64,000 nucleotides of DNA, taken from assembly GCA_950097015.1 (NCBI GenBank), contig CATNEN010000039.1, forward strand, positions 1,054,001 to 1,118,000, given 5' to 3'. Every line of letters begins with the position of its first letter. The first letter of the stretch is position 1. Source of the DNA: Macrostomum hystrix (taxonomy: Eukaryota > Animalia > Platyhelminthes). The notes under the pieces were generated by a model that ran no database searches, was not told the origin of the DNA, and worked only from the letters and a program-made list of their open reading frames with translations. This document shows, one piece after another, positions 1 to 64,000 of this stretch. Position numbers and translations under genes: made by a program.

Positions 1-3000
1 CTACAGTGTATCATCTCTATCACTACAGTGTATCATCTTTATCACTACTGTGTATCATCTCTATCACTACAGTGTATCATCTCTATCACTAAAGTGTATC
101 ATCTCTATCACTACAGTGTATCATCTCCATCACTACAGTGTATCATCTCCATCACTACAGTGTATCATCTCTATCACTACAGTGTATCATCTCTATCACT
201 ACAGTGTATCATCTTTATCACTACAGTGTATCATCTCTATCACTACAGTGTATCATCTCTATCACTACAGTGTATCATCTCTATCACTACAGTGTATCAT
301 CTTTATCACTACTGTGTATCATCTCTATCACTACTGTGTATCATCTCTATCACTACAGTGTATCATCTCTATCACTACAGTGTATCATCTCCATCACTAC
401 AGTGAATCGTCTCTATCAACAGTGTATCATCTCTATCACTACAGTGTATCATCTCTATCACTACTGTGTATCATCTCTATCACTACAGTGTATCATCTCC
501 ATCACTACAGTGTATCATCTCTATCACTACAGTGTATCATCTCTATCACTACAGTGTATCATCTTTATCACTACAGTGTATCATCTCTATCACTACAGTG
601 TATCATCTCCATCACTACAGTGTATCATCTTTATCACTACAGTGTATCATCTCTATCACTACAGTGTATCATCTCTATCACTACAGTGTATCATCTCTAT
701 CACTACAGTGTATCATCTTTATCACTACTGTGTATCATCTCTATCACTACTGTGTATCATCTCTATCACTACAGTGTATCATCTCTATCACTACAGTGTA
801 TCATCTCCATCACTACAGTGAATCGTCTCTATCAACAGTGTATCATCTTTCTCACTACAGTGTATCATCTCCATCACTACAGTGTATCATCTCCATCACT
901 ACAGTGTATCATCTTTATCACTACAGTGTATCATCTCTATCACTACAGTGTATCATCTCTATCACTACAGTGTATCATCTCTATCACTACAGTGTATCAT
1001 CTCTATCACTAAAGTGTATCATCTCCATCACTACTGTGTATCATCTCTATCACTACAGTGTATCATCTCTATCACTACAGTGTATCATCTCTATCACTAC
1101 AGTGTATCATCTTTATCACTACAGTGTATCATCTTTATCACTACTGTGTATCATCTCTATCACTACAGTGTATCATCTCTATCACTACAGTGTATCATCT
1201 CCATCACTACAGTGTATCATCTTTATCACTACAGTGTATCATCTCTATCACTACAGTGTATCATCTCTATCACTACAGTGTATCATCTCCATCACTACAG
1301 TGTATCATCTCTATCACTACAGTGTATCATCTCTATCACTACAGTGTATCATCTCTATCACTACAGTGTATCATCTCTATCACTAAAGTGTATCATCTCT
1401 ATCACTACTGTGTATCATCTCTATCACTACAGTGTATCATCTCCATCACTACAGTGTATCATCTCCATCACTACAGTGTATCATCTCCATCACTACAGTG
1501 TATCATCTCTATCACTACAGTGTATCATCTCTATCACTACAGTGTATCATCTTTATCACTACAGTGTATCATCTCTATCACTACAGTGTATCATCTCTAT
1601 CACTACAGTGTATCATCTTTATCACTACTGTGTATCATCTCTATCACTACTGTGTATCATCTCTATCACTACAGTGTATCATCTCTATAACTACAGTGTA
1701 TCATCTCCATCACTACAGTGAATCGTCTCTATCAACAGTGTATCATCTCTATCACTACAGTGTATCATCTTTATCACTACAGTGTATCATCTCTATCACT
1801 ACAGTGTATCATCTTTATCACTACAGTGTATCATCTCTACCACTACAGTGTATCATCTCTATCACTACAGTGTATCATCTCTATCACTAGTGTATCATCT
1901 CTATCACTACAGTGTATCATCTCTATCACTAAAGTGTATCATCTCTATCACTACTGTGTATCATCTCTATCACTACAGTGTATCATCTCCATCACTACAG
2001 TGTATCATCTCTATCACTACAGTGTATCATCTCCATCACTACAGTGTATCATCTCTATCACTACAGTGTATCATCTCTATCACTACAGTGTATCATCTTT
2101 ATCACTACAGTGTATCATCTCTATCACTACAGTGTATCATCTCCATCACTACAGTGTATCATCTCTATCACTACAGTGTATCATCTCCATCACTACAGTG
2201 TATCATCTTTATCACTACAGTGTATCATCTCTATCACTACAGTGTATCATCTCTATCACTACAGTGTATCATCTCTATCACTACAGTGTATCATCTCTAT
2301 CACTACAGTGTATCATCTCTATCACTACAGTGTATCATCTCTATCACTACAGTGTATCATCTTTATCACTACAGTGTATCATCTTTATCACTACAGTGTA
2401 TCATCTCTATCACTACAGTGTATCATCTCCATCACTACAGTGTATCATCTCTATCACTACAGTGTATCATCTCTATCACTACAGTGTATCATCTCTATCA
2501 CTACAGTGTATCATCTCTATCACTACAGTGTATCATCTCTATCACTACAGTGTATCATCTCTATCACTACAGTGTATCATCTTTATCACTACAGTGTATC
2601 ATCTCCATCACTACAGTGTATCATCTTTATCACTACAGTGTATCATCTCCATCACTACAGTGTATCATCTTTATCACTACAGTGTATCATCTCTATCACT
2701 ACAGTGTATCATCTCTATCACTACAGTGTATCATCTCCATCACTACAGTGTATCATCTCTATCACTACAGTGTATCATCTCTATCACTACAGTGTATCAT
2801 CTCTATCACTACAGTGTATCATCTCTATCACTACAGTGTATCATCTCTATCACTACAGTGTATCATCTCTATCACTACAGTGTATCATCTCTATCACTAC
2901 AGTGTATCATCTTTATCACTACAGTGTATCATCTCTATCACTACAGTGTATCATCTCTATCACTACAGTGTATCATCTCTATCACTACAGTGTATCATCT

Positions 3001-6000
3001 CTATCACTAAAGTGTATCATCTCTATCACTACTGTGTATCATCTCTATCACTACAGTGTATCATCTCCATCACTACAGTGTATCATCTCTATCACTACAG
3101 TGTATCATCTCTATCACTACAGTGTATCATCTTTATCACTACAGTGTATCATCTCTATCACTACAGTGTATCATCTCCATCACTACAGTGTATCATCTTT
3201 ATCACTACAGTGTATCATCTCTATCACTACAGTGTATCATCTCTATCACTACAGTGTATCATCTCTATCACTACAGTGTATCATCTTTATCACTACTGTG
3301 TATCATCTCTATCACTACTGTGTATCATCTCTATCACTACAGTGTATCATCTCTATCACTACAGTGTATCATCTCCATCACTACAGTGAATCGTCTCTAT
3401 CAACAGTGTATCATCTTTATCACTACAGTGTATCATCTCCATCACTACAGTGTATCATCTCCATCACTACAGTGTATCATCTTTATCACTACAGTGTATC
3501 ATCTCTATCACTACAGTGTATCATCTCTATCACTACAGTGTATCATCTCTATCACTACAGTGTATCATCTCTATCACTAAAGTGTATCATCTCTATCACT
3601 ACAGTGTATCATCTCTATCACTAAAGTGTATCATCTCTATCACTACTGTGTATCATCTCTATCACTACAGTGTATCATCTCCATCACTACAGTGTATCAT
3701 CTCCATCACTACAGTGTATCATCTCCATCACTACAGTGTATCATCTCTATCACTACAGTGTATCATCTCTATCACTACAGTGTATCATCTTTATCACTAC
3801 AGTGTATCATCTCTATCACTACAGTGTATCATCTCTATCACTACAGTGTATCATCTCCATCACTACAGTGAATCGTCTCTATCAACAGTGTATCATCTCT
3901 ATCACTACAGTGTATCATCTTTATCACTACAGTGTATCATCTCTATCACTACAGTGTATCATCTTTATCACTACAGTGTATCATCTCTATCACTACAGTG
4001 TATCATCTCTATCACTACAGTGTATCATCTCTATCACTAGTGTATCATCTCTATCACTACAGTGAATCATCTCTATCACTACAGTGTATCATCTCTATCA
4101 CTACAGTGTATCATCTCTATCACTACAGTGTATCATCTTTATCACTACAGTGTATCATCTCCATCACTACAGTGTATCATCTTTATCACTACAGTGTATC
4201 ATCTCTATCACTACAGTGTATCATCTCTATCACTACAGTGTATCATCTCCATCACTACAGTGTATCATCTCTATCACTACAGTGTATCATCTCTATCACT
4301 ACAGTGTATCATCTCTATCACTACAGTGTATCATCTCTATCACTACAGTGTATCATCTCTATCACTACAGTGTATCATCTCTATCACTACAGTGTATCAT
4401 CTCCATCACTACAGTGTATCATCTCTATCACTACAGTGTATCATCTCTATCACTACAGTGTATCATCTCTATCACTACAGTGTATCATCTCTATCACTAC
4501 AGTGTATCATCTCTATCACTACAGTGTATCATCTCTATCACTACAGTGTATCATCTCTATCACTACAGTGTATCATCTCTATCACTACAGTGTATCATCT
4601 CTATCACTACAGTGTATCATCTCTATCACTAAAGTGTATCATCTCTATCACTACTGTGTATCATCTCTATCACTACAGTGTATCATCTCCATCACTACAG
4701 TGTATCATCTCCATCACTACAGTGTATCATCTCTATCACTACAGTGTATCATCTTTATCACTACAGTGTATCATCTCTATCACTACAGTGTATCATCTCC
4801 ATCACTACAGTGTATCATCTCTATCACTACAGTGTATCATCTCTATCACTACAGTGTATCATCTTTATCACTACTGTGTATCATCTCTATCACTACAGTG
4901 TATCATCTCTATCACTAAAGTGTATCATCTCTATCACTACAGTGTATCATCTCCATCACTACAGTGTATCATCTCCATCACTACAGTGTATCATCTCTAT
5001 CACTACAGTGTATCATCTCTATCACTACAGTGTATCATCTTTATCACTACAGTGTATCATCTCTATCACTACAGTGTATCATCTCTATCACTACAGTGTA
5101 TCATCTCTATCACTACAGTGTATCATCTTTATCACTACTGTGTATCATCTCTATCACTACTGTGTATCATCTCTATCACTACAGTGTATCATCTCTATCA
5201 CTACAGTGTATCATCTCCATCACTACAGTGAATCGTCTCTATCAACAGTGTATCATCTCTATCACTACAGTGTATCATCTTTATCACTACAGTGTATCAT
5301 CTCTATCACTACAGTGTATCATCTTTATCACTACAGTGTATCATCTCTATCACTACAGTGTATCATCTCTATCACTACAGTGTATCATCTCTATCACTAC
5401 AGTGTATCATCTCTATCACTAGTGTATCATCTCTATCACTACAGTGTATCATCTCTATCACTAAAGTGTATCATCTCTATCACTACTGTGTATCATCTCT
5501 ATCACTACAGTGTATCATCTCCATCACTACAGTGTATCATCTCTATCACTACAGTGTATCATCTCCATCACTACTGTGTATCATCTCTATCACTACAGTG
5601 TATCATCTCTATCACTACAGTGTATCATCTCTATCACTACAGTGTATCATCTCTATCACTACAGTGTATCATCTCTATCACTACAGTGTATCATCTCTAT
5701 CACTACAGTGTATCATCTCTATCACTACAGTGTATCATCTTTATCACTACTGTGTATCATCTCTATCACTACAGTGTATCATCTCTATCACTACAGTGTA
5801 TCATCTCCATCACTACAGTGTATCATCTCTATCACTACAGTGTATCATCTCCATCACTACAGTGTATCATCTTTATCACTACAGTGTATCATCTCTATCA
5901 CTACAGTGTATCATCTCTATCACTACAGTGTATCATCTCTATCACTACAGTGTATCATCTCTATCACTACAGTGTATCATCTCTATCACTACAGTGTATC

Positions 6001-9000
6001 ATCTTTATCACTACAGTGTATCATCTTTATCACTACTGTGTATCATCTCTATCACTACAGTGTATCATCTCTATCACTACAGTGTATCATCTCCATCACT
6101 ACAGTGTATCATCTTTATCACTACAGTGTATCATCTCTATCACTACAGTGTATCATCTCTATCACTACAGTGTATCATCTCCATCACTACAGTGTATCAT
6201 CTCTATCACTACAGTGTATCATCTCTATCACTACAGTGTATCATCTCTATCACTACAGTGTATCATCTCTATCACTAAAGTGTATCATCTCTATCACTAC
6301 TGTGTATCATCTCTATCACTACAGTGTATCATCTCCATCACTACAGTGTATCATCTCCATCACTACAGTGTATCATCTCCATCACTACAGTGTATCATCT
6401 CTATCACTACAGTGTATCATCTCTATCACTACAGTGTATCATCTTTATCACTACAGTGTATCATCTCTATCACTACAGTGTATCATCTCTATCACTACAG
6501 TGTATCATCTTTATCACTACTGTGTATCATCTCTATCACTACTGTGTATCATCTCTATCACTACAGTGTATCATCTCTATAACTACAGTGTATCATCTCC
6601 ATCACTACAGTGAATCGTCTCTATCAACAGTGTATCATCTCTATCACTACAGTGTATCATCTTTATCACTACAGTGTATCATCTCTATCACTACAGTGTA
6701 TCATCTTTATCACTACAGTGTATCATCTCTACCACTACAGTGTATCATCTCTATCACTACAGTGTATCATCTCTATCACTAGTGTATCATCTCTATCACT
6801 ACAGTGTATCATCTCTATCACTAAAGTGTATCATCTCTATCACTACTGTGTATCATCTCTATCACTACAGTGTATCATCTCTATCACTACAGTGTATCAT
6901 CTCTATCACTACAGTGTATCATCTCTATCACTACAGTGTATCATCTCTATCACTACAGTGTATCATCTCTATCACTACAGTGTATCATCTCTATCACTAC
7001 AGTGTATCATCTCTATCACTACAGTGTATCATCTTTATCACTACTGTGTATCATCTCTATCACTACAGTGTATCATCTCTATCACTACAGTGTATCATCT
7101 CCATCACTACAGTGTATCATCTCTATCACTACAGTGTATCATCTCCATCACTACAGTGTATCATCTTTATCACTACAGTGTATCATCTCTATCACTACAG
7201 TGTATCATCTCTATCACTACAGTGTATCATCTCTATCACTACAGTGTATCATCTCTATCACTACAGTGTATCATCTCTATCACTACAGTGTATCATCTTT
7301 ATCACTACAGTGTATCATCTTTATCACTACTGTGTATCATCTCTATCACTACAGTGTATCATCTCTATCACTACAGTGTATCATCTCCATCACTACAGTG
7401 TATCATCTTTATCACTACAGTGTATCATCTCTATCACTACAGTGTATCATCTCTATCACTACAGTGTATCATCTCCATCACTACAGTGTATCATCTCTAT
7501 CACTACAGTGTATCATCTCTATCACTACAGTGTATCATCTCTATCACTACAGTGTATCATCTCTATCACTAAAGTGTATCATCTCTATCACTACTGTGTA
7601 TCATCTCTATCACTACAGTGTATCATCTCCATCACTACAGTGTATCATCTCCATCACTACAGTGTATCATCTCCATCACTACAGTGTATCATCTCTATCA
7701 CTACAGTGTATCATCTCTATCACTACAGTGTATCATCTTTATCACTACAGTGTATCATCTCTATCACTACAGTGTATCATCTCTATCACTACAGTGTATC
7801 ATCTTTATCACTACTGTGTATCATCTCTATCACTACTGTGTATCATCTCTATCACTACAGTGTATCATCTCTATAACTACAGTGTATCATCTCCATCACT
7901 ACAGTGAATCGTCTCTATCAACAGTGTATCATCTCTATCACTACAGTGTATCATCTTTATCACTACAGTGTATCATCTCTATCACTACAGTGTATCATCT
8001 TTATCACTACAGTGTATCATCTCTACCACTACAGTGTATCATCTCTATCACTACAGTGTATCATCTCTATCACTAGTGTATCATCTCTATCACTACAGTG
8101 TATCATCTCTATCACTAAAGTGTATCATCTCTATCACTACTGTGTATCATCTCTATCACTACAGTGTATCATCTCCATCACTACAGTGTATCATCTCTAT
8201 CACTACAGTGTATCATCTCCATCACTACAGTGTATCATCTCTATCACTACAGTGTATCATCTCTATCACTACAGTGTATCATCTTTATCACTACAGTGTA
8301 TCATCTCTATCACTACAGTGTATCATCTCCATCACTACAGTGTATCATCTCTATCACTACAGTGTATCATCTCCATCACTACAGTGTATCATCTTTATCA
8401 CTACAGTGTATCATCTCTATCACTACAGTGTATCATCTCTATCACTACAGTGTATCATCTCTATCACTACAGTGTATCATCTCTATCACTACAGTGTATC
8501 ATCTCTATCACTACAGTGTATCATCTCTATCACTACAGTGTATCATCTTTATCACTACAGTGTATCATCTTTATCACTACAGTGTATCATCTCTATCACT
8601 ACAGTGTATCATCTCCATCACTACAGTGTATCATCTCTATCACTACAGTGTATCATCTCTATCACTACAGTGTATCATCTCTATCACTACAGTGTATCAT
8701 CTCTATCACTACAGTGTATCATCTCTATCACTACAGTGTATCATCTCTATCACTACAGTGTATCATCTTTATCACTACAGTGTATCATCTCCATCACTAC
8801 AGTGTATCATCTTTATCACTACAGTGTATCATCTCCATCACTACAGTGTATCATCTTTATCACTACAGTGTATCATCTCTATCACTACAGTGTATCATCT
8901 CTATCACTACAGTGTATCATCTCCATCACTACAGTGTATCATCTCTATCACTACAGTGTATCATCTCTATCACTACAGTGTATCATCTCTATCACTACAG

Positions 9001-12000
9001 TGTATCATCTCTATCACTACAGTGTATCATCTCTATCACTACAGTGTATCATCTCTATCACTACAGTGTATCATCTCTATCACTACAGTGTATCATCTTT
9101 ATCACTACAGTGTATCATCTCTATCACTACAGTGTATCATCTCTATCACTACAGTGTATCATCTCTATCACTACAGTGTATCATCTCTATCACTAAAGTG
9201 TATCATCTCTATCACTACTGTGTATCATCTCTATCACTACAGTGTATCATCTCCATCACTACAGTGTATCATCTCTATCACTACAGTGTATCATCTCTAT
9301 CACTACAGTGTATCATCTTTATCACTACAGTGTATCATCTCTATCACTACAGTGTATCATCTCCATCACTACAGTGTATCATCTTTATCACTACAGTGTA
9401 TCATCTCTATCACTACAGTGTATCATCTCTATCACTACAGTGTATCATCTCTATCACTACAGTGTATCATCTTTATCACTACTGTGTATCATCTCTATCA
9501 CTACTGTGTATCATCTCTATCACTACAGTGTATCATCTCTATCACTACAGTGTATCATCTCCATCACTACAGTGAATCGTCTCTATCAACAGTGTATCAT
9601 CTTTATCACTACAGTGTATCATCTCCATCACTACAGTGTATCATCTCCATCACTACAGTGTATCATCTTTATCACTACAGTGTATCATCTCTATCACTAC
9701 AGTGTATCATCTCTATCACTACAGTGTATCATCTCTATCACTACAGTGTATCATCTCTATCACTAAAGTGTATCATCTCTATCACTACAGTGTATCATCT
9801 CTATCACTAAAGTGTATCATCTCTATCACTACTGTGTATCATCTCTATCACTACAGTGTATCATCTCCATCACTACAGTGTATCATCTCCATCACTACAG
9901 TGTATCATCTCCATCACTACAGTGTATCATCTCTATCACTACAGTGTATCATCTCTATCACTACAGTGTATCATCTTTATCACTACAGTGTATCATCTCT
10001 ATCACTACAGTGTATCATCTCTATCACTACAGTGTATCATCTCCATCACTACAGTGAATCGTCTCTATCAACAGTGTATCATCTCTATCACTACAGTGTA
10101 TCATCTTTATCACTACAGTGTATCATCTCTATCACTACAGTGTATCATCTTTATCACTACAGTGTATCATCTCTATCACTACAGTGTATCATCTCTATCA
10201 CTACAGTGTATCATCTCTATCACTAGTGTATCATCTCTATCACTACAGTGAATCATCTCTATCACTACAGTGTATCATCTCTATCACTACAGTGTATCAT
10301 CTCTATCACTACAGTGTATCATCTTTATCACTACAGTGTATCATCTCCATCACTACAGTGTATCATCTTTATCACTACAGTGTATCATCTCCATCACTAC
10401 AGTGTATCATCTCCATCACTACAGTGTATCATCTCTATCACTACAGTGTATCATCTCTATCACTACAGTGTATCATCTTTATCACTACAGTGTATCATCT
10501 CTATCACTACAGTGTATCATCTCTATCACTACAGTGTATCATCTCTATCACTACAGTGTATCATCTTTATCACTACTGTGTATCATCTCTATCACTACTG
10601 TGTATCATCTCTATCACTACAGTGTATCATCTCTATCACTACAGTGTATCATCTCCATCACTACAGTGAATCGTCTCTATCAACAGTGTATCATCTCTAT
10701 CACTACAGTGTATCATCTTTATCACTACAGTGTATCATCTCTATCACTACAGTGTATCATCTTTATCACTACAGTGTATCATCTCTATCACTACAGTGTA
10801 TCATCTCTATCACTACAGTGTATCATCTCTATCACTAGTGTATCATCTCTATCACTACAGTGAATCATCTCTATCACTACAGTGTATCATCTCTATCACT
10901 ACAGTGTATCATCTCTATCACTACAGTGTATCATCTTTATCACTACAGTGTATCATCTCCATCACTACAGTGTATCATCTCTATCACTACAGTGTATCAT
11001 CTCTATCACTACAGTGTATCATCTCTATCACTACAGTGTATCATCTTTATCACTACTGTGTATCATCTCTATCACTACAGTGTATCATCTCTATCACTAC
11101 AGTGTATCATCTCTATCACTAGTGTATCATCTCTATCACTACAGTGTATCATCTCTATCACTAAAGTGTATCATCTCTATCACTACTGTGTATCATCTCT
11201 ATCACTACAGTGTATCATCTCCATCACTACAGTGTATCATCTCCATCACTACAGTGTATCATCTCTATCACTACAGTGTATCATCTCTATCACTACAGTG
11301 TATCATCTCTATCACTACAGTGTATCATCTTTATCACTACTGTGTATCATCTCTATCACTACAGTGTATCATCTCTATCACTACAGTGTATCATCTCCAT
11401 CACTACAGTGAATCGTCTCTATCAACAGTGTATCATCTCTATCACTACAGTGTATCATCTTTATCACTACAGTGTATCATCTCTATCACTACAGTGTATC
11501 ATCTCTATCACTACAGTGTATCATCTCTATCACTACAGTGTATCATCTTTATCACTACAGTGTATCATCTCTATCACTACAGTGTATCATCTCCATCACT
11601 ACAGTGAATCGTCTCTATCAACAGTGTATCATCTCTATCACTACAGTGTATCATCTTTATCACTACAGTGTATCATCTCTATCACTACAGTGTATCATCT
11701 TTATCACTACAGTGTATCATCTCTACCACTACAGTGTATCATCTCTATCACTACAGTGTATCATCTCTATCACTAGTGTATCATCTCTATCACTACAGTG
11801 TATCATCTCTATCACTAAAGTGTATCATCTCTATCACTACTGTGTATCATCTCTATCACTACAGTGTATCATCTCCATCACTACAGTGTATCATCTCTAT
11901 CACTACAGTGTATCATCTCCATCACTACAGTGTATCATCTCTATCACTACAGTGTATCATCTCTATCACTACAGTGTATCATCTTTATCACTACAGTGTA

Positions 12001-15000
12001 TCATCTCTATCACTACAGTGTATCATCTCCATCACTACAGTGTATCATCTCTATCACTACAGTGTATCATCTCCATCACTACAGTGTATCATCTTTATCA
12101 CTACAGTGTATCATCTCTATCACTACAGTGTATCATCTCTATCACTACAGTGTATCATCTCTATCACTACAGTGTATCATCTCTATCACTACAGTGTATC
12201 ATCTCTATCACTACAGTGTATCATCTCTATCACTACAGTGTATCATCTTTATCACTACAGTGTATCATCTTTATCACTACAGTGTATCATCTCTATCACT
12301 ACAGTGTATCATCTCCATCACTACAGTGTATCATCTCTATCACTACAGTGTATCATCTCTATCACTACAGTGTATCATCTCTATCACTACAGTGTATCAT
12401 CTCTATCACTACAGTGTATCATCTCTATCACTACAGTGTATCATCTCTATCACTACAGTGTATCATCTTTATCACTACAGTGTATCATCTCCATCACTAC
12501 AGTGTATCATCTTTATCACTACAGTGTATCATCTCTATCACTACAGTGTATCATCTCTATCACTACAGTGTATCATCTCCATCACTACAGTGTATCATCT
12601 CTATCACTACAGTGTATCATCTCTATCACTACAGTGTATCATCTCTATCACTACAGTGTATCATCTCTATCACTACAGTGTATCATCTCTATCACTACAG
12701 TGTATCATCTCTATCACTACAGTGTATCATCTCTATCACTACAGTGTATCATCTTTATCACTACAGTGTATCATCTCTATCACTACAGTGTATCATCTCT
12801 ATCACTACAGTGTATCATCTCTATCACTACAGTGTATCATCTCTATCACTAAAGTGTATCATCTCTATCACTACTGTGTATCATCTCTATCACTACAGTG
12901 TATCATCTCCATCACTACAGTGTATCATCTCTATCACTACAGTGTATCATCTCTATCACTACAGTGTATCATCTTTATCACTACAGTGTATCATCTCTAT
13001 CACTACAGTGTATCATCTCCATCACTACAGTGTATCATCTTTATCACTACAGTGTATCATCTCTATCACTACAGTGTATCATCTCTATCACTACAGTGTA
13101 TCATCTCTATCACTACAGTGTATCATCTTTATCACTACTGTGTATCATCTCTATCACTACTGTGTATCATCTCTATCACTACAGTGTATCATCTCTATCA
13201 CTACAGTGTATCATCTCCATCACTACAGTGAATCGTCTCTATCAACAGTGTATCATCTTTATCACTACAGTGTATCATCTCCATCACTACAGTGTATCAT
13301 CTCCATCACTACAGTGTATCATCTTTATCACTACAGTGTATCATCTCTATCACTACAGTGTATCATCTCTATCACTACAGTGTATCATCTCTATCACTAC
13401 AGTGTATCATCTCTATCACTAAAGTGTATCATCTCTATCACTACAGTGTATCATCTCTATCACTAAAGTGTATCATCTCTATCACTACTGTGTATCATCT
13501 CTATCACTACAGTGTATCATCTCCATCACTACAGTGTATCATCTCCATCACTACAGTGTATCATCTCCATCACTACAGTGTATCATCTCTATCACTACAG
13601 TGTATCATCTCTATCACTACAGTGTATCATCTTTATCACTACAGTGTATCATCTCTATCACTACAGTGTATCATCTCTATCACTACAGTGTATCATCTCC
13701 ATCACTACAGTGAATCGTCTCTATCAACAGTGTATCATCTCTATCACTACAGTGTATCATCTTTATCACTACAGTGTATCATCTCCATCACTACAGTGTA
13801 TCATCTTTATCACTACAGTGTATCATCTCTATCACTACAGTGTATCATCTCTATCACTACAGTGTATCATCTCCATCACTACAGTGTATCATCTCTATCA
13901 CTACAGTGTATCATCTCTATCACTACAGTGTATCATCTCTATCACTACAGTGTATCATCTCTATCACTACAGTGTATCATCTCTATCACTACAGTGTATC
14001 ATCTCTATCACTACAGTGTATCATCTCCATCACTACAGTGTATCATCTCTATCACTACAGTGTATCATCTCTATCACTACAGTGTATCATCTCTATCACT
14101 ACAGTGTATCATCTCTATCACTACAGTGTATCATCTCTATCACTAAAGTGTATCATCTCTATCACTACTGTGTATCATCTCTATCACTACTGTGTATCAT
14201 CTCTATCACTACAGTGTATCATCTCCATCACTACAGTGTATCATCTCCATCACTACAGTGTATCATCTCTATCACTACAGTGTATCATCTTTATCACTAC
14301 AGTGTATCATCTCTATCACTACAGTGTATCATCTCCATCACTACAGTGTATCATCTCTATCACTACAGTGTATCATCTCTATCACTACAGTGTATCATCT
14401 TTATCACTACTGTGTATCATCTCTATCACTACAGTGTATCATCTCTATCACTAAAGTGTATCATCTCCATCACTACAGTGTATCATCTCCATCACTACAG
14501 TGTATCATCTCTATCACTACAGTGTATCATCTCTATCACTACAGTGTATCATCTTTATCACTACAGTGTATCATCTCTATCACTACAGTGTATCATCTCT
14601 ATCACTACAGTGTATCATCTCTATCACTACAGTGTATCATCTTTATCACTACTGTGTATCATCTCTATCACTACTGTGTATCATCTCTATCACTACAGTG
14701 TATCATCTCTATCACTACAGTGTATCATCTCCATCACTACAGTGAATCGTCTCTATCAACAGTGTATCATCTCTATCACTACAGTGTATCATCTTTATCA
14801 CTACAGTGTATCATCTCTATCACTACAGTGTATCATCTTTATCACTACAGTGTATCATCTCTATCACTACAGTGTATCATCTCTATCACTACAGTGTATC
14901 ATCTCTATCACTAGTGTATCATCTCTATCACTACAGTGAATCATCTCTATCACTACAGTGTATCATCTCTATCACTACAGTGTATCATCTCTATCACTAC

Positions 15001-16644
15001 AGTGTATCATCTTTATCACTACAGTGTATCATCTCCATCACTACAGTGTATCATCTCTATCACTACAGTGTATCATCTCTATCACTACAGTGTATCATCT
15101 CTATCACTACAGTGTATCATCTTTATCACTACTGTGTATCATCTCTATCACTACAGTGTATCATCTCTATCACTACAGTGTATCATCTCTATCACTAGTG
15201 TATCATCTCTATCACTACAGTGTATCATCTCTATCACTAAAGTGTATCATCTCTATCACTACTGTGTATCATCTCTATCACTACAGTGTATCATCTCCAT
15301 CACTACAGTGTATCATCTCCATCACTACAGTGTATCATCTCTATCACTACAGTGTATCATCTCTATTACTACAGTGTATCATCTCTATCACTACAGTGTA
15401 TCATCTTTATCACTACTGTGTATCATCTCTATCACTACAGTGTATCATCTCTATCACTACAGTGTATCATCTCCATCACTACAGTGAATCGTCTCTATCA
15501 ACAGTGTATCATCTCTATCACTACAGTGTATCATCTTTATCACTACAGTGTATCATCTCTATCACTACAGTGTATCATCTCTATCACTACAGTGTATCAT
15601 CTCTATCACTACAGTGTATCATCTCTATCACTACAGTGTATCATCTCTATCTCTACAGTGTATCATCTCTATCACTACAGTGTATCATCTCTATCACTAC
15701 AGTGTATCATCTCTATCACTACAGTGTATCATCTCTATCACTACAGTAAATCGTCTCTATCACTATAGTGTATCATCTCTATCTCTACAGTGTATTATCT
15801 CTATCACTACAGTGTATCATCTCTATCACTACAGTAAATCGTCTCTATCTCTACAGTGTATCATCTTTATCACTACTGTGTATCATCTCTATCACTACAG
15901 TGTATCATCTCTATCACTACAGTGTATCATCTCTATCACTACAGTGTATCATCTCTATCACTACAGTGTATCATCTCTATCTCTACAGTGTATTATCTCT
16001 ATCACTACAGTGTATCATCTCTATCACTACAGTAAATCGTCTCTATCTCTACAGTGTATCATCTCTATCACTACAGTGTATCATCTCTATCACTACAGTG
16101 TATCATCTCTATCACTACAGTGTATCATCTCTATCACTACAGTGTATCATCTCTATCACTACAGTGTATCATCTCTATCACTACAGTGTATCATCTCTAT
16201 CACTACAGTGTATCATCTTTATCACTACAGTGTATCATCTCTATCACTACAGTGTATCATCTCTATCACTACAGTGTATCATCTCTATCACTACAGTGTA
16301 TCATCTCTATCACTACAGTGTATCATCTCTATCTCTACAGTGTATCATCTCTATCACTACAGTGTATCATCTCTATCACTACAGTGTATCATCTCTATCA
16401 CTACAGTGTATCATCTCTATCACTACAGTGTATCATCTCTATCACTACAGTGTATCATCTCTATCACTACAGTGTATCATCTCTATCACTACAGTGTATC
16501 ATCTCTATCACTACAGTGTATCATCTCTATCACTACAGTGTATCATCTCTATCACTACAGTGTATCATCTCTATCACTACAGTGTATCATCTCTATCACT
16601 ACAGTGTATCATCTCTATCACTACAGTGTATCATCTCTATCTCT
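1..16644. repeat. 22-bp satellite array (CTACAGTGTATCATCTCTATCA)n, about 750 units, truncated by the window start
   Basis: Directly visible tandem unit with a small set of recurring point variants and 20-bp deletion units. All + strand ORFs in 28..16665 are three-frame translations of this unit. Confidence 0.99.
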
Positions 16645-16714
16645 GAACACCGCTTAACAGAATAACAGTGGATCATCACTCCCGTGTCTCTTCTTTATAG
16701 AGATCATGAGTAAC

Positions 16715-17377
16715 CTTGAATCCTCGAGTTGTCAAATGGGTCTCCAGTAGTAATTCGGCATTTTTGTCCAGGCTACAAGGAAAATGAACAGAAAACATTT
16801 TTAGACGAATTGTCACGCGGAAATCATGGCAAAGTTAGGAAATCAGTTGAAGAATGATGAATGGAGCTCACTCCTGCAGCAGGTTGTTAACAGTGACGTA
16901 ATCATCCTGAAGCTCCTGTGCCAATTCATCTTCTCCATTATTCTGTATCAGATAGTGATCCATCAGCAGTTTCTTAGCCTCGCGATGCGAACTATTCGGC
17001 ATGCTCTTCCTAAATTTCGAACCAATCTTTTTGCTATCAACCCAGCTGCTCAGACCGCTGCTGACTTCCGCGTCCTCCTCGGTCATGGGATCAATGACGC
17101 GATCGGTTGAGGAGAAAAGTCGGCCAGCCAGCTGGAATGGCTGAACATTAATCTTGCCATGCGAGCGCAGGATGTCAATCTTCTTTTCAGTGTTGCTCTG
17201 CCTCCCGAATTCGTCTTCGAACCAGACGCTGGGTCGATTCCGCATCTCCGGCCCGAATTCGTGAATGCGCAGTTGGCGAATGATTTTAAAGCGGGGATGC
17301 CATGGCTTGGAGCGGGCATAGCGAACTGGCTGGAAGCCCAGAAGAATACGGCCACAGCCAATGCACGCGGAGAACGC
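16715..17377 (-). CDS. MRPL45: Mitochondrial ribosomal protein L45-like (Tim44-domain family), 5' part: exons 17377-16872 and 16772-about 16715; remaining exons lie beyond the satellite
   Basis: Acceptor ttctag|GCG at 17377, donor GA|gtgagc at 16872 and acceptor ttgtag|C at 16772 keep the frame. Translation AFSACIGCGRILLGFQPVRYARSKPWHPRFKIIR...LFSSTDRVIDP...ELQDDYVTVNNLLQDLDKNAELLLETHLTTRGFK parallels the recalled invertebrate MRPL45 layout (W.PKFK.LR; S.TG.IFE; AQDIY; VTERAY) after a presequence-like N-terminus. The second exon's donor (AAG|gttact) is uncertain. Confidence 0.72.
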
Positions 17378-17869
17378 CTAGAATTGTGAATTATGTTTTG
17401 TTTTTAGCTTTTGGTACACTCAGCAAAATTGTAAAAAATCAATATAATATTGATTAATACTACAATAAACGTAAAATCTGGACACACAAAATGAATATTA
17501 AACTAAAAAATGAGTGATGCAGTTTGACAAGCAGGTAAAAATTTTGCTTGCTACAAAAATAAATTAATTGACTAATATTAATTTCAACACAACTTTAAAA
17601 TGTGTTGAAAGAGGTATGCTTTTGAAAATAAATTTTTTCATAAGGTTTCTTAAAAATATTGTGCTCTGTAACAGATTATAGGCACATTAGTCAGGAAACA
17701 AAAAAACTTTATATAAATTAAGCTTTACTATAGATATATTTGTAGTTTTTTGCTATTTTTATTATACTTTTCTGACTAATGTCAGAGAAGAAGAAAAGAG
17801 AAGGCAAGAATGTAAAAATGGGATTAAGAAACAAGTTCTAAGTCATAAATAAATCAAAGAAACTGACTA

Positions 17870-18600
17870 TGTTGCAGATGAGCAAAAACTAAGTCGCAGT
17901 TGAGGGAAAACTAATTTGCAGTTGAGGAAGTGAGGGATAACTAAGTCGCAGTTGAGGGGAACTAAGTTGTAGTTTAGGGAAAACCTTGATATGGAACTAC
18001 AAGGAGAATACATTTTGCATCTAATTAGACAATATAAAGTAACATACATCACTTTAGCTGATATATATGGTAAAAACAGATAACAAATTAAGAATCCTAG
18101 ATATGTTAGCCCTTGCTCAAAAGTTTGCTTGGGTACTTGGCTTACTTCTCATGCATACATAGGCTAGGCCAAATTAATGTGATTTCACCATTTATTATAC
18201 TATTATAGAACAGAAATAGAGATTTGAAAATTCATGCCAATACAAAAAATGCTTATCCTTATGGTACTATATGAATAACAACTGGCTTATCTAGACAAAA
18301 TGTAGAGATGGCTTTCCTATCTGTTTTTGTGTACATCTGCATGGAACACTGGCAACATTATACTTAACCAAGCAGTTTAAAGAACCGATAGCCATAAGTA
18401 TACATAACTGAAAACCAATACCATATAAAATTGAAAGTGATTATGTTTCTAAGAATGCTGAACATACATGCGCAATCTCCCAAATCTTAGCCAGCCGTGC
18501 GACTTAGTTTTTGCTCTATTTATGACCTAGTTTGCTCTCATTTGCAACTTAGTTCGTTTCATTGCTCCATTTACGACTTAGTTTGCTCTCTTTTTCTCTC
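17870..18600. repeat. Degenerate inverted-repeat element with ACTAAGTCGCA subrepeats
   Basis: GAGCAAAAACTAAGTCGCA (17880-17898) is the exact reverse complement of 18498-18516, and further degenerate copies cluster on each side. Confidence 0.5.
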
Positions 18601-19040
18601 CCCTTTTTCCTTTTCTTCACACTTTCCTTTTTTGTCCCTTGGTCCCCCTTTTGATTTTTTTGCTCTTGGTCAATTGGTTTTTGCAACTTTCCTTGCTTGG
18701 CCCTCGTTTCACCCTGCCGGTTTGGCCAGGTCGGCTGAGTGTTGCGCATGTATGACACTGAACTTGTATTTGGCACCAATTAGCTTTGTTTTACTATGTC
18801 AAAAACATAAATATAGATGGATGAGAAAATATATATGAAGCTCTCTCTGAGTTCTATATAGATAAGCCAGTCCTTATTCCCACAATATATACAAATGGAT
18901 AGGAGGGCTATCTCCTATGTGGATAAGGTAGTCATTATTCTTACAGTATCATGTGAATAGTATGGCCATTATTGCAATGGTACTGCAAGGGGATAAGCAC
19001 TGCCATACATAAAACTGATTGTAGCTATGTCTGTACATAT

Positions 19041-19785
19041 TAGAGTCTAACCAAGTACTCAACTTACCAAGTACTTGACCCTTTTGACAACTACTTGATT
19101 CGAAACTACTTAAGTCTAAATTTGTGATGAGTAGTCAATAAATTATTCCATGTAACATAGGGGTCAAGAAAAGCCAGGGCAGATAAGAGAAGCAAGAGAA
19201 GAAAAGAGAAAGGAAAGAATAGATATAAGAGCAAGAGCAGAAACAAGAGAAAGGAGAATAGAAATGAGAGTAGGAGCTAAATCCAATTGCAATAGGGAAG
19301 GGAATAAACTGTTATGCATAGTTTTTGTTAATATTGTATGCTAAAGTTAATTCTGATCCAATGTATAGATCTAGAACAACCAATTTAACCAACCAACCAA
19401 TATGCATTTATAGTACATAGTACATACATATGTAGGCCTATATCACATAGTCCTTGTCAATATTTATTTTTCCTGATATATAGCCATTTCACTTTTATTT
19501 TAGGAAATACAAGAAATAAATAAGAATGTATTATTTTAGTAGTAATATAAACTATGAACATGTGAGAGATTAAGGATGGTAGTCTATTTTTATATGTACA
19601 ACAGTAAGCAGTAAAATAGACAAGGCAGAGGTCTAAAAATAAGATACTATATATAGTTGTTACTATACTTAGTATATATTACTCAGCTACTCCACTACTC
19701 AACTCAAATTACTCAACTTAGTCAAGTTGAGTAATACTCAAACGAGTACCTGACTCGACCAAAAACCAGGCTTGGTCAGACTCTA
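19041..19785. mobile_element. Non-autonomous DNA transposon, hAT-like
   Basis: 15-bp TIRs TAGAGTCT(A/G)ACCAAG (14/15 match), 8-bp flanks gtacatat / ctgcatat (6/8, decayed TSD), subterminal TACTC/TACTT repeats, no ORF. Confidence 0.65.
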
Positions 19786-20221
19786 CTGCATATTCAAAAA
19801 ATTACACGGGAAGAAAATATTGAACATTGCACTAGATTAAGTTTGAAATGCATTTCTCTTTTAATAATATAATATATATTATAATTATATATTTATATTG
19901 TTAAAATTTCTTAAATACATCATACAAATGATAAAGTTTTTTTCCAGAAACTATGACTGACAACAAATAATTATACCTGACTTTTGAACTAGGCCTACGC
20001 CGCCTACTGCATATTTTGCAACTGTATTCCATGTATAGGGCTATAGGCCTATGGCTAAATCAGCATCAAGACCAATATAGCATTACACTATCTTAATCTA
20101 GAATAACTAATATTTAAACCAAAAATATGAATACATATATATGTACACTACACTTCCTGAGCATTGAGCATTGAGCGCTGAGCACTCCATAGGCATAGGG
20201 CATAGGATAGGCCTGCTGAAC

Positions 20222-20502
20222 GGGTGCCAGGCTTTTCGGCGACAGTTGATTTCGGCGACACGGAAAATGGTGACTTCGGCGACAAGCAATGTTAAATTCG
20301 GCGTCAAGTACGTTTTGTCAACGATGCTTATTGTCTGAGTACAACTGTGTGTTTCCAAGAGCGTTCTAACTGAATCCAAGTCAAAGTCAATGCAATTGTC
20401 ACACACTTGGTCGGTCTTTTCGCCGAATTTAACATTGCTTGTCGCCGAAGTCACCATTTTCCGTGTCGCCGAAATTAACTGTCGCCGAAATGCCTGGAAT
20501 CC
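20222..20502. mobile_element. 281-bp MITE with about 82-bp TIRs and an 8-bp TSD
   Basis: 20222-20303 is a near-perfect reverse complement of 20421-20502. TTCGGCG(ACA) occurs four times per arm. TGCTGAAC is duplicated at 20214-20221 and 20503-20510. Confidence 0.9.
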
Positions 20503-21379
20503 TGCTGAACATGTCAACATCATGTCATGGTGTACAGCTCTAAGACTAGATATCATAATTTGCTTTCATTCATTGTATCTGAAAGCAAGAGAAGCAATAA
20601 CAGGCCATGTGACATGATGTGTTAAGTGATGTGAACGTGATACAGCATGGCTTAGTGCAACGCGGATGGTAGAGATATGGGTATGGGGTACTTGGGTACT
20701 GCGAGAGATAATTATTGCTTTAAAAAACAAATGCGTAAAACAAACACTTTTACTACAAGAGGAAAATCTAATTTTCAGTATAGATATTTAGAACCAAGCA
20801 GCAAATAAAATATTTTTCGATTCGCAGTTATTTAATAAAGATTATAAGCACACATAAAAATTACGAAGCTTAGAATAGCTCCACTGCTTGAAATCACACA
20901 ATCCAAATACATGGCCCTACTAAATAAGTGCGACCCAGAAGGCTAGAACCACAGTAGCAAAGAGGTTTGGTGCATCCCGTCGGCTCGCTAAGCTTCGGGT
21001 TTGACTGTTGCGCACCTATACGCACCTCTTAGTGCCTCGTCTAATGCGATGCTATATCTATTTGCGAGGATAAATATCCTCCGACTAAGGGCTCCGACTA
21101 ATATCGCGAATTGCTCAGAAAGCATACAGATTCATATTTTTGTGCACTACTCCACAGACTCACAGTTTGCCTCAAACAGATAATTTAATTAACATGATTC
21201 AGCCATTTCGTTCAGTGTCTTTAAACGAATCGGCCGTCTCCACAAAACTGCTCACGGTTTGGGCAGCCAATTGCCACGGGTTTTTATGTGTTCATTTACA
21301 AATTACATGTTATTCGGAGTCCTATTTTCCCGCTGCGAGGAAATTACACCAAACCAGAAAACTACATCTACTTGGTCGT

Positions 21380-21930
21380 TGCCCTCGACCATGCAGCAGA
21401 CGCGATAGAATGCCTCGTCAGTTGTTTTGGAAGCTGCTGATAGTAGCTAGCAGCTGCAACGTGCCTCCTCGCGAACATGAGAATGGACATGGCGACCGTA
21501 GACTTCGCGCGATCGCAGCCGAAGGCTACTCAGCTCACCGACAAGCTGTGGGCCAGCCGGCAATGAAACGTGCTGTTCGGGCAGCCGGCGGGCGCTTTGG
21601 CAGGCAAAGGGGGCAATTAAGTCGTGTTTTTTGCAGTGCTGCTGGGGCTCCGCAAGGGCCCCAGCAGGAGGACATGCAGACATTTGTTCGGGCTAAGAAC
21701 GCCGCACAGCAGCAGCGCTTCAGCGGCTGGTGGATTCCTTCTTCTTCTTCTTCTGCCCTTTTTTCGCCGTTAGGCGTGGGCCCCGGGAGCATTCTGACTA
21801 GTTATGGCAGACACGAGCTGGTGGATTCCGTCTGACAGGACCTTGACGTCGTCATCGTCTACATCGACGAGGTTGCTATTCACAGCCCGCTGCAATACCT
21901 TGAGCACATGCTGGCTACTGCGGCGGATGG
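21380..21930 (+). pseudogene. Decayed Ty3/Gypsy gag/RT remnant
   Basis: About 21815-21915 translates ELVDSV*QDLDVVIVYIDEVAIHSPLQYLEHML, the Gypsy RT YxDD region with YIDE and an in-frame stop. Upstream RDRMPRQL resembles the gag DR.PSQL motif (weak). Confidence 0.65.
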
Positions 21931-23084
21931 TGTAGTGTCAGCTTGTTTGTACTTCTATCTCCCCGTGTTATTTTTCAGTGCTTAATTATCTATTTTTAGA
22001 CGCGTGTGTTTTTTGCTAAGAGTCACCCACGCCAAGCCGGGCCGGACCAGCTGGGGGAACGGACGCCCACCACCCCGCGAGCGCTACCCCTGGGCTACGG
22101 TCCCGGCCAATCAGCGAGCGACCTGGCCTCACTACCTGTCTACCCTCGGCAAGAAGCAACCCCGGGGCTCAGAACGGCGGTCGCAAGTCTACTGTGATTT
22201 GTCACCTTGGCTCAAGCTACAGCCAGGCATCCACCTCGCCGATCGACCTAGTTTGGGGTTGAAATGACTCTATATAACGAAGCGTGTTTTTGTAGTCCAA
22301 AATTATCTTTTTCTGCAATCCGCCTCACACTGTGAGAAGCACGTGCAAATTATCGCTATCGGCAATTCGCCTCACACTGTGAGAAGCACGCGCCAGCAAA
22401 TTAAGTCCACTTGTTTTGTCCTTCCCCCGCCCGACCACGCTCCGCTTGTTCAGTTAGGTAGCTTTCGGCGCTACGCGTCTTGAGAGTGCGCCGCTGACAA
22501 GGGTGGTCTAGATAGGCGCTGGTTGTCGAAGTCAGTACGTGCTCTCTTCGGAGACTCCGCCGTCCGGCAGAAGGAGTGCCAACCGATAGGATTTGTCGGG
22601 GCAGCGCTGAAAGCAGAGACAACCGGAGCCTCTCGGGAAGAGTAGGGCGCGGATTAGGCCAGTTAGGTAAAATTGTTATATCCAAATTGTTAGGCCAGAC
22701 TTGCTTCTCACTGTGAGCGCGCTATAATTTATTCTGTGCGAACATCTATTCTGTCAGTATAACTTTTAAGTCAAGTAAACGATATTCAAAGTAATTCCTA
22801 TTCGTATCTGGAATCTTAGTCACAGCTGATCAAATCACTTCTAATCAAATTATTCGAGTCTTGTGTTCACACTGTGTTATTCCTTTTTCATTGGGAGTTT
22901 CGCCGGGCCGGAGGACGACATTTCCTATTCCGCTTCGCTTGCTACCCTAGTACTCTAACGCTATTTAATTTCAGATTCCCTGCTGCTATTGAAACGATTG
23001 GTAGGACACCGACCCCGGTGAATAGTGAATAGTCGCTAGCTTTAAAATTCCTCTCGCTCCAGCTAGGACATTCATTTTATTACA
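21931..23084. mobile_element. Solo LTR (1154 bp) inserted in the RT remnant
   Basis: Begins TGTAGT and ends ATTACA (TG...CA with a short inverted terminus). 4-bp TSD ATGG on both sides. Internal direct repeat CGCCTCACACTGTGAGAAGCACG at 22321 and about 22368. Confidence 0.75.
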
Positions 23085-25358
23085 ATGGCTCAGTATGGCT
23101 GCTGCGGCGGATGGCTCCAGCCCAACCGCCCGTCGGCGACCACGATCAGTTCCTCCGTAACGGTCCGCTATGTAACGAAATAAAACACAAAAAATTCATT
23201 ATATTAAACAGTGTAAATAAATATTCACCAGAAAAAGTAAGGTTAAGTCTAGTTTCTAAAACAACTATAAAGTACAAAACAGTTACTTACTGTTTTTCTG
23301 TATCGATATTACGAAAGTATAATATGTACGAAAGTACGAAAGTATAATACGAGCGTATGTTCTTTCTTAGAAATGGTTTAAAGCCTTCATTTTCGAAGAT
23401 AAAACTCATTGGCTCTCAAAGAATGTTTGAGGGAACCTGATCGGCCTTTGCATATTTAATTCAAATTTATTTAATAGCAATTGGTTGAATCTAATTATTT
23501 TATGAAAATAATTTTTAAGTATATCTTTAGATACAAAAGTGACTAACAACAAACAATCAAAAAGCTGTCTAGATGCCATAGTAGTGTGCTTAGATAGCAT
23601 AGGGATAGGCCCATGTGTGTTTACCCAGAAAAGATTTTTGCCTTAGGTAACAAGGCAAGGCAAGCTAACAAGAAAGAGCTGAAATCATATTTTCCTCCAA
23701 AACCTTTATATTTCGCTTTGGTTATGGTCATAGTCATAGGCATAGACATAGCCATGCACTGTTCTGTCACTGCACTGTTATGTCGTGTCATTCAAAAAGC
23801 TTTGTGAGTTGAACTATATATTTACCCACATAGGCCCTAGCTAAAAAAGTCATTATCCTTTGTAAAATAATTTGGCATACAAATCTAGAGGATTGCAATG
23901 TGTGTTTACCTTTTATATTCTGCTAGACTGAGTCTAAAGCAAACTTTTTACTGTTGATTTCAGCTGTAGCCTATAGGCCTATGTTTTTGCCTCTTCATAA
24001 ATACATTTTTATTGAGGCCTAAGAATCTACAATCTTGACTGTATCATAGGGCCTATTAGTTTTATCCATTGGTTTCCTAAGTAGGCCTATTACCTAATAT
24101 TCAGATATAGGCCTATGAAAACTATTTGTTCTATAGTAGCTAAACAAATGTGCTAGGGTTATTTTATAATATTTAATATACCACTGAATGCCACCAAAGT
24201 TGTCCTAGTACTCATTATTATTCTAACTTTACTTTCACAATGTTGCTGTATTTTTTTGTTAATAATCTACAAAAGTTGTTTTTAAAGAGGTATTTGAATA
24301 TAATATTGAAAGTAATTTCAATATTTTCTTAGAATTAATCTCTGAAAATGTATTTTATATATTTAAAAGAATTTCTTGGTAGTGCATTTAGTTATTCTAA
24401 GTATTCTGTTTAATTATTCTGAGTATCACATTTAGTTAGTCTAGGTAGCATAATTAGTTATTCTGGCCGATTATTTTATCGTATGTATGTATTTCTGAGT
24501 ATGGGCTTTCCGAAAAGCCTTACCAATGATCTCAAGTGTACAGCAATACTTTTTATTTCTCTCTCTTGAATCTTTTTTAGTATTTGTCTCCGTATGTTTT
24601 ATAAAGAATGAAAGAACACAATTCTGAGTAATGTATACAAACTTTGTTTCAAACTGCGTTGAACAAGGTTAGTTTTCCCTTGGTTTTGTTCCTGTATTTA
24701 TACAAAAATGTATCATATTAAACAAAGTAATTATAGTGCATTTAAACAAAATATTTTTCAAATAAAACAAACTATTTACAAATTTATGCAATTTACATGT
24801 ATTAAAACAAAATATATACAAAGAAAAAGTTGCAGTTTTTCAACTTATAAAATTTGGTCTACATCAAATAAGATACATTCATGCAGTCACAAATAAGAGA
24901 ACACTTGTTTCCAAAGCTAACAAATTAACAATGTCCTTTGAATGTCAATTGAAGATAAGAACTATTATATAAAAACTAATGTAAAGGACATTTTATATAG
25001 AGTTAATGGCTTAGAGTAAGAGTTAGTGGTTAAAGAACAGTTTTCATTAATTTTTTGCTATTAGATGAAATTCTAGCAATGAAGAGACTAGAACCCAAGC
25101 AAAAATAGCTATTTAGCTTAGGCAAGCTTTGTTTAATAAATATATATTAATTTTACAAAAAAATTATAAAATCCTCTCTTTTGTCAAATTAATTTTAATA
25201 ACAATTTGTCAAGTTTTCTTGTTTAATATAAAGTTCTAAACTTGTATATTACAAGGCTTGAGTGTATTTTATTTCAATTATAAATTACTAGTCAAATGTA
25301 AAAGCTTGCTCTGAGGGAGTTTTCAAGTTTTATTTCAGCTGATACCCTCAGGAAGATA

Positions 25359-28300
25359 ATGCATAGCAATGCAAGGAAATCTGACATCATCCACTTTAAT
25401 GTTGGTGGGAAAAAGTAAGTGTTACTTATTGACTATTAATCATCTAATCAATTCCTTCTTTTTAAAATGACATTTAATTGTAGACAATTAAGATGTCCAT
25501 GTACTGTACATGCATTGCTTACTGCTATTAAGGTAGATATAAATGCTGCAGTTCAGTTCAGTCCAGGGGCTGGTGGCTACCTTACTGGATATGTTTATCC
25601 CAGCTAATGCTAGTACGGCCATTTTACAGCTGGTTAAACTAGATCATAGCAATTGTTGGCAATTCTATCCACCCAACTGCTCAGGTTCTCAACCTCCCAG
25701 CAGACTCTGCTTTCCATTCCGGACACCTTCTTCCGCGCCCTGCTCAGCGGCAGTCTGGACACCCAGCGAGACGAAACTGGCGCCATCTTCATCGACCGAG
25801 ATCCCAAACTGTTCTCCCTGATCCTCAACTACTTGCGCACCCGGGATCTGCCCAGCAGCGACAATGTCGACTGGCTTGCGTTGAAGAACGAGGCTGAGTT
25901 CTATGGCGTCACCTGCCTTTCCAGGAAGCTCAGTCTCTGTGAGGAGGCCTATTATGGCGCCTGCGGCAACGTCTACTTTCATGCCCACATCAATGCCATC
26001 GAGGCCCAGGAGGTGAGCCGCATTGCTGCTGAGATTCTTATTGTTTAGTCATTTGGAAGGCCGCTTACCCTCCACTGTCATCAGCAGCAGTGATTTGGAG
26101 GGCCGCTTACCCTCCACTGTCATCAGCAGCAGTGATTTAGAGGGCCGCTTACCCTCCACTGTCATCAGCAGCAGTGATTTAGAGGGCCGCTTACCCTCCA
26201 CTGTCATCAGCAGCAGTGATTTGGAGGGCCGCTTACCCTCCACTGTCATCAGCAGCAGTGATTTAGAGGGCCGCTTACCCTCCACTGTCATCAGCAGCAG
26301 TGATTTAGAGGGCCGCTTACCCTCCACTGTCATCAGCAGCAGTGATTTGGAGGGCCGCTTACCCTCCACTGTCATCAGCAGCAGTGATTTGGAGGGCCGC
26401 TTACCCTCCACTGTCATCAGCAGCAGTGATTTGGAGGGCCGCTTACCGTCTGAATTCGCAGGTGACGCTGATCCGGTGCCAGCAGTCCTGGCTGGCTGTG
26501 GCCACCAACAACTCCGTCCGCCTGTACCGCCTGAAGGAGGCAGCCGGCTGGCAGCCGGTGTGGCTAAGTCAGCCTGGCGCATTTCCCGAGCGCGTGCACC
26601 GCCTGGCTCTCAGCGGCCGCCTCGGTGGAGCCTCCGGGCGGGGCTGCAGCGGCGGCGATCATCGTCTGCTTGGCGTGGCTACCTCCGGCGGCGACCACTG
26701 CGTCCTTCTGTTCTCCATTGCCGAGGCCGCCGGAGACGAGCCGCTTGGCGACGCTGTTGGCTTCGCGCCGCCGCCCAGAGAGCTGAAGAGCCCCGGCCCT
26801 GTGGACGACCTGCTGTTCGTCAGCAATCAGCTGGTCGCAGTGAGCAGGTGAGCAGACCATGGAGAGCTTGTTACTGCTTGCAACCCAGTGGATAGAGCCT
26901 TAAACTTCTGACCGAGAGAAAAGCAATGGAGTCACATGTGATGGGATCATTGCTGTGATGCGATGAAGAGCGAGATTTCGAAATTTAGCCCAAGGGAAGC
27001 CATTTGAATGCTTAAGCAATTCACTTAAATTCCCTCAGTTGACCTAGCTCATAAGTAGGTACCAGCAATTGCTGGGCTAGAAATTTCATGGATGTCTCCT
27101 CAAGCCGATCTACTGCCCTACTGGGCCCATGAATCTCAACGCAGGCGAGCGGGTGCCATAGGCGTGCTGCACCACGCCAGCGGCAACTGGCAGCTGCAGT
27201 CGATCGGAGCGCCGGTCACCAGCCTGGATGTGGCCGGCAGCGAGTTCCTGCTGCTGGGCTGCGCTAACGGCCAGATCTGCCATATAGACATGGAGAAACT
27301 GCCGGTGAGCTTGCAGTGTGCCTGCGCCAATAGCCACTTGGCAACTATTTTATTTCTCCCTCCGCTCTGTGGCATCCCAGATGCGCCTAAAAGACAATGA
27401 CCTGCTGGTGACGGAGCTCTACCGTGACCCGGGTCAGGAGGCTGTGACTTCGCTTAGCGTCTACCTAACCCCGAAGACCTCCTTGTCCGGCGGCAAGTGG
27501 CTGGAGATCGCCTACGGCACTGCCAGCGGCCTGGTGCGCGTCATCGTCCAGCACCCGGAGACGCCTGGTCACGCGCCTCAGCTCTTCCAGACATTCAGCG
27601 TGCATCGTAGGCCTGTTGAGCACGTCAGCCTGTCTGAGCGGCACCTCATCAGCGTCTGCTCAGAGCTGGGTCACGTGCGCAGCTGGCAGGTGACCAGATT
27701 TCGCGGCATGATCAGCACACAGCCGGGCAGCACTCCGCTTGCCAGCTTCCACGTGCTGCACTTCAGCTGCTCGCCCGGCCGGCATCCGGGACCGCACGGC
27801 GAGAAGGATGACTTGCAGATCTTCGTGCAGCAGGTTGGATCAGATCTGGGATCTAATTACTCGTAGCTAAGCAAACTCTATTTTACCAGACAATTCTTGA
27901 GCCTGTAAAATTCTGCGAGACTTGTCGATTGCGCGGTGCATCTGAAGGCCGCATACGCTTGTTCTGTCCATAGACTGGGGTTGGGCCACACCCATCCGCA
28001 TCTAACCTAGCTAAGGCTGGTAACAATTTAATAGCCGGCGGAACTGAAGCGAATCAGAGTTAAATGTTTTTCTAAAGACTTTTTCAGTGCAGTCGGTCCC
28101 ATTGACAAGTGCTATACAACAGATAAGACACGGGAGAGATGAGACAGTACAACAGATAAGACACGGGAGAGATGAGACAGTACAACAGATAAGACACGGG
28201 AGAGATGAGACAGTACAACAGATAAGACACGGGAGAGATGAGACAGTACAACAGATAAGACACGGGAGAGATGAGACAGTACAACAGATAAGACACGGGA

Positions 28301-28998
28301 GAGATGAGACAGTACAACAGATAAGACACGGGAGAGATGAGACAGTACAACAGATAAGACACGGGAGAGATGAGACAGTACAACAGATAAGACACGGGAG
28401 AGATGAGACAGTACAACAGATAAGACACGGGAGAGATGAGACAGTACAACAGATAAGACACAGGAGAGATGAGACAGTACAACAGACGAGCGGCTCAGCT
28501 CCAAGTCTCAAAACCCGCCCCCAGGTGCTGCCAGCAGCCAGCTCCCTGTTCATCCGCCTGGCGCCCAACGGCCGCCGTGTCTGCTCGATTCGCTCAGTTG
28601 ACGGCTCGGCCATCACCGCCTTTGCAACGCACGAGTACGAGGGCTGCAGCTCCCGCCTGGGCTCAAGGCCGCGCCGCTATCTCATCACCGGCCACGCCAA
28701 CGGCAGCCTGCAGATGTGGGACCTGACCACTGCGCTGGAGCAACTGCCGCCGCAGCCGGATGCTGCCGGCGCCCGTCCGCCCAGCTGCCTGCTGCCTGGC
28801 GCGGTCGCCGCCGCCGCATCGACCGGCTTTCCTCCGCAGCGTCACGTGACCGCTGCGGCAGCGGCCGTCACGTCGGCGCCTGGCGGCGGCTTCTCCGGCC
28901 ACGTTGGCGGGCCCACGCCGCGTGAACTGGTCAACCTTCTCGAGAGCTGCCACCTCACGCCTTCCAGTAGCGTGTCGAGCGGCTTGCCGGACACCTGA
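25359..28998 (+). CDS. KCTD3: BTB/POZ + WD40 protein of the KCTD3/SHKBP1 family; exons 25359-25414, 25685-26012, 26462-26847, 27145-27304, 27381-27833, 28525-28998
   Basis: All introns are GT-AG and phases join. Motifs [103 protein letters not shown] are characteristic of the family. Confidence 0.93.
26053..26447. repeat. 42-bp minisatellite (about 9.5 copies) in KCTD3 intron 2
   Basis: Unit GAGGGCCGCTTACCCTCCACTGTCATCAGCAGCAGTGATTT(G/A); ends 14 nt before the acceptor. Confidence 0.97.
28110..28486. repeat. 33-bp minisatellite (about 11 copies) in KCTD3 intron 5
   Basis: Unit ACAACAGATAAGACACGGGAGAGATGAGACAGT. Confidence 0.97.
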
Positions 28999-29083
28999 CT
29001 TTTGTTTGCTGACCCAGTGTAAGCTTCGGCCTTTGACTTTTTATTGAGATGTTTAGGCCTTCCAAACACTAAACTCTGGATTG

Positions 29084-29700
29084 CCCAGTTTGACCTACTG
29101 TACTCGAGCTGTGGCTGACCCAGTTTGACCTACTGTACTCGAGCTGTGGCTGACCCAGTTTGACCTACTGTACTCGAGCTGTGGCTGACCCAGTTTGACC
29201 TACTGTACTCGAGCTGTGGCTGACCCAGTTTGACGTACTGTACTCGAGCTGTGGCTGACCCACTTTGACCTACTGTACTCGAGCTGTGGCTGACCCAGTT
29301 TGACCTACTGTACTCGAGCTGTGGCTGACCCACTTTGACCTACTGTACTCGAGCTGCGGCTGACCCAGTTTGACCTACTGTACTCGAGCTGTGGCTGACC
29401 CAGTTTGACCTACTGTACTCGAGCTGTGGCTGACCCACTTTGACCTACTGTACTCGAGCTGTGGCTGACCCAGTTTGACCTACTGTACTCGAGCTGTGGC
29501 TGACCCAGTTTGACCTACTGTACTCGAGCTGTGGCTGACCCACTTTGACCTACTGTACTCGAGCTGCGGCTGACCCAGTTTGACCTACTGTACTCGAGCT
29601 GCGGCTGACCCAGTTTGACCTACTGTACTCGAGATGTGGCTGACCCAGTTTGACCTACTGTACTCGAGCTGTGGCTGACCCAGTTTGACCTACTGTACTG
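29084..29700. repeat. 35-bp minisatellite just 3' of the KCTD3 stop
   Basis: Unit CCCAGTTTGACCTACTGTACTCGAGCTGTGGCTGA, about 17 copies. Confidence 0.97.
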
Positions 29701-30102
29701 AAGATGTTTGTCATGATCTCAGTCTTGGCTATTCGATTCGTAATAGTTTTCGGTGACTCATTTTAGGCCTTTTTACTGGTTTTATCAAGGTGTGAATCAT
29801 TATTTTGCATCTTATGTCTTCTCAGAATCTTAAATTTGTCCTTTTTGCTTTTAGCGCTAATCCGGCTGTCAGATTTTTACAATTAATGCAAGATCGCTTG
29901 TGCTTATGCAAATAATTTTCAATATTTTTTACTTATGAAACCCTCTTACTCTAGTCTCAAATGAACAGCTGAGATTGCTGTTTTAGAAACTCCGTTAATA
30001 ACAATGAAAACCAATGTATAAACAGCTGCTGCCGTTGCAGATGCCTTCGATGTCTCCTGTTTCACTTTGTTCATCACTTGCTAACCAGATATCCACAGAG
30101 AT

Positions 30103-30464
30103 CCCATCTCAGCAATGACCCATCACAGCAATGACCCATCATAGCAATGAACCATCACAGCAATGACCCATCATAGCAATGACCCATCATAGCAATGAAC
30201 CATCACAGCAATGACCCATCATAGCAATGACCCATCATAGCAATGACCCATCATAGCAATGACCCATCACAGCAATGACCCATCATAGCAATGAACCATC
30301 ACAGCAATGACCCATCACAGCAATGACCCATCATAGCAATGAACCATCACAGCAATGACCCATCACAGCAATGACCCATCACAGCAATGACCCCCCATCA
30401 CAGCAATGACCTATCACAGCAATGTCCCATCACAGCAATGACCCATCACGGCAATGATCCCATC
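30103..30464. repeat. 16-bp minisatellite
   Basis: Unit AGCAATGACCCATCA(C/T); ends about 20 nt before the CNTD1 acceptor. Confidence 0.95.
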
Positions 30465-30484
30465 CACCATTGATCCTATCACAG

Positions 30485-32581
30485 CACTTCGTCATCAAAC
30501 TCCCTCAGCTCCCAGACTCGTCTCCGACAACGCAGTGCCGCCGGCCCAGGCAGCTTTTCTGGCAGCTGGTCCAGGGCAGCGGCGACCACAGTCCACGACT
30601 GCCGCACTTGCCAGAACTGCCGCCTCCGTCAGTGCTGTCGCCGGTTCCCGACTTTTCCAGCCTGTCGGCCTCGACGCCGCCACCGCCACCGGGCCTGATT
30701 GACATTCAAGAGAGCGAATACCCGCAGCTGACCGGCGCCAGCCGCCAGCGCGCGCTGAATGTCTACCTAGTCAGGTGCGATCGCCTGCTAGCCAGCTTTC
30801 ACCCGGCTGTGGAGGCCGCAGCTAGGCTCTTGTTCAGCGTGTGCGGCCTACTCGGCTTGCCCGACGGTTCGGCCCGCCTGGCCGTGGAGATCTACTGCCG
30901 CCTGCTGTGGCTGTGGGTGGGCGTTGAGCGTCGGCGCGACCACGCCTTCCTGCGACTCAGCGTGGTGAGTGGGAACCATCTGTCAGTGCCGAGCTCCTGA
31001 ACTCCAAACTACTTAAACCTGGCATCTTCCTAATCTCAGGATCTCTTCAGGTACTCCACCTTGACCTTCCTCAGACCCCTTCTCCATCAGCTCAGAAATC
31101 CTCAGACCCTTCTCCCTCAGCTCAGAAATCCTCAGACCCCTTCTCCCTCAGCTCAGAAATCCTCAGACCCCTTCTCCCTCAGCTCAGAAATCCTCAGACC
31201 CTTCTCCCTCAGATCAGAAATCCTCAGACCCTTCTCCCTCAGCTCAGAAATCCTCAGACCCTTCTCCCTCAGCTCAGAAATCCTCAGACCCTTCTCCCTC
31301 AGATCAGAAATCCTCAGACCCTTCTCCCTCAGATCAGAAATCCTCAGACCCCTTCTCCCTCAGCTCAGAAATCCTCAGACCCCTTCTCCCTCAGCTCAGA
31401 AATCCTCAGACCCCTTCTCCCTCAGCTCAGAAATCCTCAGACCCTTCTCCCTCGGATCAGAAATCCTCAGACCCTTCTCCCTCAGCTCAGAAATCCCAGG
31501 CTCTTCTCCCTCAGCTCAAAAATCCTCAGACCCCTTCTCAATCAGCTCAGAAATCCTCAGACCCCTTCTCCCTCAGCTCAGAAATCCTCAGACCCTTCTC
31601 CCTCAGATCAGAAATCCTCAGACCCTTCTCCCTCAGCTCAGAAATCCTCAGACCCTTCTCCCTCAGCTCAGAAATCCTCAGACCCTTCTCCCTCAGATCA
31701 GAAATCCTCAGACCCTTCTCCCTCAGATCAGAAATCCTCAGACCCCTTCTCCCTCAGCTCAGAAATCCTCAGACCCCTTCTCCCTCAGCTCAGAAATCCT
31801 CAGACCCCTTCTCCCTCAGCTCAGAAATCCTCAGACCCTTCTCCCTCGGATCAGAAATCCTCAGACCCTTCTCCCTCAGCTCAGAAATCCCAGGCTCTTC
31901 TCCCTCAGCTCAAAAATCCTCAGACCCTTCTCCCTCAGCTCAAAAATCCTCAGGCTCTTGACCCCCTCCCCGCAGGCCTCGCGCCGCAAGTTTCACCTGA
32001 CATCGCTGACAATCTGCCTGGCGCTGGCCTGCAAGATGCGCAACCGCTGCCTTTGCCTGGGCGAGGCCGAGGCTGTCAGCCTCATGCGCTGCATGGGCGT
32101 CAGGTCCGCCTCCAGCGCGCACTTCATCGACTCCGAGCGCCAGATCTTCGAAGCCATGGGCCTGGCGCTGAACTTCGACTGCGCCCTGGACCTGGCCTCC
32201 TACCACCTCGCTGCGCTGGCCCGGCGGTCCGCTTCCTCCCTGACCATCGGCGAGCCGCTCTTCGACAAGCTGCGCCAGGTTGTGCGCCTGGGCTACGTTC
32301 TGTCAGGCGCATTGTACCGCGCCCAAAGGCAGCAGCTGGGCCAGCCAGGACGTGTCTGCCCGCGTCGGCGCCTCCTCTGCCTGCACACCGTGGCGCCAAT
32401 TCTGTGCGCTGCAGCCCTGCTGCCCGACCACCTGCGGCCCTGCGCCTGCCTGCGCCGCCTGGCGCGCCTCCTGGCTGATGTCACCGGCCAGCCCGCCGAA
32501 CTCATTGTGGCCTGCGCCTGCCTCATTGTGAGCTGCATTGTCGAGGCCGGCTCCGATGAGCCCGACTCCACCACCGCCTGA
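30485..32581 (+). CDS. CNTD1: Cyclin N-terminal domain-containing 1 (CNTD1/COSA-1-like meiotic crossover factor); exons 30485-30964 and 31976-32581; no ATG visible at the start
   Basis: Acceptor atcacag|CAC, donor GTG|gtgagt and acceptor ccccgcag|GCC are all phase 0. LAVEIYCRL, KFHLTSLTICLALACKM, SERQIFEAMGLALNF and LARLLADVTGQPAELI line up colinearly with recalled CNTD1 motifs (AVEILERF, KFTLRLVSCVQLASKL, SELDVLKSLNFRIN, HLQSITGI). Confidence 0.78.
31066..31955. repeat. 30/31-bp minisatellite in the CNTD1 intron
   Basis: Unit CTCAGAAATCCTCAGACCC(C)TTCTCCCTCAG, with an internal duplicated block (about 390 bp offset) marked by the cggatc and cccaggc variants. Confidence 0.97.
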
Positions 32582-33002
32582 TACGCCTGGCTGTTGACCC
32601 GTTCACTCACTCAACTCACTTATTCCTCTCTACAATGTCTTCCCCGCAATGACTGATTGCAGATTGCACGTCAATGCATTCTTTTTCCTATAGTGTAACT
32701 ATCTGGCTTGTTTCTCTTCCGTTACTTAGAGTAGTGCAGCACGAACTTCGCTAGATTCTTAGTTTAGCTATTGCTCTTTGGTGCAGCTCAATTCTGCATT
32801 TACGCTGTTTACTAGTGTACATTTTCTGGCATTTGAAAAAATACATATTTGCTTTTTAATTGTTTGAAATTTATTGTTGCAGTTTTTATAAAGCGACAGT
32901 CAAACGCCGGGTGCTTTTGCAATCTGCAAAACTATTTTTGTGTGAATTTTGTATTGTCTCCTTTCTCCTTCTGTGCCTCCTTAACCTCTGAATCATTACT
33001 CA

Positions 33003-33964
33003 CCCAGACACCTGAACCCCTGCTTCCCAGACACCTGAACCCCTGCTCCCCAGACACCTGAGCCTCTGCTCCCCAGACACCTGAACCCCTGCTTCCCAGA
33101 CACCTGAACCCCTGCTCCCCAGACACCTGAACCCCTGCTCCCCAGACACCTGAGCCCCTGCTCCCCAGACACCTGAACCCCTGCTCCCCAGACACCTGAA
33201 CCCCTGCTGCCCAGACACCTGAACGCCTGCTCCCCAGACACCTGAACCCCTGCTCCCCAGACACCTGAACCCCTGCTCCCCAGACACCTGAACCCCTGCT
33301 CCCCAGACACCTGAACCCCTGCTCCCCAGACAACTGAACCCCTGCTGCCCAGACAAGTGAACCCCTGCTCCCCAGACACCTGAACCCCTGCTCCCCAGAC
33401 ACCTGAACCCCTGCTCCCCAGACACCTGAACCCCTGCTGCCCAGACACCTGAACCCCTTCTGCCCAGACACCTGAACCCCTGCTCCCCAGACAACTGAAC
33501 CCCTGCTCCCCAGACAAGTGAACCCCTGCTCCCCAGACAAGTGAACCCCTGCTCCCCAGACAAGTGAACCCCTGCTCCCCAGACACCTGAACCCCTGCTC
33601 CCCAGACAAGTGAACCCCTGCTCCCCAGACAAGTGAACCCCTGCTCCCCAGACAACTGAACCCCTGCTCCCCAGACAAGTGAACCCCTGCTCCCCAGACA
33701 CCTGAACCCCTGCTCCCCAGACAAGTGAACCCCTGCTCCCCAGACAAGTGAACCCCTGCTCCCCAGACAAGTGAACCCCTGCTCCCCAGACAACTGAACC
33801 CCTGCTCCCCAGACAAGTGAACCCCTGCTCCCCAGACACCTGAACCCCTGCTCCCCAGACAAGTGAACCCCTGCTCCCCAGACAAGTGAACCCCTGCTCC
33901 CCAGACAAGTGAACCCCTGCTCCCCAGACACCTGAACCCCTGCTCCCCAGACAACTGAATCCCT
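33003..33964. repeat. 23-bp minisatellite
   Basis: Unit CCCCAGACA(CC/AG/AC)TGAACCCCTGCT; the dominant variant changes from CC to AG along the array. Confidence 0.97.
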
Positions 33965-34374
33965 ACTCAATTAAGTTGATGAAGCACTACTCCGCCAGTC
34001 AACTGAACATTGGTAAAAGCTGTTGCTTTTTGTTCACCTAAATTTGCAATTACGAGTAGAAAGGCCATGCAAGTCAATTTTTGGCTTCAGTTTGAAAATG
34101 TTCTGCGGTTTTGCATTTCAAGTCCGCATGTGTCGTCTATGAGTACAATATTCGGCTGAAACTAACCACTGTTAATCTCTAATTAGTCAGAGAATACATA
34201 TTTTCAGATTTTTTCATTTTTTTGCGAATTGATAAAGGCTTATAGATAAGACTGGGCCGTCTCCCAAGGGTATTAAATCTGACCTTCTGTTAGCTATCTG
34301 GTGAGTGAGCAGCACAGGTAACTTAATGCACAGTGGATACTGTGACAGGTTGAGAACGGTCTCAAAGCAATCAC

Positions 34375-35158
34375 ATGGACTCAGACGATCCGTTCGCCGT
34401 AGATCAGCAGGCATTGGAGGAGAAGCTTCAGCCTCTGCAGAGAAGCTTTGAGCGTTGGCGTGCGGTCAAGTCGGCCCTCAGTAACAGCGCACAAAGCGGC
34501 CACGTCGACAGCGCCACAGATGCCATTCCCGCCGACCTTCTGCAGGACGAGCTCAAATGGCTTACAGGTGCGAGCCATTGCCAGACTGCTGGCTTTTGCA
34601 CTACTGTCCGTAGCCCACTGCCACCGTCCCCAATTATCATATCAGGTGCTTATTCATTGGGAGGTTGTATTCCCAGTATTCAGAGCTTCAAAGTTGGGTT
34701 CAGAGCTCCCTACTCTGACTTCTGAGTAGAAATCAGAGTACCCCCCGAGTCCTGAACCCTCTACTATTCCCCGAATCATGAACCCCTAGTACCCCAAACA
34801 CCTGAACCCCTAGTACCCCAACCACCTGAACCCCTACCACCCCCAACTCCTGAACCCCTACCACCCCCGACTCCTGAACCCCTACCACCCCCGACTCCTG
34901 AACCCCTACCACCCCCGACTCCTGAACCCCTACCACCCCCGACTCCTGAACCCCTACCACCCCCGACTCCTCAACCCCTACCACCGAGCCGCGTCTGTGT
35001 CAATGGCTGAACATGCGACGCAACTAGGCTTGATGTCATTTCTATCCATTTTGCCGCAGTTGGCACTGAATCCATTGATATTTTCCAGACGAAATCATTC
35101 GAAGCCTGAAGAGCCTCACTTGGGACCTGAACGATCTGCACGAGACTCTGCTGGCTAT

Positions 35159-35193
<35 letters not shown>

Positions 35194-35597
35194 CCTCTGG
35201 CACCCACAGAGCAGACAACCGGACCCTATTCATCAGCAACACCCGTGCCCTGCTGTCCGCCATCGAAGCTGAAGTGCAGTCTCGGCCTCCGCCAGCCAGG
35301 CCGCATGAAGATTTCGGCGGCGGCGATGTGGAGCTGCTGCTCGGAACTGAGTCCGGCTCCGGGCCGCTCCCCAAGCCGCGCAGCAGCTGCGGCCGCCTGG
35401 CAGTCCTGGCCAGACGGTTCCGCGGTCTCCTCATCTGCCTGGCGCTGCTGCTGGGCCTGGCGTTCCTGTTGTGGGTGTTCTACGATGCGGTGCTCTCCAG
35501 CCAGAGGTGCGCCTGCGCCACAGACAGCATCCCGACCAACCCGCTACCTACTACTTCTGGCTCCAGTAGTATATCGACTGCTGCTAAGAACACGTGA
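34375..35597 (+). CDS. Syntaxin-6 N-terminal (Habc) domain + TM helix protein, about 233 aa; exons 34375-34567 and 35089-35597
   Basis: Phase-1 intron G|gtgcga...ttccag|AC. MDSDDPFAV...FERW...ELKWLTDEIIRSLKSLTWDLNDLHETL...RTLFISNTRALL matches the syntaxin-6/10 N-terminus (DPFF, [36 protein letters not shown]). Hydrophobic GLLICLALLLGLAFLLWVFY follows. AATAAA near 35743. Confidence 0.8.
34738..34985. repeat. 24-bp minisatellite in the syntaxin-like intron
   Basis: Unit CCTGAACCCCTACCACCCCCGACT. Confidence 0.93.
35160..35192 (+). repeat. (CAG)11 coding polyQ tract
   Basis: Pure CAG run in frame in exon 2 of the syntaxin-like gene. Confidence 0.9.
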
Positions 35598-36039
35598 CCA
35601 CCGCCGGTGCGGATCTGCTTCTCTGTTGTAACAATCTGACCTAGAAGGTCCTGGATGGTGTGAAAGCAGCGACTTGTCGATCTCCGTCAAGTTCAGCATA
35701 GCAACTATCAAAGCAATCGAGGCTTTTTCTCCTTGAAGGAAAGAATAAATAAATTAAACAGAGAACACTTTATTCGCATCGAAATTCCCAGAGCAGCCTG
35801 TTGTACTTTTTATTTACTTAATCCCGCGTCATTCAGGCTCGAGTGGGCATCTTCACGAAAACACTCGACCTCATGACATGAGCTGCTCTAGCGGCATTGG
35901 CTGAGCTCCAGCTGTATTCGTGAATCATATTTCTGTCACACTTCAGCATGCTTGTCTGGTGCCTGAAATTGAGGCAAAAGTGCATCCGCCTGCCAGAAGG
36001 CTGGAGCGTCGGCTCGACAGTCCATTGTCTAGGTTAATA

Positions 36040-37921
36040 CTGATGCTAGCTGCTGTCCAGCTGATGCTAGCTTCTGTCCAGTTGATGCTAGCTGCTGTCC
36101 AGCTGATGCTAGCTTCTGTCCAGCTGATGCTAGCTTCTGTCCAGCTGATGCTAGCTTCTGTCCAGCTGATGCTAGCTTCTGTTCAGCTGATGCTAGCTTC
36201 TGTCCAGCTGATGCTAGCTTCTGTCCAGCTGATGCTAGCTGCTGTCCAGCTGATGCTAGCTTCTGTCCAGCTGATGCTAGCTGCTGTCCAGCTGATGCTA
36301 GCTTCTGTCCAGCTGATGCTAGCTTCTGTCCAGCTGATGCTAGCTTCTGTCCAGCTGATGCTAGCTTCTGTCCAGCTGATGCTAGCTTCTGTCCAGCTGA
36401 TGCTAGCTTCTGTCCAGCTGATGCTAGCTTCTGTCCAGCTGATGCTAGCTGCTGTCCAGCTGATGCTAGCTTCTGTCCAGCTGATGCTAGCTGCTGTCCA
36501 GCTGATGCTAGCTTCTGTTCAGCTGATGCTAGCTGATGTCCAGCTGATGCTAGCTTCTGTCCAGCTGATGCTAGCTGCTGTCCAGCTGATGCTAGCTTCT
36601 GTCCAGCTGATGCTAGCTGCTGTCCAGCTGATGCTAGCTTCTGTCCAGCTGATGCTAGCTGCTGTCCAGCTGATGCTAGCTTCTGTCCAGCTGATGCTAG
36701 CTTCTGTCCAGCTGATGCTAGCTGATGTCCAGCTGATGCTAGCTTCTGTCCAGCTGATGCTAGCTTCTGTCCAGCTGATGCTAGCTTCTGTCCAGCTGAT
36801 GCTAGCTGCTGTCCAGCTGATGCTAGCTTCTGTCCAGCTGATGCTAGCTTCTGTCCAGCTGATGCTAGCTTCTGTCCAGCTGATGCTAGCTTCTGTCCAG
36901 CTGATGCTAGCTTCTGTCCAGCTGATGCTAGCTTCTGTCCAGCTGATGCTAGCTTCTGTCCAGCTGATGCTAGCTTCTGTCCAGCTGATGCTAGCTTCTG
37001 TCCAGCTGATGCTAGCTGCTGTCCAGCTGATGCTAGCTGCTGTCCAGCTGATGCTAGCTTCTGTCCAGCTGATGCTAGCTTCTGTCCAGCTGATGCTAGC
37101 TGCTGTCCAGCTGATGCTAGCTTCTGTCCAGCTGATGCTAGCTGCTGTCCAGCTGATGCTAGCTTCTGTCCAGCTGATGCTAGCTTCTGTCCAGCTGATG
37201 CTAGCTTCTGTCCAGCTGATGCTAGCTTCTGTCCAGCTGATGCTAGCTTCTGTCCAGCTGATGCTAGCTTCTGTCCAGCTGATGCTAGCTTCTGTCCAGC
37301 TGATGCTAGCTGCTGTCCAGCTGATGCTAGCTTCTGTCCAGCTGATGCTAGCTTCTGTCCAGCTGATGCTAGCTGCTGTCCAGCTGATGCTAGCTTCTGT
37401 CCAGCTGATGCTAGCTTCTGTCCAGCTGATGCTAGCTTCAGTCCAGCTGATGCTAGCTTCTGTCCAGCTGATGCTAGCTTCTGTCCAGCTGATGCTAGCT
37501 TCTGTCCAGCTGATGCTAGCTTCTGTCCAGCTGATGCTAGCTTCTGTCCAGCTGATGCTAGCTTCTGTCCAGCTGATGCTAGCTTCTGTCCAGCTGATGC
37601 TAGCTTCTGTCCAGCTGATGCTAGCTTCTGTCCAGCTGATGCTAGCTTCTGTCCAGCTGATGCTAGCTTCTGTCCAGCTGATGCTAGCTTCTGTCCAGCT
37701 GATGCTAGCTTCTGTCCAGCTGATGCTAGCTGCTGTCCAGCTGATGCTAGCTTCTGTCCAGCTGATGCTAGCTTCTGTCCAGCTGATGCTAGCTGCTGTC
37801 CAGCTGATGCTAGCTTCTGTCCAGCTGATGCTAGCTGCTGTCCAGCTGATGCTAGCTTCTGTCCAGCTGATGCTAGCTTCTGTCCAGCTGATGCTAGCTG
37901 CTGTCCAGCTGATGCTAGCTA
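36040..37921. repeat. 21-bp minisatellite (about 89 copies)
   Basis: Unit CTGATGCTAGCT(T/G)CTGTCCAG. The 672-aa and 468-aa ORFs are artefacts of this unit. Confidence 0.98.
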
Positions 37922-38130
37922 GCATAATGGCAAGATAGAGGGTCAGAAACAGACTGCCAGTGAGATGTTGGTGAATGCACAGGTCGATGAAGAAATGGCG
38001 CGCGGCTTATCTGTTTATTTTTGTTAATCTCTTTTTTAAGCCACAATAGGAAATGTATTGTGGATAATGTTTCTAAAAACAATTTTAGCTCTTTTGTTTC
38101 GGGATTCGTAGACTGTGGTTCTAGAAATAG

Positions 38131-38649
38131 TTTCCAGTTCGATTTGTCATGCTTTGGGATTTCCAGTTCGATTTGTCATTCTTTGGGATTTCCAGTTCGA
38201 TTTGTCATGCTTTGGAATTTCCAGTTCGATTTGTCATGCTTTGGGATTTCCAGTTCGATTTGTCATGCTTTGGGATTTCCAGTTCGATTTGTCATGCTTT
38301 GGGATTTCCAGTTCGATTTGTCATGCTTTGGGATTTCCAGTTCGATTTGTCATGCTTTGGGATTTCCAGTTCGATTTGTCATGCTTTGGGATTTCCAGTT
38401 CGATTTGTCATGCTTTGGGATTTCCAGTTCGATTTGTCATGCTTTGGGATTTCCAGTTCGATTTGTCATGCTTTGGGATTTCCAGTTCGATTTGTCATGC
38501 TTTGGGATTTCCAGTTCGATTTGTCATGCTTTGGGATTTCCAGTTCGATTTGTCATGCTTTGGGATTTCCAGTTCGATTTGTCATGCTTTGGGATTTCCA
38601 GTTCGATTTGTCATGCTTTGGGATTTCCAGTTCGATTTGTCATGCTTTG
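38131..38649. repeat. 29-bp minisatellite (about 18 copies)
   Basis: Unit TTTCCAGTTCGATTTGTCATGCTTTGGGA. Confidence 0.97.
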
Positions 38650-38799
38650 CCGTCTGACGTTTATGTCAGGGAAATTGCTGGAGGATCAGGTCGGTGACAA
38701 GGGAATGAAGTCAAATTGAAGTCACAGCAGCTAGGACTGAGGCAGAAGCACTCGCTAGGCTGCTCAACCCGAAGGCACCTTCAACGAGTCTAGCAGCCG

Positions 38800-39820
38800 T
38801 CACCAGCCCGACTCCGTCAGCTCGACGCTTTTCTTGGCCTCAGGGCCGCCGCCCACCAGACTGCCGCCTCCGTCACTATGCCCGTCTTCGCCGCCTTCGC
38901 CGCCTTCGCCACCGAGGTCCTCATCGTTGGCATCGTCGTCTACATCGTCGTCAGAGGAGGCCAGAAGCCGGACGGCGGCCTCCGTCAGCAGGCGACGCAG
39001 CCGTCGCAGTCCCTCATCGCCGGCTGGAAGGCGAGGCACCGTCAGTGGCGGTGCCGCCCCGACCGAGCCCGGCGCTGGCCGCAGTCGGTGCAGCAGGCCG
39101 GCCACGGTGTCGTGCTCGCCTCGGCGAACCCTAGCCAGGACTTCCGCCGCGGCGGTCCGTGAGTCCAGCGTCTCGGCAGCCCAGCGGCGCCTGACCAGCA
39201 GCTGGCGCCGGCGGCGGTCGATCTGGGCGGTGAGGCTGGCGCGGTGCCGCCCGGCAGCCGCGCGCAATCGGCGCATGTGGCGCTGAAACGCCTCGCAGAA
39301 GGTGGCCTCGTCAGTGTCCAGCAGCTGCAGCTGAAAGTCACACTCGTCGATGACGCCGGCCAGGTGGGCCTCCTCGATCGGGCTGGCCAGAATCTCGCTG
39401 GAGCGGGTGGTGGCCTCGGCGCTGAGCTGCTCGAGGCCGCGGACCACCAGTGGCTTCATCTCGCGCACCTGCGTAGCCGGGGTGGTTGGGGAAGGGGTAG
39501 GGAGGAGAGAACGGCACATGGGATTATGGGAGATGGGAGATTATGGGAGATGGGAGAGAAAAGTGGATGGCAGAGAATCGCAAGTGGCAGGGCATTCTTA
39601 AATTTCCCACCTGCTCGATGCGGAAGTCCCTCTCCAGCTCTGCCGGGGCCTTCCTGGTGACTCGGCGGCAGTGCGGGCAGACGATGCGGCCGGCCTCGGC
39701 TCCAGGGAGGTCGCGCAGGCAGCGCAGGCAGAAGGAGTGCAGGCAGTCGAGCGCCCGAGGCTCCTGGATCTCGTCCAGGCAGACGCCGCACTCCAGCAGG
39801 CGGATGCGCACGTGCTGCAT
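38800..39820 (-). CDS. TRIM-like RING-HC + coiled-coil protein with acidic tail, about 292 aa; exons 39820-39611 and 39468-38800
   Basis: LECGVCLDEIQEPRALDCLHSFCLRCL...IVCPHCRRVT is a C3HC4 RING of TRIM type. Phase-0 intron CAG|gtggga...acgcag|GTG, then a helical Arg/Glu/Leu-rich region and a DDDVDDDANDED tail. The true start may be further upstream (acceptor-like site 32 nt before the ATG). Confidence 0.8.
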
Positions 39821-40587
39821 GGCGCTGGCGAAATCTCCCAGGAGCAGCAGAACTAGAAATGCTTCCCCAATAAGCGCGAGGGGAAATTGTTAAGCCGCTG
39901 CCACGCGGCAGCCACCCACCCGCGGTTTCAGCTGTCCCAAATTGAGTCTCCGCCACCCCCTACCCAGCACTGCTCCTCGCCTTGCCGCGCTGACTGCGCG
40001 AGTGCGTGCGCGCGGAGGCGGTCCGCCCGGCAGCCGGCTATACGACCAGAGCAGTCCGCTCGAAGCAGGGGATCTGGCAGAGACTCGACCACTGAGAGAC
40101 GCCCGCCCCGCCAGTTCTGGTCCAGCGAGTCGGGGAGGGGGTGGGCAGCCGCTGCAGTTTTGCGGAATGCTCAGGCTAATTATCATTAATTCTGAGGTCA
40201 TCACTAGTCTTTATTTGGAGAGATTTATCCACAAAAGTAGCGTGCCCTTGCTCCATCATCTCACCTGCTGCTTTTCCAAGCGTCTAAATCTATAATTGCA
40301 GCTGAGTTGTTCAAGAGCACCCGTCCCGGGTTCACAGCGTCTGCTCAGTCTATTCTGTGGAAAAATTTCCACGGACGATTGAGAAGTCTCAAACTGCTAT
40401 TGTTCTCAAGGCCTTGCTATTTTTACGCAAACAAAAAGCTAGCCTTCCTTCACCATTGTCTCCATGGCGTCTGAGAGCGAAATCACCTGCTGCTATATTG
40501 TCTGCTATATTTTCGTATTTTTACACTTTGCATCTATAGCAGCCAGCTGCAATCTGAGCCTCATCTTTCCCTTTCTGAGCTTCATAT

Positions 40588-43500
40588 CTCACCCCAGGTC
40601 CTCACTCTCACCCAAGATCCTCACTCTCACCCAAGATCCTCACTCTCACCCCAGATCCTCAATCTTACCCAAGATCCTCACTCTCACCCCAGATCCTCAA
40701 TCTTACCCAAGATCCTCACTCTCACCCCAGATCCTCACTCTCACCCCAGATCCTCACTCTCACCCAAGATCCTCACTCTCACCCCAGATCCTCAATCTTA
40801 CCCAAGATCCTCACTCTCACCCAAGATCCTCACTCTCACCCCAGATCCTCAATCTTACCCAAGATCCTCACTCTCACCCAAGATCCTCACTCTCACCCCA
40901 GATCCTCAATCTTACCCAAGATCCTCACTCTCACCCAAGATCCTCACTCTCACCCCAGATCCTCAATCTTACCCAAGATCCTCACTCTCACCCAAGATCC
41001 TCACTCTCACCCCAGATCCTCAATCTTACCCAAGATCCTCACTCTCACCCAAGATCCTCACTCTCACCCAAGATCCTCAATCTTACCCAAGATCCTCACT
41101 CTCACCCAAGATCCTCACTCTCACCCCAGATCCTCAATCTTACCCAAGATCCTCACTCTCACCCAAGATCCTCACTCTCACCCCAGATCCTCAATCTTAC
41201 CCAAGATCCTCACTCTCACCCAAGATCCTCACTCTCACCCCAGATCCTCACTCTCACCCAAGATCCTCACTCTCACCCCAGATCCTCAATCTTACCCAAG
41301 ATCCTCACTCTCACCCAAGATCCTCACTCTCACCCCAGATCCTCAATCTTACCCAAGATCCTCACTCTCACCCCAGATCCTCAATCTTACCCAAGATCCT
41401 CACTCTCACCCCAGATCCTCACTCTCACCCCAGATCCTCACTCTCACCCAAGATCCTCACTCTCACCCCAGATCCTCAATCTTACCCAAGATCCTCACTC
41501 TCACCCAAGATCCTCACTCTCACCCCAGATCCTCAATCTTACCCAAGATCCTCACTCTCACCCAAGATCCTCACTCTCACCCCAGATCCTCAATCTTACC
41601 CAAGATCCTCACTCTCACCCAAGATCCCTCACTCTCACCCCAGATCCTCAATCTTACCCAAGATCCTCACTCTCACCCAAGATCCTCACTCTCACCCCAG
41701 ATCCTCAATCTTACCCAAGATCCTCACTCTCACCCAAGATCCTCACTCTCACCCCAGATCCTCAATCTTACCCAAGATCCTCACTCTCACCCAAGATCCT
41801 CACTCTCACCCCAGATCCTCAATCTTACCCAAGATCCTCACTCTCACCCCAGATCCTCAATCTTACCCAAGATCCTCACTCTCACCCAGATCCTCACTCT
41901 CACCCCAGATCCTAACTCTCACCCAAGATCCTCACTCTCACCCCAGATCCTCAATCTTACCCAAGATCCTCACTCTCACCCAAGATCCTCACTCTCACCC
42001 CAGATCCTCAATCTTACCCAAGATCCTCACTCTCACCCAAGATCCTCACTCTCACCCCAGATCCTCAATCTTACCCAAGATCCTCACTCTCACCCAAGAT
42101 CCTCACTCTCACCCCAGATCCTCAATCTTACCCAAGATCCTCACTCTCACCCAAGATCCTCACTCTCACCCCAGATCCTCAATCTTACCCAAGATCCTCA
42201 CTCTCACCCCAGATCCTCAATCTTACCCAAGATCCTCACTCTCACCCCAGATCCTCACTCTCACCCCAGATCCTCACTCTCACCCAAGATCCTCACTCTC
42301 ACCCCAGATCCTCAATCTTACCCAAGATCCTCACTCTCACCCAAGATCCTCACTCTCACCCCAGATCCTCAATCTTACCCAAGATCCTCACTCTCACCCA
42401 AGATCCTCACTCTCACCCCAGATCCTCAATCTTACCCAAGATCCTCACTCTCACCCAAGATCCTCACTCTCACCCCAGATCCTCAATCTTACCCAAGATC
42501 CTCACTCTCACCCAAGATCCTCACTCTTACCCCAGATCCTCACTCTCACCCCAGATCCTCACTCTCACCCAATATCCTCACTCTTACCCCAGATCCTCAC
42601 TCTCACCCCAGATCCTCACTCTTACCCAAGATCCTCACTCTTACCCCAGATCCTCAATCTCACCCCAGATCCTCAATCTCACCCCAGGTCCTCAATCTCA
42701 CCCCAGATCCACAATCTCACCCCAGATCCACAATCTCACCCCAGGTCCTCAATCTCACCCCAGGTCCTCAATCTCACCCCAGGTCCTCAATCTCACCCCA
42801 GGTCCTCAATCTCACCCCAGGTCCTCAATCTCACCCCAGGTCCTAAATCTCACCCCAGATCCACAATCTCACCCCAGATCCTCACTCTCACCCAATATCC
42901 TCACTCTTACCCCAGATCCTCACTCTCACCCCAGATCCTCACTCTTACCCAAGATCCTCACTCTTACCCCAGATCCTCAATCTCACCCCAGATCCTCAAT
43001 CTCACCCCAGGTCCTCAGTCTCACCCCAGATCCACAATCTCACCCCAGATCCACAATCTCACCCCAGGTCCTCAATCTCACCCCAGGTCCTCAATCTCAC
43101 CCCAGGTCCTCAATCTCACCCCAGGTCCTCAATCTCACCCCAGGTCCTCAATCTCACCCCAGGTCCTAAATCTCACCCCAGATCCACAATCTCAGCCCAT
43201 ATCCTCAATCTCACCCCAGATCCACAATCTCACCCCAGGTCCTAAATCTCACCCCAGGTCCTCAATCTCACCCCAGGTCCTCAATCTTACCCCAGGTCCT
43301 CAATCTCACCCCAGGTCCTCAATCTCACCCCAGATCCACAATCTCACCCCATATCCTCAATCTCACCCCAGATCCACAATCTCACCCCATATCCTCAATC
43401 TCACCCCATGTCCTCACTCTCAGCCAAGATCCTCAATCTCACCCCAGATCCACAATCTCACCCCAGATCCACAATCTCACCCCAGATCCTCACTCTCACC

Positions 43501-43968
43501 CCAGATCCTCACTCTCACCCCAGATCCTCAATCTCACTCCAGATCCTCACTCTCACTCCAGATCGTCAATCTAACCCAAGATCCTCACTCTCACTCCAGA
43601 TCCTCAATCAAACCCAAGATCCTCACTCTCACCCCAGATCCTCACTCTCACCCCAGATCCTCAATCTCACTCCAGATCCTCACTCTCACTCCAGATCGTC
43701 AATCTAACCCCAGATCCTCACTCTCACTCCAGATCCTCAATCTAACCCAAGATCCTCACTCTCACTCCAGATCCTCAATCTAACCCAAGATCCTCACTCT
43801 CACTCCAGATCCTCAATCTAACCCAAGATCCTCAATGTCAAACAGATCCTCAATCTCACCCCAGATCCACAATCTCACCCCAGATCCTCAATCTCACCCC
43901 AGATCCACAATCTAACCCAAGATCCTCAATGTCAATCAGATCCTCAATCTTACCCAAGATCCTCACCC
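40588..43968. repeat. 20-bp minisatellite, 3.4 kb, with 60-bp higher-order units and zoned variants
   Basis: Unit GATCCTCA(C/A)TCT(C/T)ACCC(C/A)A. Trimeric pattern to about 42500, GGTCCTC/TCCACA variants 42660-43400, CTCCAG/CTAACC variants after 43530. Confidence 0.98.
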
Positions 43969-44495
43969 TGTCTCTCGCAGAGTGTCTGATTGTTTCGCAT
44001 TCGAACACCAGTCAGACTTATCTTACAGTAAATGTCTACGAATCACGAAATCTCATCGCTTGTTGGACATCTCGCGACGGTCTCAATTTTATTTCGTTCT
44101 GATCATTTATTCGGATGCCGGGAGTTCCAGGCTGTCTGATTGCCAGCTAATCCTAAGCTAGTTTTGTTATCTCCCACAGGAAAGTCTCCCACAGGTTGGC
44201 CTCGATTGACTCCAATTAGTGAAGTGTTTCGGGCTGATTAAAATAAAATAATGGCGCGGCCTGAGTCGTGAAAGACGCATTCAGATAATGAGAAGCGAAA
44301 CACGAAACAAATATCCCCTGGGGAAATGCGACCTGTTTCACTAGGGATTAAATGGAACTGGGATTTGAGACAAAAGCTGTCAATGGGAATTCAATTACCA
44401 CCACGGCAATCGATCGGGGGCCAGCGGCAGTCATTTGGGGTGGCTGCTAACAAAAAATGTGTTTCTAAGTCAATTCCCCACCAAGACCGGCGCGT

Positions 44496-44618
44496 GGGCG
44501 GCACTGGCAGCTCGGCCTGCCTTCTCTGCCATCTATGTCCGTCAGGATGTGGCCAGCCAATCGCATCGCTGCTAGAGTCTCCCACAGACTCTCTGACCCA
44601 GTCAGCGGGGGTTTAAAA
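44496..44618 (+). promoter_or_regulatory. Putative Pol II promoter of the neuropeptide-like gene
   Basis: GC box GGGCGG at 44496, AGCCAATC around 44557 and TATA-like TTTAAAA at 44612, in canonical order about 110 nt upstream of the ATG at 44728. Confidence 0.45.
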
Positions 44619-44727
44619 CCCCGACTGGTCCGCGCTGGCTCCCAGACTCGCTGCATCAGCGCTGCCCCATCAGGTGAACTCAAACTGCCCGCCAGCAATG
44701 CGCAACACATCAGCAGCTGTGAGGAAC

Positions 44728-46848
44728 ATGAGCTCAGCCGCCTCGGCTGCCGCAGGACTGGCCTGCCTGGCTTTGCTGCTGCTCAGTGGTGTCTGCACCG
44801 CCTACCCTCGGCTCAGCGGTGAGTGCCCACCTGCTGCCGACCTCGCATGACCCCGGCTCCCCTCAGCGGGCGGGGGGAAGAAATCTGAATCTGGGAAGAA
44901 AGCCAGATTCAGAGGCCAATTTCCGACTCCAGCCTGACAGACAGACTCACCGATTGCTGAGTCTGAGACTGGGTTGATGAGTCTGGGTTGATGAGGCTGC
45001 CTTAAGCGGCTCATCGCTAATCTCTTCATCCACCATTAACTCCCAGCAAATTCAGCCATTTTTTTCACTGCCTTTTAATGCGCAGTTTTTTGCTTTCAAT
45101 TTTCCTCTAATCTCGAGCCCAGACTTTTAGATTCACCGCTTTGATCATTCGATTTAATGTGCCTTCAGAAATAGCTGCCAACCATGAAGAACTGTTTTGT
45201 TCTCGCAGACAGCAGGCGGGGCCGTAGCGCCAGTTGCTAATACCCAGACTCAACACTTCCGGCCCGACCTGCATCTGCGAAGCCACTTTTTTATCCCTCC
45301 CGGGAACAAAGCCGGCCCATTGCCGGCCCACGGAGGAGAAATCTCTGAGTCCACGGCTTCCGTATTCCCCCGCTGAGCTGTCCGTGTTCCTGCTGCCTAT
45401 TAGAAAAGTGCAAAAGACTTGGAACTTAGTAGACTATTATAGAAAACTCGAAAGCTACTCACTTGAGCACTTGGGGATACAAATTAGATTAGCTGCTGCC
45501 GCTGTGTCTGCTTCACAGAGGGGCTTTTTGAAGAAGAAGGCTTTGCTGCTCTCTAAAGTTTAATTTCCAAGAATTGTTCTGTTGCCATGGAGAAGCTGGC
45601 CCTGCTCGCCAGCGACTCTCCCAAGCAGCATGTTGTCTATTGATTAAAAAGTTTGCGTAGTTATGTAAAAACTGCACGTCTTCATACTCACGACTGCCAG
45701 ACAAACTCCAGACAGCCCCTTGCTCTGTTAGCGACTCTCCTGGTGAGACTGACGACCTTCTTCCAAATCAGTCCAGAGCACTAATACTTCAAGTATTTCG
45801 CACAGCTTTTATTTACTTACGATGCGCTTCCTTCCAAATACTCTTCCTGACATCCACTCGACATCCTCCTGACATCCACTCGACATCCTCCTGACATCCA
45901 CTTGACATCCTCCTGACATCCACTCGACATCCTCCTGACATCCACTTGACATCCTCCTGACATCCACTTGACATCCTCCTGACATCCACTTGACATCCTC
46001 CTGACATCCACTTCACATCCTCCTGACATCCACTTGACATCCTCCTGACATCCACCATCCACTTGACATCCTCCTGACATCCACTCGACATCCTCCTGAC
46101 ATCCACTTGACATCCTCCTGACATCCACTTGACATCCTCCTGACATCCACTTGACATCCTCCTGACATCCACTTCACATCCTCCTGACATCCACTTGACA
46201 TCCTCCTGACATCCACCATCCACTTGACATCCTCCTGACATCCACTCGACATCCTCCTGACATCCACTCGACATCCTCCTGACATCCACTTGACATCCTC
46301 CTGACATCCACTTGACATCCTCCTGACATCCACTTGACATCCTCCTGACATCCACTTGACATCCTCCTGACATCCACTTGACATCCTCCTGACATCCACC
46401 ATCCACTTGACATCCTCCTGACATCCACTCGACATCCTCCTGACATTTACTTGAGATCCTCCTGACATCCACTTGACATCCTCCTGACATCCACTCGACA
46501 TCCTCCTGACATCCACTTGACATCCTCTTGACATCCACTTGACATCCTGCTGACATCCACTCGATATCCTCCTGACATCCCACTCGACATCCTCTTAACA
46601 TAGGTCACGACGTGCCGGCCAGCCTCGAGGCGGTGATATTCGAGCGCAGGGCTGCTCCGGACACGGACTGGACGTCACATTTCCGTCGTCTGCTCACCCA
46701 GCTTCGAAAACTCGATGATGAATCCGAGGCTGAAAGGAAAGTAAAAGACTTAAAGGACATCAAGGACTCGAATTCGCCAGTGTCAGCCGAAATCATTCGC
46801 CTGCGTAAACGCTGTCGGATTGGTCGCACCGCCTGCATGCTGGGCTGA
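44728..46848 (+). CDS. Secreted neuropeptide-precursor-like protein, 111 aa; exons 44728-44818 and 46604-46848
   Basis: Exon 1 encodes signal peptide MSSAASAAAGLACLALLLLSGVCTA-YPRLS with consensus donor G|gtgagt. The phase-1 acceptor aacatag|GT joins in frame to HDVPASLEAVIFERRAAPDTDWTSHFRRLL...IIRLRKRCRIGRTACMLG*. ATTAAA at 46891. Confidence 0.8.
45845..46594. repeat. 22-bp minisatellite (two related TGACATCC halves) in the neuropeptide gene intron
   Basis: Unit CTCCTGACATCCACT(T/C)GACATC; ends about 10 nt before the acceptor. Confidence 0.96.
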
Positions 46849-47486
46849 GCAAATTGAGCTGAAACCCATGAGACTCATTTTTTTGTACTAATTAAAATCC
46901 TGAATTTAAGATGTTGCCCTTATGCAGAATACAAAGATTACTAAAGAATTGTTGACTTATTCTGGTTGTCGAGTCAGGTGATAAACCTGATTAGCCAGAT
47001 AGATGGTTCTAGTCAATATCTACTGGGAATATTAGCAGGGGGTCTCTGTGCAAACAGAGCCAGCCAGGTAACCAATCTGTCATGTGTGTCCAGCTGTCAG
47101 TACCAGCCGTTTCTCTCTTGCCCCACAGCTCCTTTCATGTCACTCTTCAGTCTAAATTGTTTCAGCAATTGCGTCTGGAAACACAAAAACGCGTATGTTT
47201 GACAACGCGGCCGAGAACAACATTACGAGCCTCACTTAGTCTCGAGCCTCAGTGTTGCACCATTGATCAAATAAAAACGGTCACTTCAAAGCAACAAATC
47301 AAGTGTTTTGTTTGAATTCAAGTGATTTCCGGGTTTTGTACTTCTGAGCTATCAAGTTAGTGCAGACACGGCACAAGAATGTGACGGATGTACCCTGCAA
47401 GCTGGAATGGTTGAGACAACTTGGTTGCCGTCAGTCTGTAATAGTTTTGTTCTGATGCACTTTGCATAATTCTGCCAAATTGATGA

Positions 47487-47788
47487 CAATGGCCACTCTA
47501 ATAGCAGCCGAAACTGCATGTGATGCATACCAAATATGTTACTGAGCAATGGCCACTCTAATAGCAGCCGAAACTGCATGTGATGCATACCAAATATGTT
47601 ACTGAGCAATGGCCACTCTAATAGCAGCCGAAACTGCATGTGATGCATACCAAATATGTTACTGAGCAATGGCCACTCTAATAGCAGCCGAAACTGCATG
47701 TGATGCATACCAAATATGTTACTGAGCAATGGCCACTCTAATAGCAGCCGAAACTGCATGTGATGCATACCAAATATGTTACTGAGCA
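47487..47788. repeat. 60-bp tandem repeat, 5 identical copies
   Basis: Unit CAATGGCCACTCTAATAGCAGCCGAAACTGCATGTGATGCATACCAAATATGTTACTGAG. Confidence 0.97.
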
Positions 47789-48205
47789 TCCAAAGGCTAC
47801 ATTTTTGACATGCTATGCATACAAAGAATTTCTTCCTCCTGCATACTAATGAGGCGCTATTATTACCTATCCCATCCTATGGTGATCCCACCGCTGCCAC
47901 CTCCTATTGTTGTTCGGTTTGCAATGCTTTGTGCCATGATTCGTCAGACTATTAAGTGGCTATTACTCAGGGAGTTATTCTGCACAACTACTGGTGGTGG
48001 CAGCGGCGGGATCAGCAGGGCAGATTGGAAGTCGGTGCACAGCGCCGATATAAATATGCGTAAACAATAAATTATTAATCTTCGGCACCGCAGCCTTACC
48101 GCAACAAGCATACTTAGAATGTGATTGTGGTCGACATTTCAAAGCCTACCGACGAAAGACGGCTAGCGCACTCTATGAGAACAATAAACTATTTTTCTGA
48201 GAGCT

Positions 48206-48551
48206 CTGAACCCTTGATTGTCCTAAGAAATTAGCCAAGAACCGGTTAGACCTGCTACGTCACGAGACCAGACTGAACCCTTGATTGTCCTTAGAAATTA
48301 GGCAAGAACCGGTTAGACCTGCTACGTCACGAGACCAGACTGAACCCTTGATTGTCCTTAGAAATTAGCCAAGAACCGGTTAGACCTGCTACGTCACGAG
48401 ACCAGACTGAACCCTTGATTGTCCTTAGAAATTAGCCAAGAACCGGTTAGACCTGCTACGTCACGAGACCAGACTGAACCCTTGATTGTCCTTAGAAATT
48501 AGCCAAGAACCGGTTAGACCTGCTACGTCACGAGACCAGACTGGACCCTTG
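48206..48551. repeat. 67-bp tandem repeat, about 5 copies
   Basis: Unit CTGAACCCTTGATTGTCCTTAGAAATTAGCCAAGAACCGGTTAGACCTGCTACGTCACGAGACCAGA. Confidence 0.96.
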
Positions 48552-48835
48552 GACAAATCCACGCAGTGATTCATAATCCAAGCAAATCAATGACAGCTCA
48601 AATTCAAGTCAATTAACTGATTAAGGCATGCGTGCTGCAGCTACGAACATTCATCAGTCACTGCCTGCCGGATTCTACAAACTCTTGCGTGTCAGTCTGG
48701 GCTGCCTTTGGTTACTTGGTCATGCGAATCTAGCATTAGTCAGTGGCTTTACCGCTAATCATAGCGTGTACAAGCTCTGTTCACTAAATGACCAATAAGT
48801 TGACGATGGATACAAGTGGTGTTACAGTGGGTGAG

Positions 48836-49551
48836 AAAGGACAGTAGAGGGCGGAGAAGGGCAGTAGAGGGCGGAGAAGGACAGTAGAGGGTGCAGGACA
48901 GTAGAGGGTGTTGAAGGACAGTAGAGGGTGTTGAAGGACAGTAGAGGGTGCAGAAGGACAGTAGATGGTGCAGAAGGACAGTAGAGGGTGCAGGACAGTA
49001 GATGGTGCAGAAGGACAGTAGAGGGTGCAGGACAGTAGAGGGTGCAGAAGGACAGTAGAGGGCGGAGAAGGACAGTAGAGGGTGCAGAAGGACAGTAGAT
49101 GGTGCAGAAGGACAGTAGAGGGTGCAGAAGGACAGTAGAGGGTGCAGAAGGACAGTAGATGGTGCAGAAGGACAGTAGAGGGTGCAGGACAGTAGATGGT
49201 GCAGAAGGACAGTAGAGGGTGCAGGACAGTAGAGGGTGCAGAAGGACAGTAGAGGGCGGAGAAGGACAGTAGAGGGCGGAGAAGGACAGTAGAGGGTGGA
49301 GAAGGACAGTAGAGGGCGGAGAAGGACAGTAGAGGGCGGAGAAGGACAGTAGAGGGCGGAGAAGGACAGTAGAGGGCGGAGAAGGACAGTAGAGGGCGGA
49401 GAAGGACAGTAGAGGGCGGAGAAGGACAGTAGAGGGCGGAGAAGGACAGTAGAGGGCGGAGAAGGACAGTAGAGGGCGGAGAAGGACAGTAGAGGGCGGA
49501 GAAGGACAGTAGAGGGCGGAGAAGGAGAGTAGAGGGTGCAGAAGGACAGTA
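48836..49551. repeat. 20-bp (and 17-bp variant) purine-rich minisatellite
   Basis: Unit GAAGGACAGTAGAGGG(CG/TG)(G/C)A. Confidence 0.96.
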
Positions 49552-49945
49552 TTCGAACATGAAAAGGTGAGACTGGGGGCAAAAAGGAAGAAAAAAACAA
49601 GAAGCAGACACGAAGAAGACTTCAAATTTGACAGGATTTGGCAGGCAGGTGCAAGTCGGGCTCTCCAAAGCTGTTTTGAGAAATCTGAATCATTTTTTAA
49701 GCTCTTTTAAACGTTCCCAATTAAAACTGAATGCCACCGGGCACTCGGACTGGCGATCGAATGGGCCACCCACGACACAAATGGGGCAATTCTCTTCAAG
49801 CAGCAGCTGGCTGATGGCGGCTGATGTCACATCGCGTGCAGCCGGCTGTGAAATCAATTTACCTTTCCATCTATCAGTCTTATCATATTCTCTGTGACAA
49901 TCGGCGAACTAGAGAATAGACTGGACATTGCTGCAGGATTTTCAG

Positions 49946-50160
<215 letters not shown>

Positions 50161-50366
50161 GATCAAATGGCCATCTGCAGAAGCCGAGGCTTGGGGCAGC
50201 GCATGCAGATATTGGCATCAGTTTTCACGATCCTTTATCGAGTAGGACCTGCTGCGCTCCTCAGCTGCTTGAACACTTTATTAATGTACTTTAGCGGATA
50301 ACATTAGCTGGCTGAACTGTCATGTCATGCCTCATATTTCGCAATCTATTCAGGGTGGGTACGAAA

Positions 50367-50656
50367 TTGGGATAGGACATTGGGATAGGAGATTGGGATG
50401 GTACATTGGGATAAGACATTAGGATGGGACAATGGGATTGACTTTGGGATAGGTCATTGGGGATAGGACATTGGGATAGGATATTGGGACAGGACTTTAA
50501 GTTTCAGGGTTGGGATATTGAGTTTAGGGTTGGGATATTGAGTTCAGGGTTGGGATATTGAGTTCAGGGTTGGGATATTGAGTTCAGGGCTGGGATATTG
50601 AGTTCAGGGTTGGAATATTGAGTTCAGGGCTGGGATATTGAGTTCAGGGTTGGGAT
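50367..50656. repeat. Degenerate TTGGGATAGGACA repeats followed by a 20-bp repeat TTCAGGGTTGGGATATTGAG
   Basis: Directly visible; the 20-mer has about 7.5 copies from 50503. Confidence 0.85.
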
Positions 50657-51387
50657 TCAAATGGTGAATGTTCGCGATAAATAGATCATTCTATCAGATC
50701 AGGCTGGGGAGCATCGTGAAGTAGGCAGGGATACCTGAAATACCCCAATGGGAAATAACGTGCTCTCTGCACTGCTCACCATTGCTGAGTAGGCAGTTGC
50801 GATTTTGTGTAAAAGCGGCAGCCACACAGAAATGCAAATCCGTGCTCATGTTGGCTGTCTGAGCAGTTGAATGTCAGTGGAAGCCTATCCCTGCTTCACC
50901 CCACTGCTCTATCCTGTTATCCCCAACCGCCCTTCCCTAATCCGGACGTGAGGGTGGGTTTATTTTAGCCAACAAAAATTCAGCTGAATTCAACACCCTG
51001 CCGAGGCCTTGGCTCTCAAATTGTTTTAATTTGCTACCGTGGCCCAGTGTTGCCTTGTTGACATTGCCCACAGTGAGGTGAACCTGCTGTACTCAACTCA
51101 GCTATTCTGCGGCCTTCTGCTGTACGAACTAATCTGTTTGCGTTTGTCCTGATTTCCTCTACCTTTCCCCTCACTCAAGTTACCCTTACCACTAGCTACC
51201 TGTGTGCGAATTACACTATCTGCTTGTCTACTTGTCTACCTATCTACCTATCTATCTAGTTACTTATCAAACAAGCTACCTATGTAGCTATCTATCTAGT
51301 TACTTATCAAACAATCTACCTATGTAGCTATCTATTTATCTAACAATCCATCCATCCATCTATCTGTCTATCCTCTATTTATCACTC

Positions 51388-52748
51388 TTACTTACCTACT
51401 TATCCACCTTAACTACTTATCCACCTTATCCACTTATCCACCTTACCTACTTATCCACCTTACCTACTTATCCCCCATATCCACTTATCCACCTTACCTA
51501 CTTATCCACCTTACCTACTTATCCACCATATCCACTTATCCACCTTATCTACTTATCCACCTTACCTACTTATCCACCTTACCTACTTATCCACCTTATC
51601 CACTTATCCACCTTATCCACTTATCCACCTTACCGACTTATCCAACTTATCTACTTATCCACCTTACCTACTTATCCACCTTATCCACTTATCCACGTTA
51701 TCTACTTATCCACCTTACCTACTTATCCACCTTACTTACTTATCCACCTTACTTACTTATCCACCTTACCTACTTATCCACCTTATCCACTTATCCACGT
51801 TATCTACTTATCCACCTTACCGACTTATCCAACTTATCTACTTATCCACCTTACCTACTTATCCACCTTACCTACTTATCCACCTTATCCACTTATCGAC
51901 GTTATCTACTTATCCACCTTACCGACTTATCTAACTTATCTACTTATCCACCTTACCTACTTATCCACCTTATCCACTTATCCACGTTATCTACTTATCC
52001 ACCTTACCTACTTATCCACCTTATCCACTTATCCACGTTATCTACTTATCCACCTTACCGACTTATCCAACTTATCTACTTATCCACCTTACTTACTTAT
52101 CCACCTTACCTACTTATCCACCTTATCCACTTATCGACGTTATCTACTTATCCACCTTACCTACTTATCCACCATATCCACTTATCCACCTTATCCACTT
52201 ATCCACCTTACCGACTTATCCAACTTATCTACTTATCCACCTTACCTACTTATCCACCTTATCCACTTATCCACCTTATCCACTTATCCACCTTACCGAC
52301 TTATCCAACTTATCTACTTATCCACCTTACCCACTTATCCACCTTATCAACTTATCCACCTTACCTACTTATCCACCTTATCTACTTATCCACCTTATCC
52401 ACTTATCCACCTTATCCACTTATCCACCTTACCGACTTATCCAACTTATCTACTTATCCACCTTACCTACTTATCCACCTTATCCACTTATCGACGTTAT
52501 CTACTTATCCACCTTACCGACTTATCTAACTTATCTACTTATCCACCTTACCTACTTATCCACCTTATCCACTTATCCACGTTATCTACTTATCCACCTT
52601 ACCTACTTATCCACCTTATCTACTTATCCACCTTACCTACTTATCCACCTTACCTACTTATCCACCTTATCCACTTATCCACCTTACCTACTTATCCACC
52701 TTATCTACTTATCCACCTTATCTACTTATCCACCTTATCTACTTATCC
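51388..52748. repeat. 17-bp minisatellite (ACTTATCCACCTTA(CCT/TCC/TCT))
   Basis: Directly visible, preceded by a CTAT/CCAT low-complexity stretch at 51230-51370. Confidence 0.95.
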
Positions 52749-53902
52749 TCCTGTCCAAGTGTCCCTCTGTCCCAATTGCCGCTTATCTCCCCCTCCTTTA
52801 ACTATTACGAATGATCAGATAGATTTATTGCACAAGTGAGTCACTCCTATGCGCAATCCGCACTAGCTTCTAATTCTAGATTTAAACATGAAGATTACGA
52901 AACATTTTTCTCGGAAAATATTCCTATGGACCTACGGCTATTCTGCTAACCTTAGGCTAATTTAGTCATGCTAATGAACTATTATAACACACGCACAGGA
53001 AATCTGGAGCCAAAGCTTAATTAAATCAGTGCAGAGCTGGCCGACTGTCGGTGAATTTGTAACAATTGTGGGGACTTTCGAATGTGAGCCGGCTTGGCGT
53101 TGAAGCAGATTCTGAGCAAAACTGACTCAAGCTGAGTTTGAGCAAATTCAAAAGCTCAAAAATGAGTAGATGCGGAAACTGCAGTAGATAAGAAAGTCAG
53201 GAAGAGATGAGAGACTCGGCTGAGACGCTAATTCGAGGCAATGCAGTCGGGCCGATCGTGAGCTGTGGACGCGGCTCGGTGGCGCCCAGCTGTCCGCTCT
53301 ACTCAGGCCGTTCTCACACTCTGAGCTGTGCTCAAATTCTGTAACAAGGCGCAGTCGAGCACACAATCAACTGTGAGGGAGTGGCCAATGCCAATGAAAT
53401 ATTTTACTGCACATCCAGTTTGATTAGTCAGTTCATGACAATAAACAGTAATTGTTATGCATTGCTCACGCTGTGAATACACGGTTTGTGTTTGTTGCCC
53501 CAGGTTGCCAGGGCGACGGAGAGATGAGCGCACTCTAAATTGCACAGACTCACGCACCAACGGTCGGGAGAGGCAGAGAGAGTGAGGAGTGGGGTGGGTG
53601 GGTGGGGTTCTACCTGGCAGGCTATGCGCCTGGCAGGTCATAGCTTAGGTCTTATTGGCCTCAAGTCTGATGAGCGGCCGCCCACCTCTGCTCAAGGCCG
53701 CCCTCACCTCCGCTGCCTACTCTGTCCCCCGTGAGCCCCGTGAGTACAGTGCCAGTACTCAGCGTGTTGAGCCTCGGCTACTCAGAGCTGAGATTTTAAA
53801 AAGGGGGGAAATCTGCGCTTCGCCTACAGCCGAGACTGGAGCAGCTGCTCAACCTGAACTGCTTGACAGAGCCGAACACAACTGCAGTGCGACTCAGCTA
53901 GC

Positions 53903-56900
53903 ATGGGTATCTGCTCCTGCTGCATCAAGCTCTGCACCTGCTGCAGCGCCCAGGTGGCCAAATGCATCCTTGGCGCCGTTAACGGCATCCTCATTGTAAG
54001 TCTGGTCATTGGGAAATTGTGATTTGCTTGGCTGACAGGCTGTCTCTCTGGCAGTGTGACACCTGCAATGTCTGTGTCAGTCACAGAGGACAGACAGATG
54101 ACAGACAGATGACAGACACATGACAGACACATGACAGACACATGACAGACATATGACAGACACATGACAGACACATGACAGACACATGACAGACACATGA
54201 CAGACACATGACAGACACATGACAGACACATGACAGACACATGACAGACACATGACAGACACATGACAGACACATGACAGACACATGACAGACAAATGAC
54301 AGACACATGAAAGATTAATGACATACAGACGACAGACGGATTAAAGACAGATGACAGACAGATGACAGACAGATGACAGACAGATGACAGACAGATGACA
54401 GACAGATGACAGACAGATGACAGACAGACGACAGACAGACGACAGACAGACGAAAAGTGTAAAAGAGATTACTGATGACAGATATGCGACGATCGCGAAC
54501 CCCACAGACCGTCGGCGTGGTGCTGGCTATTATTGGCAGCATCCTAAACTGGGGCGGGGATCTAGTGTACCGGCTGGTCAGTCAAGCCCTGTCGAGCATC
54601 GGCAGCAGCAACGTGGGCTCGACTCAGTCGATAACGATCAACGATCTGCAGACGGTGCTTGGCACCTGGATTGTCTATGTCAGTAAGTGCTTGCTCAGCT
54701 ATCTTGCGTAGCGCCAATCAGCCATCTGCTGATGTGCTTTTTGTGCCTCCTCGATGCATCAATAAAGCACCTGCCAATTAATTCCGTCTCAGGATACGCG
54801 GGCCTCGCTTTGCTGGTAGTTGGGCTGTTCCTAGTTGCCACGGGCATCATTGGCGCCATTGGAGCCTGCTGCAACATTAAGCTCCTTATTATTGTGGTAA
54901 GTTTCTCCAATTGGCTGGTTGGCTGCTTTAGAATTCGCTATCCTCTAATTACCCATTTCTTATTGGCTGTTCTCTGATTGGATGTTCTTGATTGGCGGTT
55001 TTATGATTTATCTAATTGGCTGTTCTAACTTTGGCTGTTCTCTGATTGGCTGTTCTAACTTTGGCTGTTCTCTGATTGGCTGTTCTAACTTTGGCTGTTC
55101 TCTGATTGGCTGTTCTATCTTTGGCTGTTCTCTGATTTATCTGATTGGCTGTTCTATCTTTGGCTGTTCTCTGATTGGCTGTTCTAACTTTGGCTGTTCT
55201 CTAATTGGCTGTTCTATCTTTGGCTGTTCTCTGATTTATCTGATTGGCTGTTCTATCTTTGGCTGTTCTCTGATTGGCTGTTCTAACTTTGGCTGTTCTC
55301 TAATTTATCTGATTGGCTGTTCTATCTTTGGCTGTTCTCTGATTTATCTGATTGGCTGTTCTATCTTTGGCTGTTCTCTAATTTATCTGATTGGCTGTTC
55401 TATCTTTGGCTGTTCTCTGATTGGCTGTTCTAACTTTGGCTGTTCTCTGATTTATCTGATTGGCTGTTCTATCTTTGGCTGTTCTCTGATTTATCTGATT
55501 GGCTGTTCTATCTTTGGCTGTTCTCTGATTTATCTGATTGGCTGTTCTAACTTTGGCTGTTCTCTGATTTATCTGATTGGCTGTTCTAACTTTGGCTGTT
55601 CTCTGATTGGCTGTTCTAACTTTGGCTGTTCTCTAATTGGCTGTTCTATCTTTGGCTGTTCTCTGATTTATCTGATTGGCTGTTCTATCTTTGGCTGTTC
55701 TCTGATTGGCTGTTCTAACTTTGGCTGTTCTCTAATTTATCTGATTGGCTGTTCTATCTTTGGCTGTTCTCTGATTTATCTGATTGGCTGTTCTATCTTT
55801 GGCTGTTCTCTAATTTATCTGATTGGCTGTTCTATCTTTGGCTGTTCTCTGATTGGCTGTTCTAACTTTGGCTGTTCTCCGATTTATCTGATTGGCTGTT
55901 CTATCTTTGGCTGTTCTCTGATTTATCTGATTGGCTGTTCTATCTTTGGCTGTTCTCTGATTTATCTGATTGGCTGTTCTATCTTTGGCTGTTCTCTGAT
56001 TTATCTGATTGGCTGTTCTATCTTTGGCTGTTCTCTGATTTATCTGATTGGCTGTTCTATCTTTGGCTGTTCTCTGATTTATCTGATTGGCTGTTCTATC
56101 TTTGGCTGTTCTCTGATTTATCTGATTGGCTGTTCTATCTTTGGCTGTTCTCTAATTTATCTGATTGGCTGTTCTATCTTTGGCTGTTCTCTGATTTATC
56201 TGATTGGCTGTTCTATCTTTGGCTGTTCTCTGATTTATCTGATTGGCTGTTCTATCTTTGGCTGTTCTCTGATTTATCTGATTGGCTGTTCTATCTTTGG
56301 CTGTTATAACTTTGGTTGTTCTCTGATTGGCTGTTTTTGGATTGGCTCTTTCCTTGTTATAAAACTAATTTGCGTTCCGTCACGTGACCACCTTTCTCTA
56401 ACCCAATTAAAAGTACATCGTGATCATGTTCGTCCTGGGCCTGGCCTGCGCCGGCCTGGCCGCCGGCTACATCATCAACAAGAACCTGATGCGCACGACC
56501 GGCTCCACGGAGATGACCAAATTAGTCAAACAGATGTACAAGGGCCGTGGCTCAGCCGACGAGTTTACCAACATTCTGGACCTCATCCAGGCTAGGGTGA
56601 GCAGTTTAATGCCCACCTGAGTACTTAACCCATGGACCTTTATGAGCTAATTTTGTCGTACCTGGCTTACTGTGCGACATTTGCAGCTCTGAATCTTCGT
56701 CTCCACAAAAACTGTCCTTTTCATCATTTTCTCTTCATTTACTTATAATTCACCATCTCTCGCTATCGACCTCTCATGTCTTCCTCTCCCTGTCAACCTA
56801 TCCCTGTCTATCTCTCCCTGTCTACCTATCCCTGTCTATCTCTCCCTGTCAACATCTCCCTGTCTACCTCTCCCTGTCTACCTCTCCCTGTCTACCTCTC

Positions 56901-58503
56901 CCTGTCTACCTATCCCTGTCTACCTATCCCTGTCTACCTATCCCTGTCTACCTCTCCTTGTCTACCTCTCCCTGTCTACCTCTCCCTGTCTACCTCTCCC
57001 TGTCTACCTCTCCCTATCTACCTCTCCCTGTCTACCTCTCCCTATCTACCTATCCCTGTCTACCTATCCCTGTCTACCTATCCCTGTCTACCTATCCCTG
57101 TCTACCTATCCCTGTCTACCTCTCCCTGTCTACCTATCCCTGTCTATCTCTCCCTGTCAACATCTCCCTGTCTACCTCTCCTTGTCTACCTATCCCTGTC
57201 TACCTCTCCCTGTCTACCTCTCCCTGTCTACCTCTCCCTGTCTACCTCTCCCTGTCTACCTCTCCCTATCTACCTCTCCCTGTCTACCTCTCCCTATCTA
57301 CCTATCCCTGTCTACCTATCCCTGTCTACCTATCCCTGTCTAACTATCCCTGTCTACCTATCCCTGTCTACCTCTCCCTGTCTACCTATCCCTGTCTATC
57401 TCTCCCTGTCAACATCTCCCTGTCTACCTCTCCCTGTCTACCTCTCCCTATCTACGCGCAAGAATTTTCGCTTGGTTTTCCCGGATCTCGCATTCTCTAT
57501 TTACCTCACGCCCAGGTGCCCTGCTGCGGAGTGGAAAACTACACCATCTACTACGAATTCACCACCTGGAACAGCACCTACCAGCTGAAGAATGGAACGT
57601 ACATCAGTGAGTTCAGAGGGCCGCGCGCATCCAATTTATTAAAAAAAAACAATTTACTCGAGCTGAGAAACCAACTTCACTGCCAATTTTCAATACACCT
57701 CCATCCGGCTTCCCTGCTTCTCTCCCTGCCCTCCCTTCATCTCTACCTTCACCTGCTAATTCCTCAGATGAGAAGCTGCCGGAGTCCTGCTGCAAGCTGA
57801 CTGGGATGAACTTCACGCCCGATTATGAGAACTGCACATACGCACCCGACACTCAGAACAGCAACTTCATGGCCGGCGGCTGCTATTCAAAGCTCTGGAC
57901 AGCCTTCGATAACTACTCGGCCTATGCCACATACGGCTTGTTTATCGCTGCCGGAGTCATTGTGAGTCGCTCACTGTCACTCACTGTCGCTCGCTGTCAC
58001 TCACTGTCACTCACGGTCACTCACTGTCACTCACTGTCACTCACGGTCACTCACGGTCACTCACTGTCACTCACTGTCGCTCACTGTCACTCACTGTCAC
58101 TCACCTGTCACTCACCTGTCGCCTCACCTGTCACCCACTGTCACCCACTGTCACTCACCTGTCGCCTCACCTGTCACTCACTGTCACCCACTGTCACCCA
58201 CTGTCACCCACTGTCACTCACCTGTCGCCTCACCTGTCACCCACTGTCACCCACTGTCACTCACCTGTCGCCTCACCTGTCACTCACTGTCACCCACTGT
58301 CACCCACTGTCACTCACCTGTCGCCTCACCTGTCACCCACTGTCACCCACTGTCACTCACCTGTCGCCTCACCTGTCACTCACTGTCACCCACTGTCACC
58401 CACTGTCACTCACCTGTCGCCTCACCTGTCACTCACTCCGCAGGGCAGCATTGCGTTTCTGGCCATCATTATCGTGGTAAACCTGGAGAAGAGCATCACC
58501 TAA
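53903..58503 (+). CDS. Tetraspanin (paralogue 1), 299 aa; exons 53903-53995, 54508-54682, 54793-54896, 56414-56596, 57516-57606, 57768-57961, 58444-58503
   Basis: Seven GT-AG exons sum to 900 nt in frame. Four TM segments, GIIGAIGACCN at TM2, and large loop with CCG, PESCC and GC motifs. Confidence 0.92.
54085..54451. repeat. 11-bp repeats TGACAGACA(C/G)A in tetraspanin-1 intron 1
   Basis: Two adjacent sub-arrays differing at one base. Confidence 0.93.
55005..56345. repeat. 30/39-bp minisatellite in tetraspanin-1 intron 3
   Basis: Unit ATTGGCTGTTCTA(A/T)CTTTGGCTGTTCTCTG with optional ATTTATCTG. The 537-aa ORF is an artefact. Confidence 0.96.
56783..57455. repeat. 14-bp minisatellite in tetraspanin-1 intron 4
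   Basis: Unit CTACCT(C/A)TCCCTGT. Confidence 0.95.
57968..58437. repeat. 10-bp-based minisatellite filling tetraspanin-1 intron 6
   Basis: TCAC(T/C)CACTG and TCGCCTCACCTG units run from just after the donor to about 6 nt before the acceptor. Confidence 0.93.
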
Positions 58504-58861
58504 GAGTTGCAGCCGTCCGGTTCGCCTATCACCAATTTTATTCCAGGAAATGAACCATTTTTATCTCCATCCGCTTCTATTGTTGCCTTTCAGGCTTTAT
58601 TAGCACAATTTTAACTTGTATTTGCTAAATATTTTCAGTGTTAAATATCTCTACGTATCGTGCCTAAACCTGGAGACCCTGAATATGCACTCGCAATCCT
58701 GATCAGGTTTAAACAAAATTCGTTTAATATTAAACAAAATTACTGTAAAGAATATCTCTATGCCTAATCCCCAAGTGTCCATCCTACATGAGGATTCCCA
58801 AATTTGGAATTTCCCGCCTATTGTTATGTCAGAAGTCGCTTATTTTAATTTTTCAGAAGTG

Positions 58862-59484
58862 AAGCTGTACTGCATAGTTACTAGAACTGTAGTGCATAGT
58901 TACTAGAGCTGTACTGCATAGTTACTAGAGCTGTACTGCATAGTTACTAGAGCTGTACTGCATAGTTACTAGAACTGTACTGCATAGTTACTAGAACTGT
59001 ACTGCCTAGTTACTAGAGCTGTACTGCATAGTTACTAGAACTGTACTGCATAGTTACTAGAACTGTACTGCCTAGTTACTAGAGCTGTACTGCATAGTTA
59101 CTAGAACTGTACTGCATAGTTACTAGAGCTGTACTGCATAGTTACTAGAGCTGTACTGCATAGTTACTAGAACTGTACTGCCTAGTTACTAGAGCTGTAC
59201 TGCATAGTTACTAGAGCTGTACTGCATAGTTACTAGAACTGTACTGCCTAGTTACTAGAGCTGTACTGCATAGTTACTAGAGCTGTACTGCATAGTTACT
59301 AGAGCTGTACTGCATAGTTACTAGAGCTGTACTGCATAGTTACTAGAGCTGTACTGCATAGTTACTAGAGCTGTACTGCATAGTTACTAGAGCTGTACTG
59401 CATAGTTACTAGAGCTGTAGTGCATAGTTACTAGAGCTGTACTGCATAGTTACTAGAGCTGTACTGCATAGTTACTAGAACTGT
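58862..59484. repeat. 22-bp minisatellite
   Basis: Unit CTGTACTGCATAGTTACTAGA(G/A). Confidence 0.96.
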
Positions 59485-61187
59485 GCTGTATGGTCAGAGA
59501 AACTTACCTGGTTATGATACCATGATTCCAAGGGCTAAATAGTAAAGTAAAGATCTGTCACGAAAAGTTACCTTTCCATGAAGCGAGCTCTAATAAGACG
59601 TTAAGGTTTTAGTTTTAAATTATCTGTGCACTCTGATCTTAAATGTGTGTGAATTGTATTAAATCCGATACAACAAACTTGTGCAAATAATGAAAAGCAA
59701 GATGAAATGCATAAATGTTTTCCGTCATTAAATGGCCTGGTTCTGTTTTAATCGCAAACAAAATTTTATCCTTGGTCTCTCTTGCAAGGTTATTTCGTTT
59801 ACACATTTTAATATGCTGTTTTCGCCACTTGCAAATGTAAACATTTTATGTGCTCGTTTTTACGCATGCTATTCAAGGCTTGGGCACCGTTTGCCGTCAC
59901 CGATGAAAATATTTTCCGCTGTCATTGTCCCTGCAGCCTGTTTACTAGCAGTTCCATTTTGCAGCCCAGCCCAGCCCAGCCATTGTTGCTATTTTTAGCA
60001 ACAGATGCGTCAGTGGAGTTAACTCTACAAATGGATTTAAGTAACGATCTACACTACTGGAATCAGGGCTAAGTAGAAACAAAAGAATTTACGCGAATAA
60101 AAAATAAAAAATCGTGTTATTTTTAACAAATTCGATATCTAAATCCGATATTTATTGAGATGATATAAATTTTCAATTCTTTGCGCTTGCTTTCTTAAAA
60201 ACTGTTTCTAGAAGTCTCACCTTGAGACCCATTGTCTCACGCCGAGATTAAAATCCAACGTCTTAAATCAATGTCAAAAATCTCAAATCGTCTCAGATTG
60301 AGCACGAGAGGCTATAACAGCTACTAAAGTGCTGTAGAAAACTGCATGCTACTCAAGCCAGACATGATTAAAGGCTTAATAACTGAAGCGGGACACTCCT
60401 TATGAGATTAATTGTCTATGGCTAAAGCCATTTCCCGTCAGCTAGCTTTGGAGCTATGCTGTGCCCCAATACACAGAACTTTTCTCAGCAAATTAGCGGC
60501 AGACCATTTCTTTCCTGGACCCAGCCACCACCCAGGACTCGCCCTAAGTGCTCTGCAATTCACCAGCTCACCAAGGTACGCCAGACCCACAGGTGCACAT
60601 TAGTTTTAATAGCCTTCTGCTACTAGAAGAGAAAGTGAGAAACGGAAAGGACCGGTGAAAATCGCGCGCGTGCAGTAAGAATCTGCTTTTCCTGTGAGCC
60701 TTTATTTCAGTCTCTTCCCCACTGCATTCAGTTCTTGCCTACGCGATTCAAAGCAGCTCATTGCACTCCCAATTCCTATTCTCCGTCTTCCCTTCCCCAA
60801 GCTGGGCGCGGCTTTCCGTTGCTATGCCAACCAAAAACTATTGTCAGAAAAAGCTGCATCGCCTGCAGACAAGGCCGAAAGTTTCCGCACAGTGGAAGCG
60901 GAGCTTATTGAGCAGTTGAGTCCAATGCCCCTCTAGTACATTCAGCCTGACTGCTCACAGCCTTCTCCGAGGATTGGTTGGACACAATCTCGCAAAGCTG
61001 AGCTGGACTCCGATAAAACAAACCGCCTTATCCTCCTGCCCGAGGCCAAACAGCAGCAGCGAGTCTGCTTTGTCAACCAAATCAGCTGCTCTTAGCAACG
61101 CGCGGTTTTCTGGCCTCCCCAAAGCATTTTCCACTTTTCCTTTTCAGGCTGCCTGCGGACTGACAAGAATTCGCGGAAAACCTTGAC

Positions 61188-63731
61188 ATGGGCATCTGCG
61201 GCTGCTGTACCTCATACATTGCAGGATGCATTTTGTACATGGTGAACAGCCTGCTCATTGTGAGTACCAATGACTGTTTGACCCAGCTATCCTCTGCTCA
61301 GATCCAAGAGCTCAGATCTTGGATCCCGAATCCTAAATCCCCAAAAAATAAAATCCCGAATCTCTAATCTCAATCCTACATCCCAAATCCCGAATCTTTA
61401 TTCCCGAATCCCTATAGTCTCGAATCACCAATGCCGAATCTTCATTCCCGAATCCCTATAGTCCCAAATCACAAATGCCGAATCTTTATTCCGAATCCCT
61501 ATAGTCTCGAATCACAAATGCCGAATCTTTCTTCCCACATCCGAAATCCCCAAATCACAGCTGGTCGGTATTCTGGTGACCATTGTGGGCTGCCTTCTGC
61601 ACTTCGGCGGCAATGCGGTTTACAAGCTGTTCAGCAGCCTGCTCTCTGCGCTCTCCAGCATCATCGGCGACCCCACGGTGAAGCTGGGCGTCTCTGATGT
61701 GCAGAAGATCATGGACAGCTGGTCCGCCGTAGTCAGTGAGTGATCTGGGTGAATCTGGTGTGATCAACTCTTTGCCAAGCAGTCCAGCTGAACACAATTC
61801 GATGCAATCCATCCCAAAAACCCGCGCAGGCTACGCGGGCATTGTGCTGCTGGGCCTGGGTGTCATCATCCTGGCCAGCAGCACCCTCGGCTGCATTGGC
61901 GCCTGCCTCAAGCTCAAAGTCGTCCTGCTGGTGGTGCGTGGCAGGCCCTGAGCACTGCGGAGTTGAGCCCTTCAGGGATGGGATTCTAGATGGGATTCTA
62001 GATGGGATTCTAGTTGGGATTCTAGTTGGGATTCTAGACGGGATTCTAGATAAGATTCTAGTTGGTATTCTAGATGAGACTCTCGATGAGACTCTAGATG
62101 GGATTCTAGACGGGATTCTAGATAGGATTCTAGTTGGTATTCTAGATAAGATTCAAGATAGAATTCTAGATGGAATTTTAGTTGGGATTCTAGATGGGAT
62201 TTTAGTTGGGATTCTAGATGGGATTCTATTTAGGATTCTAGATAGGATTCAAGATAGAATTCTAGATGGAATTTTAGTTGAGATTCAATATGGGATTCTA
62301 GATGGGATTCAAGTTGGGATTCTAGATGGGATTCTAGTTGGGATTCTAGATAGGATTCTAGTTGGTATTCTAGATAATATTCAAGATAGAATTCTAGATG
62401 GGATTCTAGATGGGATTCTAGATGGGATTCTAGATGGGATTCTAGATAAGATTCGAGATAGAATTCTAGATGGGATTTTAGTTGGGATTCAATATGGGAT
62501 TCTAGATGGGATTCAAGTTGGGATTCTAGATGGGATTCTAGATGGGATTCTAGTTGGGATTCTAGATGGGATTCTAGATGGGATTCCAGATGGGATTCTT
62601 GATAGAATTCTAGATCAAATTCTAGATTATATAAGGTAAACTTTTTTTTGAAAACATTCTAGATGGGATGCTAAAGACGCGATCTATCGGGAAATTTTCA
62701 AATGCGAGTTCAGATCATGCATTGGAAAAATTTGCCTAAAAATAACTTAGCATGGATAAAAGAACCAATTGTAAATAGTTACATGGCATTCTTAGTAAAT
62801 TAAAAATTTAAGAATAACTTAGTGAGGCAGAGGGTTAGACGTGACGGATAATGGCTGGCATGGAACTGATGGAACAGTGGATAATGGCTGACATGGAACT
62901 GATGGAACAGTGGATAATGGCTGACATGGAACTGATGGAACAGTGGATAATGGCTGGCATAGAACTGATGGAATGGTGGATAATGGCTGGCATGGAACTG
63001 ATGGAACAGTGGATAATGGCTGGCATGGAACTGATGGAATGGTGGATAATGGCTGACATGGAACTGATGGAATGGTGGATAATGGCTGGGATGGAACTGA
63101 TGGAATGGTGGATAATGGCTGACATGGAACTGATGAAATGGTGGATAATGGCTGGCATGGAACTGATGGAATGGTGGATAATGGCTGACATGGAACTGAT
63201 GGAATGGTGGATAATGGCTGGCATGGAACTGATGGAATGGTGGATAATGGCTGGCATGGAACTGATGGAATGGTGGATGCAACCGAAAGACGGATAAAGT
63301 GGGCTTAAGGGCCAACAGGCAACAGCAGACAGAAGGACAAACTGCAGTGCAGTGTCGAGCTGATTCCCGCACCGTTCCAGTACGTGGTGCTGGTCCTCCT
63401 GCTGACGCTGCTGTTCCTGGGATTCATCTTTGGCTACCTGGTGTTCAGGCAGGAGATGTACAACCTTGGTTCCAAGGAGATGAAGCGACTTATCACTGAG
63501 CAGTACAAGGGCAGCCACTCCAGCAGTCAGAATGACTTCAGCAAAATTATGGATATTGTGCAGGGCCGGGTGAGTACCAGCTGAGGGTTGGTGTTCTCTT
63601 GAATATGAGGCAATGAGATTTGCGGCTAACATTTTAGCTGGGGTGCTGCGCCATCGACAACTACACGGACTTTTACTCGGCCAAACAGTGGAATCGAACC
63701 TATTACCTGTCCTCCGAGTCCAGATACGTCG
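61188..63731 (+). CDS. Tetraspanin (paralogue 2), 3' incomplete; exons 61188-61259, 61561-61735, 61830-61933, 63381-63569, 63638-63731
   Basis: Same intron phases as paralogue 1 and identical exon 2 (175 nt) and exon 3 (104 nt) lengths. Motifs MGICGCC, LGCIGACLK, GSKEMKRLITEQYKG, IMDIVQGRLGCCAIDNY. Confidence 0.9.
61976..62628. repeat. 12-bp minisatellite GATGGGATTCTA in tetraspanin-2 intron 3
   Basis: Directly visible, moderately diverged. Confidence 0.93.
62846..63279. repeat. 33-bp minisatellite in tetraspanin-2 intron 3
   Basis: Unit GGATAATGGCTG(G/A)CATGGAACTGATGGAA(TG/CA)GT. Confidence 0.95.
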
Positions 63732-63780
63732 GTAAGTTGATTCGAAAGTTAGGCATAGTCAGAGCCGAGTTTGTACAGAA

Positions 63781-64000
63781 GTCAGCCCACCGCTTCAGTC
63801 CCTGAAGCCAGTCAGCCCACCGCTTCAGTCCCTGAAGTCAGTCAGCCCACCGCTTCAGTCCCTGAAGTCAGTCAGCCAACCGCTTCAGCCCCTGAAGTCC
63901 CTCAGCCCACCGCTTCAGTCCCTGAAGTCAGTCAGCCAACCGCTTCGGTCCCTGAAGTCCCTCAGCCCACCGCTTCAGTCCCTGAAGTCCCTCAGCCCAC
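63781..64000. repeat. 30-bp minisatellite in tetraspanin-2 intron 5, truncated by the window end
   Basis: Unit GTCAGCCCACCGCTTCAGTCCCTGAAGTCA. Confidence 0.94.

What the first reader, a model, noticed from the sequence alone, without database searches (positions are those of the whole stretch)
44728..46848. Hidden two-exon neuropeptide precursor predicted to release a cyclic amidated peptide, CRIGRTACML-NH2
Seen in sequence: a 91-nt exon (absent from the ORF track) encodes a signal peptide ending VCTA|YP and has a consensus donor. Across a 1.8-kb minisatellite-containing intron it joins in phase to an exon with RR, RR, RK, RK and RKR basic sites, ending RKR-CRIGRTACML-G-stop (46813-46845). 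Established knowledge: convertase cleavage after KR, C-terminal Gly as amide donor, and a single C-terminal C-X6-C peptide as the architecture of allatostatin-C-type precursors; C-X6-C rings also occur in CCHamide/excitatory peptides. Inference: the ring RIGRTA matches no family consensus I recognise, so this may be an undescribed or highly divergent peptide. A second possible peptide, AAPDTDWTSHF, is bounded by RR on both sides.
Basis: partly seen in the sequence, partly recalled or inferred. Interest (0 to 1): 0.85.

Follow-up and report, generated by a model that had tools for sequence, protein, structure and literature searches.

The report
Flatworm cyclic amidated peptide precursor gene
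This is a real, spliced two-exon gene of the flatworm Macrostomum hystrix for a small secreted precursor whose only strictly conserved part is a ring-closed, amidated ten-residue tail peptide (CRIGRTACML-NH2), and it is one of at least eight sister genes of a peptide family that I found in no paper or curated family library searched.

Summary
Exon 1 (44728-44818), the GTGAGT donor, the minisatellite intron, the AG acceptor and exon 2 (46604-46848, ending RKR-CRIGRTACML-G-stop) are all present. Assembled contigs of four public runs from two studies join exon 1 to exon 2 at exactly the predicted junction, and the longest runs on through the stop codon without any further splice.

Macrostomum lignano has two "hypothetical protein" orthologues. 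Their last 14 residues (RKRCRIGRTACMLG) are identical to the window gene, against 29% identity in the rest of exon 2.

A pattern search of the window's own genome found seven sister terminal exons. All have K-R-C-R, a ring of 6 or 7 residues, a second Cys, two residues, then Gly-stop. Two of them have M. lignano orthologues with the same or nearly the same peptide.

One sister (CRLKDYRACPI-NH2) was already found by this scan on other DNA and filed as an orphan without relatives.

The best reading is a classical prohormone: signal peptide removal, convertase cut after KR, one disulfide, Gly-derived amide. Processing, the cell type that expresses it and the receptor are not shown.

The ring matches no described family (AstC/somatostatin, MCH, urotensin II, CCHamide/EP, vasopressin), and no paper searched holds these peptides. 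The proposed second peptide, AAPDTDWTSHF, is not supported.

This is a solid new peptide family of an ordinary kind.

The parts
44657..44727 (+). 5' untranslated part of exon 1 (extent inferred). It contains an in-frame upstream ATG at 44698-44700, which would add MRNTSAAVRN to the N-terminus.
   Evidence: The X1 and X5 contigs carry 162 and 161 letters before the junction. Only the last 30 letters were shown, so collinearity further upstream, and whether a spliced leader is present, is not established. The upstream ATG is seen.
44728..44818 (+). The signal peptide is M1-A25 (44728-44802), followed by YPRLS and the first base of a Gly codon (phase-1 exon end).
   Evidence: Translation. The hydrophobic core LACLALLLL and the small residues at -3/-1 (C, A) are read from the sequence. 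The motif 'VC(T/W)A-YP' aligns with M. lignano P0004.
44819..46603 (+). Intron of 1785 nt (GTGAGT...AG).
   Evidence: In four runs the contigs skip exactly this stretch.
45845..46601 (.). Intronic minisatellite: 22-bp unit TCCTGACATCCACTTGACATCC, about 35 copies. It ends 2 nt before the acceptor AG.
46604..46848 (+). Coding part of exon 2: acidic/basic propeptide, then the RKR site, the peptide, Gly and the stop codon.
   Evidence: HMMER match to M. lignano P0004 over residues 3-80.
46804..46812 (+). R-K-R, the predicted prohormone-convertase cleavage site. K-R is invariant in the family.
46813..46842 (+). Predicted mature peptide CRIGRTACML (Cys1-Cys8 disulfide; C-terminal amide).
   Evidence: Identical in two M. 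lignano proteins. Sister genes differ mostly by synonymous changes.
46843..46848 (+). Gly codon (amide donor) directly followed by the TGA stop codon.
   Evidence: Gly is the last residue in all 12 aligned family members.
46849..47295 (+). 3' UTR, with the poly(A) signal AATAAA at 47270-47275.
   Evidence: The X5 contig is collinear to 47270 and an X3 contig covers 47074-47295. Sequence.

Best explanation
The locus is an expressed two-exon gene of Macrostomum hystrix. It encodes a 111-aa prepropeptide (121 aa if the upstream ATG at 44698 is used) built like a classical peptide-hormone or neuropeptide precursor.

Shown:
- Transcription and the exact splice.
- Strict conservation of the tail RKR-CRIGRTACML-G in M. 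lignano, while the rest of the precursor has drifted.
- Membership of a family of at least 8 genes in this genome, sharing K-R-C-R-(L/I/M)-...-(A/S)-C-(P/M)-(I/L/V)-G-stop. Where both exons could be modelled (window gene, L003, L004, L005, L007) they also share a phase-1 intron.

Inferred from established prohormone processing:
1. The signal peptide is removed after Ala25 (VCTA|YP).
2. A prohormone convertase cuts after the invariant K-R.
3. The two cysteines form a 6-residue ring.
4. The terminal Gly is converted to an amide by PHM/PAL. This gives CRIGRTACML-NH2, calculated [M+H]+ 1120.55.
5. The peptide acts as a secreted signal on a receptor, most likely a GPCR. The most likely source is neurons or other secretory cells.

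The rest of the precursor is an acidic/amphipathic spacer, not a second conserved peptide.
For: Splice junction and collinear 3' end: four runs from two studies.

Orthologues: PAA87901.1 and PAA71115.1 of M. lignano end in the identical RKRCRIGRTACMLG. Identity is 14/14 in the tail against 16/56 elsewhere in exon 2.

Family: an own-genome pattern search gave 9 hits against 5 for the reversed-pattern control, and four of the 9 share the ring CR(I/M)GR. A wider pattern added four members with a 7-residue ring.

Gene models of the sisters: signal-peptide exons and a phase-1 intron were found for L003, L004, L005 and L007. L008 has signal-peptide candidates. L004 and L005 are confirmed by their M. 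lignano orthologues P0006 and P0007.

Selection on the peptide: in the terminal 13 codons the window gene and L003 differ at 5 codons synonymously and at 1 non-synonymously; L004 and L005 differ at 6 and 2.

Invariant columns in the 12-sequence alignment: K, R, C, R, C and the terminal G.

Processing enzymes: genes with a Cu2_monooxygen domain (the domain of PHM) and genes with a convertase P domain are present in the genome.

Weak leads:
- A protein-language-model look-up of the M. lignano orthologue returns almost only peptide-hormone precursors: UTS2B 0.89, DH31, gastrin, NMS, NPFF, PDH, NMU, urotensin II.
- UniRef labels P0006 and P0007 'Secreted protein'.
Against: - No peptide has been detected.
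- No tissue or cell-type expression could be obtained.
- No receptor is known.
- The signal peptide was judged by eye, not by a predictor.
- The runs are only guessed to be RNA ('RNA?' or '?'). This reading rests on the intron-less joined form and on the share of words held.
- The start codon (44698 or 44728) and any spliced leader are unresolved.
- The Cu2_monooxygen domain also occurs in dopamine/tyramine beta-hydroxylases, so PHM itself was not singled out.
- The family has been seen only in Macrostomum so far.
Confidence: 0.78

Rival explanations
1. The family is a strongly diverged flatworm branch of a known bilaterian family of C-terminal cyclic peptides, rather than a lineage-specific invention. 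Candidates are allatostatin-C/somatostatin, urotensin II or MCH; CCHamide/EP is less likely. It would then signal through the matching receptor type.
For: - Same architecture as AstC, somatostatin, urotensin II and MCH: one cyclic peptide at the extreme C-terminus behind a dibasic site.
- The C-x6-C ring has the AstC spacing. PMC8786951 defines AstC by 2 Cys separated by 6 residues and a single peptide per precursor.
- The top protein-language-model lead is UTS2B/urotensin II.
- The 7-residue-ring sisters have a basic residue two places before the second Cys, as MCH-type peptides do (PMC4772807). They also have Y-D-H where CCHamides have Y-G-H (the CCHamide motif is from my own knowledge).
- AstC-type ligands were reported as not yet found in flatworms, although allatostatin-like receptors are predicted there (PMC6114109).
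Against: - No ring residue of the AstC consensus (F-N-P/A/V-I/V-S), of urotensin II (FWKY) or of MCH (M/I after Cys1, ring of 8-10) is present.
- No Pfam hit to the Somatostatin, Urotensin_II or Pro-MCH families even at E<=10.
- CCHamide/EP peptides lie directly behind the signal peptide, not at the C-terminus (my own knowledge).
- The language-model scores are below 0.9 and are spread over unrelated hormone families.
Confidence: 0.15
2. The products are secreted cationic cyclic peptides that act directly rather than through a receptor. Examples would be host defence (antimicrobial), a toxin-like role or a reproductive-fluid role. They would be made by gland cells, with the acidic propiece neutralising the basic peptide.
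For: - The peptides are small, basic (two Arg), looped by one disulfide and amidated.
- They lie behind an acidic propiece at the C-terminus, as in several antimicrobial-peptide precursors (my own knowledge).
- The family is expanded to at least 8 genes, including a tandem pair.
- The tissue of expression is unknown.
Against: - Defence and reproductive peptides usually diverge fast in the mature part. Here the mature part is the only conserved part: 14/14 identical against 29% elsewhere between M. hystrix and M. lignano, with identical or one-residue-different peptides in two more orthologue pairs.
- The peptide is short and only weakly amphipathic.
- The invariant KR and Gly-stop are the hallmarks of regulated-pathway processing.
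Confidence: 0.06
3. The open reading frame is a chance feature of a spliced non-coding transcript.
For: The ORF is short, and no protein-level evidence exists.
Against: The reading frame, the signal peptide, the KR-C...C-xx-G-stop tail and the intron phase are conserved across paralogues and in another species. Changes in the tail are mostly synonymous.
Confidence: 0.01

Closest known systems
Macrostomum lignano hypothetical proteins BOX15_Mlig020507g1 (PAA87901.1, 101 aa) and BOX15_Mlig034016g2 (PAA71115.1/PAA85611.1)
   Same: These are orthologues. They share the signal peptide ending ...VCWA|YP, the PAS(I/L)EAVI motif and an identical C-terminus, RKRCRIGRTACMLG.
   Different: About 29% identity outside the tail. 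The internal RR/RK sites of the window gene are not conserved. They are deposited only as 'hypothetical' or 'uncharacterized', with no peptide annotation.
Sister genes in the same genome: CRIGRAACML (C34:2955344), CRIGRLSCPI (C34:5652293), CRMGRFSCPI (C39:10021786), CRLFGRLSCPV (C3:4675013), CRLKDYRACPI (C12:1642230; earlier scan finding s1-300417), CRLYDHRACPL and CRMYDHRACPV (tandem pair at C38:31456512 and C38:31457573)
   Same: All end in K-R-C-R-(L/I/M)...(A/S)-C-(P/M)-(I/L/V)-G-stop as a terminal exon. Most share an R-x-L-x-x-L-R motif in the propeptide. A signal-peptide exon and a phase-1 intron were found where both exons could be modelled.
   Different: The ring has 6 or 7 residues and the tail is ML or P(I/V/L). 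The propeptides are barely alignable. No exon 1 was found for the C3 gene, and the exon models of the C38 tandem pair are unresolved.
Allatostatin-C / somatostatin-type precursors
   Same: A single cyclic peptide at the extreme C-terminus behind KR/RKR. The C-x6-C ring spacing is that of AstC (PMC8786951).
   Different: No ring residue is shared with the C-(Y/M)-F-N-x-(I/V)-(S/A)-C consensus. Two residues plus an amide follow the ring, instead of one aromatic residue. Half of the family has a 7-residue ring. There is no Pfam hit, and the receptor is unknown.
Urotensin II / URP and MCH-type precursors
   Same: A C-terminal disulfide-ring peptide behind a dibasic site. UTS2B is the top language-model lead (0.89). 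The ring opening C-x-(I/L/M)-G-R faintly recalls the MCH ring opening C-M-L-G-R (MCH sequence from my own knowledge).
   Different: The urotensin II ring is CFWKYC. MCH-type peptides have Met or Ile right after Cys1, a basic residue two places before Cys2 and a ring of 8-10 residues (PMC4772807). The window peptide has Arg after Cys1, Thr two places before Cys2 and a ring of 6. Those peptides are not amidated.
CCHamide / excitatory peptide (EP, GGNG) family
   Same: A disulfide ring (C-x6-C in CCHamides) and a C-terminal amide. An aromatic-G/D-basic triplet in the 7-residue-ring sisters resembles Y-G-H (CCHamide sequence from my own knowledge).
   Different: Those peptides lie directly after the signal peptide and end in G-x-H-amide or GGN-amide. 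The window peptide lacks the aromatic residue and lies at the C-terminus of its precursor.

Membership tests
Classical secreted prohormone (neuropeptide/peptide-hormone precursor) | N-terminal signal peptide | tested here: met
   A hydrophobic core and small residues at -3/-1 are read from the translation. The site is conserved in M. lignano. Sister orthologues are labelled 'Secreted protein' by UniRef. No dedicated signal-peptide predictor was available.
Classical secreted prohormone (neuropeptide/peptide-hormone precursor) | Conserved basic cleavage site flanking the conserved peptide | tested here: met
   K-R is invariant in 12 of 12 sequences, directly before Cys1.
Classical secreted prohormone (neuropeptide/peptide-hormone precursor) | Mature peptide conserved while the spacer drifts | tested here: met
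   14/14 identical in the tail against 16/56 elsewhere, compared with M. lignano. Changes in the tail codons between paralogues are mostly synonymous.
Classical secreted prohormone (neuropeptide/peptide-hormone precursor) | Amidation signal (C-terminal Gly) and amidating/convertase enzymes in the genome | tested here: met
   Gly-stop is invariant. Loci with PF01082 (Cu2_monooxygen) and PF01483 (convertase P domain) lie above the cut-off in G000. PHM itself was not told apart from other family members.
Classical secreted prohormone (neuropeptide/peptide-hormone precursor) | Expression in neurons or endocrine cells; detection of the processed peptide | not testable with these tools
   Only assembled contigs could be laid. 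No tissue-resolved or peptidomic data were available.
Allatostatin-C / somatostatin type | Single peptide at the precursor's C-terminus with two Cys six residues apart | tested here: met
   However, 4 of the 8 family members have seven residues in the ring.
Allatostatin-C / somatostatin type | Ring consensus (Y/F/M)-F-N-(P/A/V)-(I/V)-(S/A), or similarity to the family profile | tested here: not met
   The ring is RIGRTA. Compare Aplysia AstC, SHYSSMCMFNVVACY. No Pfam hit at E<=10.
Allatostatin-C / somatostatin type | Activates an AstC/somatostatin-type GPCR | not testable with these tools
   This needs a receptor assay.
MCH type | Met or Ile after Cys1; basic residue two places before Cys2; ring of 8-10 residues (PMC4772807) | tested here: not met
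   The window peptide has Arg after Cys1, Thr two places before Cys2 and a ring of 6. Only the 7-residue-ring sisters have Arg two places before Cys2.
Urotensin II / URP | Ring C-F-W-K-Y-C | tested here: not met
   The only support is a language-model lead of 0.89. The ring motif is from my own knowledge.
CCHamide / excitatory peptide | Peptide directly after the signal peptide; Y-G-H (or W-A-I-H) in the ring; G-x-H or GGN amide end | tested here: not met
   The peptide lies at the extreme C-terminus and its ring has no aromatic residue or His. The family features are from my own knowledge.
Vasopressin/oxytocin | C-x4-C ring, C-P-x-G-amide end, neurophysin domain downstream | tested here: not met
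   The ring has 6 or 7 residues. The stop codon follows the Gly directly, so there is no neurophysin.

The most novel reading that the evidence does not exclude
The CR(L/I/M)...C-x-x-amide family is the missing flatworm ligand of an ancient bilaterian cyclic-peptide system of somatostatin/AstC/urotensin II/MCH type. It would have diverged beyond recognition by sequence and expanded to at least 8 genes in Macrostomum. That would place this signalling system in Platyhelminthes and give ligands for orphan flatworm GPCRs.
Probability: 0.15. Interest if true: 0.65.

Novelty: new member of a known kind. Interest (0 to 1): 0.45.

Why it matters
Flatworm peptide signalling is known mostly from planarians and parasites. 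Macrostomum is the transgenic free-living model of the phylum.

This finding gives a transcript-supported gene and a family of at least eight cyclic amidated peptides. Four M. lignano orthologues are currently deposited only as 'hypothetical protein'. The family also absorbs a peptide that this scan had earlier filed as an orphan.

The peptides are short enough to synthesise, and M. lignano allows RNAi and transgenesis. The family is therefore directly usable for deorphanising flatworm GPCRs, and for asking whether somatostatin/AstC-type signalling exists in Platyhelminthes.

As a kind of thing, a prohormone gene, it is ordinary.

Tried and rejected
I laid only the part beside it, as the tool advised.
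- All searches used exon 1 and exon 2 separately by reference, or natural M. lignano proteins.
- Exon 2 alone found nothing in the word-indexed protein search.
- The first language-model look-up, on exon 2 alone, gave only unnamed fungal clusters and was uninformative.
- Pfam gave only sub-threshold noise: DUF2721, DUF6966, ARC6 and DUF834.
- HMMER hits P0001-P0003 are long repeat proteins that match only the spacer segment ...KDSNSPVSAEII..., many times over. I rejected them as repeat-inflated chance similarity.
- Paper searches for the peptide strings and for the M. lignano gene ids found nothing relevant. 'CRIGR' only hits the 'CriGri' hamster gene names.
- The supplementary files of the Schmidtea prohormone catalogue that are held as text contain none of KRCR, CPIG, CPVG, CPLG or CMLG.
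- Pattern hits C26:483750 (KRCRDRGMPACPVGW..., no stop after Gly) and C38:2985932 (KRCRTHIYCTLG*, an 18-codon open frame with no signal-peptide exon) were not accepted as family members. The remaining pattern hits are repeats or unrelated sequence.
- I first considered alternative 3' exons for the C38 tandem pair. I set this aside when a second signal-peptide-like ORF was found between the two terminal exons.
- The second peptide, AAPDTDWTSHF, was rejected as a conserved product.
Full report
**What is in the sequence**

- 44728-44817 translates to MSSAASAAAGLACLALLLLSGVCTAYPRLS, with one base (g, 44818) left over.
- GTGAGT follows at 44819.
- The 1785-nt intron holds a 22-bp minisatellite of about 35 copies at 45845-46601. 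It ends two bases before the acceptor AG at 46602-46603.
- From 46606 the frame reads HDVPASLEAVIFERRAAPDTDWTSHFRRLLTQLRKLDDESEAERKVKDLKDIKDSNSPVSAEIIRLRKRCRIGRTACMLG, then the stop codon.
- The leftover g plus gt (46604-46605) make a Gly codon, so the joined product has 111 residues.

One addition: an in-frame ATG lies at 44698, ten codons upstream (MRNTSAAVRN...). If it is present on the mRNA and used, the product has 121 residues.

**Is it spliced and expressed?**

The look-up of sequencing runs listed eight holders from two studies. Four hold 7-10% of the sampled words of 44600-47000 and four hold about 30%. That is what exon-only molecules would give.

I therefore laid the part beside it, 46430-47329.
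- In X1, X2, X3 and X5 (three organism labels, two studies) a contig begins to fit at 46603.
- Each carries before that point the loose letters GGTGTCTGCACCGCCTACCCTCGGCTCAGC. These are the last 30 bases of exon 1.
- The junction 44818^46604 is therefore real. The shared g makes 44817^46603 the same junction.
- The X5 contig (829 nt) has 161 nt before the junction and is collinear with 46603-47270.
- An X3 contig covers 47074-47295, and AATAAA lies at 47270-47275.
- The mRNA is thus about 850 nt with a 3' UTR of about 450 nt. No isoform reads past MLG.

Caveats: these are assembled contigs of runs whose RNA nature is only guessed. Only 30 loose letters were shown, so the 5' end and any spliced leader are not settled.

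**Which organism**

G000 has 220,453,370 bases in 42 contigs. The published Macrostomum hystrix assembly is described as about 220 Mb in 42 contigs (PMC10468722). Earlier notes of this scan name the same species. All protein relatives found are from M. lignano. The gene is single-copy in G000.

**Relatives in another species**

- Exon 2 alone found nothing in the word-indexed search, and Pfam gave nothing.
- The exhaustive HMMER search found P0004. This is PAA87901.1, 'hypothetical protein BOX15_Mlig020507g1 [Macrostomum lignano]', 101 aa.
- P0005 is a second M. lignano copy. That fits the hidden polyploidy of the species (abstract of PMC10468722).
- Both end in RKRCRIGRTACMLG.
- Against the window's exon 2, the last 14 aligned columns are 14/14 identical and the other columns 16/56.
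- Exon 1 aligns with P0004 around the predicted signal-peptidase site: LLSGVCTAYPRLS against LLNSVCWAYPQFA. The deposited M. lignano protein runs straight across the position of the window's splice junction. This supports the model independently.

**A gene family**

A DNA pattern for KR-C-x6-C-xx-G-stop gave 9 hits in G000, against 5 for the reversed-pattern control. Four of the 9 share the ring:

| Peptide | Place |
|---|---|
| CRIGRTACML | this gene |
| CRIGRAACML | C34:2955344 |
| CRIGRLSCPI | C34:5652293 |
| CRMGRFSCPI | C39:10021786 |

A wider pattern, KR-C-R-x(4-8)-C-xx-G-stop, added four members with 7-residue rings:

| Peptide | Place |
|---|---|
| CRLFGRLSCPV | C3 |
| CRLKDYRACPI | C12 |
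| CRLYDHRACPL | C38 |
| CRMYDHRACPV | C38, about 1 kb from the previous one |

The C12 gene is the one this scan reported earlier as an orphan 'with no detectable relatives' (s1-300417). My data show that it has relatives.

Gene structure of the sisters:
- For L003, L004, L005 and L007 I found an upstream exon with a signal peptide that ends in phase 1, and a matching acceptor. This is the same structure as the window gene.
- L008 has signal-peptide candidates, but its exon models are not resolved.
- I found no exon 1 for the C3 gene.

M. lignano orthologues of the sisters:
- A profile search with the family alignment retrieved P0006, which ends RRRLSKRCRIGRLSCPIG. It is the orthologue of the L004 gene, with 60% identity over exon 2.
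- It also retrieved P0007, which ends KRCRLGRFSCPIG. It corresponds to the L005 gene, which has CRMGRFSCPIG.
- Their N-termini match my exon-1 models.

Conservation across the family:
- In the 12-sequence alignment the invariant columns are K, R, C, R, the second C and the final G.
- Most members also share an R-x-L-x-x-L-R motif in the propeptide.
- In the 13 terminal codons, the window gene and L003 differ at 5 codons synonymously and at 1 non-synonymously. L004 and L005 differ at 6 and 2. This indicates purifying selection on the peptide.

**How it most likely works**

Shown:
- transcription and the splice;
- conservation focused on KR-peptide-Gly-stop;
- the gene family.

Inferred from the established prohormone pathway:
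1. The signal peptide is removed after Ala25 (VCTA|YP).
2. A convertase cuts after the invariant K-R.
3. A Cys1-Cys8 disulfide forms.
4. The terminal Gly is converted to an amide.
5. The product is CRIGRTACML-NH2, with calculated [M+H]+ 1120.5536.

Supporting observations:
- The genome carries Cu2_monooxygen-domain genes (the PHM domain, though other hydroxylases share it) and convertase P-domain genes.
- A protein-language-model look-up of the natural M. lignano orthologue returned almost only peptide-hormone precursors, with UTS2B/urotensin II on top at 0.85-0.89. This is a lead, not evidence of kinship.

Its flanking RR sites are absent from the M. lignano orthologues.

The cell type and the receptor are unknown. 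'Neuropeptide' is the likeliest reading but has not been shown.

**Comparison with known families**

- AstC is defined by two Cys six residues apart and a single C-terminal peptide (PMC8786951). The window gene meets both. It shares no ring residue with AstC (Aplysia: CMFNVVAC), and half of its sisters have a 7-residue ring.
- MCH-type peptides have Met or Ile after Cys1, a basic residue two places before Cys2, and rings of 8-10 (PMC4772807). The window peptide meets none of these.
- The urotensin II ring (CFWKYC), the CCHamide/EP layout (peptide directly behind the signal peptide, Y-G-H in the ring) and the vasopressin layout (C-x4-C plus neurophysin) are not met. These family features are from my own knowledge.
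- The family therefore works like a somatostatin/AstC/urotensin II-style C-terminal cyclic-peptide prohormone, but it cannot be filed under any of them.
- A 2018 survey stated that allatostatin ligands had not been reported in flatworms, although allatostatin-like receptors are predicted there (PMC6114109). This keeps the divergent-orthologue reading alive, at about 15%.

**Novelty**

- No paper in the searchable library holds any of the peptide strings or the M. lignano gene ids.
- The supplementary files of the Schmidtea prohormone catalogue that are held as text hold no similar tail.
- The orthologues are deposited only as hypothetical proteins.
- This is therefore a new peptide family of a well-known kind.

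**Limits**

- Read laying and the look-up of sequencing runs allow one call each, so paralogue expression and the exon-1 side were not examined.
- The joined-exon protein was not built or searched.

Noticed in passing
window 1-16641: A 16.6-kb satellite: 22-bp unit CTACAGTGTATCATCTCTATCA, about 759 copies, 95% matches, with strong strand asymmetry (GC skew about -0.49). It runs off the start of the window.
   Followed up: partly
window 40587-43966: A 19-bp minisatellite (TCTCACCCCAGATCCTCAC, 178 copies) lies about 700 bp upstream of the peptide gene. More arrays lie downstream (47487-47788, 48206-48551, 48837-49551). The whole window is unusually rich in minisatellites, many of which give long spurious ORFs.
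   Followed up: partly
window 25653-29000 (+): Exons of a BTB/T1-domain gene (PF02214 BTB_2, E 8e-20, at 25653-26048), followed by WD-like exons. It looks like a KCTD3/SHKBP1-type gene (family named from my own knowledge). Minisatellites fill its introns (26.0-26.5 kb and 28.1-28.5 kb).
   Followed up: partly
AG dinucleotides at 44694-44695 and 44715-44716 could serve as spliced-leader acceptors. Which start codon is used was not resolved.
   Followed up: partly
L008 (G000:C38:31455900-31464000, minus strand): Two family members, CRMYDHRACPV and CRLYDHRACPL, have terminal exons about 1 kb apart. One signal-peptide exon lies upstream of both, and a second signal-peptide-like ORF lies between them. 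They are probably a tandem gene pair. The exon models are not verified by RNA.
   Followed up: partly
L007 (G000:C12:1641700-1648300, minus strand): The earlier 'orphan' CRLKDYRACPI-NH2 gene of this scan (s1-300417) shares RLSKRCR... and the ...ACPIG-stop tail with the family described here, and has the same phase-1 two-exon layout.
   Followed up: yes
P0001 and P0003: These are long repeat proteins of unknown origin. Their unit ...DLAELKDSRGPTSAEVITTPELV... resembles the spacer segment DLKDIKDSNSPVSAEII of the window gene. I judged this to be repeat-inflated chance similarity.
   Followed up: partly
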